A stretch of DNA of 64,000 nucleotides from Piedraia hortae CBS 480.64 (GCA_010093745.1 MU005971.1:124001-188000), one strand, 5' to 3'. Shown: positions 1 through 64,000, counted from the first letter of the stretch. Program-made: numbers and translations. The notes: generated by a model from the sequence alone, not told the origin.

Positions 1-3000
1 GCTAATCATGTTGCGAAGGGCCTGGATCAGCGTTGTTGACAGCCAAACGCTGAGCTCCTCGTGGTTTACAGCCTCCTGATTGATAGCTTTGCGGTCCTTG
101 AGCACAACAAATATAGGATAGAACAGTTGCCGCCACAGCGTGTCCCAGAATTCTCTTGGCCAGCTTCCTCCATAGCGCATAAGCGTGTCAAACAGATAGT
201 TAAGTGCACGGCTCCGCACTTCGAGATCTTCGCCCGTCATGAGGACATCGTGGAAAGCAAAAAGGACTGGGAACCAAAATTGCTCTTCCTGCGTCTGTCT
301 GCTGGGCTGCTTGGGTAACCCTTCTGCCTGCGGTGCGTCCTTCTTGGCCTCATCAGTGTTCAAGCTCAGAGAGCACTCTGGAGTCCGCAGCATCTTGGGT
401 ACTGATGCTTTGAGCGTCTCAATCGCCTGCAGCGACTTCTTCTGGAATCGCTGATTCTTACTAAATTCGGTCAAGCAGACCACAAGGTCCGCAAAGGCAC
501 CTTGGCTAATGACGACCCCAAACCGTTCATTGTAAACCTGAGTGACATTGTCAAAGGCCAGGTTGACAATACTCTCGTACGGCTCACGCGCAGCTACGGT
601 AAACACGCCAAACATTGTTCTCCAACCGCTTCGGATCTTGTCGCCCTTGGCTTGGATCATCTGAATGAGGCACCGCAGCACGAGATCCTTTACCGTTGCC
701 TGGGACGCATTGCCCAGAATGAACTCAAACGGTTTGAGAAAATCTTTTTGGAACTTGAAGCCTGGAAGCTCTTCAATCTCCATGAACCGCATCGACAGCT
801 GGCGTAAACTGTTCAATGCCAGGTTGACAACTGTTGTATTGTTGTGACAGCCGACATCGATAAAGTGCTGTCCAAGAACCTGCCAAATGCTGGTCCATTC
901 GAAGCGCACACGCAGCATGTTGTACTCTGACACTTCTACTAATTTGGTCAGACTATAGATACGGGGATCTGCCGACTGGCCGGACGATTGAATCTCCTGC
1001 CAGCTGACTTGCGTAAGAGCGCGCACAAAATGCACAATGGCGTCTCCAGACAGGTTGGCAGTGTTGGTGAAGATGCGGTCCACCCCACGGATCATATCCA
1101 CACTGCGAGACTCTTCGGCAATATCAGAATGGAAAGTGCCCCCAGAGGCACCTCTAATCTGTCCTCTTCGCTGCCCATGTGCGCCTCTTCTCATCGAGCC
1201 GGTGGGGTTTGCCGAGTTGAAAGCTGAATGACGAAGCATGTCCGGCACAGCACCTTCAGAAACTCCAGACGAGATGAGCTGGAAGCGGTCGAGTTGGGAG
1301 ATGCAAGTCAACACCTCTCTCCAGCTTTCTTTCAACAAGTTGCCTTCGGTATAAGCAATGTCTAGCAGCGCCTTGAGAGCATCCATATTCTTGGACTTCA
1401 TCTCGCTCAGGTTGTAAAGGCTCGTGCTCTGAGCCAGGCTGGTGACAAACGCTTGTCTTGGGTCCTCTAGATCGAACAGACATGCTATGCGGATCGCCAA
1501 CTTGAGGCCCTTGATGCACAGGTGGATGGTCTCAATGTTCTGAGATTCCTGCACAGAACCAGAGAGGGCGGTGAGAAAAGACATCCACGTCATTTCAAAC
1601 ATTGGACCAACGTGTCTAGAGTCGCGTGCTGTTATAAACCGCGAGCCCTGCACTTTGGCCGTCGTTGCCGCTCCAATCCGCCTTTGCTGGCGCAAAATGT
1701 TCTTGAAAAGTAGCTCTGTGCGAGCACTCATCTCGTCACTAGCCGCTACGTACGCCTCCCTCTGTAGGTCCCGTCCGACGTTTGCCAAAGCCGAGACGAG
1801 TCCACCAGGCTGTATCGGCTGGGGCGCAAAGCCTAGGTTTGCAGCTCTCTCCCGTTCCGTGTCGAGGACAATCTCATTGTTCTGGATCTCTTCAAAGATG
1901 CCACGCAGATAATCTTCTGGAAGGTCTGCATTATCGTTGATGCCCCTGTTGTTCTTGATAAAGTCTTCGGGTGCCATCCGCTGTTTAACCTGAGCCGAGT
2001 GTTGATCCGTGTTCAACATGATAACGCTGTAGCCCAGAACATAGGCTGTGTCAGCATTGGCAAAGGCTGAGGGGTTACCAGTCGTGTAGCGTTCGGCGAA
2101 TTTGAGCATTAGACGGTCAATTTTCTGCGCTTCACCAGGTAACCTGAAGCTCTGGAGGAACCTTCGCAGAGCATCGACAAAGCGAGTGCGCGAGAAGTCC
2201 ATCTGATCTAAGAACGCGTGCATGATCTTGATGTTATACTCGTCACCTTCGCCTAGAAATTCACCCAAAGATGCCTTATCGATGCGTTCGTTCTTGAGCA
2301 AGAAGCGGGCAATATCCTCGGGAGAGGACGAAGGGATAAAGCCCTGATCTATAAGAGTTTTGACCCCCCGTTTCGGCTTGAAATTGAATTCTTGCACGGC
2401 TCGATTCAACGCAGTCTTGTGTTGTTTGACCTTCTCCAACTCAGCTGGATCGTCTTCTGCGAGCGGCGAGTCTGTGTCCGCCGCTACGCCGTCTTCACCA
2501 ACAGCAGAGGTTGGTCTACGGCTGGACGCTTCAGTGGTGTGCCGCGTATCCATGCTCAGCCGACCATCCTCCGCGGATACACGTCCATCCATGGACGAGG
2601 GTGCAGTGGACAAGTGAATGGGCTGTTGGCTCCACTCAACCATGCTCTTCAGCGTATCGACAAGGGCTTCTAGACTCTGAATTTTGAGTGCATACTCATG
2701 TGGGAAATCTCCTTGGAGATGCTGCTGCTGCTCGTGCGGCCCTCCCAAGTTTGCAGTTGCTAAGCTGGGCGGCAAAGTACCTTTATCTCGCCAGTCATTC
2801 AGACTAGAACTGTTCTTTGCGGCACTTTCGAGATAAGCTTGTTGCTGTAGTGGAGTCACACTGATGGGCGCAGCAGCCAGCCGCGACATGTGCTCTATGA
2901 TCTTCTGGCAAAAGTTATCTGCTGACTGCCTGTCACAGTCGTAGTTGAGGTATATCTCTACGAGTATACGAGGATCAGCAACGATGCGACCAAAGACGTG

Positions 3001-4740
3001 CTGAATGATATAGGACTTCTGCCACCATGGCGCCGCTCGCTTCTCGAGAATGGCAAGGTAGACCTCTCGGAAGAATACTTCAGACTCTCTCTTAGTATGA
3101 GCGCGCAAGTAGCGAATCATGAGCCAGAAGATCTCGGCGCTGACCTCGAAGACGCGGGGAGTAACGCTGGTAGCATTCCTACTGAGGGAAAGACACAAAT
3201 ATTGGTTGATTGCACGGGTAAATTGCGTGGCCTCTCCGTTAGACGAAGCCCGAATGGTTGAGTAAGGCGAGGTAAAGACGCTGCTGTGGTTGAAGAGGGC
3301 CGTGTGGATAATGTGCAAGCTGAGCAATTTTGACCGCATGCCCTGCGACTTGATATCTGCCGCATCTTCTGGACGCAGGACCTTGGTCCCCAGCTTACAC
3401 ATTGCACGGAAGAGGAGAAAAGCGTCTCTAATATGAATCTCGTCTTCTTCGTCTTCCTCGGTGCTAGACGCGTGCTGACCGACGGTGGGAGTATGCAGCG
3501 TTTGCCTAGGGGCCGGAGACCGCTTGGCTTGAGTAACTGTAGTTGGTGCGGAATCAGCAATCTTGGCATCATCAAACGACCTCCTCGTCTCAAACGTCTT
3601 TAGGGTCATCACTGGAGTGTCCCCGTTTCTTACGACGCTTTCTGTTGCATCTGGACTATCAGATACTTCACCGTCGCCACCAGCGGCAGGCACATCCATT
3701 GCAATCGCCTGGTCTTCAGCGATGGTAGCTGGAATCAGACTGGATTTACTAGAGCTCTCCCTGGCTGCCTTGGCTGCTAGTCTGACTTCTACTCTTTCAA
3801 AAACGGTATTTGCCATCTGAGTCAGTGTGCCCTGAGCAATCTGCTGATTGGCGCTGCTTTTGCTCAGTAGGAATATGTTGTAAATTTGACGAACGCTCTT
3901 AAGCAGTCCATTGCCATGCACTACAATCTTGTCATTGAGGATCGCTGCCAAAAGGCTTTTGATAATCTGCATCTGCACTTCCGGAGTGGCATCGACCTGG
4001 AAGGAGTTGCAGATAGCATCTATCGCCCGTTCAATGAGTTGCGTCTGCTGCGGATGGTTGGGGTCTGGTGCTGGCTGTGGGATCGAAAAGTACGAGTAAC
4101 TGATCAGCTTTCCAATGCAATCAAGGGCCGTGGTCACAACTGAAGTAGTATGGGCTTCAGTGGCCAATTTCAGCGGCTCAAACATTATCTCTGGATCGAT
4201 TTGAGATGCATCTCCCTGTGCTGTACGAACGGCAGCCAGAGCTCGCTGGGCAGCTTCATTGAGAGCTTTCCGCTGCTTGGCATCCTTTGAGGCGGCAATG
4301 GTCTCGAGGGCTGTGACAACAAAGACCATGCTGGATCGAGTACTTCGGGCACTGCCTCGAGGCCCCGTTGCCATAGTTGCTGTGGTTGATTGCGAGTCGG
4401 TTCTCTGCCTGTTGCCTTCCCAGCTGGGCGTCCGAGGCACCGAGATCGCCACCCTTGGCGCCTCATCCGGCGTCTCGCTCCGCCGGTCCATGATTTGTTT
4501 GTCTTTGGTCGGTGTTCCTGGCTTGTCCACGGCCTCTTCTGCAAGACTAGACTCTTCTTTTTCCTCTACATGCTCAGCACCATCCTGGTCTTCTGCTTGT
4601 GGCTCCAGTGCTGTCAGCCCCTCCTCCTCCTCCGTCTCCGCTGATTCTCGCTGCGAGCTCTCATCATCTGACGCGACTTCCTGTTGTTCTTCTGGTCCGG
4701 CCTCTGCCGGTACTGGGTCACGCTGTTCCCTCTCGGCCAT
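1..4740 (-). CDS. SEC7: Sec7 ARF guanine-nucleotide exchange factor (BIG/Sec7 family), 3' end runs off the window
   Basis: Minus-strand frame from ATG at 4740 (MAEREQRDP...). It has an acidic N-terminus, a DCB-like region (TALDCIGKLISYSYF) and a Sec7 domain at ~1900-2450 (FNFKPKRGV...FRLPGEAQKIDRLMLKFAERY...YSVIMLNTDQH). It is absent from the ORF track, presumably because no stop lies within the window. Confidence 0.95.
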   Translation of the reverse strand, partial: MAEREQRDPVPAEAGPEEQQEVASDDESSQRESAETEEEEGLTALEPQAEDQDGAEHVEEKEESSLAEEAVDKPGTPTKDKQIMDRRSETPDEAPRVAISVPRTPSWEGNRQRTDSQSTTATMATGPRGSARSTRSSMVFVVTALETIAASKDAKQRKALNEAAQRALAAVRTAQGDASQIDPEIMFEPLKLATEAHTTSVVTTALDCIGKLISYSYFSIPQPAPDPNHPQQTQLIERAIDAICNSFQVDATPEVQMQIIKSLLAAILNDKIVVHGNGLLKSVRQIYNIFLLSKSSANQQIAQGTLTQMANTVFERVEVRLAAKAARESSSKSSLIPATIAEDQAIAMDVPAAGGDGEVSDSPDATESVVRNGDTPVMTLKTFETRRSFDDAKIADSAPTTVTQAKRSPAPRQTLHTPTVGQHASSTEEDEEDEIHIRDAFLLFRAMCKLGTKVLRPEDAADIKSQGMRSKLLSLHIIHTALFNHSSVFTSPYSTIRASSNGEATQFTRAINQYLCLSLSRNATSVTPRVFEVSAEIFWLMIRYLRAHTKRESEVFFREVYLAILEKRAAPWWQKSYIIQHVFGRIVADPRILVEIYLNYDCDRQSADNFCQKIIEHMSRLAAAPISVTPLQQQAYLESAAKNSSSLNDWRDKGTLPPSLATANLGGPHEQQQHLQGDFPHEYALKIQSLEALVDTLKSMVEWSQQPIHLSTAPSSMDGRVSAEDGRLSMDTRHTTEASSRRPTSAVGEDGVAADTDSPLAEDDPAELEKVKQHKTALNRAVQEFNFKPKRGVKTLIDQGFIPSSSPEDIARFLLKNERIDKASLGEFLGEGDEYNIKIMHAFLDQMDFSRTRFVDALRRFLQSFRLPGEAQKIDRLMLKFAERYTTGNPSAFANADTAYVLGYSVIMLNTDQHSAQVKQRMAPEDFIKNNRGINDNADLPEDYLRGIFEEIQNNEIVLDTERERAANLGFAPQPIQPGGLVSALANVGRDLQREAYVAASDEMSARTELLFKNILRQQRRIGAATTAKVQGSRFITARDSRHVGPMFEMTWMSFLTALSGSVQESQNIETIHLCIKGLKLAIRIACLFDLEDPRQAFVTSLAQSTSLYNLSEMKSKNMDALKALLDIAYTEGNLLKESWREVLTCISQLDRFQLISSGVSEGAVPDMLRHSAFNSANPTGSMRRGAHGQRRGQIRGASGGTFHSDIAEESRSVDMIRGVDRIFTNTANLSGDAIVHFVRALTQVSWQEIQSSGQSADPRIYSLTKLVEVSEYNMLRVRFEWTSIWQVLGQHFIDVGCHNNTTVVNLALNSLRQLSMRFMEIEELPGFKFQKDFLKPFEFILGNASQATVKDLVLRCLIQMIQAKGDKIRSGWRTMFGVFTVAAREPYESIVNLAFDNVTQVYNERFGVVISQGAFADLVVCLTEFSKNQRFQKKSLQAIETLKASVPKMLRTPECSLSLNTDEAKKDAPQAEGLPKQPSRQTQEEQFWFPVLFAFHDVLMTGEDLEVRSRALNYLFDTLMRYGGSWPREFWDTLWRQLFYPIFVVLKDRKAINQEAVNHEELSVWLSTTLIQALRNMIS

Positions 4741-5077
4741 TCCAACTCTTTACAAACTTCTAGGCCAGTATCATTTCAGTGAACTGAATCAATCCTCGGT
4801 CGATCCAGATGAGTAATCGAAAGGCCCTTGGCTGTCATCAACCCGAAACGGCTGTTGGACCCTATCGACAGCTGGTAGTAGGTATCAATCAAAACTCAGT
4901 GACAGGTCAATCAAATTTGATGGATCCTCAGCCGAACTGCCACCGTCAGCGGGTCAAGCCGCGAATTAACTGGAGTTGATTAAAGTCCAGTTAATGAGCG
5001 CAAGCAACACCAACACCACCAGCGGGGTCCAACGTTTTTCTCGAACCACCAACTCTGCGCTCGTTAAACACTGCAAG

Positions 5078-6745
5078 ATGGCCACAGCTGCAGTAATTGC
5101 CAGAGCCTCGTCGCGGGGACTGTGTGCGCGTGGAACACTCAGAACCTTTCGCGCCGGCGACAACGTTGCGTAAGTCGATCCGGAGCTCCAAAACTCACTC
5201 AAAAGCTGACGGCGCAAACAGCAAAGCAGCTTCGTTTGCTGCCCTTCAGCGATACTATGCGTCAAAGTGTACGTCAACTCCAGACAAGCCGAGGGCTGAT
5301 GGATACTGACACGGTCCTACAGCCTTCCCGCCTCACACAGTCGTTCCCATGCCCGCCCTTTCTCCCACCATGACCAGCGGTAACATTGGTGCCTGGCAGA
5401 AGAAGCCGGGTGACAGTCTCTCGCCGGGAGATGTCTTAGTGGAGATCGAAACCGACAAGGCGCAGATGGACTTTGAGTTCCAAGAAGAGGCCGTCCTGGC
5501 CAAGATTCTCAAGGAGAACGGAGAAAAGGATGTCGCTGTTGGCAATGTATGTATCCAAAGAGCTGTGGAGGAGGCCAGTGGTGCTAACAATCCTAGCCAA
5601 TCGCTGTGGTGGTGGAAGATGCCGGCGACGTGGAAGCTTTCGCCGACTTCACCATTGAGGATGCTGGCGGCGATAAGTCCAAGGCACAGCCAGACAAGGG
5701 TTCAGAAGAGAGCAAAGACAAAGGGGAGGAAGCCAAGGAAGCCAAGGAATCCAAGGTCTCAGAGCCCTCGGGTCAAGAGGCCGAGTCCAAGTCGAAGCCT
5801 GCTCCCGAAGCCCGCGAATCTGAGTCTACGGGAGAGCGTCTGGAACTGTCAATTGACCACGAAGGCGGTGCTTCGCCGGCTGCCAAGAAGCTTGCGTTGG
5901 AGAAGGGCGTCCCTCTTAGCCAAGTGAAGGGAACGGGACCGAACAAAAGAATCACGAAGCAGGACGTGGAGAAGTTCTCACAGTCTTCATCGTCAGCAGC
6001 GCCGGCGGCGACACCAGGCGCCGCGGCGGCATCTTACGAGGACACCGAGGTCAGCGGAATGCGCAAGACGATTGCCGCTCGTCTGAGGCAGTCGATGAAC
6101 GAGAACCCCCACTACTTTGTTGCCTCGACCGTGTCTGTCAGCAAACTCCTCAAGCTTCGCACGGCTCTCAATGCCAGTGCCGAGGGCAAATACAAACTGT
6201 CTATCAACGACTTCTTGATCAAAGCCGTTGCTATCGCCGCTCACAAGGTACCTGCCGCCAACAGCTCGTGGAGAGAGGAGGGTGGCAAGGTCGTGATCCG
6301 GAAGAACAACGTTGTGGATGTCTCAGTTGCTGTTGCCACGCCCGTTGGCCTCTTGACGCCCATCGTCAAGAATGTCAATGGTGCTGGTCTGGAGTCAATC
6401 TCGGCAAGTATCAAGGAGTTGGGCAAGCGTGCCCGGGATGGAAAACTCAAGCCCGAGGAATATCAGGGCGGTACAATTACCATCTCCAACATGGGCATGA
6501 ATGATGCCATCGACCGCTTCACGGCTGTCATCAACCCTCCGCAGTCGACCATTGTTGCCGTTGGGGCTGTCAAGAAGGTGGCAGTTCCGAAAGAATCCGA
6601 AGAGGGCTCAGACGGTGTTGAATGGGACGAGCAAATTGTGCTTACTGGCAGCTTTGACCACAAGGTCGTGGACGGAGCAGTGGGAGGAGACTTCATGAAA
6701 GAGTTGAAGAAAGCGATTGAGAACCCGCTCAATTTGATGCTTTAA
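5078..6745 (+). CDS. LAT1: Pyruvate dehydrogenase E2 (dihydrolipoamide acetyltransferase), mitochondrial, 503 aa, 4 exons
   Basis: Introns 5170-5221, 5269-5322 and 5547-5596 (GT-AG with CTRAC branch) give one frame. Presequence ends ...LQRYYASKS; lipoyl motif [13 protein letters not shown]3-binding [13 protein letters not shown]; catalytic DHKVVDGA. Confidence 0.96.
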
Positions 6746-7118
6746 GAGCAGAAAAAGGCTGGGGAAAGTGTCATGGACGGCCATGGGTTGTCGTTGACGC
6801 TTTGTATAGCATGCGGTTGTCAGTGTGCCTGTTTTAATGTAGCATAGCCTCTCCTGGGCTGTTCTGTAGTTGTAATGACCAGCACATTTCAGCGACCAAA
6901 CATCTACCTCCCGGGGACTACTTGGGCCAGTTTCACAATGAAACTCTACTGGCTGGTCAGTACACCATACGGGTCAGATTGACAATGCCATACAGACTGC
7001 GAAGGCTATGATGAGAAATGTAAGGTGCCCGATGCGCCTATGATAGACAGTCAAAATTTTCATAGTGCGTAATACGGAGCGGCCCGATCTAATCATGCAG
7101 CGGTGTCATCGTAAGTAC

Positions 7119-8101
7119 CTACTGCCCGTCGCGCGAACGCCGGTATTTGGTCTCCTGGTCCATCTGAATCTCACCAATGTTCCTACAGGTTTCTTCGAGG
7201 ATTTCGGCTGCACGTTGATGAAACTCGAACTGGGCCTGAACCAGCTCAGTGAGATTACGCAGCGGCTCGGGCGTGTCGAGGACGTTACGCATGATGTTCG
7301 TAGCCTCATCAACTTTCTCAACAAACACGTCCTCGGCCTGTTCAATCTGCTTGCGTTGAGCATCTGAATAGTTAGCCTCGTGGCGGCCGCCTGCAGCGGC
7401 ACGGTTCTTGGCAGCATCGAGCGTGAGACGTGCATTAGCGACAGCTGCGCGAGCTTTGTCGGCCGCCTTGATGCTCTGGTTCAGCGTCGTGCTCCAGCCG
7501 GCGAGGAACTTGCCCTGGATCTTCTCATCCTGCACCAGGCGCGCCTCGCCCACCTTCTCCTCGGCAATCGCAAACTGCTCCAGCCCCTGGGCCAGAGGAT
7601 CAGGCTCGACAGAGCCCTGAGGCGTAGCCATGGTCTGCACCTGGGACCCCGTCAAAGCCGCGCGCGCCATGGCGTGGTTAAAAGTCTTGGGCTGAGGCTT
7701 GCCCGACGGAGACGCCGTCAAGGCAGCCTGCGCGTCAGCCGCATTCTGTGCCTTGCTCAGCAGCGAGACCTGTAACCTGTCAGTGGCCGTCTGTCACCAT
7801 TTCCCCACTGCACCTTTTCCGAGATGCTCTTGCCCAGGTCCTGGAAACTTTCGCGAATGTTGGGAGGGTAGTCATAGGCCTCGTTCGCATACTGGCTGGT
7901 CGCCGCAAGAAGCTTCTGGTGCGTCGTCTTGAGCGCATCGATGCGCGTTTCGAGCTCAACGTATTCGTGCGGCAGCTCCGTCTTCTCGCTGACGTTGCCC
8001 GTCTGTTCCCTGAACCATTGCTGGCTACGCGCGGCGAAGGGCGATACGGAAGACGACACCGTCTGGCCGAGGCTCTGAAAGGTCGAAGCGAATTTGTCCA
8101 T
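7119..8101 (-). CDS. GVP36: BAR-domain protein (Gvp36-like), 312 aa, 2 exons
   Basis: Intron 7770-7813 (GTGCAG...CTGAC...ACAG) joins two ORFs in frame. Motifs EKTELPHEYVELETRIDALK, YANEAYDYPPN and PKTFNHAMARA are followed by coiled-coil helices. Confidence 0.8.
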
Positions 8102-8429
8102 GCTGTGCCAGTTTGCGCAGGAATGAGTGCCGCTGCAGCAAGCTTCTCGATGTTTAGCGATCGTTAAAAATAGAGAGCCAGATAGGAACTCGTTCTCTCT
8201 AGCCGCTTTGGGTAAGGCAGCTGCCTGTTTGGGCGACTCCGCAGCAAGCCGCCAACCTGATCAGGCTAGGCTTCAACGTTTCAGCCCTTTGGCCGGAGCT
8301 GGATTGGCGTCGGGACCCTCGCTCCAATCACATGCGCTCTTGGCATCACGCCCCCCACGGCAAAAGCCCACAAAAAAATCTTGACTTCCCTTCCACACTC
8401 CCTCACTTACTCCCTACCCACGCTCCAAA

Positions 8430-11400
8430 ATGGCCGCCGCCATGTCGGAAGCGCAGATTAAGAAGGAGAATAAGCAGAGCACCAAAGTGCTGGAGGAGTT
8501 GATGTCCAAGTTGCAGGTTAGCAAACCGGGTGACGAGGCAAAGGGATACTCGCAGGAGATTGCCACTTTCATCAACGGCGACATCGAGGAGCATGATGCA
8601 CCCACAAAGGCCGTTGACGGGCTGAGCAAGATGCTTGCCAACAAGAAGGACGCCTCTGCACGTCAAAATGGCTGCGAGGCCATCGCCGCCATTGCCTCGC
8701 ACGGTGAGGTTTCTGCCATCGTCGAGCCGTACCTCGTCAAGCTGTTGCCCGCTGTCCTGGCCGCAGTTGGTGACAAGATGTCGGCCGTCAAAGTTGCTGC
8801 TCAGAATGCTGCTCTCGCCATTACAAAGGCTGTCAACGCCAACGCCGTCAAGGCACTTATGCCCCACTTTGTCCACTCGATCCGGAACGCGCAAAAGTGG
8901 CCCGAGAAGATGACGGATCTCGAGTGCATCGAGGCGCTATGCGAGTCGGCCCCCGCCCAGACGGCCTACCGCGTGCCGGACCTAATTCCAATCGTGTCCG
9001 AGGCCATGTGGGATACGAAGCCCGAAGTCAAGAAGAAGGCCTATGGCACCATGGAGAGGGTGTGTCAACTTATCGTCAACAAGGATATCGAGCGCTTCAT
9101 CCCCGAGCTCATCAAGTGTATCGCCAAGCCAGAGAATGTGCCGGAGACGGTGCATCTGCTCGGCGCCACGACGTTTGTGACGGACGTGCATGAGCCGACG
9201 CTGGCTATTATGGTGCCACTGCTGGAGCGTGGTCTGAAAGAACGTGAGACGGCCATCAAGCGCAAATCTGCAGTCATCATTGACAACATGTGCAAGGTGA
9301 GTCGAATGTTCCATCTCGACGCCGCTCAACTAACGCAATGTAGCTTGTAGAGGACCCCAATATTGTGGCTGCCTTCTTGCCGAAGCTTATGCCTCAACTT
9401 AAGGAGAACCACGACAACATGGCCGATCCTGAAGCTCGTGAGAAGACGAAGCAGGGTCTCGACACTCTTGTCCGTGTGGGCAACGTCAAGGATGGCAAGA
9501 TTCCGGAAGTCTCACACGACGGTGACCTTGAGACAGTCAAGGAGAAGCTGAAGGAAGTCCTCGGTTCCAAGCACGCGGCCGTTGTTGACAAGTTTGACCC
9601 TGTTCTCTCGTACATTGGCGCCATCGGCGGCCAACTTGTTGACGAAAAGGATCTTGAAGCGGTCTCTTGGACAACCAACATCTCTCCCTGCCTTACTGCC
9701 ATTGTTGGAAACTCATCCGAGGCCCAGGACCTTGTGGATGCGCTTCGCAAGAAGTGCGCACCTGGTGCACTCGCCGAAGATGAGGTCGAGCCTGATGAGG
9801 AAGAAGGTGAAGATCTTTGCAATTGCACTTTCAACCTTGCCTATGGTGCCAAGATATTACTGAATCAGACATCTCTCCGACTGAAGCGCGGCCAGCGTTA
9901 TGGTCTGCTCGGGCCCAACGGCTCTGGCAAGACGACGCTTATGAGGGCCATCAACAATGAACAAGTTGAGGGTTTCCCCAAGCAGAGTGAGGTGCGAACG
10001 GCGTATATTGAGCACGATCTCGACGCTGCCGATACGGAGATGACTGTCATGGAGTGGACTGTGATGAAGTTGAAGCAGTCCGGTGTTGACCTAAGTGACG
10101 ATGAGGTTAGGAAGACATTGGTCGAGTTCGGCTTTGTTCCGGAGCAGCTGGACGGACCAATTACGGCGCTGTCCGGTGGATGGAAGATGAAGCTGGCCCT
10201 CGCCCGTGCCGTTTTCGTCAAGCCTGATATCCTCCTCCTGGACGAGCCAACCAACCATCTCGACGTGAAGAACGTCAAGTGGCTCGAAGATTACCTTGTG
10301 AACTCGCCCTGCACCTCCATCATCATCTCACATGACAGCAAATTCCTGGACAATGTCATCCAACACGTCATCCATTACGAGCGATTTAAGTTGAAGCGAT
10401 ACCGCGGTAAGCTCAGCGAGTTCGTCAAGCGTGTACCTTCGGCAAAGTCGTACTACGAACTCGGTGCGTCTGAGATGGAGTTCAAATTCCCCGAGCCCGG
10501 TTTCCTCGAGGGTGTCAAGACAAAGGCCAAGGCCATTGTGCGTGTCAGCAACATGTCATTCCAATATCCTGGCACCTCGAAGCCACAGATTCAGGACATT
10601 ACGTTTCAGTGTTCGCTCAGCTCTCGTATCGCCGTCATCGGGCCAAACGGTGCTGGAAAGTCTACGCTGGTGAATGTGTTGACAGGCGAACTGATCCCGA
10701 CCAGCGGTGACGTGTACCAGCACGAGAACATCCGTATCGCGTACATCAAGCAGCATGCGTTTGCGCACATCGATCACCACCTGGACAAGACGCCATCCGA
10801 ATACATCCAGTGGCGCTTCCAAACCGGCGAGGACCGTGAGACGATGGATCGTGCCAACAAGATTGTCACAGATGAAGACAAGAACGCAATGGACAAGATT
10901 TACCGTATCGAGGGTTCACAACGTCGTGTTATTGGCGTCCACTCGCGTCGCAAGTTCAAGAACTCGTACGAGTACGAGTGTTCGTTTGTGCTGGGAGAGA
11001 ACGTGGGCATGAAGAACGAGAAGTGGACGCCCATGATGACGGCTGACAATGCATGGATCCCTCGCAACGAGCTCATCCAGTCGCATCAGAAGATGGTGGC
11101 CGAGGTGGATCAGAAGGAAGCGTTGGCCAGCGGCCAGTTCCGTCCCCTTGTGCGCAAGGAGATTGAAGCTCACTGTGCCAACTTTGGCCTCGATGCCGAG
11201 TTGGTGTCTCACTCGCGTATGCGTGGTCTTTCCGGCGGTCAGCGCGTCAAGGTTGTTCTTGCTGCGTGTTCATGGCAGCGTCCTCACTTGATTGTGCTTG
11301 ACGAGCCTACTAATTACCTCGACCGAGACTCTCTCGGTGCGCTGTCCAAGGCTATCAAAGCCTTCGAGGGAGGTGTCATCATCATCACTCACTCCGCGGA

Positions 11401-11668
11401 ATTCACAAAGGATCTCACAGAAGAAGTGTGGGCAGTCATGGACGGTCGCATGACGCCGTCTGGCCACAACTGGGTGCAGGGACAAGGCGCGGGCCCACGA
11501 CTCAAGCAGGAGGGCGAAGAAGAGGAAAAGTTCGATGCCATGGGTAATAAAATCGAAAGCACAAAGAAGAAGGCAAAGCTCTCTGCGTCTGAGCTACGGA
11601 AAAAGAAGAAGGAACGAATGGCGCGTCGGAAGCGAGGCGAAGAAGTGTTCTCGGACGAAGACGACTAG
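8430..11668 (+). CDS. YEF3: Fungal translation elongation factor 3 (EF-3), 1063 aa, 2 exons
   Basis: Intron 9297-9343. HEAT region, two ABC cassettes ([34 protein letters not shown]), chromodomain insert and basic C-terminal tail. Confidence 0.97.
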
Positions 11669-11708
11669 AGAAAAAGTCTTGTTTACGATAGACGTGCTGA
11701 ACAATTCC

Positions 11709-12864
11709 CTACAATTTACTATCGGCGTCAGGGTTTTTGATTCTGACCACCAGTTTCCCAAACTGTTTCCCATTCTTCATATCATCAAACAATCGCTCAA
11801 CCGTCTCAACTTCTAGACCCTCCACAACCCGTGAGACAACAGGTTTGATCTTATGTTGATTCACGAACTCGACCATCTCCCTAAACTCCCTCCTCGACCC
11901 CATCGTACTCCCTCTCAACTCTATATTCTTCAAAACAGCACTCATCGGGAAACTCATCTGCGGGCCCGTCGTCATTCCATACGAAACAATAATCCCTCCT
12001 TGCTGCTATACGTCAGCCCCACCATCCCTAATCTATGCCTCCCCCACCAATCTTTTTAAAACTCACCTTCAAAACCCTCCCCGCGCGAGACGCAATATCT
12101 CCCCCAGCCCCATCAACAACAACATCAACCTCCCCACCAACCAACACACCCAACTCGCCCTCCCACTTGGGGTGTTTATAATTAACCCCCCCTTTAGCAC
12201 CCAACTCCACCGCTCTAGCAATCTTCCCCTCATCCGAAGACGTAACATAAACCCTCGCTCCGACGGCGACAGCAAAAAGGAGGGCCATGATAGCCACTCC
12301 TCCCCCGATCCCCGTAACGAGGACGGTTGAGTTTGGGGTGATACATCCTTTGGTGAAGACCGCGCGGTAGGCGGTTAGGCCAGTTAATGGGAGGGCGGCG
12401 GATTCGGGGTCTGAGAGGTGTGGGGGTGCTAAGACGAGATCGTGCTCGGGGAGGGAGAGATGGGTGGAGAGCGTGCCGGAGGGGTAGGGTTTCGTCCCGC
12501 CGAGGATGGCGTATTTCCCCCCCGAGGGGTCCTTTGAGTCCTTCGGTCCCTGCGGTCCCTCCGGCCCCGCAAGATCACTATCCCAGTTCTTCCCCGGCTG
12601 GATTATTACGCGTTTGTTGTAGAATGGGGAGGATGGTGGTGATGTTACGATTCCGCAACCATCAGCGCCCAGGGGGATGTTGTATCCTCCTCCGGGGTAG
12701 AGATTTTGGCGGAGGAAGATGTCACGGTGGTTGAGGGAGGCGGTGAGTAGGGTGACGGTTAGGGTATCGGGAGGGGAGGGGGGGAGGGGGATTAGTTGTA
12801 ATGGGTTCCATGTTGGTCCATTTGGAGGGGAGGGGGTTTGGACGATTGCTTTGGGGTTTGACAT
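11709..12864 (-). CDS. MDR-superfamily (zinc-type alcohol dehydrogenase / quinone oxidoreductase-like) enzyme with C-terminal PTS1, ~364 aa
   Basis: ATG at 12864 (MSNPKAIV). Motifs SLNHRD, GADGCG, VLVTGIGGGVA, ELRGSTMGS and QFGKLVV. Intron 12006-12066 (GTGAGT...CTGAC...TAG). The protein ends in -SKL. Confidence 0.88.
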
Positions 12865-13699
12865 TTTGGTGTTGGGGTGGTGGGATGGAGGGGGAGTGAA
12901 GGCGGGGTAGATGATGACGCCATTGGTGTGAGAAACGCCATGCGTTTCACGGTTTTGCGGACAAAAAGCTGGGATGACGGGTTGGAAGTAGGTCGTGAGG
13001 TTTTTGTTTGCAGTCTTGGCGTGGATCCGCCAATTTCTCTTGTCGTGATTCTCACCGCTTCCGTTGGAGGATACATCAGGTACTTGCAAGGACAGGAGAG
13101 CTTTCTCGGTGAGAGGATTATAGAGCGTGGCATGGGGTATTTGAAGGTCTCGGGCGTCTTGCTCACCTAGCGAACACGTCTGATTCCAATTGTGCCAAAA
13201 ATGGGCTATCGAGAGCACATTTTGAGAGGCCGAAGGCAGTGGTCAAAGAGAATGACATGCAGACAGAAGAAAATGTGGAATACGGGTGATCGTTCAAGAA
13301 GGACTGATTGCTCACTTTCGATGATGATGTGATTGTCGAGAAGCTGAGCTGTATTGCAGGCAGTCTTTCGTGGGGTACAATTTTTCAAGTTAGACACTTG
13401 GAAACCGAATTTGTGCGCAAAGAAGGCCGGTGCCATTGCTTCAATGTTGGCATCAGCTCCCGGACACTTGCTCGCTGGGCGATCCGATGGACATTCATAG
13501 TATGCGCAATTCCAAGGTCGAGGATCCACAGAACAAGACTGCCAGCTGTAATTTGCGTGTGAGAGCCCAAATCATGGCTGGAGCTGCGGCAGCCGCGGGA
13601 GTCATGGGTCAGCCCACGCGAAGTCGAGGAAGTAGGAGACTGAGGTTCAACTACAGAAGCTCAAGCAACGAAGTGAGGGAACCGGACATCCAATTTCAG

Positions 13700-15900
13700 T
13701 GAGGAAACTAAGGCTTACCATAAAGTACGGGACTTTGAGTATCCTGACCATCTCAGACTGTGTCATCGCAACAACCGAATGCGTTAACGAGTACGTTCGT
13801 GTCGATAAGATGGGCCTCGTCATCCGGCATCCATAGAGCCGCCACATCACTGGACATCCTTTCCACACTAACTGCTTCTTGGATCGAGACGACGTGTTGC
13901 TTTCGCAGCTTACATGGTATTTGTGGCTGCAAAAATCCGAGCAAGTATCGACATCGCATTTCGCCCTGCGATTATCTTCTCTTCCAGCGAAGACTTAGAA
14001 CGGCCTTGGCCTGACTCGAGTATCTGTTAACGGTAAACCAGTCTGGTCGATCAAAAAGCTGTTGTGGAGATATGAAATTGTGACTGCGGCTTCACCTCCC
14101 AAGAAACAGTGGAACCAGGTATCCCCTCTTAATCAGCAGCCCAAGGACTGCCATACCTCGAGACGTCAACGGAGGCAAACTTGAACAGTAATGGGCAAGG
14201 TAAGCTATTCCGAATGCGGACTGACAGCGAGACTGATGAATTGTTTAGGCGGCCTTTGTGCGCTGAGGGGTTCTGAGGGCTCACCCGACTACTTTCCTGA
14301 CATCTTTCGGCCGATGGCTAAAAAAGAGTCCATCCGCAAAGCGGCAAATGCCACAATCATTAAATCTTGCCAACACGCTGAACCTCGTAAACGCACTTTG
14401 GCTCCTCACACCAACTCTCGATCACGTCCTTGTCACAGTCACTGGCAAACCAGAGGCTACTCTTTCTCTCCTCTTTGGCGAGCTGTAACGTGATCAATCC
14501 TAAACTTCGTCCAGATCCCAACAACCGTACTCCGGAGTGGACCCACGCGTTTGAGCACTATATCTAGTACTTAAAGGACAATCTTCGCGCCTGCGTTGTT
14601 TGGGCTGATCGCTTCAAGTGCCCTGAGGCAATCCGTCTAACCAAGGGACTGAAGTCGAGACCCAAGCCTTGGTCGTCTCCTACCTCGACTTCTCCGACAA
14701 AAACCATCAAAACCTCTGTTCTAGCGATGATTTGTCGCGTGGTTATGTCGGCGCAAGCCTAGTTCTCAGTCGCCAACGGATGGCTTTATGTGAGACGGTA
14801 AACCCTCTCATGCAGTATACAGCCAGGTCGCCTCTGCCAGCATAGATAGAGGTCGATGCTTCTCAGGGTTTTAACTTCCATTGGAGGAAGTTTTCCCTGG
14901 GACGAGGCACGGTGCCGTTCATGCTCTGTGCGTGGGTGACGCAGCACCTACGCCAGCCAGGTCCAACATCTCGGTCTAGGCGAAGCCAAACGGAGTCGCT
15001 GGATGGCAATCGCTTCTTCCAACTCACCCCTGATCAATTCTCATAGCGGAGTGGGAAGAAGATCATGGTACGCACGAGCCTCGATCCTGCGAACGGCCAC
15101 ACCATTTCGAAACAGCAAACATGGGAAACCAAATAGAAGCGAGAAAATCAACTTTTTAGACTGATTCGCTGGAAAGATTCATGGACTATGAGGACTGCCC
15201 GCTTATCTGGCGTTCAATCCCGCTTAAGGTCACTGTCTTGCGGAAAGGTTGAAAAACTCGCCTGGCGAAAGTGCTCGAAGACTTCTTTCCAGAGATGTTG
15301 AAGGCACTGAAGGCAAACGATCTGCCCGTAGCTCAGCCATCGAGTACCGCAGAGAAATGCACGGCGGAGCAAAGAAAGGCTGCTGCTGTATGGGTATGTC
15401 TGAATCTCATGTGCTGCTGAAATCTATGGAGTGCTAACCAACTTAGCGTTTCAAAGCCAAGAAAACCACCCTCGGTTCGCGAGGTTTCTTTCGGCTGTCA
15501 GACAAAATGTATAATGAGCTCACCGCAATATAGAAGTATATGATGAACCTTGATTAGTTGTCGGTATTGCTGCTCACATACTTGATAGGAACAGAGTATC
15601 GAGCGACAAGTGTGAATAGCCCAAGAAGAATGTGGATGGTGGGAACATCGCGTCTAGCTTGCGTCCACTAACATTGTTCCGTCATTGGCAGAGACAGATG
15701 GAAATTCCAAACGTGAGAGAAAGGCACAGACGATGGTGCAACGGACTCAGCGCTCTCCACTCCTTTGGCAACTGGATTAGCCTCGTCACCAGCACTGGTA
15801 AGCCTATGACATCAAGCCTTACATATTACAGGCTGACAGAAGACAGAAAAAAGCGAGACAGACTTGAAGGAAACTATCCTTCGTACGCGACGTTCTACTT
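13700..15900 (+). pseudogene. Relic of an unidentified multi-exon gene
   Basis: Canonical introns at 14200-14248 (GTAAGC...TAG) and 15394-15446 (GTATGT...GCTAAC...TAG). The spliced frame around the second intron reads as protein (FFPEMLKALKANDLP...AAAVW/RFKAKK...) but carries in-frame TGA/TAG stops. Boundaries are approximate. Confidence 0.45.
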
Positions 15901-16741
15901 TTGTTCAAGGGAAAACTGAAGTCGGGAGTTGGACGGCGTCAAAATGAATGCTGTCATAACCGAAAACGTCTCTTACATGAAGAAAGCCTGGACCATAGTC
16001 AAACAACGGCATCACATGGACATCATGCCCACGGACTGCAATTTTTAATCGTGGACGCCTTCGACGATAACCCGTTTTTCCAAGCAAGTCCTTTCCGACT
16101 CCTAGGCTATTGTCGAGTATTTCTAGGGATAACCCCTTCAGCTTGCTAAGCTTCAGGCGGAAGTCAACAGTCGGCGGTATTCATTCGTCCTAGCCGCTAC
16201 GACCAGATGTGGCACACAGGTGACCATGCTATGTTCGGTGATCCAGATGCAGAACGCCCTCAAGCGCCGCCTATCGCACTTCTTCTCAGTTCTTTCGGGG
16301 AAATTAGATACCAGAAGTCATTGAATACATCAGGCGACCACAGAACAACTAGGGTGATAGCCAGGGTGAAGAGGCAGAGCTCTCGAGAACCTTAATAAAC
16401 CTCCTTCTGGGCGTTTGTACTGCTCTTAAGATTAGCTCGAGCTACCTAGAGCTATAAAGTCGCCGTTGGTCTTCCCTGATTACCCAGACTCTCCACAACC
16501 TTCGAGCAGCATACAACTGGCATCGGCGCGCAGTTCAATATTTGTGTCCTTCGTTTTACATAGATGCCAGGGGCCATTATTTTTAAGACCCTGACACTCG
16601 GCTTTACACCTGCATGTAGTTTTGACGTTTGGCACTATCGAGGCCATGGTACATACTTCTTCTGACCTGTTCCCTTTTGTTACCATGGTATAGTATAGCT
16701 GTCCAACACTAGTCATCATTCTCGCACCTCTGTTCTCAGGC

Positions 16742-16808
16742 ATGACTCATCAAGGTTTGGCGAGATGGAGGGCGGAATTCCTCCGGGGCAACGTCAACCC
16801 CACCCCGG
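16742..16808. promoter_or_regulatory. Putative Gcn4/CpcA (AP-1) site plus two CreA/Mig1-type sites upstream of ACH1
   Basis: ATGACTCAT at 16742-16750. CCGGGG (SYGGRG) at 16783-16788 on + and at 16803-16808 on -. All lie 58-125 bp upstream of the ATG. Confidence 0.5.
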
Positions 16809-16865
16809 GAGCTGTCTCGGTGCTGTTTCGGTGGTATTGACACGGTCAGTCTGACAGTCCTCACC

Positions 16866-18476
16866 ATGCATCCCACTCATATACGTCGCAGCGCTCCGTA
16901 TGTCTCTGACCTCCTCCGCAGCCGTGTCCGCCGTCCTTCGTATCTGAACAAGCTCTGCAAAGCCGAAGACACGTTCGAGCTGTTCCCCAATGGAGCGTAC
17001 ATTGGCTGGTCGGGCTTCACGGGAGTGGGATATCCCAAGAAGGTGCCTACTGCGTTGGCCGAACACGTAGAGAGGAACAATCTCCAAGGCAAGCTCAAGT
17101 TCAATCTCTTTGTGGGAGCCTCGTCTGGTTCGGAAACGGAGAATCGCTGGGCGCGGAACAACATGATTGAGCGACGCGCACCGCACCAGGTTGGCAAAGA
17201 AATTGCAAAAGGTATCAACAATGGCAACATCAAGTTCTTTGACAAGCACCTCAGCATGTTTCCTGTGGACCTTATGTATGGGTACTACACCATGCACAAG
17301 AAGAACAACAAGTTGGACGTGGCCATTGTCGAGGCATCAGCCATCACCGAGGACGGGGGAATCATCCCAGGGGCGTCGGTCGGAGCGTCGCCTGAAGTCA
17401 TCCAAATGGCGGACAAGATCATCATCGAAGTGAACACCGCAGCTCCCTCCTTCGAAGGGCTCCACGACATTACCATGACGAATCTCCCACCGCGACGGAA
17501 GCCATATCTGATCATGGCACCCGAAGATCGGATCGGAACACCACACATCCCCATCGATCCCGAACGGGTCGTTGCGATCGTTGAATCAGACTATCCAGAC
17601 CAAACACAGCCCAACTCCCCCGAAGACGACACTTCCCGCGCCATCGCCGCCAATCTAATCGAATTTCTCAAACACGAAGTGTCCCAAGGCCGCCTCCCGG
17701 AAAACCTCCTACCCCTACAAAGCGGCATCGGCAACATCGCCAACGCGGTGATCGGCGGCCTCGCCTCCGGCGGCGCCAACTTCAAGAACCTCAAAGTCTG
17801 GACCGAGGTCCTCCAAGATAGTTTCCTTGACCTCTTCGACAGCGGGAACCTCGACTTCGCGACAGCAACCTCAATTCGCTTCTCCCCAGACGGCTTCTCA
17901 CGCTTCTACAAAAATTACGACTCGTACGCGCCAAAACTCTGCCTCCGCAGCCAACAAGTCAGCAACTCTCCCGAGATCATCCGCCGGCTAGGCGTAATCG
18001 GCATGAATACGCCCGTGGAAGTAGACATGTATGCGCACGCCAACTCGACCTGTGTCCTCGGCTCGCGCATGCTCAACGGACTGGGAGGCAGCGCCGACTT
18101 CCTCCGCTCAGCGAAATACAGCATCATGCATACTCCATCAACAAGACCGACGAAGACGGACCCCCACGGCGTCTCGTGTATCGTCCCCATGTGCACGCAT
18201 ATCGACCAGACGGAACACGATCTCGATATGGTTGTTACCGAGCAAGGCTTCGCGGACGTGAGAGGTCTCTCGCCGAGGGAGAGGGCGAGAGTCATCATCA
18301 CCAAATGCGCGCATCCGCAGTATAGGGATATCCTGATGGAGTATTTCGATCGTGCGGAATACGAGTGTTTGAAGAAGGGAATGGGTCATGAACCGCAGTT
18401 GTTGAGGAATGTGTTCCAGATGCATAGCAATTTGCAGGACAAGGGAACGATGAAGATTGATAAGTGGGAGTGGTAG
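16866..18476 (+). CDS. ACH1: Acetyl-CoA hydrolase / CoA-transferase, 536 aa
   Basis: Single ORF with [32 protein letters not shown] and NGLGGSADF motifs. Confidence 0.96.
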
Positions 18477-18593
18477 TGTAGAGTGCTCTGCATAGAAATG
18501 TCGATTGTGTGGGATTGAGTTTGAACTACAGAAGAGTCTGATCTTGGCGACAGATTATTAGACCGTGAACCGTTTACAAACCATGACGACTAA

Positions 18594-19889
18594 CTACAAC
18601 ATCTCGTTGACAAATAGACCCGCCATGCCCATTCCCGTGCCGATGCACATGGACGTAAGCAAGACCTTGGCCTTGCGCCTCCTGCACTCGCTAAGACCAG
18701 TGACAATCTGTCTCGCGCCGGTGCATCCAAGGGGGTGGCCGAGGGCAATAGCCCCACCGCGAGGGTTCATCTTCTGCCAGTCTAGCTTAAGGGTATCGCG
18801 ACAGTAGACTGCCATGGAAGCAAAAGCCTCGTTAAGCTCTACAACATCGATATCCTTATCGAGATCGAGACCGTACTTTCCCAAAAGCTTAGGGATCGCA
18901 ATCGAAGGACCAATGCCCATGATGCGAGGCGCAAGGCCAGCAACGGTGGTACCGACATATTTGGCCAGGATTGGCTGGCCAAGCTCCAATGCCTTGGAGC
19001 GTTTCATCATGAGCACCGCGGCAGCACCATCCGTGACCTGGCTGCTGTTTCCGCCCGTTGAGCGGTCTCCAAACGACGGGAACGCAGGCCGCAGCTTACT
19101 AAGAACTTCAAACGTTGTCCCGGGACGGATACCCTCGTCCTGAGTCAGAGTCACGCTCTTCCCGTCCCTCGTAACGGTGATGGGCGCAATCTCATCCGCG
19201 AACCAACCAGCCTTTTGAGCAGTTTCCGCCCTGCGGTACGACTCCGCGGCGTAGCGGTCCTGGAGCTCGCGCGTGACGTTAAAGTCCTTGGCGACGTTCT
19301 CAGAGGTCTGGCCCATGGGCTGAAGGCAGTCGACGGCATCGCTGACGCCGCTGTTCATGATGTCATCGACAAATACCCGCTCCAGGCGGTCCCCGCCCGA
19401 AGACATGCTCTCCGCGCCGATGGCGAGTCCAACCTCAATGTCCCCGTGCTCGATTTGGTTCGCAATGTCCTGTGTCGCTTTAAGACCCGAGGAGCAGAAC
19501 CGGTTGACCGTCGATCCAGCAGTGGTGTTGGGGAAGCCGGCTGCCAGCATGGCTGCACGCGTGTAGTATGCTGCTTTGCTGTCGTTGACCTGTGCATAGG
19601 GGTTTAGTTCCATCCAGTTACTTTCTTCAGGAAAACTTACGTTGCCAACGCAGATATCTTCGACGAGCTGCGGATCAAGACGGCTCTTCTGGAGGACCTG
19701 CTGCAGGAGTTTGAACAGGATTCCGTCCAGAGGCGTGTCCTTGAGTCCGCCTTTGCCTGCCTTGCAGAGCGGTGTCCGCAATGCGAGCGTGATGACTACA
19801 TCGTCTGGGTTCTTCTGGGTGATTCGGTCGACGGGGTTCTGGCCCGGCTTGAGGTGCGTAAGCACTGAGGAGAGTCGTTCTGCTGCCAT
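18594..19889 (-). CDS. POT1: Peroxisomal 3-ketoacyl-CoA thiolase, 414 aa after removing one in-frame intron
   Basis: PTS2 RLSSVLTHL at the N-terminus. Motifs NRFCSSGL, ELNEAFA, GHPLGCTG and CIGTGMG. The 51-nt intron 19590-19640 (GTAAGT...CAG) is read through in the ORF track. Confidence 0.93.
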   Translation of the reverse strand: MAAERLSSVLTHLKPGQNPVDRITQKNPDDVVITLALRTPLCKAGKGGLKDTPLDGILFKLLQQVLQKSRLDPQLVEDICVGNVSFPEESNWMELNPYAQVNDSKAAYYTRAAMLAAGFPNTTAGSTVNRFCSSGLKATQDIANQIEHGDIEVGLAIGAESMSSGGDRLERVFVDDIMNSGVSDAVDCLQPMGQTSENVAKDFNVTRELQDRYAAESYRRAETAQKAGWFADEIAPITVTRDGKSVTLTQDEGIRPGTTFEVLSKLRPAFPSFGDRSTGGNSSQVTDGAAAVLMMKRSKALELGQPILAKYVGTTVAGLAPRIMGIGPSIAIPKLLGKYGLDLDKDIDVVELNEAFASMAVYCRDTLKLDWQKMNPRGGAIALGHPLGCTGARQIVTGLSECRRRKAKVLLTSMCIGTGMGMAGLFVNEML

Positions 19890-19964
19890 TGTTATTCAAT
19901 GAAAGGAGAGAGATGGGCGGACGGATATAACCCCCCCCGGAGCTGTCGAGCCGAACGCCGTTTG

Positions 19965-20157
19965 CCGAGGTACGGGCCTCGGACGTCTGGCGTGAATAGG
20001 GTTAGGCGGACGACATTCCAAACGGGCCTGTATACCTCACCAGTAATTCACCCATTGGTATGAGCAGAAGGGTTTTCGTGAAAGATCCATGATGCAGCTG
20101 GTTGGATGGTACAATAGCTGTCAGCACACCTACCAATAGAGTACAGTAATCCCTCGG
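19965..20157. promoter_or_regulatory. FarA/FarB-type fatty-acid response elements (CCTCGG) upstream of the thiolase
   Basis: CCGAGG at 19965-19970, CCTCGG at 19977-19982 (inverted pair, 6-bp spacer) and CCTCGG at 20152-20157. Confidence 0.6.
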
Positions 20158-20174
20158 GGGTATATCACTCCATC

Positions 20175-22166
20175 TTACCCAGAAACACACCTCAGAGCCT
20201 CGTCAACGCTTTTTAGAAAATGGTCCTCTCCACCACAAAGTTCCACGATGCCCGTAGCCTTCAACAGCCTCCAGACTTCAGTCTGCGAGCATCTACAGAA
20301 AAACACCCTCGTCCCAGCTGACCTGTAAGCCTGCACTATTTCCAGCAGGACTGCTGCCGCCGCCGGATCCATGCCCGTAACACCGTGGATATCGAACACG
20401 AGATTCGCCGTCTGTCCATGTGCCCGCAGCCTCGGCAGGGCAGGATGGGCGATACTTGACCCATGCTTCTCCAACCTACTCAAACGGTCCTGCAGGGAAC
20501 CCGTGTTCGCAAATGTAAGCGGCTCGGGGATCTTGACAATGAGGCAGTTTGGCGCAAACTCGACGGGCATCGCCTCTGCGTTCTCAAACTCGCCGGGACT
20601 GTCCGGCACACGGCCTAGGATCTGGATTCGCGGTTGCGTTGCGTGGCGGAGCAGTCGGAGCAGAGAAAGTCCTATCCCCACCGCGATCCCGATGCGGAGA
20701 TTCCAGAAGAAGGTCGTGAGGAAGATGAGGACCATCAAAACCAACTCCGACCAGCCGCAGATCCGGTAGAAGAACAGAACTTCGTGTGGCGCTTCTTCGA
20801 TGAGGCTGTATGCTACGATGCTGATCATCGCGCTGAGGACTCCCTTTGGGATGTAGTAAAAGTAGGGAAGTAGGTAGAGGGTGCAGAGCACTGTAATGAG
20901 GGAGAGGAAGATGGAGCTCATGGGTGTTTTACCACCTGTGCTGGCGTTCACTTTGCTCCGTCCATAACCCCCGAATGCTGGTAATGCCATGAAGCTGCCG
21001 CCCACGAGGTTTGCTACGCCCAATGCAACCAACTCGCGGTTTGAAGATACGCTCATGCCAAGGTCGTCCTTGTCGGACCTGCTTCCGAGTGACTTTGCTG
21101 CAACAGATGACTCGAAGAAGCCGAGCAGAGCGATGAGAAAGGCTGTCCCGAATGCGTCGTCGACGTATTTGAAGTGCTCTTTTGCAAAGGGAAATTCGGG
21201 TTGGAAGGGAGTCCCAGCAGACTTGATATCGCCTAGGATAGCTACGCCTTTGCTCGCCCAGCGGAGCTGCCAAGAGAGAATGGCCGCGAGAAGGACGACG
21301 ATGAATCGATCCGGGACGTAGGCCACCCAGTTCATCCGCGGCTGCAGCCTCTGCTTGACCTCTCGCAGTACGAAGACGATGAAAATGGTGGTGAAGCTGA
21401 CGATGCACGTTAGTGTGTGTGCTTCATGACCATGACGAGCGATGAATATGATTTTTTCCATCGAGGAGCCGTGAGCGGCGTTTGGGAACTTTGCGGCAAT
21501 AGCATCCAGTCCCATCTCTGTCACCAGTTGGTCGACAAAGATAACAACGCCGATTGCACTGATGAAACCGCGGAGAAAGGGCTTCGAGAGGACCGAGTTC
21601 AGAAAGCCTAACCGGCAGAGACCGGCTATCAGTATGACAACCCCGGCAAGACTGGTTACCATGCCGGCGACTTGGGCATTCTTGTGTCCGTCTCCATCGT
21701 CATGAAGTCCAGCGTTAATCGCACTTCGAACAACTCCACCAGTTAACAAAGAGCCCGCTGCTTCTGGACCGACAACCATGAGCGGACAGCTTCCCAGGAT
21801 GGCGTAGACTAACGGGTTGAACACAAACGAATACAATCCGTTTATGGGCGGGATATGGCCTAGATTTGCTGCATAGGAGAGGGAAATGGGAATGTAAAAG
21901 GATGCCATGGTCAAGGCGGCCACAAAATCTCCCCGCAGATAGCTCCATTTATACTGCCATATCCAGTTCATGATGGGCACGTAGTACCGGAGATACATCC
22001 ATCCGCTGTCCGTTACGCCGTGTTCCCGTGCTAGTTGCTGTGTTAAACTTCGTTTGCTCATCTGTCCCAGCAGACTCTCTCGTATGCTGTTATCGTCTTC
22101 GTCGATGCTGCCATACCTCGTACCCCCTCCGTCCCTCGTCAACAGCGACGCTCTATCTTGATCCAT
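20175..22166 (-). CDS. SulP/SLC26 sulfate-transporter family protein with STAS domain, 663 aa
   Basis: Motifs GDFVAALTMASFYIP, GLYSFV, VVGPEAAGSL, SSNRELVALG and FGGYGRSKVN. C-terminal STAS region (EPLTFAN...FDIHGVTGMD). Confidence 0.92.
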   Translation of the reverse strand: MDQDRASLLTRDGGGTRYGSIDEDDNSIRESLLGQMSKRSLTQQLAREHGVTDSGWMYLRYYVPIMNWIWQYKWSYLRGDFVAALTMASFYIPISLSYAANLGHIPPINGLYSFVFNPLVYAILGSCPLMVVGPEAAGSLLTGGVVRSAINAGLHDDGDGHKNAQVAGMVTSLAGVVILIAGLCRLGFLNSVLSKPFLRGFISAIGVVIFVDQLVTEMGLDAIAAKFPNAAHGSSMEKIIFIARHGHEAHTLTCIVSFTTIFIVFVLREVKQRLQPRMNWVAYVPDRFIVVLLAAILSWQLRWASKGVAILGDIKSAGTPFQPEFPFAKEHFKYVDDAFGTAFLIALLGFFESSVAAKSLGSRSDKDDLGMSVSSNRELVALGVANLVGGSFMALPAFGGYGRSKVNASTGGKTPMSSIFLSLITVLCTLYLLPYFYYIPKGVLSAMISIVAYSLIEEAPHEVLFFYRICGWSELVLMVLIFLTTFFWNLRIGIAVGIGLSLLRLLRHATQPRIQILGRVPDSPGEFENAEAMPVEFAPNCLIVKIPEPLTFANTGSLQDRLSRLEKHGSSIAHPALPRLRAHGQTANLVFDIHGVTGMDPAAAAVLLEIVQAYRSAGTRVFFCRCSQTEVWRLLKATGIVELCGGEDHFLKSVDEALRCVSG

Positions 22167-22340
22167 TTATTGCACTTTTGTTCTTGACGCCTCTCTTCTC
22201 GCAAACCCTATTCATCCCTTGCCACAGCCTGAGCTTGTGTCTGACCGTTGCATGGAGTTTGCCGTGAAGTTTCTGATGACGTCGACACGGGTCGGACCGT
22301 CGTGCGCACGCCAAGACATCCACGGAGATATTTGGCACAT

Positions 22341-23540
22341 CTACCTACTCTTTTCCTGCTCAATTTGCGCCCTAAGGTCTTGTAGCACACTCTCCCTCTT
22401 CTTCAAATGCTCCTGCAAGCTCTCGACTTGTTCCCTGACCATCTCCACGTCCTCTTTAAACCCCTTTAAATCTTGGGTCTTTTCCTGTCCTTCGTTCGTC
22501 TTCCTCAACTCCCCCTTTTTGAACTCGAGCAGTTGTTCTAACTCGCGCTTTACGAGTGCAGGATGTGAGTCTTCTCTCCTGCTTCCTCGCTCTCTCTTCT
22601 TCTGCGCCGCGGCCTCTACCATGACTATTTTGTCCTCAATGTCCTTTAGCTGCTTCTTTAAGCTGACCTCCTCCCAGTCATCGTCTTTTGAGAACTGGGT
22701 CCCGGCAATCTTCCTCTCTCCTATGCCTAGTCGACTGAGGTAAGCGTCTCCAAACTTGGCCTTCTTCCCTGACGGCGTGCTATCGTCCCGCGATGTGCCC
22801 CAGCGGTCGGCTGCGGTCTTGGTCTTTGAAAGGTCATAAGAGATCTTGCCCTGTTCAAATGTCGCGCGGAGTGACGGCGGCACAGAACGCGGTATCCGGT
22901 AGCCCTCATGGCGATTATTTAGGATGTGTAGAAATGCGAGACAGGCGTCTTTATTGATGCCCTCTTCGCTCTTGGGGTTGACGAGATTCCACGCCGACCG
23001 AATATCGGTATCCGGAACATCGAGGCTAGAATACAAGCCTTCTAGAGCGTTGAAAGACATAAGACCGTCCCGCGGATTGCGGTTGGCCGAATAAATTTCC
23101 TCGTACTTGTTCCTGTCACTGGGGCTCATGTACCAGTCGAAGCCATCTTTGAGGGTTTCGTCATCGTCGTCGTCGTCGGCCCAGTCGGGCTGTTTGAAGC
23201 TTTCGCCGCCGCCCTTAACCGCGCGCTGCGCCTGGACTAGATATGCCTTGCTTTCTGGCACTAGCCAATCTGGGAGACTTTCGGGAACATCGGAATATTC
23301 GCCGTTCACGAGATCAAAGATGAGGCGCATTGCAACGCAGAATTCCTCAAAGTCCAGCCGCCCATCACCGTCGACGTCGGCCAAATCCCATATGCGCTCA
23401 AGCTGGTCGTCGCGCAGCCGCGAGTTCTTCAACACGCCGGCCGCTGCCGCCCCGTCCAAATGGCGCGCACCTTGAGCCAGAGACTCGAATATTTCCCAAT
23501 ACCGCTCCACTTCCCATTGTTCAATTCGCTTTGGCGGCAT
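22341..23540 (-). CDS. END3: End3, EH-domain endocytic/actin regulatory protein, 399 aa
   Basis: [18 protein letters not shown] start, EH/EF-hand [18 protein letters not shown], second EH domain, End3 motif [11 protein letters not shown] and a coiled coil. Confidence 0.95.
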
Positions 23541-23814
23541 TATGAATACTTCGCAAGGCCGATTAAGGTCTGTGGCTGCTGGTTTGGACCAAACAGGAAG
23601 GCGCTGGGGAGGATAAACCTTACCCTAATTAGACATGGCGCCGGCGATGGCGTCTGTGACGTCAGTTGAGACTCCACCTAGAAAAACAAAACGCTGATGG
23701 AGGAGTTTGCACTGCGTGTAGTTCCTACCGAGGTACATGACTGTATAGCAGACGTACGAGGTGCTTTACTGCAGTCTGAGAATGTTTCACTTGCCGCTTT
23801 GCCCGCACTGATCC

Positions 23815-26800
23815 ATGACTTTCAATCCCGCATCTGGACGCAGCCCACTGCGGAAAGCAAGGCAAATATGGCTCTCGAAAACCGGCATCGATGGACGGAT
23901 GTACATGCAGATGTTCAAGGGTGCCCTGGCCCCAACCATAGCCACAGCTGCATACCAAGCATCTGCATATGCTAATACGTTTACGACCATAGGATATCTC
24001 GTGGGTGTCATGACTATATTGTCCATGGCTGTTCTTCCTCGAGCCAGGTTCCTTCAAGTTATCGTTCTAGGTGTGATATGCACCTGCATCTCAGCGGCCT
24101 TCTGTCTTTTGGCCCTGTTTTGTGTAGTCAAGGCTCGACAAAACACCGCTGGCCCACATGATCCACCGCGTGGTTACAACTCTTCTGCGTCTGCGGTTTC
24201 CGGCGTCTGGCTCTTTGCACTGATCTATGCCATCAGCGCGTTTCGCTGCAAGAATCCCCAATTCAACCTCGCGAGTTTACAAATGATCATATTTGCAAAC
24301 GTAGCGGCAGTGTACGGGGCAAGATTCGCCACAATGATTCAGGCTCAGGCGTTCATCCGACGCATGCTGCTTAGCTTTCTTTCTGGACAGGCAATCGCCG
24401 CTGGAGTCTCCCTCTTTATCTTCCCCTTTTCAAGTAGGCAAATTGTGTTCAAGATCATTCCTGAATACCTTTCTACCATACAGGCTGTCGTGTCTTCCCA
24501 CTTGGATTATCTACATTCCCTGGAAGACGTCGATGCATTTGCCCTCCACCGCATCAACACGGCCGGAGAAGAGGATACCGCGCAATCCGCCGAGGCTAAA
24601 TACTTCCATACCAAGGTAAATGAACTTTCCGCCTTACATGCCCAGCTAGGTGCAGAGCTGCCGTTTGCTAAGCGGGAAATTTCCTTGGGTAAAATGGGCC
24701 CTGACAATTTGGAATCGCTTTTCAAACACCTTCGGCTGATTATGCTTCCAACTGTCAGCCTCGGCAGTATCCAACAAGTTTTTCTTCGAGTGGGCGAGGA
24801 GCGTGGCTGGGACTTGTCGGCGGACTTCTCCCATGTCGAGCCAGACATGACCGAGGATGAGAGTGATCGTAAACGCGCCCAAGCGGTCCAAGAATGGAAC
24901 ACCCTGATGAAGCAGCTGAGGACACCGTTCAACCAAATCACGCAGACTATCAATGATGGCATACAGCATGTCGCCATTGTCCTCCACATTGATAAACATC
25001 AGAAGGCGCGCAACGACGATAACTTGGCAGAACAGGGGAAAGCACACCCACAACCTGGAGATGGCGATTTTGCTCGGCACTACGATAACTGTACGCGGGA
25101 GTTCCTGAACAGCAAGAAAGAGATGCTGCGTACGTGGTGTAAGATGCACAACATTCAACTACCGGCAGATTTCTTTGAAGACCCTGCCAGGAAAGGATTC
25201 CGTGCGCCAGAATGGATGAACCTTTCCAATGAGTCCCCAGAACGCAAGTGGTTACGTCTCCAACTTTTTCTTTGCCTGTACCTGGAGTTTCTACTTTACA
25301 ACATCAGCCGCGAAGTGCTTAAATTGATCATGTTTGCAGACGCCCTACGTACATCTGGCAAGTTGGAGAGGACTCACCTCATCGTACCCGGATACAAGAG
25401 GTTGCGTAAGTGGCTCATCTGCATGTTTTCTGACCAAGGAGAGCAAAACGATGATCAGCAGGTCGACCAAAGCACCGGGGGCGTGACTGTCAACCTGGGT
25501 GAGGCTTACAAGCAGAAGAACGATTTGGAGCACTTGCCTCCACAGTCTAAATGGGAAAGGGCTGGCAACCTCGTTCGAAAAGTTGCCCAATTCCTGAAAT
25601 CGCCAGCATCGCTGTATGGCCTACGAGTGGCTTGCGCGACCACATCGGTTGCAATGGTTTCATATTTGCGAGATACCCAAACCATATATAACGCGCAAAG
25701 GTTTTTCTGGGCTCAGATCGTAGTTGGAATGTGCATGAATCCATCTGCCGGCCAGACCCTTTTGGCATTCATATTCCAGATTTTGGGGACCACGAGTGCC
25801 ATGATGATGGGCGTCGTTGCGTGGTACATAGTCGACGGCCACACGGCCGGGATACTGGTTTTCTTCTTCCTGTTCCTTCATGTTGGGGTTTACATCATGT
25901 TGAGATACCCCAAGTACGTCTCTGCGGGGATCATCTTCCAGGTTACACTTGTGATCATTGTGGGGTACGAGCTGCAGGTCAAGAAGCAGGGACTGAAAGC
26001 TGCAACTTCCAATGGTCAGATATATCACCCCATCTATGTTCTCGGGCCCATCCGCCTAGCCACGGTCGCTGTCGGATGCTTCGTTGCCTGGATCTGGACC
26101 ATGTTTCCCTACCCAAACACCGAGCATTCTCAAATCCGACAAAGCACCGGCTCAACGCTGTACTTGCTCGCAAAATACTACACCCTCATGTACGAAACCC
26201 TACGCGTTCGCCTCCGTGGACCCGCCAGGTCCGCAATCGTCGGTCCTGAAGGACGCTTAAACAAATCCCGCCTCGCAGTCTTTGGAAAATTCAACTCCTT
26301 AATGGCCGCGCTTCGCCGCCAAATGGGATACCTCCAATACGACCTCTCCATAGGCGGCAAATTCCCCAAAGACGAATACAACAACATCATCGAGCTCATG
26401 CAGAGCGCCGCAAACTTCATGGCACTAGTAACAATTGCCTCCGGCGCATTCGCCGATGCCGACACTGCCAACGACCGAGAAAACACCTCGCGCTGGCGCG
26501 CAGACTTTCACCGCATCGTCGCCGAAGTCGATGTATTTAACCATCAAATCATCATGCTCCTCTCACTTTTCTCAGCGACGATAGCTACAGGCTCACCTTT
26601 ACCGCCCTACCTCCAAGTCCCGGAACCGTACCAGCTCTCGAAACGACTTGATGAGATTGATGAGGATATTCTTAGTGTCAGACATATTGCTGAGCCCGGG
26701 TACTCCGCGTTTGCGGTTATCCAGCTCGCAACGAGGTGCATGATTGACGATGTGAGGCTGATGCTTGCTACGGTGAAAAAGTTGGCGGGGGAGATGGATT

Positions 26801-26880
26801 TTTCGTTGCATGTGGCCTACATGAATCGTTCGGAGTCAAGTGTGGAAGAAGAGGGAGGGAAGATGGGGAAGGAGGAGTAG
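23815..26880 (+). CDS. Large polytopic membrane protein of the ArAE/FUSC-like (Bre4-like) family, 1021 aa
   Basis: Intact ORF with two clusters of ~6 hydrophobic helices separated by a soluble domain. Motifs MFKGALAPTIA, DLEHLPP, YGLRVACAT, GGKFPK and PLPPYL. Confidence 0.8.
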   Translation: MTFNPASGRSPLRKARQIWLSKTGIDGRMYMQMFKGALAPTIATAAYQASAYANTFTTIGYLVGVMTILSMAVLPRARFLQVIVLGVICTCISAAFCLLALFCVVKARQNTAGPHDPPRGYNSSASAVSGVWLFALIYAISAFRCKNPQFNLASLQMIIFANVAAVYGARFATMIQAQAFIRRMLLSFLSGQAIAAGVSLFIFPFSSRQIVFKIIPEYLSTIQAVVSSHLDYLHSLEDVDAFALHRINTAGEEDTAQSAEAKYFHTKVNELSALHAQLGAELPFAKREISLGKMGPDNLESLFKHLRLIMLPTVSLGSIQQVFLRVGEERGWDLSADFSHVEPDMTEDESDRKRAQAVQEWNTLMKQLRTPFNQITQTINDGIQHVAIVLHIDKHQKARNDDNLAEQGKAHPQPGDGDFARHYDNCTREFLNSKKEMLRTWCKMHNIQLPADFFEDPARKGFRAPEWMNLSNESPERKWLRLQLFLCLYLEFLLYNISREVLKLIMFADALRTSGKLERTHLIVPGYKRLRKWLICMFSDQGEQNDDQQVDQSTGGVTVNLGEAYKQKNDLEHLPPQSKWERAGNLVRKVAQFLKSPASLYGLRVACATTSVAMVSYLRDTQTIYNAQRFFWAQIVVGMCMNPSAGQTLLAFIFQILGTTSAMMMGVVAWYIVDGHTAGILVFFFLFLHVGVYIMLRYPKYVSAGIIFQVTLVIIVGYELQVKKQGLKAATSNGQIYHPIYVLGPIRLATVAVGCFVAWIWTMFPYPNTEHSQIRQSTGSTLYLLAKYYTLMYETLRVRLRGPARSAIVGPEGRLNKSRLAVFGKFNSLMAALRRQMGYLQYDLSIGGKFPKDEYNNIIELMQSAANFMALVTIASGAFADADTANDRENTSRWRADFHRIVAEVDVFNHQIIMLLSLFSATIATGSPLPPYLQVPEPYQLSKRLDEIDEDILSVRHIAEPGYSAFAVIQLATRCMIDDVRLMLATVKKLAGEMDFSLHVAYMNRSESSVEEEGGKMGKEE

Positions 26881-27739
26881 GGGGATGGTGTTGGGTGGAT
26901 GGGGGCTTTGTGCTTTGGTGGCATTTACTTCATGACGCGGACAGCATGCTTGGTCGTTCACGAGTGATTTTCAACAATCCGAGGTTTTTACGGATTCCGA
27001 ATTACACATCTACGCATGGAAAACCCACCCAACTAAACCTTTCATTCACCTCTGCGCTTTGCAGGAAATATCGCCTCCCTATCAATCGGACGATTCACAC
27101 CCTCGAGCTTATTCAGTTGGTACACAAACCCACCGTCTCAATCCCGTGGCATTATTCGACCACACCCCAAAGCTACACCATCCAGCCCTGTACCCTGGAG
27201 GAATGGGAGGTGGATTGCATGAGGTTTAGAGCCGAGACGGGAGGTTGGTGACTCGGGTCTGGACATTGTACCCTTGAATGGAGTGGGTTCTTCTACATCC
27301 TTGGGGGAGGAATATGAGGTGTTCAAGCGTACGGGGAGGAAAAGGTAGATCAGCTGGAAAGCTCCGTTCTTGGTGTGCTGGAATGAATTATTTCATAAAT
27401 TGTGGTTCCGAATAGAGTTAAAGTATAGATGATAGAGTTAGACGGTTGGACTTTTGTCTTTGGGAGGGTCGTACATAGGTCGAGGTATGCATTCGATGAT
27501 TGGTTTTGAATTCTCTGAGCTCGATGGCTTTAACTGGTTGCAAATATCGTTGGATGAATCCTTGCACTGTGATTTTAGATCGGAGTTGATCCCGCAACTG
27601 AGTCTGCTGGTCTTACTAATGATGACTATCCCTTGGAAAAACCTGCGGTTCCTTGATACACTACGTGACACAACACAGACTTCAGAGGAATTGCCCGTTG
27701 CTTAAGAAGTGATAATCATGGAAACAATGACAAGGTCAA

Positions 27740-27967
27740 TGTTACGGTGAGGCTGTGTGTGCGCGGGACGACCCGCGCCGTCTAAGTGCACAGGTAATTT
27801 GATATACCGACGCGCCCTGTTGGTTATTCATAGCTACGCTCGCTACCGCGCGCATATGGACGGTGCTTCTGGATTGCTTTATAGTATCCTAGCTTTCCAG
27901 TAGATAGCAGTTCGGATTGTCATCGTTGTTGGGACTTATTGAACCTTTGCCTCTGAGAACCGTAACA
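27740..27967. mobile_element. Candidate LTR (228 bp)
   Basis: Bounded by a perfect 9-bp inverted repeat TGTTACGGT...ACCGTAACA (TG...CA), with an internal GCGCGGG/CCCGCGC hairpin. No target-site duplication seen. Confidence 0.55.
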
Positions 27968-29801
27968 CCACTGGAGAGCTGCCAGAAACGCTGGCTTATT
28001 CGAATCATGCTACCCCTCCCGTCCAAGATCTTGAGATCCATGCCAGGCTTGAAGGAGTTACACGATACAGTAAACGCCGGCCAAAACCCCACTTGAGCCT
28101 GAGACAGTAAGTCGGTACTTTTTTCCTCTGTGAGGTGCTTGGCTGTTCTTATACATTACCGATGGTCCACTTTCCTCTCATCACATCTCTTTATACTCTA
28201 TCTGACTCTTCGTCTCCTCGATGATTGCTATTCTACTACCTTGCAGCAATACCCGGATCATTTTAAGTTTGACAGCGCTAAGGAGATCCATCAACATGGG
28301 TCAGAGGAAATCCCCAGCAACAAGAGCTTCCATTACGATGGCATCAGTTGCAAAGTAGACTACATGCAGGACCGGAGCAATTAGGGGCTATTAAACACAT
28401 ATGGTACGGCTGCGACTGCAAATTTAGCAGGTCCTCCCATTATTCAGCCGAGACTTTGTCAGTTGCATCGCTAGCCCCGAGTGGCTGCCACACCTTAGTA
28501 GGATCACCAACCGGAGTTGCTGCTCTTGGGAGTGTGAGGCAAGTCGGGTTTCATACTGTTTACAAGAGCTAGGACAAGGAGCAACTTGGGCAAACAAGGA
28601 CGATTGCGGCGAACTGAGAAAAGAAATTTGAGCATGGCAGGGTATAAGCACTTTTCCGCATGAAAGTAAGCAGGCCAACACCAATGTTCTTGTCTCCAAT
28701 GACGTTCACCGTCGGCGAGGTGCCATTCGCCATTTGAGGCTTAACTAGGCAACAAAGCGTGATAACCGGATCTCTAAATTAATGAGAGTCTTGCAAGTGG
28801 AGGAAACCTTGACTGGACCAGGGCGTTTTTGACTGACAGCCTACTGTCGTCCGCACGCTACTAGGAAGATCGACTTTTGCTGGTCTTCTGAGCATAGCGA
28901 GAAATTTACCTCTACCCTCCACAACGGTACCTAACAATATGACATGATAAAAGACTTGACACGCCGGCGAGGTAACGACATTCGACTGCGTGGTGGACTT
29001 GCTTGTGCCCTGAAACAGCAGACCCATGTTCTCGGTAAGTTTACGAATTGACAAGATGGCCTCTCGGCGTTGATGACACGCGCACTGTGCTCGTCTGCTG
29101 CTTTACCGTTCGTTCAAGAATTGTATCCCATTTTCGCCTCAGTCCGGTTTGCGGTCGACAAGATCGACTTCGGGAAAGATGGAAAGAAAAAGTTGCTCTC
29201 CCAGACTTGCTTTGGGCGAAAACCATACCAAAATCATCTTCTCTGTCACACGCCGGGCAAAGTTGTAACTAGCTGCCGATGACGACAATGCAAAGGCCAA
29301 TCTACGGAGTTCTATTGCCGGTCCGCCATCAAAGCTTCAACTGGCTGCGAACAACGCCGAGGTCAAGGCCAAAGCTACTCCCAGCGACAACCGAAGGCCC
29401 AGTCCAGGAATTTGCTGTGAAGCCAGATCCGCTCCACGAATACAAAACTCCAGACCAGAAATATTTTATGTTCGAATTGGTGTGTGAGTTTGGGTATTGT
29501 ATTCACATAAGCGGTTCACATGGCTCGTCTTCGTTTTGTACTCAAGGAGTCAATCGTTCTGGTCGGCTGTAACATGATTCCCGTTGCGAGTGAGGCGTGG
29601 AAGTAAATGAGCAGTCCATCGTCATGTCTAGATCCAAGACTCTTCCACCAAGTCTGGCCGAAGATTAGCAGACCCTTTAGACCGTGATCGCAGCACAGGA
29701 TCTCGCCGTCCGAATCCGATCTTTGATCAATCCCGGCCGTGGTGTTTTTACCACTGGTTCCAGTTTTGGCACGGCCTTAAATCCATGCCGTTGTGGTTCT
29801 C

Positions 29802-30046
29802 TGTCGTACATGTGGGATACGAAGTCGGAACCTAGCCAAGGCGGCCTGCTGTGCAGCAGATCCAAATCCAATTTGCTGATACATTGTTCCTGACCAGAAA
29901 AATGTTGGTAAAACATGAGGTAGGAACCGTAGATTACATTCTGGGGGGCTATCCACCTATATAGGGAAACCTGGAATAGCAGACAAACTTTGTCTCTGTT
30001 TGTTGTTCAAACAAGCAAAGAGTAGACACCTTGCGTAGCCACGACA
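29802..30046. mobile_element. Candidate LTR (245 bp)
   Basis: TGTCGT...ACGACA terminal inverted repeat and an internal TATATA. It lies next to a truncated copia RT fragment. No TSD. Confidence 0.4.
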
Positions 30047-30094
30047 TCATTACTGCCAGACGTGACGGCATCCCGGGGAAGTCTCCATAATCCT

Positions 30095-30622
30095 TTAACA
30101 TGTTTTATGGAATGCAGGTGGGTTGCGAACATAGACGGTCTCGGTCATCGGCGCATTTACAAACGCATTCGCTGCGTTCAATTGAGCAGTCTCAAGGCCG
30201 CAAGCTGCAGTAATGCTCATCAATACTCTGAACACTTTGGCGACCAATGTAGCAGAGTAGGCATCGTCCTTTGTCACCGGCTGCAGATCTCCCCTTGCGC
30301 AGAGTTTTGCCTTAAGCTTCTCCAGACAATTGTTGCTATCCATTTCATACGTAAAGACCCATCTTACCGGGAGGACTGGTTGCTTTACGTCTTTCTCTTG
30401 ACAAACTTCAAAGGTGTTTTTACCCCAAAGTGTTTCGTATTACGCCCTTGCTGCTTGGCAAAATTCCCTTTCGAATGGATGTTGTTTAAGTTTGTGCCAG
30501 TGCTCTGGTGGGGGTGGCAATTTGGAACAGTGGGGTTTCTTCGGCTTGCACCTTATTCCGGTGAAAAAGGATCGATAGTAGATAACTGGTGTTGCAGAGC
30601 TCGATAATTTCTCATGGAAAGC
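30095..30622 (-). mobile_element. Fragment of a second Ty1/copia element (pre-RT and RT N-terminus), truncated
   Basis: Translates to PEHWHKLKQHPFEREF...VLPVRWVFTYEMD...KAKLCARGDLQ...QLNAANAFVNAPM...VYVRNPP. This is paralogous to, but clearly different from, 32050-32460. Confidence 0.85.
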
Positions 30623-30886
30623 TGTCGGAAGGAGGAAGGGATCTACTCACATCATTCCGAGCTTGGTGAATGCTGACGCAGTCAACATTGTGTGTGATAC
30701 CTCACCATGGAATCCGTCTGAGGTCAAGAGAAGGCTTGCACCGCAAGACTAGTCTAAACTCTCTTCGCGGCCCCAATCGCATTCGCCGTGCCAACGTCCT
30801 TTGAGGTAACCACGCTCCAGGGGAAACATCCTCCATGGATAAAAACCCTGGAGAGTCCGGTGCCCTATCTACCTAGGCATCTGACA
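30623..30886 (-). mobile_element. 3' LTR of the main copia element (264 bp)
   Basis: On - it begins TGTCAGA immediately after a polypurine tract and ends TCCGACA (6/7 inverted repeat). Confidence 0.75.
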
Positions 30887-30909
30887 CCCCCCCTCTCCCC
30901 CGCCCCCCC
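30887..30909 (-). other. Polypurine tract of the copia element
   Basis: GGGGGGGCGGGGGAGAGGGGGGG on -, between the RNase H end and the LTR TG. Confidence 0.75.
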
Positions 30910-30919
30910 ACCTTCTCAG

Positions 30920-33900
30920 GCAGTTCTGAGCATCAGATGGTCGACAAACACCTGATGCGGCTGACGAGGAAGTGACTTGGTAAAGCAGTCTGCCTGCATG
31001 CAGTTAGTTGCTAACCAACTTGCCTACAGCCTTCCTGCGGCTATCTCTTGTCTTAGCCAGCACGAGGATATGTCCACGTGCTTCAATTTTGTCACCAGTC
31101 GTGGCGTGTCAACCGATAGTAATCCGATTGTCTGCTTGTTGTCACAAGCTGTTGAGACTTCTTTGTCAAAGTGTAGGACTACAGGGTTCAAGATCCTCAT
31201 GGCTTCATATTGTCTCATGACCACGTTCTGCAAAGCGTATAGCTCCGCCTCTGTACTAGATGTCGTGACGGCAGTCTGCTTTTGGGAGCCTCAGTCCACA
31301 GGGTTACCAAACAGTTTGAGCAACCACCCTTTGGTGGATTCCCTGTCACTTGCATCATCGGCAAATGCGGCATCACCATACGCGGCGAACGGGTCCCCAG
31401 CGTCAGCATTGTACCCAAACACGAGGCTACGTCTCTTAGTGTCGTGCAGATACTTTATGCAGCTGAGTGCATTCTGAAGGTCATTCTGAGTTAGGTTGCT
31501 GGATTTTCTGCCTAAGTAGGCAGCCGTGTACGCAATATCTGGACATGACACAGTTGCCGCATACTGAAGCGAACCGACAATACGCTGATATAGCGCTTTG
31601 TCAGCCGGTGTCTGGCTAGGATCGTTATATTATTCTTCCAGGCCCGTCGTCGGCTTTTGTTTTGGCGTTTGCTTAGCAAATTTGACGCCCAGTTTTCAAT
31701 GTATGCTTCTTGACTGATCCGCAAGCGCTTCGCCTCTCCGTCCCTGCGAACTTTCACTCCTAAAAACCATTGCAACTCCTCCAAGTGTCTTAGCTCGATT
31801 TCCTTCGATATAGACTCGAAGAGACCATGGACACGCCGTTTCTTTTCTCGACAATAGTTGGCGACCATATCATCGACGAAGAAGAATATAATAACGTCCT
31901 CATTTTGAAACACACAAGGCTCGTCTGGTACGGGTTTGAGTCCATGGGCGATCAGGGTTTTGCTCAGCAGATCGTACTATAGTTTGGGAGATGACGCAGC
32001 CCGTATAGAGCTCGCTTGAGTCTGAGTACTTTCTCCTCTTGTTGGAGCCCAGAAGGGCAACGAATGTGCACCATCTCCGTCATTTTAGCGTCAATGAAAG
32101 CGTTCAATGCATCATTTTGCGATGTCTCTAAATCGCAGATAGCCACGGGGAGCCAGCAACATTCTGAATGTTCTTACTGCAAAGGTGACCGCATGAACGT
32201 CTTCCCTATCAACTGTTTGGAGATCGCCGGGAACGCACAGGCGAGCTTTGTGCTTCTGCAGTTCGTCCTTATCGTTGAGCTTGTAAGTGAAGACCCAACG
32301 AACTGGTAGTATGAAGCCTTTGGCTGAATTTGCATCCACTACTTCGAAATTTTCGCGGTTGCAGAGAGCATCATACTCCTTCTGGGCAGCTTCACGGAAA
32401 TGAACAGACTGTGGATGCTTCTTGAGGTCATGCCAATGCTCCTGTGGTTCCGATAGGTTCGACCTGTGCGTAGGCATATCCATCGGCTTGTACTTCTGAC
32501 CCTGAAAGAGCGTCCTATAGTAGAGCATTGGCAACGGCACATCAACGATGGCAATGTGAAAAATCCTCCGTGGATTTCTCTCTCTGCGCGACCCTTCTGC
32601 CAAATTTTTGTCTGTATTAAGGTTTGACTGTCCTCCGAGTGAACTAGCCACTTCAGGTAATGACGCCTCCGATGGTAACGTGCTAAGAGGTATTGGGGGG
32701 CCTGTCATACTGAGGTTCTATAACCGTCGGGCAATTTTCGGTACGCTGTGATGAAATTTTCTTTCTGGTCTCAATTCTTGACATGTAGCGAAACTCTGAT
32801 TCCTCTAGAGCAGCGTCTTCTTACTAGCCGTCTAGTTCGATCTGCAGAGCCTCCGAGTTTCCTAAAGGCTTCCGATCTTCAGCCGGTATGTAAAACTCCG
32901 ATTCATTGAACACAACATCACGAACTTTTACAACTCTGTCCATCTGTGGCAACCAAACATCGTAGATGTTTCTGGCTGTGACTCCCACCAATTATCCTTG
33001 AATCGACTTAGCCTCTAGCTTTTGAAGCTTTGCCAAGTTCTTGCGTAGCACATAAGTCTTGCAACCTGGTACTCGCAATATTGAGATATCTGGTTTAGTG
33101 CCTGTTAGCATCTCAAAAGGGGTCTTCCAATCGAGATCTCTTTCCGGGGACTGATTCAGTATCCAACAGGCCAACAGGCCAATCCTGCGAACTTTGGGTA
33201 CATTTGGACAGGAATGTTGAGTGACGGCGCATGGACCGTATCTTCTGTGCCAGCATCCCTCCCCCCAGCTCGCTTGCTAGACCATTCGGTTCTGGGTTAC
33301 GAGCAGGAGTGGTGTAGACAATGATACGTTTTGCTGCTAGATGGTTTTGGGTCAAATTTTCAATTAACGTTTCACCGTCTGTGAAGATATCTTTGGGACA
33401 TGCGCAATATTGATTTTCCACCCAAGCAAGCCATTCGGGTATTACCTGCTGAATGTCGGATTTCTGATAACAGCAGTAAACCGTGTTAAATTTAGTATGC
33501 GTGTCGGTGGAATGTATCGCATAACGTTCTCCGTTGAACGCCCAGGGGAAGATTGTTATGTCCATATGGACAGTAGCGAAAGCCTCTGCTAGACGATTCT
33601 TGGGATCCCTGCGGATGATGTTATGCATCTTCGATTCTACGCAAGGTTGACATTTGATCCAGTATGGCGCTGTCTTAACATTCTTTACACCCTGGCACGA
33701 TGCCTGAAGTTGAGCAAGGGCCTCGTCACCTATATGTCCCTTCCTGGCGTGCCAACCAGGTTCAGGCTTCGCCGGTATTGCTGCAATTAGGAACTGCCGA
33801 CGGCCAGCTGGATTCGCGACTTCCAACAAGGTGAGCTTGCCCATAGAAAATGTTTTCGCGAATATCTCATCTTGCTAAGTTTGAATGTGTCGGCGTGGAT

Positions 33901-35190
33901 CTTCCCAGACATCCCTCGCCTCTAGGCAGTGCCTTGAGACGACATTCGTCGGCATGCCTGGAACATACAGTGTGATTTGGAGAGCTATTTCAAATGTTTC
34001 ATCCTTTGGCCCAGTCAAATCGACCTTTGCGGTCCCGATACCCAGAACGTCGTGGTTTTACGATATCATTATCGAGCTCTCCACCACGAGTTCAAGGAAA
34101 CCAACGAAACGATTCCTATCGTTGGCAATATGCACCTCCGAACCCTGATCAAGGATCACACTTGCTTTAAGTTCTTCGTCACTAATTTGAGGGCCAGAGT
34201 TTGTTGAGATCACGGCGAACATTCGAGGCATTTTCACCCTGCGCTCCTCCATTGGTTCACTTTGGTCAGGCTCGTCACGCTTCTTGTTTCTGCCGTTTTA
34301 CTTCACCTTACGGTTGCAAAGCTTCTTCGTATTGGGTGATATAGCTTCGTACCTTTCCCTTACTTGTCGGATATTGGTAGGGTCCAAGCCTGAGCGCCCG
34401 GTCGGAGAAAGTAGCTCCTTTAGATACTCAAAAGGCTCCCAGAGGTGTGATTTACCGCACACACACACTTTCTTTTCTGGCTTTGACCTTGGTGCTTTTT
34501 CATTTCTTGTCCTTGAAACGTCGCAAATGTAATACGAGATATGGTGGTCTCCGTTTGCGCATGGACCTCATGATCCTTCATAGCTGAACGAATTGCCCCG
34601 ATGAGTTGCACCAGAGAAGGTTTAGTGACGTCAATGTCTGTGTAGAATCGAGGCATCCAATAATTGGCCTCGTTTGGAAGCTTCGATCTTATGGCAGGAA
34701 GAAAAGACAATTGTGGCTCATAGTCTGAATCTTCAGGTAAGTTTAAGAGCTTCGCTTTGTGGATCCAGTGTGTACACTCTGCAACCCAAGCGTTAAAGCT
34801 TTGTGTCTTGAAGCCTTCATTTAGTTTCTTCAATCGACTCCAAACTTCTAGCTTCTCACAAGCGTTGCTAGGAGCAAGTATGATCTTGAGGGTCTTTCAA
34901 GCTTGATGCAGTTCGGTGTGTTGAGCCAATACATGCTGATAACTCGAGCTCACAGACTTGACGACCTGAACACGAAAATTATTGTCTTGAATACTTCCTT
35001 CCGGTCTTGCTTCTAAGATCCAAAGATCTGTAGCGACGCTCGAAGCGATCCAAGATTTCGTCTTCAGCCTCCTCTCTTGGATCATTTGGTTCTTGAGGTT
35101 CAGTCAAACTGTTTTGGGGGATCAAGATCAGGGTTCACATAGTCCCAAACCTTGGAATAAATTGCAATGCTCTTGATCGTCAGGAACCAG
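30920..35190 (-). mobile_element. Degenerate Ty1/copia retrotransposon internal region (gag-PR-IN-RT-RH), many frameshifts
   Basis: Domain order on -: gag (WFLTIKSIAIYSKVWDYVNP), protease (VILDQGSEVHI), pre-integrase (WHARKGHIG...CQPC), integrase (VHMDI...TDGE...NGLA), RT (LPVRWVFTYK...KARLCVPGDLQ, LKRALYGL, FFVDD) and RNase H (YGDAAFADD...STKGW...KHVDI...WLRQE). Confidence 0.95.
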
Positions 35191-35191
35191 G

Positions 35192-35602
35192 TGTAGCGAT
35201 GGTGCTCTCGTGGATGGGAGTGCGTAGCGGCCCGAACCAGGAGGACGTAGCGATAGACAGAGATCAACGACAGGGACAGTAAAAGATGCAGGTGGGTAGG
35301 AGTCAATACCAGTGTCGATGTGATAGTGTGAATGACTATGTGTGTGTCCGTATCTCAATGAGGGGACGTCGGAATAAGTAATCTTAACCGGTGGCCCGGT
35401 GACATCACGTCATGATATGCGTCATCTATGACTCACCAGCCTACATTAGCGGAGCGCATTCGCCATGTCACATCTGGCATGACCCTGAGAGAAAACCTCT
35501 ATGAGGGAAAAACCTAGGGTGCAGCCGTTAGTGTAGGGGGTATAGCTGACTTGGTTTGCAAGTGTCCCGCATACGCGCTAGCGGCGACGCTTGACTCAAA
35601 CA
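35192..35602 (-). mobile_element. LTR, family 1 (variant with extra internal sequence)
   Basis: Homologous along its length to 39196-39555 (inverted) and 55200-55561 (direct), with TG...CA ends. Confidence 0.88.
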
Positions 35603-35879
35603 CAACTGCACGGTTCAACCCTGCCATTCTAAAATCATCGGAGAAAAGTAAAGTGCGAGAGTATATCCAAGTCTGTTGCATACGGCCTCGTTCAGCTTCA
35701 CTCATGAAGGGCTGAGAGTCGAAATCGATGACCCAGCCTACTACATCCCAGAAAAAGAGAGACAAACACCATGAACATCCATCAATTCTACTGGAACTTT
35801 ACAGAGAATCCCAACCACACCCCACCACCCCTCCATCGATGAGAACGGCTAGTGCATTCGGATTTTTTAATTTCAATGT

Positions 35880-36653
35880 TCAATCCTCCTCAGCAGAGTC
35901 CTCTTGCACCTCCTCATACGCCCCATTGATTCTAGATTCGGGTTGTCTGATGGCCCATTCCTTCCAAGCGGCCCAGATTCGATAAGACAACCCAACACTT
36001 TCACCCTCAAACGTAACCAGGTCCGCATTGTATTGATCCCATTCCTCTTCCAAATCCACAGACCGGATGTTGTCGAGGATCAGACTCATTAGCGAGGCAA
36101 TAACCGTAGGTTTGTCAGGAAATCCCCTTTCTCGGATATCGGATGGTGTATAAGCCTTGTATGCACGTTTTCCGTCGCGCAAGGTAGGATGGTCCAGCGA
36201 TATTCGAATGCCATGTCGGCCGAGCTCCCAGGCCATAGGGTCCTTGGTGGGGGGCTGGAAGTTATGCAAGAGCACCATGTTTACTTGTAGGCCTTGGAGC
36301 TCGTCCCTTGTGCAAATGATTGGGTCGATTCTAGGATAAATGTTAGAGTTGCGCTTGACAAACAGAGAGGGTAGGCATGCGTACGATGAAATGGCGGCGG
36401 TTTGAATAGCGCGGTCGAGGGGGTTGGTTTCCTTTAAGCCGTCGACAATTCGCACGGCGTGGCTGGCGGGGTGTGAGTACCAGATGTATAGTTCTGAGGG
36501 CGTGGGCGCTTCAAGAGGAGCGGATAGGTCGATGCGATGGTGGTAAAGATCCCACAGGTCGGAAACGGAGGCAAATTTCAATCGGGTTCTGCTCTCGGTT
36601 AGATGCGTCATCAAACACTCCATTGCATAGGCACAGTATGTCTTTGTGGCCAT
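35880..36653 (-). CDS. Divergent AMMECR1-like protein, copy 1 (239 aa, 2 exons)
   Basis: Intron 36331-36384 (GTACGC...CTAAC...TAG). Motifs MATKTYCAYAMECL, LLHNF..DPMAWELGRHGIRI, Y.P.DIRERG and FEGESVGLSY..W..WKEW match the fungal AMMECR1 layout as I recall it. Confidence 0.8.
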   Translation of the reverse strand: MATKTYCAYAMECLMTHLTESRTRLKFASVSDLWDLYHHRIDLSAPLEAPTPSELYIWYSHPASHAVRIVDGLKETNPLDRAIQTAAISSYACLPSLFVKRNSNIYPRIDPIICTRDELQGLQVNMVLLHNFQPPTKDPMAWELGRHGIRISLDHPTLRDGKRAYKAYTPSDIRERGFPDKPTVIASLMSLILDNIRSVDLEEEWDQYNADLVTFEGESVGLSYRIWAAWKEWAIRQPESRINGAYEEVQEDSAEED

Positions 36654-37753
36654 GTTGTGAATCTGCGGGAGCTGGGTTGGAGGTTGTCTGTAGATGAGCT
36701 AGATATGCAATGACTCGCGTGCTTGGTTCGTTCGTCAAGGCGAATGTTGCCATGGTAAATACTCTGTTTGTATAGTCGCGCCTTCCCCAAGACGAGCTTA
36801 CTACTTCGCTTGGATCATCATCCTCTACACCGAATAGAGAGTGGACAGTCATTGCCTGTCTCGCATTCAATCAATTCGGGTACTTCTCGGCAGAACGCGA
36901 ATTTAGCTAGATCCAATAGAAGACTTGTCCTAGGTCTCGGATCACTCAGTATTGTGGGGCAATCAATACTTGTCCATGGACCAATCATCACAAGTGACTC
37001 TTGAGTCAGTCTCCGCATGGCTTGACACACTTGTGCCTTTTCCACAACACTACGTAACTCTGGTACTTCAACAGCAAGACCGGGCAACGTAGACCGCCAC
37101 ACGCATACCCGAGCATCACCTCGATGCCCCAATAACCATCTCGGACTTTACAAGACAGCAAGCAATTCGCTCTGCGGCAGCCTTTTGTCGGCTATTCCGA
37201 GAGCACCGCACCGACAAATAACAATTTCTGGTTCGTGTGGGGCGGGCACACTCAAGTTCAATTCCCGATGCCGCTCAAACCTTTTACAGTACAACCCACG
37301 CAATGCAGCCGAGATCTTAAGCAACTCCCACCCTTGCCAGGCAGCGTGCAGGCGATACCAGGCTATAGCTACACGCCGTGCATGCTCCCATAAATAGACA
37401 CGTATTATAAGCACTGACACGATAATATCCTTTCACTCTTGCTATAGCAATTATATACACTGGTCCGAACTTCGAGGCCAGCGGCATCCATTGACGGATT
37501 CTTCACGGCACAGATGTGGCAGGCTTATTCATCGGCCGTACCCAAACGGTAAAGCGAACTCGCCTGGGTACTTGTTCCCGTTTGCTACCGCACGGAATGT
37601 CAATCCCAATATTTAGCACCGTGATTCCACAAAGCTATCGATAGGAGACCGTCTTACCACCCGCGGTGATTTTCCCGTGGGTTCTGCATCGAAATTTGAC
37701 ATGAAAGCAATAGCCCTTGGTTATGGGACAGCTTTTGTCTCATTTCATTGACG

Positions 37754-37933
37754 TGTGGAGGGAAGCACTGGGAGTGTGCACGGACCCAGGTTGGAGCAAG
37801 ATATTGTCTCGTATGGAAGCTATAGAGGGCCAGAGGGCCTGCTATACACTCATGAGCTCCTGCACAAGAAGGCGCGCGCCTGGTGAACCACACCCATGGA
37901 ACAACCATAGGACGAAAGGGCTAACCCGTAACA
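37754..37933 (-). mobile_element. Solo LTR, family 2 (180 bp)
   Basis: Inverted homolog of 60832-61032 with TG...CA ends, flanked by TGACG / TGTCG (4/5 TSD). Confidence 0.85.
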
Positions 37934-38033
37934 TGTCGTAAAGACGATGAAAACACACAGTAAAGCGTGCGATTCAATCTTCTTGATTGAAAGTTCGGCC
38001 CATCGAGGACGATAGCTTGAGACTGGCGGTGAA

Positions 38034-38455
38034 TGTTGGCATGAAGTCTCGTTGCTATCAGTGTACGATGCCACTGCGCGACACCTCTTACACCAGCAGC
38101 TGCACCCTAGGTTTTGTCCTCACAGAGGTTTCCCTCAGGGTCATGTCGCATGCGACATGGTGAATGCGCCCTGCTACTGTTATGAGGTGAGTCATGGAGT
38201 AAGACTGCATGCTGACAGTCTTACTGCATGTATGACCACTTGCTTATGGTCATACAATTGATGACTCTTCATACGAGGCTACGCACGGGCCTTCCAGCCC
38301 AGAATATATTCTCTGATGTTCCCTCGAAGATATACTTGTATTCACTCATAAAACACATCTCTACTTTCCATCCATCGTTCTCACTCATACATACTATCTG
38401 TCTTTTTCAGTGAACACATAATAGTCATCTGCCTCGTCACCATGAGTTGTTATCA
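38034..38455 (+). mobile_element. Chimeric or variant solo LTR, first ~145 bp related to family 1
   Basis: Starts TGTTGG and matches family 1 to ~38177, then diverges. It is preceded by GTGAA, and CA+GTGAA occurs at both 38409 and 38455, so the right end is ambiguous. Confidence 0.7.
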
Positions 38456-39195
38456 GTGAAAACTTAATCTTGTCCCTTGCTCTTGCAAGCTTGGCCTAGG
38501 ATGATTCATCTTTCACATAATAGTGCAGAGAGGTCAGGACGACTTTATCCAGGTGTGTGATAGCCCACTATGAAAATCGGGACTAGAGGTGTGTTCTCAA
38601 AGGAAATATCGATTGCAATTCCAAACGCACCTGCGCTAGGGGCAAAGACTTTGAAGACCAGGGAGAAGCCGCCAAGCTTGCTCCATTATTAAGCGCATCT
38701 CTGCACTTATAAAATAAACGTTTTGAGTGGGTTAGCGAGCTTCCACCACTATCTTCCCTCCCGTCTTTGGCATACAGGATCGCGAAGTCCAAGAAATCGT
38801 CTATGAATTCGTAGGTGTGGTGGCTCCAGAACACTTGTCGCTGGCTGCTTCGCCTACCGAAGATGTTAGAATGTGATCAAAAATTCTCAAATGGTCGCAA
38901 GCATCCGTAATAAAGCTTGGGCGGTGTCGAAGACGAACCTGATATCCTACGAGGCGGCGGCTAATGTCGATCCTTGCCGGTGCCTCGGTATGTCGATCGT
39001 ATGACCGACATTGTTGTCGCTGATAGATTAGTTGTTTTTGTACATAGTTCCGCCCGCCGGCTCGGGCGGGCAGTAGCGTTGTCTTTCTTCCATTGCTGTT
39101 TTCTGTCCACACCAGTGATATGTCCAACACTGTTGTTGAGAAGTATCAGTGCCATACCTCGGCCTGATAACAAAGACTATATACAAAGAAAGATT

Positions 39196-39555
39196 TGTTG
39201 AATTTAAGCATCGCTGCTAGCGCGTACGCGGGGCACTTGCATAGCAAGTCAGCGATATCTCTTACACTACCAGCTGCACCCTAGGTTTTTCCCTCACAGA
39301 GGTTTTCCCTCAGGGTCATGTCAGATGTGATATGGTGAATGCGCCCTGCTAGTGTACAACGTGACGTTACCGGCCCACCGGTATAGAATACTTATTCCGA
39401 CGTCCCCTCATAGAGATATATGGGCATTCACACTGTCATATCGACACTGGTATTGACTCATATCCATCTATCTCTGTCCTGTCCCTGTTTCCGTCCATCG
39501 CTTCGTCCTCTTCAGGCCGCAGCGCACTCTCACCCACGGGAGCTCAATCGTAACA
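39196..39555 (+). mobile_element. Solo LTR, family 1 (360 bp)
   Basis: TGTTG...TAACA ends. Near-collinear reverse complement of 55200-55561. Confidence 0.9.
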
Positions 39556-40699
39556 ACATCCTGTAGAGCAAAATGCTCAAAGAGCATGATAAAGAGGACA
39601 ATGGAACAATGGAGTGATATTTGAGACTGTCTGAACAATAAGCTACTTGTATAGAAGCTCGCTGCTGAATATTAGATAATACGACTCTGTTAAAACTCAA
39701 TCTTCAGAACGATTACGCTACGCAACAACTGTCTTCCAACAAACACAACGTCCCGAAATGACTGAGAAGCACTTAGCCCACTAGACGACGTTCGTCAAAC
39801 GACCGAAGTTGACAATGACGCATCTTTCACTGCCTATGAGGACCATCGTCTGCAGACTTTTCCAGCGCTGATGGGTACCAGGATATACCCTCATACCCTT
39901 CGGTGGTTCACCAACAAGGGCCTAGCGATTACTCCCGCAACTCCATGGATGCATAATCTTGGAAGCTTCGACACGTGTGCAGTATCACTAGAGGTTAGTA
40001 TATGCTCATGGGCTCATTCATGACGGCATGAAGGGGAATATGGCCGGGTTCATGAGCCTCTCGTGCGAGCCCATGTGCAAGCTACGCCTGCCGGCAGTTG
40101 ATGACAAGCGGCGGCATGGCGTCTTTGCTGATGAAGATGGAGTGTCGACTACCATGTACCGACTGGTGGCTGAAGGATTTGGGGTCATCATCGGCGGACA
40201 ATCTAGGGCGCGCTGGTATTTTGGCTATGGAAATGTCTTTCTCCGACACCCACTACCTCTTCAGACGCAGATTGTCGGTTGGTCTTGCGATGCCTATGAT
40301 GAGGCTAGGCCTTTGCCATATCAATGGCAGGGACAAGGCGTGGAGAAAACTTGAAGTGGAAGCATCAAGGGCTTCCAAGGTCACCTGCTGGAAGCTCGAT
40401 GCGGCTTTGAAGGGTTTGGGAAGCAGTGAGACAATAACTGGGCTTGGAACAGATACCCGCAGTCCATTCTCGCATCTATCATCGCCTGCTTCGCCCACTC
40501 TCAGGCTCCTCCACTTTAATCATGAGCCGCGGATACAGGCAGCCGTGGGCTCGGGGTTGCGTTCCAACAACAGGACCTGGACCATTGCTGGGTATGCGTC
40601 TTGCCCTGGGAAGGGTGTATCAGATTGAGCGTGCGTAGAAAGCCCGATGCAAATACGAGGTTCATACGCCGCCTGACTCTGCTGGCTCCGTCTGCCAGG

Positions 40700-41640
40700 A
40701 CGGAAAATTTGATCCTGACAGATGGCGTGAGTATGGCCATCTCTTCGATGCAAAAGAATTGTGACCAAAGTAGAGGCACTCTCGGGATTACGAGAATCCC
40801 TACACGATGATAAGGAGTTTGATTCGAAGTTTTTGCTGTGGCTAGACTGTACGATATCACGCAATGCATGCAGAGTCACGCCACACACGATCCAAGTATC
40901 ACTGTCCGATGATGAGGAGGTTGATCCTGGGCTGTGCGTGTATAATGTCACGAAACACCTGGAGAGACTCGCCAAGCCAAAATCCAGAGCGTATGTGGGC
41001 GAAGATGAAGTGTTCAATCTCAAGCCGAGGTCATCTTCGGTGGGATTGTAGTTTGACGTCGCCAAGTGATGTTTCAAGTTGATAAAAGCCGCTGTTTCCC
41101 TATCTCTTAGCAAGAAATTTGTATAAGAAAAGAGGACGAAGATATCAAGACCCATATCCCCTATCTCCCCTAAACATATGTTGATCTGTAAGGAGATGGT
41201 ACCCCAATTTACAGCAGTAAGCATAAGGAAGCTATCAAGGTTGCGTCTGTCTACGTGATGCCCCTTATGTGGGACCACCTTTCCCCCTTCGTCACAGCAC
41301 GGAAAATTTAGAATTGACGGGACCGGCTGAGGGCAATGCATCTCGACCACAAGTTTGACCCTGCCATTGTGGGCCCTTTGGGAGACTATGGTAGACGTCA
41401 ACTGTAATGACACAAGGCAGAGAAAAATGCCTGGCCATTTCTGCATGCTCTTGAGTAGAATTTCATGAAATGGACTTTGACCTAGTTCCATGAAGTCTAT
41501 TGGAGTAATTGGACTGGCGATCAACAATTGGTAAAGACCTGGACCAAGAACACTTCCGCATTTAAGAAGCTCTTTGCCCGCCGCTAGTATAAAGAAGGTC
41601 CAGGCTGTTAACACTTATAAGCGAGTTCATGCCACGCGAG
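40700..41640 (+). pseudogene. Probable relic of an unidentified gene
   Basis: Protein-like segments on + (LHDDKEFDSKFLLWLDC...; VEFHEMDFDLVP*SLLE*LDWRSTIG...) are broken by stops and frame changes. No family recognised. Confidence 0.3.
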
Positions 41641-41681
41641 TCTAACGCTTAAATCCCAACTAATACATCCAAGCATCCTCA

Positions 41682-42451
41682 TCAATAGAAAATGCCCTCC
41701 CTCGCATTCTCATATGCCTCATGACGCCTCGCCTCGGGCTGCATGACGGCCCACTCCTTCCATGCCACCCAATTGCAATAACTCATACCAACGGCCTCGC
41801 CCTCGAACGCGACAATCTCCCCTTTATATCTCTCCCAGTCTTCCACCCAATTTAGAGACGCGGCGCTTCCAAGAAGACATCGCACCAGTGTCGCGACAAC
41901 CGAAGGCTTGTCAACGAAGCCCAGTTCTCGGATCTCATATGGTGAGTACCCTTTATATGTTTTCCACCCCCTCTGCGTGGAGGGAAAGTCTAGAGTCACT
42001 CGGATGCCTTGCAGGCCAAATTCCCAGGCCATGGGGTTCCTGCTGGCGCGCGTGAAATTGTGCAGGAGCATCATCTTCACTTCTAGACCTTGTAGCTGGT
42101 CCAGTGTGCAGATATATGGGTTGATTCTAGGGGTAAACATTAGCATGACTGTTGACAGACGAAGGAGAGGAAGAATACGTACGATCGAAGTGCAACGGTT
42201 TTGATAGCACAATCGAGGACAGTGGTTTGAATTGTTGCTTTAACGTCTCGTATGTGGGGATTGGTAGAGTTCACGTACCAGATGAATAACATCGCGCCAG
42301 TGGGCACTTCGAGGGGGGAGGTTAGGTACATGTAGTCGTTGTACTTGTCCCATAGCTGAGAAACTGAGGCAAGACTCAATTGGGTTGCGTTTCCGGTTAA
42401 GTAAGCCATGAAACATTCTAGTGCGTAGGCGCAGTATGTCTTCATGGCCAT
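41682..42451 (-). CDS. Divergent AMMECR1-like protein, copy 2 (237 aa, 2 exons)
   Basis: Intron 42127-42182 (GTACGT...CTAAT...TAG) joins the 103-aa and 176-aa ORFs. Exon 1 is 269 nt, as in copy 1, and the two proteins align without gaps. Confidence 0.8.
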
Positions 42452-44087
42452 GTTGTGATATGGAGTTTGATTGAAACTCTCGGTGGGGATTTGCTTGGGG
42501 GTGTGTGGCTTCTGTAAAGAGCTAAATGTACCTGAGATCGCGTTATTATACGGGCCATGAGGGGAATGTTGACGGGGTAATATACCCTGTTTAAGTGGTT
42601 ATGCACGCATGTTGACAAGATTTGCATTCTAATGACTGTTCAGTCTTGTCCTTTCTACTCGCATTCGCATTGGACTCAACGGCGTGCAGACACTCACCAG
42701 CATGAAATTTTTCGGGCCGTGCGTCTCTAGAAAGACAGCAGACCATTGATTTATTATTTTGACAGATCACTTGTCTTGATCTCAACTGATGAATTCGTGC
42801 GCGTGCCAAGAAAGCTGCACTTGGACCACCTATGATGCATGGCCCACGTGGGGATGTATCGCCGGTCTGGTCCACTTTTGCTTTTTACCACACAGCGCGC
42901 CTCTCGACTTTGACGACAATATCCTGCGATGCATAGTTATATATACCTGATGATGAACCCAATGCGTCAGCATCTAGTTTGGACTTCGCTCCACAGGCAG
43001 TATTGCAATTTGCGGAAATCCAGGATATCATGTCGATTGGAGGACATCGATATGAGGAACCAGCAACACCTCAACCTCCTCGATTCGGTGGAGTAGCGCT
43101 ATAAACACCTAGAAACTTAACTATCTTGCACGTCAGGAATCTCGAAACAACAAGGGAAACTGGAGCCGACAACTGAAAACACCAGTAACTCTGAAGTATC
43201 AAGGGGCATCGCCTCGTAATCCCGTTGCGCACTGTAGACAAGTCAGGGATCTGTCGGAAATGACACACGGATTAGCAACAATGCATGGTCTGTGAATATC
43301 AATCTTGGTACCACACAAACCTCTCTCATTACATCACCAATATTACACCTACTTGGTATATACAGCCAGGTATTCATGTTCACACTAGCTTTTGCCACAA
43401 AGCTCCCCGCGGTGTAGCCGCCATCTTGGGCAAACGCTATCCTCGAGACTGCGCACATGGGATATCTCCCTGATACAACTTGCCGCGCGTAACCCCGTCG
43501 CTGGGCCCGCATGACAAGCACTGCAACTATGATGTGCTCTAACATTTACTCAAGCAAGTATACCATCTGAGCCGCACCATCAGCCAGCGGCATACAGATG
43601 GATTTCATAACCTGTATGGGACAGAAAGGACGGCAATGGAGGACTGGAGACCCTGATCAAATAAAGCTATGGAGAGGGGGCTGCCTTTTCACCGGTGGTG
43701 ATCTACTTGGGGGTTTCAAGGTTGACATTTTACTAGCGCTCGCAAGAAACCGCGGTGGAAAGCTTGTGCGACTGTGGACTCGAGCACCAGGCTATAGGTC
43801 TTGCAAGTCCAAGGACGTCTGACCTTACAATCCTCTACTTTCGCGGAGTATCGTCTGTACCAACGGACTTCTCAGCATAATTTGCGTTGATAGCGCTCCC
43901 CTTGCGTGGGTGCCTAAGGGCGCGTATGATCCCGCCAAGGCATTTCTCTCCTCAACCTAAGCGAAACAAAGCGGGAGCACATCTACTGCATCCTCTCGTT
44001 CAAGCCCGCCCCGAAGCGGACCACGGATGCGTATGACGCCCGGATCTGCTGTTGTGCTTGGGCCCACTTCGAAAGACCCAGCATTCC

Positions 44088-44306
44088 CTACCCGGGGGAA
44101 GGTGCGAGCCTTATCTGGCACGTATGGCCATGACAAGGTTGGCCTATCTCATCCTGGTTGGGACACAGCGCTTCAGAGTCTCTTTCTGCGACGACAGCAC
44201 TGGGAAGGAGATTCCGCCCATTTGTCCCGGAGACAAAGAGGGAGTATGTTAAGAGGATGCTTGGAAGGCACAAGACACCTGAGGCGCGCATGGCGATCAG
44301 GGGCAT
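44088..44306 (-). CDS. Possible small secreted Cys-containing peptide (72 aa) or remnant
   Basis: Signal-peptide-like MRASGVLCLPSILLTYSLFVSG, a pro-region ending VVAER, then CPNQDEIGQPCHGHTC. Confidence 0.3.
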   Translation of the reverse strand: MPLIAMRASGVLCLPSILLTYSLFVSGTNGRNLLPSAVVAERDSEALCPNQDEIGQPCHGHTCQIRLAPSPG

Positions 44307-45285
44307 CTTCGGGGAGGCAGATTCTTGGCTAGGAGAATGCTATTGCCAATAGTGGTGATTGGAGATTATTAGATTCAATTTGGATTTAGTTGTGCAATTA
44401 ACACTGTGCGATCAACAACCTGATGCCTTTGCAGGGCCCGTTTTCGGGTCAAGCTGTCACATCGACATGACGAGCAAGTGGACTGTCAGGTATGGTTGGG
44501 ACAGCGAGACGAATGGGATGATGATGGACTGGTGAAAACTTCAGCTTCCAGTTCGCCAATTATTTTTTGAAGGCTGCAATTCGTTGGAACACCTATACGA
44601 AGACATTTATTAGGCAACTCTGATCTTGAGCTCATTCCTCTCTTGATAGGGTGGCCTTCCCACCCAGGTACCGCATTCGGCAGCACAAGGCCTCTCTGCT
44701 AGGATATATAACACCATTGTCCGTCGGGCAGACAGTTGGAAATGTGTACTTTAAAAAATCTCCTCGCCATTCAACACGATTGAGGAGTTTGGCTGAGCGA
44801 CGATGGGACAGACGAAAGTCCCCGCCACGACGTTAGGGTTAGGAAAAACTACCTCAGCGAGATCCTGATGATGGGAAGGAGAGGCTCCATGAGGACTGGC
44901 AGCACATTACAAAGCTGATGGTGATCTGCTTTGTAATTGAACTTGAGTATCAGCGAATTCATTGGGCACAGAAGAACAATATGACGTAATATCACGAGGC
45001 TCTGCTAGCGCTTTACCCTAATAGGCAGGCCCCACTAGTTTTTTGAATCCCCCACCAAGCGTGGTCCGCGCTTTTCGCACTTTTCCTCCAAATTCCTCGA
45101 CTCCACCACACACTCCGGCAACGCCTACAGTTTGGTAAGGGCCCCTTTGAATCCCTTTCTGCCACAGCTGCTGATCTCCTGCGCAGAACTACCACAGATC
45201 GCTCCACAGCGCGTTGCTGCCCTCGAGTGGGGTACATTAAGAGAAAACAGCTTATTCCCAAAAAACCAGCCCAATCACCGCCGTC

Positions 45286-47915
45286 ATGGTTAAGTGAGTT
45301 ATCTTTGGGACCAGATGTGTTATGGATGTGCTGACTCGGCAGCTTCACGGTTGACGAGATCCGTGGGCTCATGGACAATCCGCTCAACATCCGGAACATG
45401 TCCGTGATTGCCCACGTTGACCATGGCAAATCTACCCTTACCGACTCCCTTGTCGAAAACGCAGGAATTATTTCGTCCCAGAACGCTGGAAGGCAGCGCT
45501 ACATGGACACGCGCCCTGACGAGCAAGAGCGTGGCGTAACGATCAAGTCCACTGCCATCTCGCTCTACGGCCAGCTGGCTGACGAGGAAGATCTGAAGGA
45601 GATTCCGGTCAAGACCGAGAAGAACGAATTCCTGGTCAACCTGATTGACTCGCCCGGCCACGTCGACTTTTCTTCTGAGGTGACTGCCGCCCTGCGCGTT
45701 ACCGATGGCGCCCTGGTCGTGGTCGACACTATCGAGGGTGTTTGTGTGCAGACAGAGACTGTGCTTCGCCAGGCACTGGGTGAGCGCATCAAGCCCGTTG
45801 TCATTATCAACAAGGTTGACCGTGCGCTTCTGGAACTGCAGCTCTCAAAGGAAGACCTTTTCCAGAGCTTTTCCCGTGTCATCGAGTCTGTCAATGTCGT
45901 TATTGCCACATATTTCGACAAGGCGCTTGGTGACGTGCAGGTGCACCCGGAAAAGGGCACGGTTGCCTTTGGTGCCGGTCTTCAGGGCTGGGCCTTCACG
46001 ATTCGCCAGTTCGCGGCCAAGTACGCCAAGAAGTTCGGTGTTGACAAGAAGAAGATGATGGAGAGGCTTTGGGTAAGTTTAAAGAGTCCTGCAGCTCAGC
46101 AATAACTAATACTCGTGGTAGGGCGATAACTACTTTAACCCAAAGACCAAGAAATGGACAAAGACAGGTACCCACGAGGGCCAGACTTTGGAACGCGCCT
46201 TCAACCAGTTCTGCTTGGACCCAATCTTCCGCATTTTCCAGACCGTCATGGGCGGCAAGCAGGATGAGATTGACAAGCTCCTTGAGAAGCTCGAAATCAA
46301 GATCAGCAAAGCGGACAGGGAGAAAGAGGCGAAGAAGGTGTTGAGGGCCGTCATGCATGGCTTCCTGCCGGCTGCTGATGCACTGATGGAGATGATGATT
46401 CTCCACCTGCCGTCTCCTGCCACGGCGCAAAAGTACCGCGTGGAGACGTTGTATGAGGGTCCCCTTGACGATGAAGCAGCTATCGCCATTCGCGACTGCG
46501 ATGCCAAGGCAAAGTTAATGTTATACGTGTCCAAGATGGTGCCGACCTCGGACAAGGGCCGATTTTACGCTTTCGGTCGCGTCTTCTCTGGCACTGCCAG
46601 GCCGGGTCCGCAGGTTCGTATCCAGGGTCCCAACTACACGCCTGGAAAAAAGGAAGACTTGTTCATCAAGTCTATTCAGCGTACGGTGCTCATGATGGGC
46701 CGCAACACCGAGCAAATTGACGATGTCCCGGCTGGAAACATTCTCGGCTTGGTCGGTGTTGATCAGTTCCTGCTTAAGTCTGGCACTCTGACAGAGTTCC
46801 CAAACGCACACAACCTCAAGGTCATGAAGTTCTCTGTTTCTCCCGTCGTGCAGCGCTCTGTGGAGGTCAAGAACGGCAGTGACCTGCCCAAGCTGGTCGA
46901 AGGTCTCAAGCGCCTTTCCAAGTCTGATCCTTGTGTGCTGACCTACATTTCCGAGTCCGGCGAGCACGTTGTTGCCGGTGCTGGTGAGTTGCATTTGGAA
47001 ATTTGCTTGAAGGATCTTGAAGAGGACCACGCCGGTGTACCGCTGCGTGTGTCTGACCCCGTTGTTCAGTACCGTGAGAGCGTCAACGCCGAATCACGCA
47101 TGCAGGCTTTGTCAAAGTCACCCAACAAGCACAACCGTCTCTATGTTGTGGCCCAACCTCTGGGCGAGGCTGTTTCCAAGGATATCGAGTCTGGCAAGAT
47201 TGGTCCTCGTGATGACTTCAAGGCTCGCGCGCGCATTCTGGCGGACGAGCACGAATGGGAAGTTACAGACGCGCGCAAGATCTGGTGTTTCGGGCCCGAC
47301 ACCAACGGTGCCAACGTTCTGGTTGACCAGACCAAGGCCGTGCAGTATCTCAACGAAATCAAGGATTCCGTCGTCTCCGGGTTCCAGTGGGCCACTAAGG
47401 AAGGACCGATTGCTGAGGAGCCTATGCGCTCCATCCGCTTTAACATCATGGACGTGACGCTCCATGCCGACGCCATCCATCGTGGCGGTGGACAGATTAT
47501 CCCTACGGCTCGTCGCGTGCTTTACGCAGCGACGCTCCTTGCTCAGCCCGGTCTCCTTGAGCCCGTCTTTCTGGTGGAGATTCAGGTACCTGAGCAGGCC
47601 ATGGGCGGCATCTACGGTGTGCTCACGCGAAGGCGTGGCCATGTCTTTGAGGAGGCACAGCGTCCTGGCACTCCTCTCTTCAACATTAAGGCATACCTTC
47701 CTGTGAACGAGTCCTTTGGCTTCAACGCCGACCTTCGCCAGGCCACTTCGGGTCAAGCTTTCCCCCAGTCCGTCTTCGATCACTGGCAGATCCTCCCAGG
47801 TGGCGACGTGACTGATAAGACCACAAAGCCCGGACAGATCGTCGAAGCAATGCGGAAACGGAAAGGTCTCAAGCCGGATGTGCCTGGCTACGAAAATTAC
47901 TACGACAAGTTGTAG
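45286..47915 (+). CDS. EFT2: Translation elongation factor 2 (eEF2), 843 aa, 3 exons
   Basis: Introns 45294-45342 and 46073-46121. MVNFTVDEIR start; motifs [17 protein letters not shown]; diphthamide loop [16 protein letters not shown] end. Confidence 0.98.
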
Positions 47916-48170
47916 GCGCCTATTGAATGAAAGGCTTGCAGTTAGCCTAGTCTTCGAATAGAATGTCAAGACTGGCTGAGTTAGACTGATCAATGAAAGT
48001 GATTTCTTCATGGGCATTGTCACTTCTCTTTGCCAGTAAGCCCACAGCTCAACTACAAAGCGCAAGTGGCGGTTTAGATCCGTCCCTATCAATGAACCTG
48101 TATCATGGAAGCAATCTGCTTTTCCAGTCCTTCGGCATCGTAAGATAACACAAAAGCAAGCCCTGCAAAC

Positions 48171-48230
48171 AAAAGAAAGAAAAAGAAAGAAAAAGAAAGA
48201 AAAAGAAAGAAAAAGAAAGAAAAAGAAAAA
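48171..48230. repeat. Tandem repeat (AAAAGAAAGA) x ~6
   Basis: Five perfect 10-bp units plus one variant, between the convergent 3' ends of EFT2 and the next gene. Confidence 0.95.
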
Positions 48231-48292
48231 GATACATAACATCGTAAGAAAACAGATCCCATGCCAGAAAGGAAACAAAGAAAGTGAAACCC

Positions 48293-49001
48293 TCACCTGA
48301 CCCCATTTCTAACAGCATCCTCATACCTCGGCGAGGGTAAGTTGCCCGCGTCCGTGCCCGTTTCTGTGACCTCCACCGCCTTCCAATGCAGATATTTCGG
48401 ATCCACCCGAACACTGTTCCTCCAACGACCGTATGCGGGTGGGGGCTGCGTTAGCGACCTCCCCCTTGGCTCCGTAAGTAGTTCTTGCTGCGTAAGCTGC
48501 CCCTGGCCTATCGGTCGTCGTTGAGATCCAGGGCTGTCGAGCTCATCCCAAATCTCCCCGATTCCGACTCTATCTGCAGAATTATCGTCCTCCTGAACAT
48601 GCACCCGTATGGGTCGGGCAGGGAGGAAAGCACCCTCCACCTCCTCCTCACGTAGCTGCTGCGAGGGTCGCAATTCCTCGATACCAACCTCTGGGTCAGA
48701 AGAGAGGTTACATCGATGGAAGATCCAGCAGCGGAGAACGAAGAACAGAAATGCGAAGAAGATGGAGAAAAATATCATGCCGAAGATAATGTTGAATGCA
48801 GCTTCGTGGCGTGTACTGGGAACAGAGATGAGTAGGGCTGAGTCTGTGGATTTCCAGGTTAGATTTGGGAGGAAGGATGTAGCAAGAAGGGACGCTTCGC
48901 TACATACAGGCTATGGCGATGACGAGGACGATTACGCCAGTGCAGAGGATGAAGGGTCCATGATTTGGGGTCCTTTTGGGGTTCGGGAGATTCAATTTCA
49001 T
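48293..49001 (-). CDS. Hypothetical two-transmembrane protein with PPxY motif (214 aa, 2 exons)
   Basis: ATG at 49001 and intron 48844-48907 (GTATGT...CTAAC...CAG) extend the 161-aa ORF in frame. Two hydrophobic segments, then PPPAYGRWRNSVRVDP. Confidence 0.75.
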
Positions 49002-49298
49002 CTTCGATCTGCTCCACGCTCAAAGGTGGATGCTGTTTAAGAAAGAGGGTCGACGGAGTTGGTCAAGGAGGGTCGCGATGAAAGAGGGGGCCAAGGACTA
49101 GATTCCTGCTATACGTATATAAGGGAGTGGCAGTATGTACGTTAGACGCCGTCCTGGCGTCTAGTTGGATTTCTGCCATGTTTCGGTTTCCTGTAGAGGG
49201 CGGCGGTTCTGAAGGGCGTCTATTGTTAGGGTTAGTATTGTGCAGGTAATGAGGTCACAAGCTGCGAAGCTCTTGTGTCTCAGCATGATGACAACGAT

Positions 49299-50921
49299 AT
49301 GAAGGGCGACCAGAACGAGCGGAGCGGTACAGGTTCCGGGTTTGCCGTCGTGGTGATCATCTTGGCCGGAGTATCGGCACTGATTGCATGTTTGCTGACC
49401 GTCGTGGCAGTGCTGCTGCAGGCGAAGAACTATCGCAAACCGCTGCTCCAGCGCTATGTGACGCGCATCCTCCTCGTCGTACCTATCTTTAGCGCTGCAT
49501 CATGGGCGAGTCTAACGTCGCTGAGGGTTGCGTTCTGGATCGATCCCTTCCGTGACGTCTACGAAGCCTTCACCCTTTACACCTTCTTCCAGCTGCTCGT
49601 TAACTTCCTCGGTGGGGAGCGTAGTCTGATCATCATGATGCACGGCAGGGCTCCGGTGCCGCATCTGTGGCCTCTCGGTGCAGTGTTGGATAAGGTCGAT
49701 ATTAGCGACCCGCACACTTTCCTCAGTATCAAACGCGGGATTTTGCAGTACACATGGGTCAAACCCATCCTTGCCGTTGCTACTGTAATACTGAAAGCCA
49801 CTGGCACTTTCCACGAAGGCATTATTGGTGTAAAGTCCGGGTACTTTTGGACGAGCTTGATTTACAACGTTAGCATCTGTTGGTCGCTCTACGACCTGGC
49901 GCTCTTTTGGTCTTGCATGTCGTCAGATCTGAAGCCGTTTCGCCCCATGCCAAAGTTCCTTTGCATCAAGGGTATCATTTTTGCCTCTTGGTGGCAGGGC
50001 TTCTTCTTGTCTATACTTGTATGGCTTGGAGCCATACCTTCAATCGGTGGAGGCTACACTGCTGACAACCTTGCAGCAGCCATTCAAGACGCCCTCATCT
50101 GCTTTGAAATGCCCTTCTTTGCTCTCAGTCATTGGTATGCCTTTAGCTGGAAAGATTACGAAGACAAGTCCGTCAGCAATGCTCGAATGCCCATACGTTA
50201 CGCGCTCCGTGACGCTTTTGGGGCAGGAGACTTGGTTGCTGATGCCAAAGAAACGCTCAGTGGCGCAAAGTACGATTATCGCAATTTCGATTCAGTAGAC
50301 AGTGCTATCACACACGAGGAGTCCAGTAGCAGAAGGGCACGCATGCGTCAAGGTTTGCGGTATGAAAGGAACGGAAGAGGAAAGTACTGGATTCCGACGG
50401 ACGATACTAACGATACCGAGCCGCTCCTTGGGAGCGGGCATGCAAGGACAATGTCGCCTCGTGGGGGAAGGCGCACCATTAATCCCCCTCGCTACGGAGC
50501 AACAGAAATAGAAGAGACTCAGATCGATCCCGAGGAGGAGAGACTATACTCCAAAGCCCGAGACCTTGAGTTCGGAGACTGGAACTATCCCGTCATAGAC
50601 CCACATTATGCTACGGGTGCCAGGTCTCTGCCGCACCATGAAAGGCGTGAAAGTGAGCAAGGGGAAGATACGCTGGATGCTCTAGAGCGGACGGTGGAAC
50701 ACCTTCCCGGCATGTCTGTCCTGATACGCCAAGACTCCAGTGATAAACAATCCACCAAGTCTCGTTCCAGCCAGCTCGTTGATCTGGTGGTAAAGGACGA
50801 TGAGCACGGAGAGCAACTGCCCACACATGACACTGCTGGCAGGGACAACACATCTGTAGGTGATGAAAGACCACCTTCCTCGGGTCCGTTTGCAGATGAA
50901 AGGGATGCTTGGAACGTTTAA
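49299..50921 (+). CDS. HFL1: TMEM184/OST-alpha (DUF300) family membrane protein, Hfl1-like
   Basis: Motifs NYRKPLLQRY, RDVYEAF, KRGILQY, PKFLCIKGIIFASWWQG and QDALICFEM. The C-terminal LYSKARDLEFGDWNYPV resembles the Hfl1 Atg8-binding segment. Confidence 0.85.
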   Translation: MKGDQNERSGTGSGFAVVVIILAGVSALIACLLTVVAVLLQAKNYRKPLLQRYVTRILLVVPIFSAASWASLTSLRVAFWIDPFRDVYEAFTLYTFFQLLVNFLGGERSLIIMMHGRAPVPHLWPLGAVLDKVDISDPHTFLSIKRGILQYTWVKPILAVATVILKATGTFHEGIIGVKSGYFWTSLIYNVSICWSLYDLALFWSCMSSDLKPFRPMPKFLCIKGIIFASWWQGFFLSILVWLGAIPSIGGGYTADNLAAAIQDALICFEMPFFALSHWYAFSWKDYEDKSVSNARMPIRYALRDAFGAGDLVADAKETLSGAKYDYRNFDSVDSAITHEESSSRRARMRQGLRYERNGRGKYWIPTDDTNDTEPLLGSGHARTMSPRGGRRTINPPRYGATEIEETQIDPEEERLYSKARDLEFGDWNYPVIDPHYATGARSLPHHERRESEQGEDTLDALERTVEHLPGMSVLIRQDSSDKQSTKSRSSQLVDLVVKDDEHGEQLPTHDTAGRDNTSVGDERPPSSGPFADERDAWNV

Positions 50922-51101
50922 GATTTCAGAGCATGATTAGCGGGCGTTTTGGAGGATTTGTTGTTCATGTTTAATGTTCGATGTCTGAGCTGGACAGATG
51001 AAGTCGTTGGTGGGGCAGATCAGCGGGACGGACCGAACACGGCAATTCTTATCAGATGGCCGACGAAAGATTGATTTCACCGACCACGCAACTTGAAGAC
51101 C

Positions 51102-52631
51102 ATGGTTTCTCTTCCAGCCAAGTCGACGGGGCCTCATCCGTCAAAGATCCATACCGCTGCGCCGTATGTAACGCAAGGCTACATTGACCGCCGGCTTTTT
51201 CCGCCCAACATTTCGGGTGACGTGCAACTACGCAGTGCGGCAGAGGCGCGCGAAGACCGCGAACGTCTCCTCGGCGTGACTTACATAGACCAGACGCGGC
51301 GAGCGCTTCATCTGCCTGTTCGCACTTACACGACGGCGTGCACGCTGTACCACAAGTTCCGCCTGGCCCATCCCGGTGCCGACTACTTGTGGACCGATGG
51401 CGCCGCCGCCAGTTTGCTTGCTAGCTGCAAGATAGAAGACACGCTAAAGAAGAGCAGAGACATTCTGGCGGCAGCGTGGAATCTCAAAAACGGCGGCATA
51501 GCTCTTGACGAGCAGATGGCCGCTGACGACACTTATTTTGATCTGCCCAGTCGCACTGTTATCGGCGTTGAGCGGCTCGTTCTCGAGGCTAGCGGTTTTG
51601 ACTTCCGGTCAAAATACCCACACAATCTGCTGGTGCGCTTGCTGAAGAGCATGGGGCCGCAGACGGATGATGGGGCTCGGCGCATAGGCCGCACGGCCTG
51701 GACGGTCCTGACCGACCTCGGTCGAACATTTGCCTTCTTAAAGCAGACGTCGGCCACATTGGCCATTGCTAGCATTGAGCTGGCAGCCCGTATAGAGGGT
51801 GAAGCCGGTGACGCCGTGCTGCAGCAGGTTCTCGCGCTCGATTTGTCCACATGGGCTACCAGCAGAGAGGAAATTGCAGAAACCCTACTGGACGCCCTGG
51901 ACCTCTACACCCAACACGCTACGAACTCCATCCTAGGCACTAAGTTCCATCTAAACGATTGGATCAAGCTCCGGCTGGTGGTGCAGGAAAAGTGCGACCA
52001 GGCTGGCTATCCGCGCTACACCGAAGGTCCGAGCCGGGGCAGCCTGTACTGTAAGACAAAAATGGTCAACGGACACCCAACGCCCGTTTCCCCGACCTCC
52101 AACGGCCATCCCTTGAGTGAAGCCTCTTTCCCCGCCGTACCCGAAGGCGGCGGCACCCTGCGCTTCATGCTGAACCCCGTCCTCGCCGCTGACGAAACTG
52201 CAATCGTGCAGCGTTACTTCATTGACGAATGGGAAGAATACGAAGAAGAAGTCGACGTCACAGTCGCTAGCCACGACCGCGAGGGCAGAGATCGATATAC
52301 AAACTATGCCTCCCGAGCTGAAAACAGAAGACCGCCTGTCAAAAGACCCATTGACGATTCAAGAGACTATCGTGACCGTGACCGCGATAGAGACAGGGTC
52401 AGTGACAGGGGAAGGGATAGGGATGGAGAGTGGGGCTTCGCACAATCGGCCTCGCACTCTCGCTCATACGCCGGTAGCACTCCCGCTGGGGATGCGCAGA
52501 GAAGAGATATGCGGCGTAACTACGAGCGTAGGACGTACCCGTATGAGAGGAGGGACGATAGGCGCAGCAGAGGTGGTTATCATACTGGTGCGTCGAGATA
52601 TGACGATAGAAGGGGTGGACATGCCAGGTAG
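51102..52631 (+). CDS. Transcriptional cyclin (cyclin K/Ctk2-like) with RD/RS-rich tail
   Basis: Cyclin box (LHLPVRTYTTACTLYHKF...ASCKIEDTLKKSRDI...ERLVLEASGFDF) and an RDRDRD low-complexity C-terminus. Confidence 0.85.
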   Translation: MVSLPAKSTGPHPSKIHTAAPYVTQGYIDRRLFPPNISGDVQLRSAAEAREDRERLLGVTYIDQTRRALHLPVRTYTTACTLYHKFRLAHPGADYLWTDGAAASLLASCKIEDTLKKSRDILAAAWNLKNGGIALDEQMAADDTYFDLPSRTVIGVERLVLEASGFDFRSKYPHNLLVRLLKSMGPQTDDGARRIGRTAWTVLTDLGRTFAFLKQTSATLAIASIELAARIEGEAGDAVLQQVLALDLSTWATSREEIAETLLDALDLYTQHATNSILGTKFHLNDWIKLRLVVQEKCDQAGYPRYTEGPSRGSLYCKTKMVNGHPTPVSPTSNGHPLSEASFPAVPEGGGTLRFMLNPVLAADETAIVQRYFIDEWEEYEEEVDVTVASHDREGRDRYTNYASRAENRRPPVKRPIDDSRDYRDRDRDRDRVSDRGRDRDGEWGFAQSASHSRSYAGSTPAGDAQRRDMRRNYERRTYPYERRDDRRSRGGYHTGASRYDDRRGGHAR

Positions 52632-55199
52632 CTTTTTCCGTGTTTTGGGGGTTGAATCGTGTGCTACTAGTGTAATAGTTTCGTCACGGAAAGTTTGTGT
52701 CGAAAAACGACCCTTGCTATGGGATACATGACTCAGCCGTTAGTGGGATTTTGTGATAGAATTTTGCGTCTGTGGGCACGGTTCAGCAGTCGGCTCTGGC
52801 ATTGAGCTATTCCCGGTATACGAATGTCTTGGCGTTTCCCTCACGAGGCTTTGGGGGGGGGGGAAGGAGTCGGGTTTCCAAAGTCTACAACAAGAGCACG
52901 TATATAATTTGGGCTCTTGGTAGTCAAACGTCTCGAATGTCCTTGAAACACTGGAACACTGGGTGGCCATGCTCAATGAGGTCTGGCGTGAAGCCCCATT
53001 TCTATAAACTTGTAACCATTGGTATCACTTATGACTTGGCGAATGAGCTTCTAGTCATAAGTGTCATGAACTGCCACGAAAGCTGTCAACCAAAGATGGG
53101 AAAGGGGTAGGAATCAAGTACATGACCAGTCAGACCTTCCGGTACTGAGGTAAGGTTTACCGTTGCTCAACAGGAATGCCTCTGGTCAGCTTTAGGGCAG
53201 GGGCTATGCCCCCTTTAGCGGGTCTTCCATTACTATAAGTATTTGTAATCGCCGATTAGGCATTTCCCTCCACACTGTCCTTGCTCTCACTCTCGGTGTC
53301 CATTTGTGCATAACGCTATGCAGTGAAAATAATGTACACGCGAAGAAAAATTCACACGAGCAATGGCTTCGATCCCGTCCTCGTCTGTCAGCTATACAGA
53401 CCTTTCGCGATGAAGCTTCGGCCCACTAACAACGTCATTTGCTTTGAAGCGACCGACTCATCACTACAGACATCATCAAAATTGATCAACTGCTGGCCAA
53501 ACATGATCCTTTTGAGGCTTACAAATTGATCGACGACAAGCTACATGTGCCCTTGATCACGCTAATGACGAGAATACTTTCACACTGGTCACGAAGTACA
53601 TATTATCGGACCATAGACCGCGGACAGTTTCGGGCGACCCGTGGCGAGGATGGTAGAAATATGACACCCTAACTTCGAGATGATTGAGGTATGGCGTGTA
53701 GCTAAAGACAAAAGATAGGCAAGGTATAAACTGCATGGAAATGCTTTGTGATCAACTGTGCAGCAGCTGGTCTCTGAACATGAACACCAATGCTAGTGGG
53801 GAGTCAACAATCCAGAACTCTGACACAATGGCTTCACCTGGCGCTTAATACTTGCATGCACAGCTGGCCGTTTGAAACGTAAAGGACAGAAAGACCAGCT
53901 CAAGCGACCTATTCGTTTCAGGTGGGAAGAAGCTCAAAGGCGATGGTTTACTGTGCCCCAGGACCGCCGATGGATCAAAAACAGCCACGACTGGGGGCGC
54001 CGATACGAGACGCTTAAATCTCCCTGAAGTGTGGGAAGCGAATATAACAAACGACTGTGTTACTACACACAAGAGGATGGAAGGGTATGTGCCGCTGTAT
54101 GTGTCGGGTATGGGAAGGCCTAAGCAAGCCTTGCACCACTTCTAAAAAGTTTGGAGGTCGATCAAAAGTTGGATAATTCGATATGCGAGTGACCTTTCGA
54201 ACTTTGGAGCTTTTAAAAAGCCCTGGCGGGACTGTCTATCTTCCACTATATGTGCCTTTAAGATGATATTCTAAGACATATTACTTGACCGCGGGGTTGT
54301 CAAACTAGATTGGATGCGGAACACTTCCCAACAAATTCGGTCATTGCAAATGATACATCCTGACATAGGTCGAACGCCCCAAATCACGGCATTACCAAAA
54401 GCGAGTTCTGAGTCCAACAATGTCAGGATTTCTGGCATGGTTGCTCAGATTGATCCAGATGTTGACAGTGTTTTTTGCAGTCCGTGTTTTTGTCCATTCC
54501 CTTTTCTTGTCAGCCTGAAACTGGATGGAGAAGTCGGTTTAAGGTGGAGGGTTTCAAACTATGCCATCAGGCGAGGATTGCGGCGGAAATGGGGCGAGTT
54601 TGCGCACTAGCAGGTTTGAACATAGGGATTTGGTGCCTGAGAAATTGGTGGGAGGAGGTCTGCGAAAGAACCTGGCTATCAGAGTAGGTTCCATAGACAA
54701 GAATTCATCCATTCTAGCTAGCGCCCAGCGCGGCTCTGGTCTCATGGTCATCATTAATGAAAATCAGCACCGCCTCCGTGCCCATCAGGTACTTCAATGA
54801 CTGATGCGCTCCAACAGAGAATGTCTCCGAGTATCTCCGACAAGAGTCTCATCGCGGCAGCCATGGGAGGGGTGGTGTCCATGAAGCAGGCCAGCTGATC
54901 CTCTAGGTCTCTCATTCCACCAGAGGCCCAGGTCTTGACGCCCCTCCTTTGCCGCTTGGGTAGCGGTCCGCATGAGAGGTCCCGCAACAGACGGGCGGCG
55001 GAAGAAACGACGACAAACGCCGGTGCCGCATTTTCATCATTGGCTCCGGGTTCGTCGTGGGTCAAAGGCAAGGGCAAGGCCTATTGTTGGCGCGGATGAG
55101 CTTGACGGAGACCGTTCCACAGAGGCGGAGCGATAGGTGAAGGTCCATTGGCCAAGTCGTCGACGCAGAGTGTCGTCAGTTTTCAGCTAACCTCAGAAA

Positions 55200-55561
55200 T
55201 GTAGCGATAAGGCCCTCGTGGATGGGTGCGCAGCGGCCCGAACTAAGAGGACGAAGCGATAGACGGAAACAGGAACAGGACAGATGTAGATGGATGAGTC
55301 AATACCAGTGTCAATATGACAGAGTGAATGACTATCTATCTCAAAATGAGGGGACGTCAGAATGAAAATTCAGTACCGGTGGGCCGGTGACGTCACGCCG
55401 TACACTAGTAGGGCGCATTCGCCGTGTCACACATGACAAGACCCTGAGGGGAAAACACTGTGAAGGAAAAACCTAGGGTGCAGCTGGTAGTGTAAGAGGT
55501 ATCGCTGACTTGCTATGCAAGTGCCCCGCATACGCGCTAGCGGCGATACTTGAATCCAACA
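55200..55561 (-). mobile_element. Solo LTR, family 1 (362 bp)
   Basis: TG...CA ends, flanked by AGAAA / AGAGA (4/5 TSD). Homologous to 39196-39555 and 35192-35602. Confidence 0.92.
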
Positions 55562-56377
55562 AGAGAGATCTTGATGAAGTGTTGTGAATATGCGGTATAT
55601 TACGCGCATTATTAGTAACCGTCGCTCGGCTCTCGACTTCACGCGTCAACTAGTTTTCCGTAGAGATTTGTATGCAGGTACACATCTGCTCACAATTATA
55701 ATATGAAGTTTCTGATTTTTAACTTTGCCGCCGTGAACTCCTCTTCTGTCGCACAGCCCTTTGATTCATGCCCCGCCCAATCTGTCTTTCTTCATTGTCC
55801 AAATCGAACAATCTGGTATGTTGCCTGTTTCTGGGCGTCTACATGTCGCAATTTGCTTCTCTTCGGTAAGTATATCGTGGACGGACGCCATGTGCGCTGT
55901 ACACGCCCCAGAGCTGAACCCCGAGTCGCTGCTCTTCCCGTGCCATCTGGCTTCTCTTAAGACGACCAGCGCGCTTATGACCTCGCTGCGCTATTTGAAA
56001 TTCGGGCCACTCTGCTTCCACTTTGAGCTTATTCTATGTCATTGCTGCGTGAGGAAGGATGTTGCGAAGAAAAAAAGCGCGGAAAAACGGCTCGGAAATA
56101 TTCATTTCTTCCTGCGCTAACTAAATTACACTAGTCTTCTTTGAAGACTTTGAAGAAATGATAGTTATATATAAATTGCAGCGTTCGGCCCGTCCTGTCA
56201 CGGATGTAACCCATACATAAGGTTCATTCCGCGATTTCAAACTTGACATGGTGTGACAAGTGGACCGAATGGCTTGGCAGCATTTTTTTTTCTGCCACTC
56301 CAGTATTACGAAATGAATTCTACAAAACCACATCCACATCCCCGTGCCCACTCCGCGGCACAAGCACTCCAACCACT

Positions 56378-57543
56378 ATGATTAGAGAAGAAACTCATCA
56401 TAATCAGGCGCATGATCCCGCGCGGACGACGACTGGGATGGGATTATGTAAATCCATTCGTGATTCATCTCGGCAGGCGTACCACCCACCACTTACGAAC
56501 TATACCAGGGTCACTGTCGTAAGGGTGGATTTCGAAAACAACGACACGGACAACGTTATTCTGCACGACGAGATGGAAACCATTCTGAAATTTCAATTTG
56601 GCTGTGACGCTTGGCGCATCAGGCTTCCAGCGACAGGCTTAAGTTGGTCTCCCATTTTGAACATGATGGACATTTTCCAGAGACTTATCACAGCTGGACA
56701 TACCGAAAAGGATATGCTCGTAATCCTGATGTTTTCCGGCCAGGGGGGAATCGTCGATGGGAGATTCCACGTTGGGTTTGTAAAATGATACCGTTACGTG
56801 AACTAGCTAATCGGTTCAGTGGCGATTTCAATTGCAGAAGAGGCACTTTTACTGGAAACACACTGGACTGGCATCACATGACCGAACTAATAGCCAAGAG
56901 GGAATGCGATCAGGTCCACATCCTCGACTGCTGGTACACCGGTAAAGCAACGACGCCCTATGCTGAAGTTCTCGCCGCAACATCGGCGGCTGAAGTTGCA
57001 ACCAACGTACTTCGAGCTCACTTCAATAAGTTCCTGGTCGAAGAGCTGAAAGCCATGGACAGGCCTACTGCCTTGTCATCGCTCCATGCGCGTATCGTGG
57101 CCAAGAGTATGATGTACGGACTAGAACATTTGCCTGTCTTCGTAGGACGACACGAACGCCCACCCATCTTCCTTCAGAAGGCATATCCGATAGACCAGAT
57201 CACAGATCACCGGCAAAGGTTTAATTCTCCGCGCATCCTTCTTACGTGCCACCTTCAAGAGACTTTGGGAACGAAGGATATTGCTACATTGAAACGACAG
57301 ATGTCGGAGAACGTCCCGAAAACAGTCCATGATATTGACGTGTGTGTGGAGGGGTCCTTCAAAACGAATTCTTCTCTCCTGCTGATTTCTGTCCCTGTGG
57401 AAGTTTGGAGCTACCTTCCCAAAACTTCAGCACTCAACTTTGTGGGCCTGATTAATTCTAGAAATGAATTGTTGGGCTGTGGTGCGGAGGAGGTGCAAGA
57501 ATTGAGTATCCAGCCGTGGATGATGGAGCTTGAATCTCCGTAG
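56378..57543 (+). CDS. Caspase/peptidase C14-like fold protein, predicted catalytically inactive (~373 aa, 2 exons)
   Basis: Intron 56776-56819 (GTTTGT...CTAAT...CAG) joins the two ORFs in frame. The layout YTRVTVVRVDFE..D / LVILMFSGQG / VHILDCW / EVLAA / F...LVEEL / LHARI / VEGSF..SSLLLISVP..VW..LP..FVG..SRN matches fungal caspase-like proteins as I recall them. The start could instead be 56438. Confidence 0.7.
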
Positions 57544-60500
57544 ACCTATATTCGTATATAGGCACCAATCACATGTCATAGCCCCCCGTCAATTCTAGGG
57601 TGCGCCTAAACTATTAACTTTGGTTTGATATTATCACAGCTTTAACACGGCGCTCTTCTACTGCACATCGGCTGTGTCTGACATTGTATAACCTTCAGTC
57701 TCAGTTTCCACTGCATATGGTGGAAGACGTTTGAAGCGGATCATGGCGACAAAATCTGCACTGGCTCAAACTGGGCTGCGGATACAACTTGAAGATGCTA
57801 GAAACTTACGCTCCATGGAGGATCGCGAGATCACAGTGACTAGTTTTATACCCGCAGGTATGTTATCCTATAAAATCACAGAGCACCGGAACTTGCATAC
57901 TGAAAAGTAAAGGAATTTCGCATAAAACCGATGGACGAACTTCCTGGATTGTCGAGACTTTGAGAGCTACTTGGTTTCCAGTTTCCGCCTCCTCGCTTCA
58001 AAGACGTCCATCTGAAGCACGCAGCGCGTCGCCAAGGACGCTGCGCTCGCCTCCAGGAACATCACATGTGGATTCGTGTTCCGTTCATCATCACTTGTTT
58101 CACGTTGTCTAGCTGGGTAACTGGCAACTGTGGGACGCAAACACTTTATATCTGTCTTACATCTTTCCCCTAATATGCGTAATAGTGCTGCCTCGACTCT
58201 CGGATTGCTGCCTTCTCTCACTCGGTCCAGTTGACCCGCCGCTACCTGACATCACTCATTCCAGATAAGATCCCTGTTGCTGATATGTCGAGGCTAGTTA
58301 TGTCCCAGCAGCAAATATAAATGTTGCTCTTTTGAACGTTGCCTTTCAGCAGCACAGCATGATCATTTTGCCGTCAGCAGTACAAGATTTTCCAGATTCT
58401 GTGGTCTCAGAAAAATATGAGAAGTTCCTCAGCAGAACCTGCAAGAAAATTTATAAACCCTAAATGTGGGATAGGGTTAGGAAATTAAATGCGGATACAT
58501 TCCGCGCGCACTTTTCAAGAGCTCAGGTTGTTGCATATTGAAGTAAACCGTGCGAATCACACGGTAATCGGCATCGCACCATGCAATTGTTACCTTCAGA
58601 AGAACATATATTGTCACAGTTGACCATGTACATTCTTTGATCTTCTAGGAGTGCCCCCTGGACGTCTAATAGGGGCCAGCTCATATCCAGGATCTGGCCC
58701 CTTTGAAGGGGCCGGTGGCGGTCATCTGACCACCGATGCCACTCAGCCATAACTCCATCACGTTGAGTGATGAGATTTACTCATGCCGCCACTGACACGA
58801 GTTGTGCTCAAAGGTAGACTCGAACAGCCACGCTAGCACACACTTGCTGTTAAGCAACATGAACTATCACAAGCGGTCTGATAACGCTGAAGATGACTGT
58901 CAGCAAACCTCAGCTCTTCAGTGTCATTACTTTCGGTATAAAAAATCCAACTTTGGGCTTGCGGCACGAACACATGGGCTATCTTTCCGAATTGGGTCAC
59001 AAATGACTTAGGGCACGTTCGATTGACCTAATACCTGCTAAAGTTCTCTTCCGCAGATAGGGCGAAACCGGAATTCCTTCTATTAGCCGCCTGAAGCAGT
59101 ACAGGTCGATAAATTTAACTCCGAGGCTGTTGCGTCGAGAGACATCAGACGGCGAGCCTCTCTACTGTGCGACCTTGAAAGACACTTTTTGCATGCAGCT
59201 AAGCATGCAGGGGCTGCCAATTGCGCCGTACCCTGAAGTAGTCGTGTTCAGCTCACCCATTGCAAGCTCTGAGATGTGGCTCGAGCAGAAATGAAGCTGG
59301 ACCCTACAGACCTTCCGTCCGATGGTGAGGCTTGACATCGAAGGTACCCTGACAAGTATGTGGCTCGGAGACGCACTTGTATACCGGCAAGCAAGCTGAT
59401 CAAGCCAAACATGCCAGGTTCTTCAGATGCGAGCTTCACCACATCTCGGGCAGAAATGTTTGGGAGATCACATGAATCCCATTGTTTTGCCAACAGGCGC
59501 CAAATCCACATGCGCCAGAGCCTCAGTTGCAACTTTCAAAACAAAACGGAATCCCGGACATCTGACAAGACACAATGGCCTTCCTCATTGAAGCAGGTCT
59601 CTTGGAGACATGCCAGATCTTGGCCGTTGGCATCTCATCCAAGAGTATATAGTCTCTGCATGCAAGCATCCAACGGTTTCACCGCAAGCCACACTCTGCA
59701 CGCGGCTATACCACAACGCCTTTCTGAACGATGTAATGGAAGGTAACTCGTGAAAAACAATACAATCTTTACTCCGTCAACAGTCTTTTCGAGGCAGCTC
59801 TCCCAAGATGATGGGGCCCAGCGTGATTAACGCCTTGGTTACCGATATTGGGGTCCTCCAGATGGACTTTCAATCCATGGGCCACCGAGAGAAAGGCTGC
59901 CATTGGGTCATTACAGGCCTCCTCGCATTCCTCGCCGATGATGCGGCAGCGCCTGACCTTTTGCCAATAGACTAGCTTGTAAGGCAACGATACAAACTGG
60001 CTGCTGCTATGTATCGTTAAATTTACGACCATACAGTTGTGCACGATAGATTTATGTATCATGACGAAAAGGCGCAGAGCAGGCTTTCGTTCCATGAGAG
60101 GGCCATGTACGAAAAGACAAACCACCGGATCTCCAGAGCGTGGTATCGCAAGTCCGGAATGCCATCCTCGTGTGCAGCTCAGGTTTTAGAGAAGTCCACT
60201 GCCATCAAGAAAGAGCGTCCACCATTGCTTCAGGAGAAGAGGAGTACAAGACCGTGTGGCCCTAATGCCACCCATACCCGATAAGAATGTCACTTCACGA
60301 CATTTCTGCCAAAGGACTGCGGCCAACATGTGCCGGTTGCCAGGAAAAGACGTCGCGACAGGAGTCACAAATCCTGCTGAGTGCGTTAACCGGGACTTGC
60401 TTGGCGGAAATAAGCGTCGTCTAACGCAGCTTAACGACCTTGAGGATTTTAACTCCCATCAAGTACCCGTGGATTGATATGCTGGACGACGCCGAGTTTG

Positions 60501-60831
60501 GCAGGGATGTAGAAGGCTTTGCATCGTGTGCTACTGCCATTAATCGCGAAGGATTCGAGAGCTTCCAAGCATGCAAGAGGCTGACAAATTAGAACAAGTC
60601 CCTCACAGGAATGGACTACAAAATTCTGATGCAAGTATTTCCAGCAGTCCTGATGTCTTTCTACGTCTCCAAGGATGGCTTAAAAGACAGAGAATAGAAT
60701 ATCGTTCACCTCTGGTTCACCGCCGCAGAGCTGACCATTTTGATCTGGAGATCGGAGACTTGGCAGTCTGGCCCAGCCGAATCCACGAAAGAAGCGAGGA
60801 GCTAGTCAAGGTCTGGAACGAGCTCTGGGAC

Positions 60832-61032
60832 TGTTACGGGCTAGCACTTTCGTCCCATTGTTGTTCCATGGGTGCGGTTCACCAGGCGCGCGCGTGCGCG
60901 ATACGCGCGCTTTCTTGTGCAGGAGCTCATGAGTACATAGCAGGCCCTCTGGCTCTCTGGCCCTCTATATCTTCCATAAGAGACAATATTTTGCTCGAAC
61001 CTGGGTCCGTACCCCCAGTACTTCCCTTCACA
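60832..61032 (+). mobile_element. Solo LTR, family 2 (201 bp)
   Basis: TGTTACGGG...TTCACA ends. Inverted homolog of 37754-37933 with an extra CG-rich duplication. Confidence 0.85.
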
Positions 61033-63335
61033 GACACTTCGGATTAATCAGACGCCGAACGAAGCTGCACCACCTCTTGCAAATGCCAATGGGGGTGAAA
61101 CTATTCGGACCCATCCAGGGGTAAGCGTAGAGATCCAAGAAAGCGACAACAAGTTTGTTAGGTGGCAGCTCGAACACACCAACCGGTTCGCCGTTGCTCG
61201 CGATGTTGCCAACAGAGCTAGGTTCACGATATTGGGGCTTTCCAAAGTTGCTTAATAGACTTGTCACACGATACCTATCGCGCTGTGCATGTCATTATCC
61301 CGAATTTGGTTCCACGATAGCCTTACCTGCCGTGAAATCCCGCGATAATCAATCTCGCGAAAGGCCTACTTTGCGAATCTGGGGTCGCCACGCCCTTTGG
61401 ACAATATCAACCATCCACAGTGTCTCCCCAAAACTTCGTAATAACTCACACATCCGAAAAGAAGCGAGTTCAACAGCAGCTTGAGAAAACGCTTCACCTT
61501 GAAGAGAAACTTCACCAGCGCCTGGAAGTCGAAAACGAGCATCTGATCGTCATTCCAACCTTACGAAACGCCCCTAAGCGCTCCCTGAAGGAGTTCTCGA
61601 TATCTGGAAGATTGGACCGGCCTTCCTCGACTTGAAGATATTGGGCTTTTGTTCAGGCGCTTAATGGAGAATGGGTTCCGCTTATGTCTCGTCAGTGTTT
61701 TGAGCAAATCGGGAGACTGAACATCCTGTGTTCTAAAACGAGTGTAATATCCCATAGGCATTCCCAGAAGTCCAGTTAGCTCTCTTCAGAGGGCAACGAG
61801 ACTATTAGCCGTGCGCAAGATCTACAAGTGGGAAGCGGCACGGTTTTGTTGTGTTAAACCGCGTTGTGACTGCCCTTATTTCGCTCAGAGGTCAGATTGT
61901 TTACTGGCCCCCTACGAACAGATATTGTGAAGGGTTGGCGTGATCATTGAGACACCCTAAGTCATGGCCACTGTTACATCAACTGGAAGGGTGAACCGGG
62001 CTTGCCTGTCACAGCTGCCAGCGATAGCGAAAGTTCAATTCTTTGCGTGGATGTAGGTGAATTCTCCTCTGATGTTCCAGCAGTGACCTCCATCAGCGTC
62101 GATCGCGATTCTTTCTTCCGGGACACTATATCTTCGCCGACAAGGCATACCCGAAGACCACCATGTCGGTACCCCTCTTCAAACGCCCGCACGAGAGGCT
62201 GCATGAGAGCAAGCCCACGTATTTTAGCGAATAGGGTGAAGATGGAGCACGCGTTTGGGATGATGGAAAGGATTTTGGGCACTGTTTATGGATTTTGATT
62301 GAAGGAGGATAAGGTGTGTTGCAAATGAACCTACATAGCAGCATTCTGAATGTGGATGGAGGATATGTTCGAGGGTGAGGCTACCGCACGATATGGTCAA
62401 TTTCTATTCTGTTGAGAAGGTAGAAGCGAGGCCGAAGACGGCTGGGGAACAGAGGACCCAGCCGCAGAGGATAAAAGCCATGCGGGGAAAGGGAAAAAGG
62501 ACATCAAGGCGGCGGAAGAGTAGAAGTGGTTCATAGTCTACAAAACACCCTTCTGCCCAAACGACTTTCCAGATTCCCTGAAATGTACTCGCCAACGCCA
62601 CAGGCAGCTTCTTGTGACAAGAGCGCGTGTGGAGGATCTATTTGCACCGTTTATGTGAAAGAAAGCTTCCATGCTGGTTGATAGTCACGAAGGGGAATGC
62701 CAGTGCTTTGGGTGTAGCCCGGGGGTTTGGGGGTGGAGAGCCATGCGGTGAGACTGGTCAGGCGGAGTGATCTACTGGTGGACAATGGGGCTCTGGGATT
62801 CTGATTGTGATGTCAGTCACTGGAACTCGGTTGATAGGTTTTAGTTTGCACGATCTGAGTTTTCTCAGAAGGTCGCAGATGTTGAGTCGTATAACTAAAC
62901 TGTCATTCGCCCTCTCAGATAGCTCAAATCCACCCGCCCTTGGGGTATCAAATTTGACATCGCGGTGTTGGGGTGGAATGCTATGAAGACGTATCGTCTA
63001 CAATGATATTGAGTATATGGAGCAGGGTGAGAAAGACGATCTTGGCATCGGCAGATCTCTAAACCCTGGGGAGGTGGAATCGTATAGATTGGCGGAATTA
63101 TAGCTCTGTTTCCACCCACGGAAGATACATAGTCACGATACACGGGCATACGAATCTACCCTCCCCTGACTCATACCGCCCAGCTACAACCCCAAAGACC
63201 ACTATTTAGTAGCCCATGTGAACCCTCCTTCCACTTCAACGCCATCGAAACCACACTAGGAGAAGCATCACCTTCACAAAAACAGATTACACATATATAT
63301 CTCACCCCCCCCAACACCCCTACCTCTCAAGCAAA

Positions 63336-64000
63336 TTACAACTGTCCCCCCAGAATCGCCTCCGTCGCGGAACCAATATACTGTCTCCTCGCGTCGAGCG
63401 GAACACCAAACCTCCTCTCCAACTCAATCTTAATCGTCTTTTTTGTCACAGTCATGAGGTCCGCATTTCGCAGGATATCCCTAATTTCCGCTAGCAGCGC
63501 ATCGTCAGAAGGCTGCTGGTCCATTCCCGCCGCGCCGGAGACTTCCATATCCATGAACCCACCAGCGCCGCCCGTTGCGCCTCCGCCTGCGCCTGCATCG
63601 GAGTACAGAGACAGACGCGATGCGTTTTGTGGCAGTGGAGGGTGGAGGGTTGTTTGTGGAAGGTGGGACATGGGACGGGAGTATTTCGTCGCGTAGCTGA
63701 ATCCGGAGACTTCGCTGCGGGTGTCGAGATCTGGCATGGCACCGTGTTGGGTTTGGGCTTCCCAGAGGCCGCGCTGGTAGTCTTCCCAGCGCATTTTGGG
63801 GATGCTGGATGGGTCAAAGGGCTCTTCTTCTGTGACGAGGATTTCTTTGCCGTTTTCGCCCGTGATGAGACGCGTGCTGCCCCAGCTGAAATCGTCCATT
63901 TTCCAGAATGCGTAGAGGGGAAGGGCGCAGGCGAAAACGGGTGTGGCCAGCATGTAGATGATCATCCAGCCAATCATTTCCCATTTGCGGCGGACGATGA
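63336..64000 (-). CDS. Chitin synthase class V (myosin-motor type), C-terminal part with DEK-C domain; 5' part outside the window
   Basis: [15 protein letters not shown] and [15 protein letters not shown] motifs, then a DEK-C domain ([31 protein letters not shown]). Confidence 0.93.

Follow-up and report, generated by a model that had tools for sequence, protein, structure and literature searches.

Two genes, here called A and B, lie 5.8 kb apart on the same strand of a 64,000-nucleotide stretch of the Piedraia hortae genome (the window), and their predicted products resemble AMMECR1, a protein that we take to be YOR289W in yeast, without carrying its LRGCIG signature. Whether such genes still belong to this family, whether they are functional in their decayed surroundings and what their products could do are the questions that this locus raises.

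Genes A and B are intact, transcribed and spliced

Gene A (35880-36653, minus strand) consists of two exons and encodes a spliced product of 239 aa. The coding part of exon 1 (36385-36653) is 269 nt long with its ATG at 36653, the intron (36331-36384) is a 54-nt, phase-2 intron of the form GTACGC..CTAAC..TAG with CTAAC as the branch site, and the coding part of exon 2 (35880-36330) ends with a TGA stop at 35880-35882. RNA contig record 2 spans 36385-36898 and includes a 5′ UTR at 36654-36898, in which ~170 nt next to the ATG can be aligned with gene B, with indels present; RNA contig record 1, of 747 letters, places letters 117-747 on 35700-36330 with zero differences, covering exon 2 and a 3′ UTR at 35700-35879. 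The same record extends 116 letters past 35700, beyond the stretch of 3′ UTR that was compared. Since the intron of gene A is in frame and stop-free, read-through is possible and would yield a 257-aa form (P0001).

Gene B (coding 41682-42451, minus strand) likewise has two exons, and its spliced product of 237 aa is identical to P0002, that is NCBI K470DRAFT_276040. The coding part of exon 1 (42183-42451) is again 269 nt long with its ATG at 42451, the intron (42127-42182) is 56 nt long, of phase 2 and of the form GTACGT..GCTAAT..TAG, and exon 2 (41654-42126) comprises the coding stretch 41682-42126, including the TGA stop, and a 3′ UTR of at least 41654-41681. RNA contig record 7, which covers this exon, also covers the 5′ UTR (42452-42700), where an extra 54-nt GT..AG intron is removed at 42532-42585 (its joint is given as 42528->42583 with a cut of +3), a splice that is lacking in gene A. 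In both genes the coding intron interrupts a Ser codon between the second and third bases, and both reading frames are free of stops and frameshifts.

The contigs of run X1, which is labelled RNA as a guess only, were read as RNA because three GT..AG introns are missing from them and parts of the island show zero depth. The joint of gene A (36330->36385) skips 54 nt, reads CT..AC on the plus strand and has a depth of 75, and that of gene B (42126->42183) skips 56 nt at a depth of 15.7 with 255 letters on its shorter side, these contigs carrying neither expression level nor strand. As both coding introns are skipped exactly, we conclude that genes A and B are transcribed and spliced. The anatomy claimed in the preliminary description (269-nt first exons, phase-2 introns, intact splice signals and open frames) was recovered in full when the sequence was re-read, and both of the junctions that it had singled out are present in the X1 contigs.

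The genes lie in a repeat-rich island between housekeeping genes

Decayed Ty1/copia pieces are found at 30098-33874, and copies of a dispersed ~400-nt repeat lie just 3′ of gene A (35192-35602) and, in inverted orientation relative to it, between genes A and B (39195-39550), the latter at very high X1 contig depth. More copies are present at 38078-38198 and 55200-55562. These repeats are the context of the two genes and not parts of them. The surroundings had been called a transposon graveyard, which is apt for the Ty1/copia remnants and the repeat around gene A; the island (27-45 kb) nevertheless sits among ordinary housekeeping genes, such as those for Sec7, EF3, EF2 and thiolase. The proposal that the pair is tied to TE-rich accessory DNA did not hold, with the island lying between core genes and the repeats flanking gene A only, and the ideas that A and B bind nucleic acids, act as decoys or form an undescribed system found no direct support. 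Rfam gave 0 matches across the window.

A and B are true AMMECR1 homologues

A phmmer search with A against 1.84 billion representatives returned 27 matches, namely gene B, 25 Pfam AMMECR1 members and one ankyrin protein, with E-values of 4e-22 for the AMMECR1 of Hortaea werneckii (P0003) and 1.7e-15 for the canonical P. hortae copy. When A and B were compared with 31 canonical sequences by hhalign, the match scored 99.8 % (E 1.6e-29) over 215 columns. The gathering threshold of Pfam PF01871 (25 bits) was not reached by A, which scored 17.8 bits in its read-through form and 18.3 bits (E 0.0017) with exon 2, and neither exon of B nor P0002 matched this profile. A PDB sequence search with A gave one chance match only (E 0.18).

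An AF2 model of B, built with a 41-row alignment that contains canonical fungal members, reached a pLDDT of 82.9; a control with the A and B rows alone reached 31, so that the high confidence is owed to the canonical rows, and even with them the motif region (residues 41-80) was poorly modelled. For this model, two interlocked RAGNYA domains with a cleft, the AMMECR1 fold, are predicted. The top five Foldseek matches corresponded to three archaeal AMMECR1 entries, the only ones with a probability of 1.00. VIA-align likewise ranked PH0010 (1vaj) highest (Z 12.3, rmsd 3.2, 175 residues aligned), followed by Q8PZK8 (1zq7, Z 9.1) and ST0229 (1wsc, Z 8.5), and after these by little-finger domains of Y-family polymerases (Z 4-5). 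The three archaeal proteins, as best structural matches, align over 174-178 residues at 12-16 % identity to a model whose alignment includes canonical fungal rows and whose motif strand is of low confidence. For A, the ESM Atlas model (pLDDT 0.31) gave no usable feature match and only structural rows with TM <0.4.

With phmmer, hhalign and the model-to-structure match in agreement, though the Pfam threshold was missed, the description of the pair as AMMECR1-like is justified, and A and B are true homologues of the family. Both are homologous over their full length to canonical fungal AMMECR1 (PF01871; P0004 and the H. werneckii protein), with which they have in common an N-terminal helix (MAT..CAY.FE.L), a core (TLL.NF / DP..W..G.HGIRI), a tail of the kind typical of filamentous ascomycetes (Y.G..VGL.Y..W..W.EW) and, as predicted from the model, the two-domain fold. 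Unlike the canonical proteins, A and B have TYLPDV, EQGW and RKAGW mostly replaced, lack the long low-complexity insert after helix 2 and carry two small insertions.

Both predicted active-site motifs are absent from the A and B sequences

Two motifs, RGChG and DxRa, have been named as the likely active site of AMMECR1 (PMC2034487). The segment that corresponds to the first, canonically LRGCIG, reads LYIWY...VRIVDG in A and LFIWY...IRDVKA in B, and its Cys, present in 31/31 canonical rows, is Val in both. These segments had been quoted correctly in the preliminary description, and its statement that only the Arg is kept is accurate for B; in A, however, the final Gly is kept as well. At the DxRa motif, whose loss had escaped the preliminary description, a 6-column gap located exactly at the exon junction spans the A, D and R positions, each conserved in 31/31 canonical rows, and Ile replaces the aromatic residue in the two proteins. 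Among 60 columns conserved at >=90 % in the 31 canonical sequences, 28 are retained in A, 26 in B and 23 in both, compared with 47-60 in canonical members; the conserved columns kept by both amount to 5/24 in the motif region and 16/31 elsewhere. As read from their sequences, A and B are without either predicted active-site motif and, judged against the 2007 prediction (PMC2034487), they are probably non-catalytic.

Codon comparison points to purifying selection on the pair

The spliced proteins align without gaps and are identical at 118/237 positions, exactly reproducing an earlier hand count of about this number; BLASTP of the separate exon products gave 43/88 and 74/143 identical residues. 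Pairwise estimates were dN 0.37, dS 1.15 and omega 0.32, a mean that is compatible with a recent release of one copy from selection. The claim that the genes are under selection is borne out by this ratio, by differences of 83/62/111 at the three codon positions and by the comparison of synonymous with non-synonymous differences (chi-square p 2e-11). In neutral simulations at the observed divergence both frames stayed open in 0/5000 runs; when total divergence was set to 5 %, 46 % of runs retained one open frame and 22 % retained both. A and B align without a single indel over 711 coding bases, as against two indels in the intron and several in the 5′ flank of 170 nt; beyond the stop codon, and farther than ~170 nt ahead of the ATG, the two genes are no longer similar. 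GC3 (0.58-0.60) is similar to that of host genes, and the differences comprise 137 transitions and 119 transversions. RIP was considered as a cause of the divergence and discarded, as no RIP signal was seen anywhere (TpA/ApT 0.59-0.74, composite index negative). A relative-rate test with six outgroups found B slightly faster (for example 27 versus 15 unique changes) and not significantly so (p 0.07-0.31). Judged by their codons, A and B were under moderate purifying selection while their identity fell to 50 %.

The pair descends from a Capnodiales-type AMMECR1

A canonical copy with LRGCLG was found on another contig (675,829 bp) as P0004, that is K470DRAFT_240355. In phylogenetic trees A and B form a clade (support 100/100) on a stem of length 3.07, inside the Capnodiales-type clade (100/99), and descent of the pair from a Capnodiales-type AMMECR1 is shown. 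The unconstrained tree placed them beside Meristemomyces (98/84), and a tree in which A and B group with the canonical copy of Piedraia was 8.5 log-likelihood units better (p-AU 0.68). Since the constrained tree is better, transfer from another fungus is not needed and was dropped as an explanation; because of the long branches, either placement is unsure.

No third copy was detected in the window by tblastn, no further annotated protein copy in the protein collections, and no A/B-like copy in other organisms among the protein collections and metagenome contigs searched. One of 141 pattern matches in metagenomes (L001) passed tblastn; it covers residues 200-232 only, around the seed pattern, and was rejected as a chance match because it was picked by that pattern, has a stop inside and lacks the rest of the protein. 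The pair had been proposed to represent a lineage-specific expanded subfamily: the restriction to one lineage agrees with the lack of similar copies in the other organisms searched, whereas the expansion so far amounts to two copies. The titles and abstract openings listed for the AMMECR1 and Piedraia hortae literature held no description of motif-less fungal AMMECR1 copies. None of the three outcomes named beforehand as speaking against the preliminary description was encountered, these being the lack of any AMMECR1/RAGNYA profile or fold match, dN/dS near 1 with no expression, and similarly divergent orthologues widespread in relatives with A and B as the only AMMECR1 genes.

A and B as probable binding proteins

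The explanation that we favour, and regard as probable, is that A and B are lineage-restricted, expressed and selection-kept, non-catalytic paralogues of P. hortae AMMECR1. Both proposed active-site motifs were lost on the very long stem branch common to the pair, the Cys of RGChG changing to Val and DxRa disappearing in the 6-residue deletion at the exon junction; a tandem split and divergence followed, with the normal AMMECR1 gene kept elsewhere in the genome. DxRa could have been lost if the 3′ splice site moved 18 nt downstream to the AG within the Arg codon of the motif, as the deletion lies directly at the acceptor and AG|A opens exon 2; this suggestion is based on three protein fragments (P0011, P0015 and P0017) in which homology is lost just before SA..D.RF. 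The products would retain the AMMECR1 scaffold and probably act by binding alone, to the ligand or partner of AMMECR1, in a regulatory, competing or adaptor role instead of an enzymatic one. RNA was suggested as an AMMECR1 ligand in 2007 (PMC2034487).

Alternatively, the cleft may have been rebuilt around new residues common to both proteins, making A and B neofunctionalised enzymes with a different reaction. They do share many non-consensus residues (for example IWY, R68, V70, and YK.Y.P..IRE.GF.DKP replacing ATYLPDVA.EQGW), and a stem of 3.07 followed by constraint is what a change of function should leave behind. It is, however, the motif region that is least constrained between them, with 17/42 identical residues versus 71/142 in the remainder and an omega of 0.52 for codons 45-100, and the same region is the lowest-confidence part of the fold; we consider a new enzymatic activity unlikely. 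That A and B are instead functionless, still transcribed duplicates drifting to pseudogenes would accord with the decayed, transposon-rich island, with their high divergence, lost family motifs and failure at the Pfam threshold, and with the recent release from selection that the simulations allow. Open frames without an indel after a dS of 1.15, which no neutral simulation matched, speak against such drift, as do the omega and its p value, the conserved splice sites and 5′ flank, and the splicing of both genes in the X1 contigs; in addition, P. hortae has the smallest and most gene-poor genome of the 101 Dothideomycetes compared in PMC7082219. On balance, drift is decidedly unlikely.

The position of gene A between inverted repeat copies, and the very high depth of that repeat in the RNA contigs, raise the possibility that A and B are mobile-element cargo, captured copies of a host gene spread by and expressed from a transposon. 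Yet gene B has no repeat flanks, the repeat arms are only ~75 % alike, the copies at 38078-38198 and 55200-55562 stand alone, no transposase adjoins either gene, and the similarity of A and B reaches no further than from ~170 nt before the ATG to the stop codon. The window holds no third copy, and the search for other annotated protein copies found none; cargo is barely credible. A broader proposal places A and B in a lineage-specific set of remodelled nuclear paralogues for RNA or transcription handling, which would jointly form a private pathway for RNA handling or the control of transposon transcripts and in which A and B would bind the true enzyme's substrate without modifying it; this we hold to be highly improbable.

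Comparison with pseudoenzymes and with an AMMECR1 lacking the predicted catalytic Cys

Pseudoenzymes are catalytically dead paralogues retained for binding or regulation. A and B resemble them in coming from a putative enzyme family and in showing purifying selection (omega 0.32) and expression (spliced X1 contigs) despite the loss of predicted catalytic residues. They differ in that 'dead' here is relative to an AMMECR1 activity that is itself a prediction (PMC2034487). A natural AMMECR1 without the predicted catalytic Cys has been reported from Vulcanisaeta, in which the Cys is replaced by Ser (PMC4075521); that archaeal protein, encoded in its usual gene neighbourhood, is canonical apart from this one conservative substitution, whereas A and B have lost both motifs and are extra copies beside an intact gene.

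The pair otherwise represents an ordinary case of gene duplication followed by divergence, in a single fungal lineage that has been poorly sampled. Expressed and selected proteins without the predicted catalytic motifs suggest that the AMMECR1 scaffold is useful without catalysis, and their co-occurrence with the canonical copy in P. hortae offers a handle for finding the ligand or partner of AMMECR1. The exon junction of the pair may also serve as a small example of how a shifted splice site can remove a motif.

Gene structure and expression of the two paralogues

Reading the minus strand and splicing by coordinates confirmed the anatomy that the preliminary description had assigned to the two AMMECR1-like genes, A and B. 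Gene A comprises a 269-nt exon 1 (36385-36653), a 54-nt phase 2 intron (36331-36384) and exon 2 (35880-36330), and gene B a 269-nt exon 1 (42183-42451), a 56-nt phase 2 intron (42127-42182) and exon 2 (41682-42126), all on the minus strand. Each intron splits a Ser codon, begins with GTACG, ends with TAG and carries a fungal-type branch site. The products (239 aa for A, 237 aa for B) align without gaps, with 118/237 residues identical. Spliced B corresponds to P0002, the NCBI hypothetical protein K470DRAFT_276040 of Piedraia hortae CBS 480.64; the intron of A keeps the frame and has no stop, and the protein collection consequently lists a 257-aa product of read-through (P0001).

A single sequencing run, X1, covers this stretch; it is kept as contigs, which carry no expression-level information, and its RNA label is only a guess. 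On 35700-42700 the contigs contain three joints, one skipping exactly the intron of A (depth 75), another exactly that of B (depth 15.7), and the third a 54-nt GT..AG intron in the 5′ UTR of B (42532-42585, minus strand). One 987-letter contig follows gene B from 41654-42126 to 42183-42528 and onward, and the stretch of gene A homologous to the 5′ UTR intron of B has no acceptor and is contiguous in A's contig (36385-36898). Every joint has CT..AC on the plus strand, equivalent to GT..AG on the minus strand, and X1 depth is zero at 40848-41549 and low in the remainder of the 27-45 kb island around the genes. Given the exact joints and this depth pattern, we take the X1 contigs as spliced minus-strand RNA from both A and B.

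Membership in the AMMECR1 family

The Pfam AMMECR1 profile scored 18.3 bits on A, below the threshold of 25, and did not match B. A phmmer search of 1.84 billion representatives with A (E <= 0.001) returned 27 matches, namely gene B, 25 Pfam-called AMMECR1 proteins and one ankyrin protein. The top canonical match is from Hortaea werneckii (E 4e-22), and third overall (E 1.7e-15) comes P. hortae's own P0004 (K470DRAFT_240355), a 241-aa canonical AMMECR1 that carries LRGCLG and lies on another contig (675,829 bp). Profile-profile alignment (hhalign) of A and B with 31 canonical sequences gave a probability of 99.8 % and an E value of 1.6e-29 over 215 columns.

The AF2 model of B, built from a 41-row alignment, had a pLDDT of 82.9, with residues 41-80 weak. 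Foldseek returned five significant matches to it, all from three archaeal AMMECR1 entries, and VIA-align superposed it on 1vaj with Z 12.3 (rmsd 3.2, 175 aligned) and on the following two AMMECR1 structures with Z 9.1 and 8.5. After these came little-finger domains of Y-family polymerases (Z 4-5, residues 112-198), which PMC2034487 describes as a related RAGNYA fold. A control model from an alignment of A and B only reached a pLDDT of 31; thus, the fold evidence rests largely on the canonical alignment rows. A and B are a new variant within the known AMMECR1 family, and their earlier casting as a novel 'system' is unsupported.

Loss of the predicted active site

Alignment with the 31 canonical proteins defined 60 columns conserved at 90 % or more, of which canonical members retain 47-60, A 28 and B 26, with 23 common to both paralogues. 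Losses cluster in the motif region of the first domain, in which 5/24 conserved columns are kept in both A and B, compared to 16/31 in the remainder of the protein. LRGCIGTF has become VRIVDGLK in A and IRDVKATI in B, replacing the Cys with Val in both, a 6-residue gap has removed A..D.R of the DxRF motif, and TYLPDV, EQGW and RKAGW.G are mostly substituted. Balaji and Aravind proposed RGChG and DxRa as the AMMECR1 active site, with the Cys thiol pointing into a cleft and the second RAGNYA domain serving as the substrate-binding floor (PMC2034487); Burroughs and Aravind restated the RNA-modification role and mention one archaeal AMMECR1 with a Cys-to-Ser change (PMC4075521). By the prediction of PMC2034487, A and B would be catalytically dead, with the floor domain better kept. 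A putative role as a decoy or nucleic-acid-binding protein is plausible.

The 6-residue gap adjoins the exon junction. In the fragments P0011, P0015 and P0017 homology ends just before SA..D.RF, as would be expected from intron read-through at that point. In A and B, exon 2 begins at the A of AG|A, which corresponds to the Arg codon of the motif in the canonical protein. An 18-nt move of the 3′ acceptor to this AG would take out precisely these six codons without disturbing the frame, and we hypothesise that such a splice-acceptor shift caused the loss of DxRa.

Selection, age and origin

Comparison of A and B by the Nei-Gojobori method gave dN 0.37, dS 1.15 and omega 0.32 (exon 1 0.44, exon 2 0.26), with 83, 62 and 111 differences at codon positions 1, 2 and 3 (synonymous versus non-synonymous proportions, p 2e-11). 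The 711 coding bases contain no indels, compared to several in the 170 nt of 5′ flank that can be aligned and two in the intron, and similarity stops at the stop codon. In neutral simulations both frames stayed open in 0/5000 runs at the observed divergence and in 22 % of runs at 5 % total divergence; a recent loss of constraint is thus conceivable.

The A+B clade (support 100/100, stem 3.07 changes per column) is nested within a Capnodiales-type group (100/99). The free tree search set it beside Meristemomyces, and a tree joining A, B and the Piedraia canonical copy had a log-likelihood 8.5 higher (p-AU 0.68), so that in-lineage duplication is enough, with the placement unsure owing to long branches. 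The motif losses are common to A and B and are therefore older than their split. In word-based protein-collection searches A retrieved only B and B only A, the exhaustive phmmer search with A yielded no further motif-less member, every returned fragment having the canonical motifs, and the 64-kb window contains no third copy. The core of the preliminary interpretation, that of lineage-specific, selected, Cys-less AMMECR1 copies, is supported. Of the 101 Dothideomycetes genomes in PMC7082219, that of P. hortae is the smallest (16.95 Mb) and has the fewest genes (7,572), which makes keeping two extra AMMECR1 copies slightly more notable.

A metagenome scan with A and B gave a single match, judged to be chance. 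The canonical P0004 is itself somewhat fast-evolving (end branch 1.08 versus a median of 0.48); it has LRGCLG and LFVSYN in place of the consensus LRGCIG and LFVTWN, and its low-complexity insert is much shorter than in relatives.

Genomic surroundings

Housekeeping genes, among them Sec7, 2-oxoacid dehydrogenase E2, EF3, thiolase, SulP, End3 and EF2, occupy 1-27 kb and 45-53 kb. In the intervening island are decayed Ty1/copia remains on the minus strand (30098-33874), comprising three RVT_2 pieces (30098-30439, 31515-31976 and 32115-32717), an SH3_retrovirus piece (32995-33276) and weak matches to gag-pre-integrase and integrase (33116-33874). Two RVT_2 pieces span the same profile start, indicating nesting or the presence of at least two elements. 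No RIP signature was found across 1-64000, transposon relics included (TpA/ApT 0.59-0.74; composite index -0.49 to -0.74), and the relics thus decayed by ordinary mutation. The island is transposon-rich, lies inside a core region and is not accessory DNA. The suggested functional tie of A and B to transposons is unsupported.

Directly 3′ of gene B, a stop-free minus-strand frame of 364 codons (40523-41614, GC3 0.51) had no Pfam match, weak Atlas feature matches (best 0.89, low recognition) and lacked X1 contigs across 40848-41549; the frame is probably fortuitous or a decayed one. Long open frames in the gene-rich flank at 47118-48308 (minus, 396 codons), 51075-52631 (plus, 518 codons) and 56608-57543 (plus, 311 codons) gave no Pfam match at E 0.001.

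A dispersed repeat, about 400 nt long and without an Rfam match, occurs at 35192-35602, 38078-38198, 39195-39550 and 55200-55562 (copies 73-88 % alike), with two inverted copies flanking gene A. Summed X1 depth at these sites is 1200-3500, compared to 16-160 over A and B, pointing to a many-copy or highly transcribed element. A second short repeat (about 200 nt, 79 % alike) lies in inverted orientation at 37754-37933 and 60832-61032.
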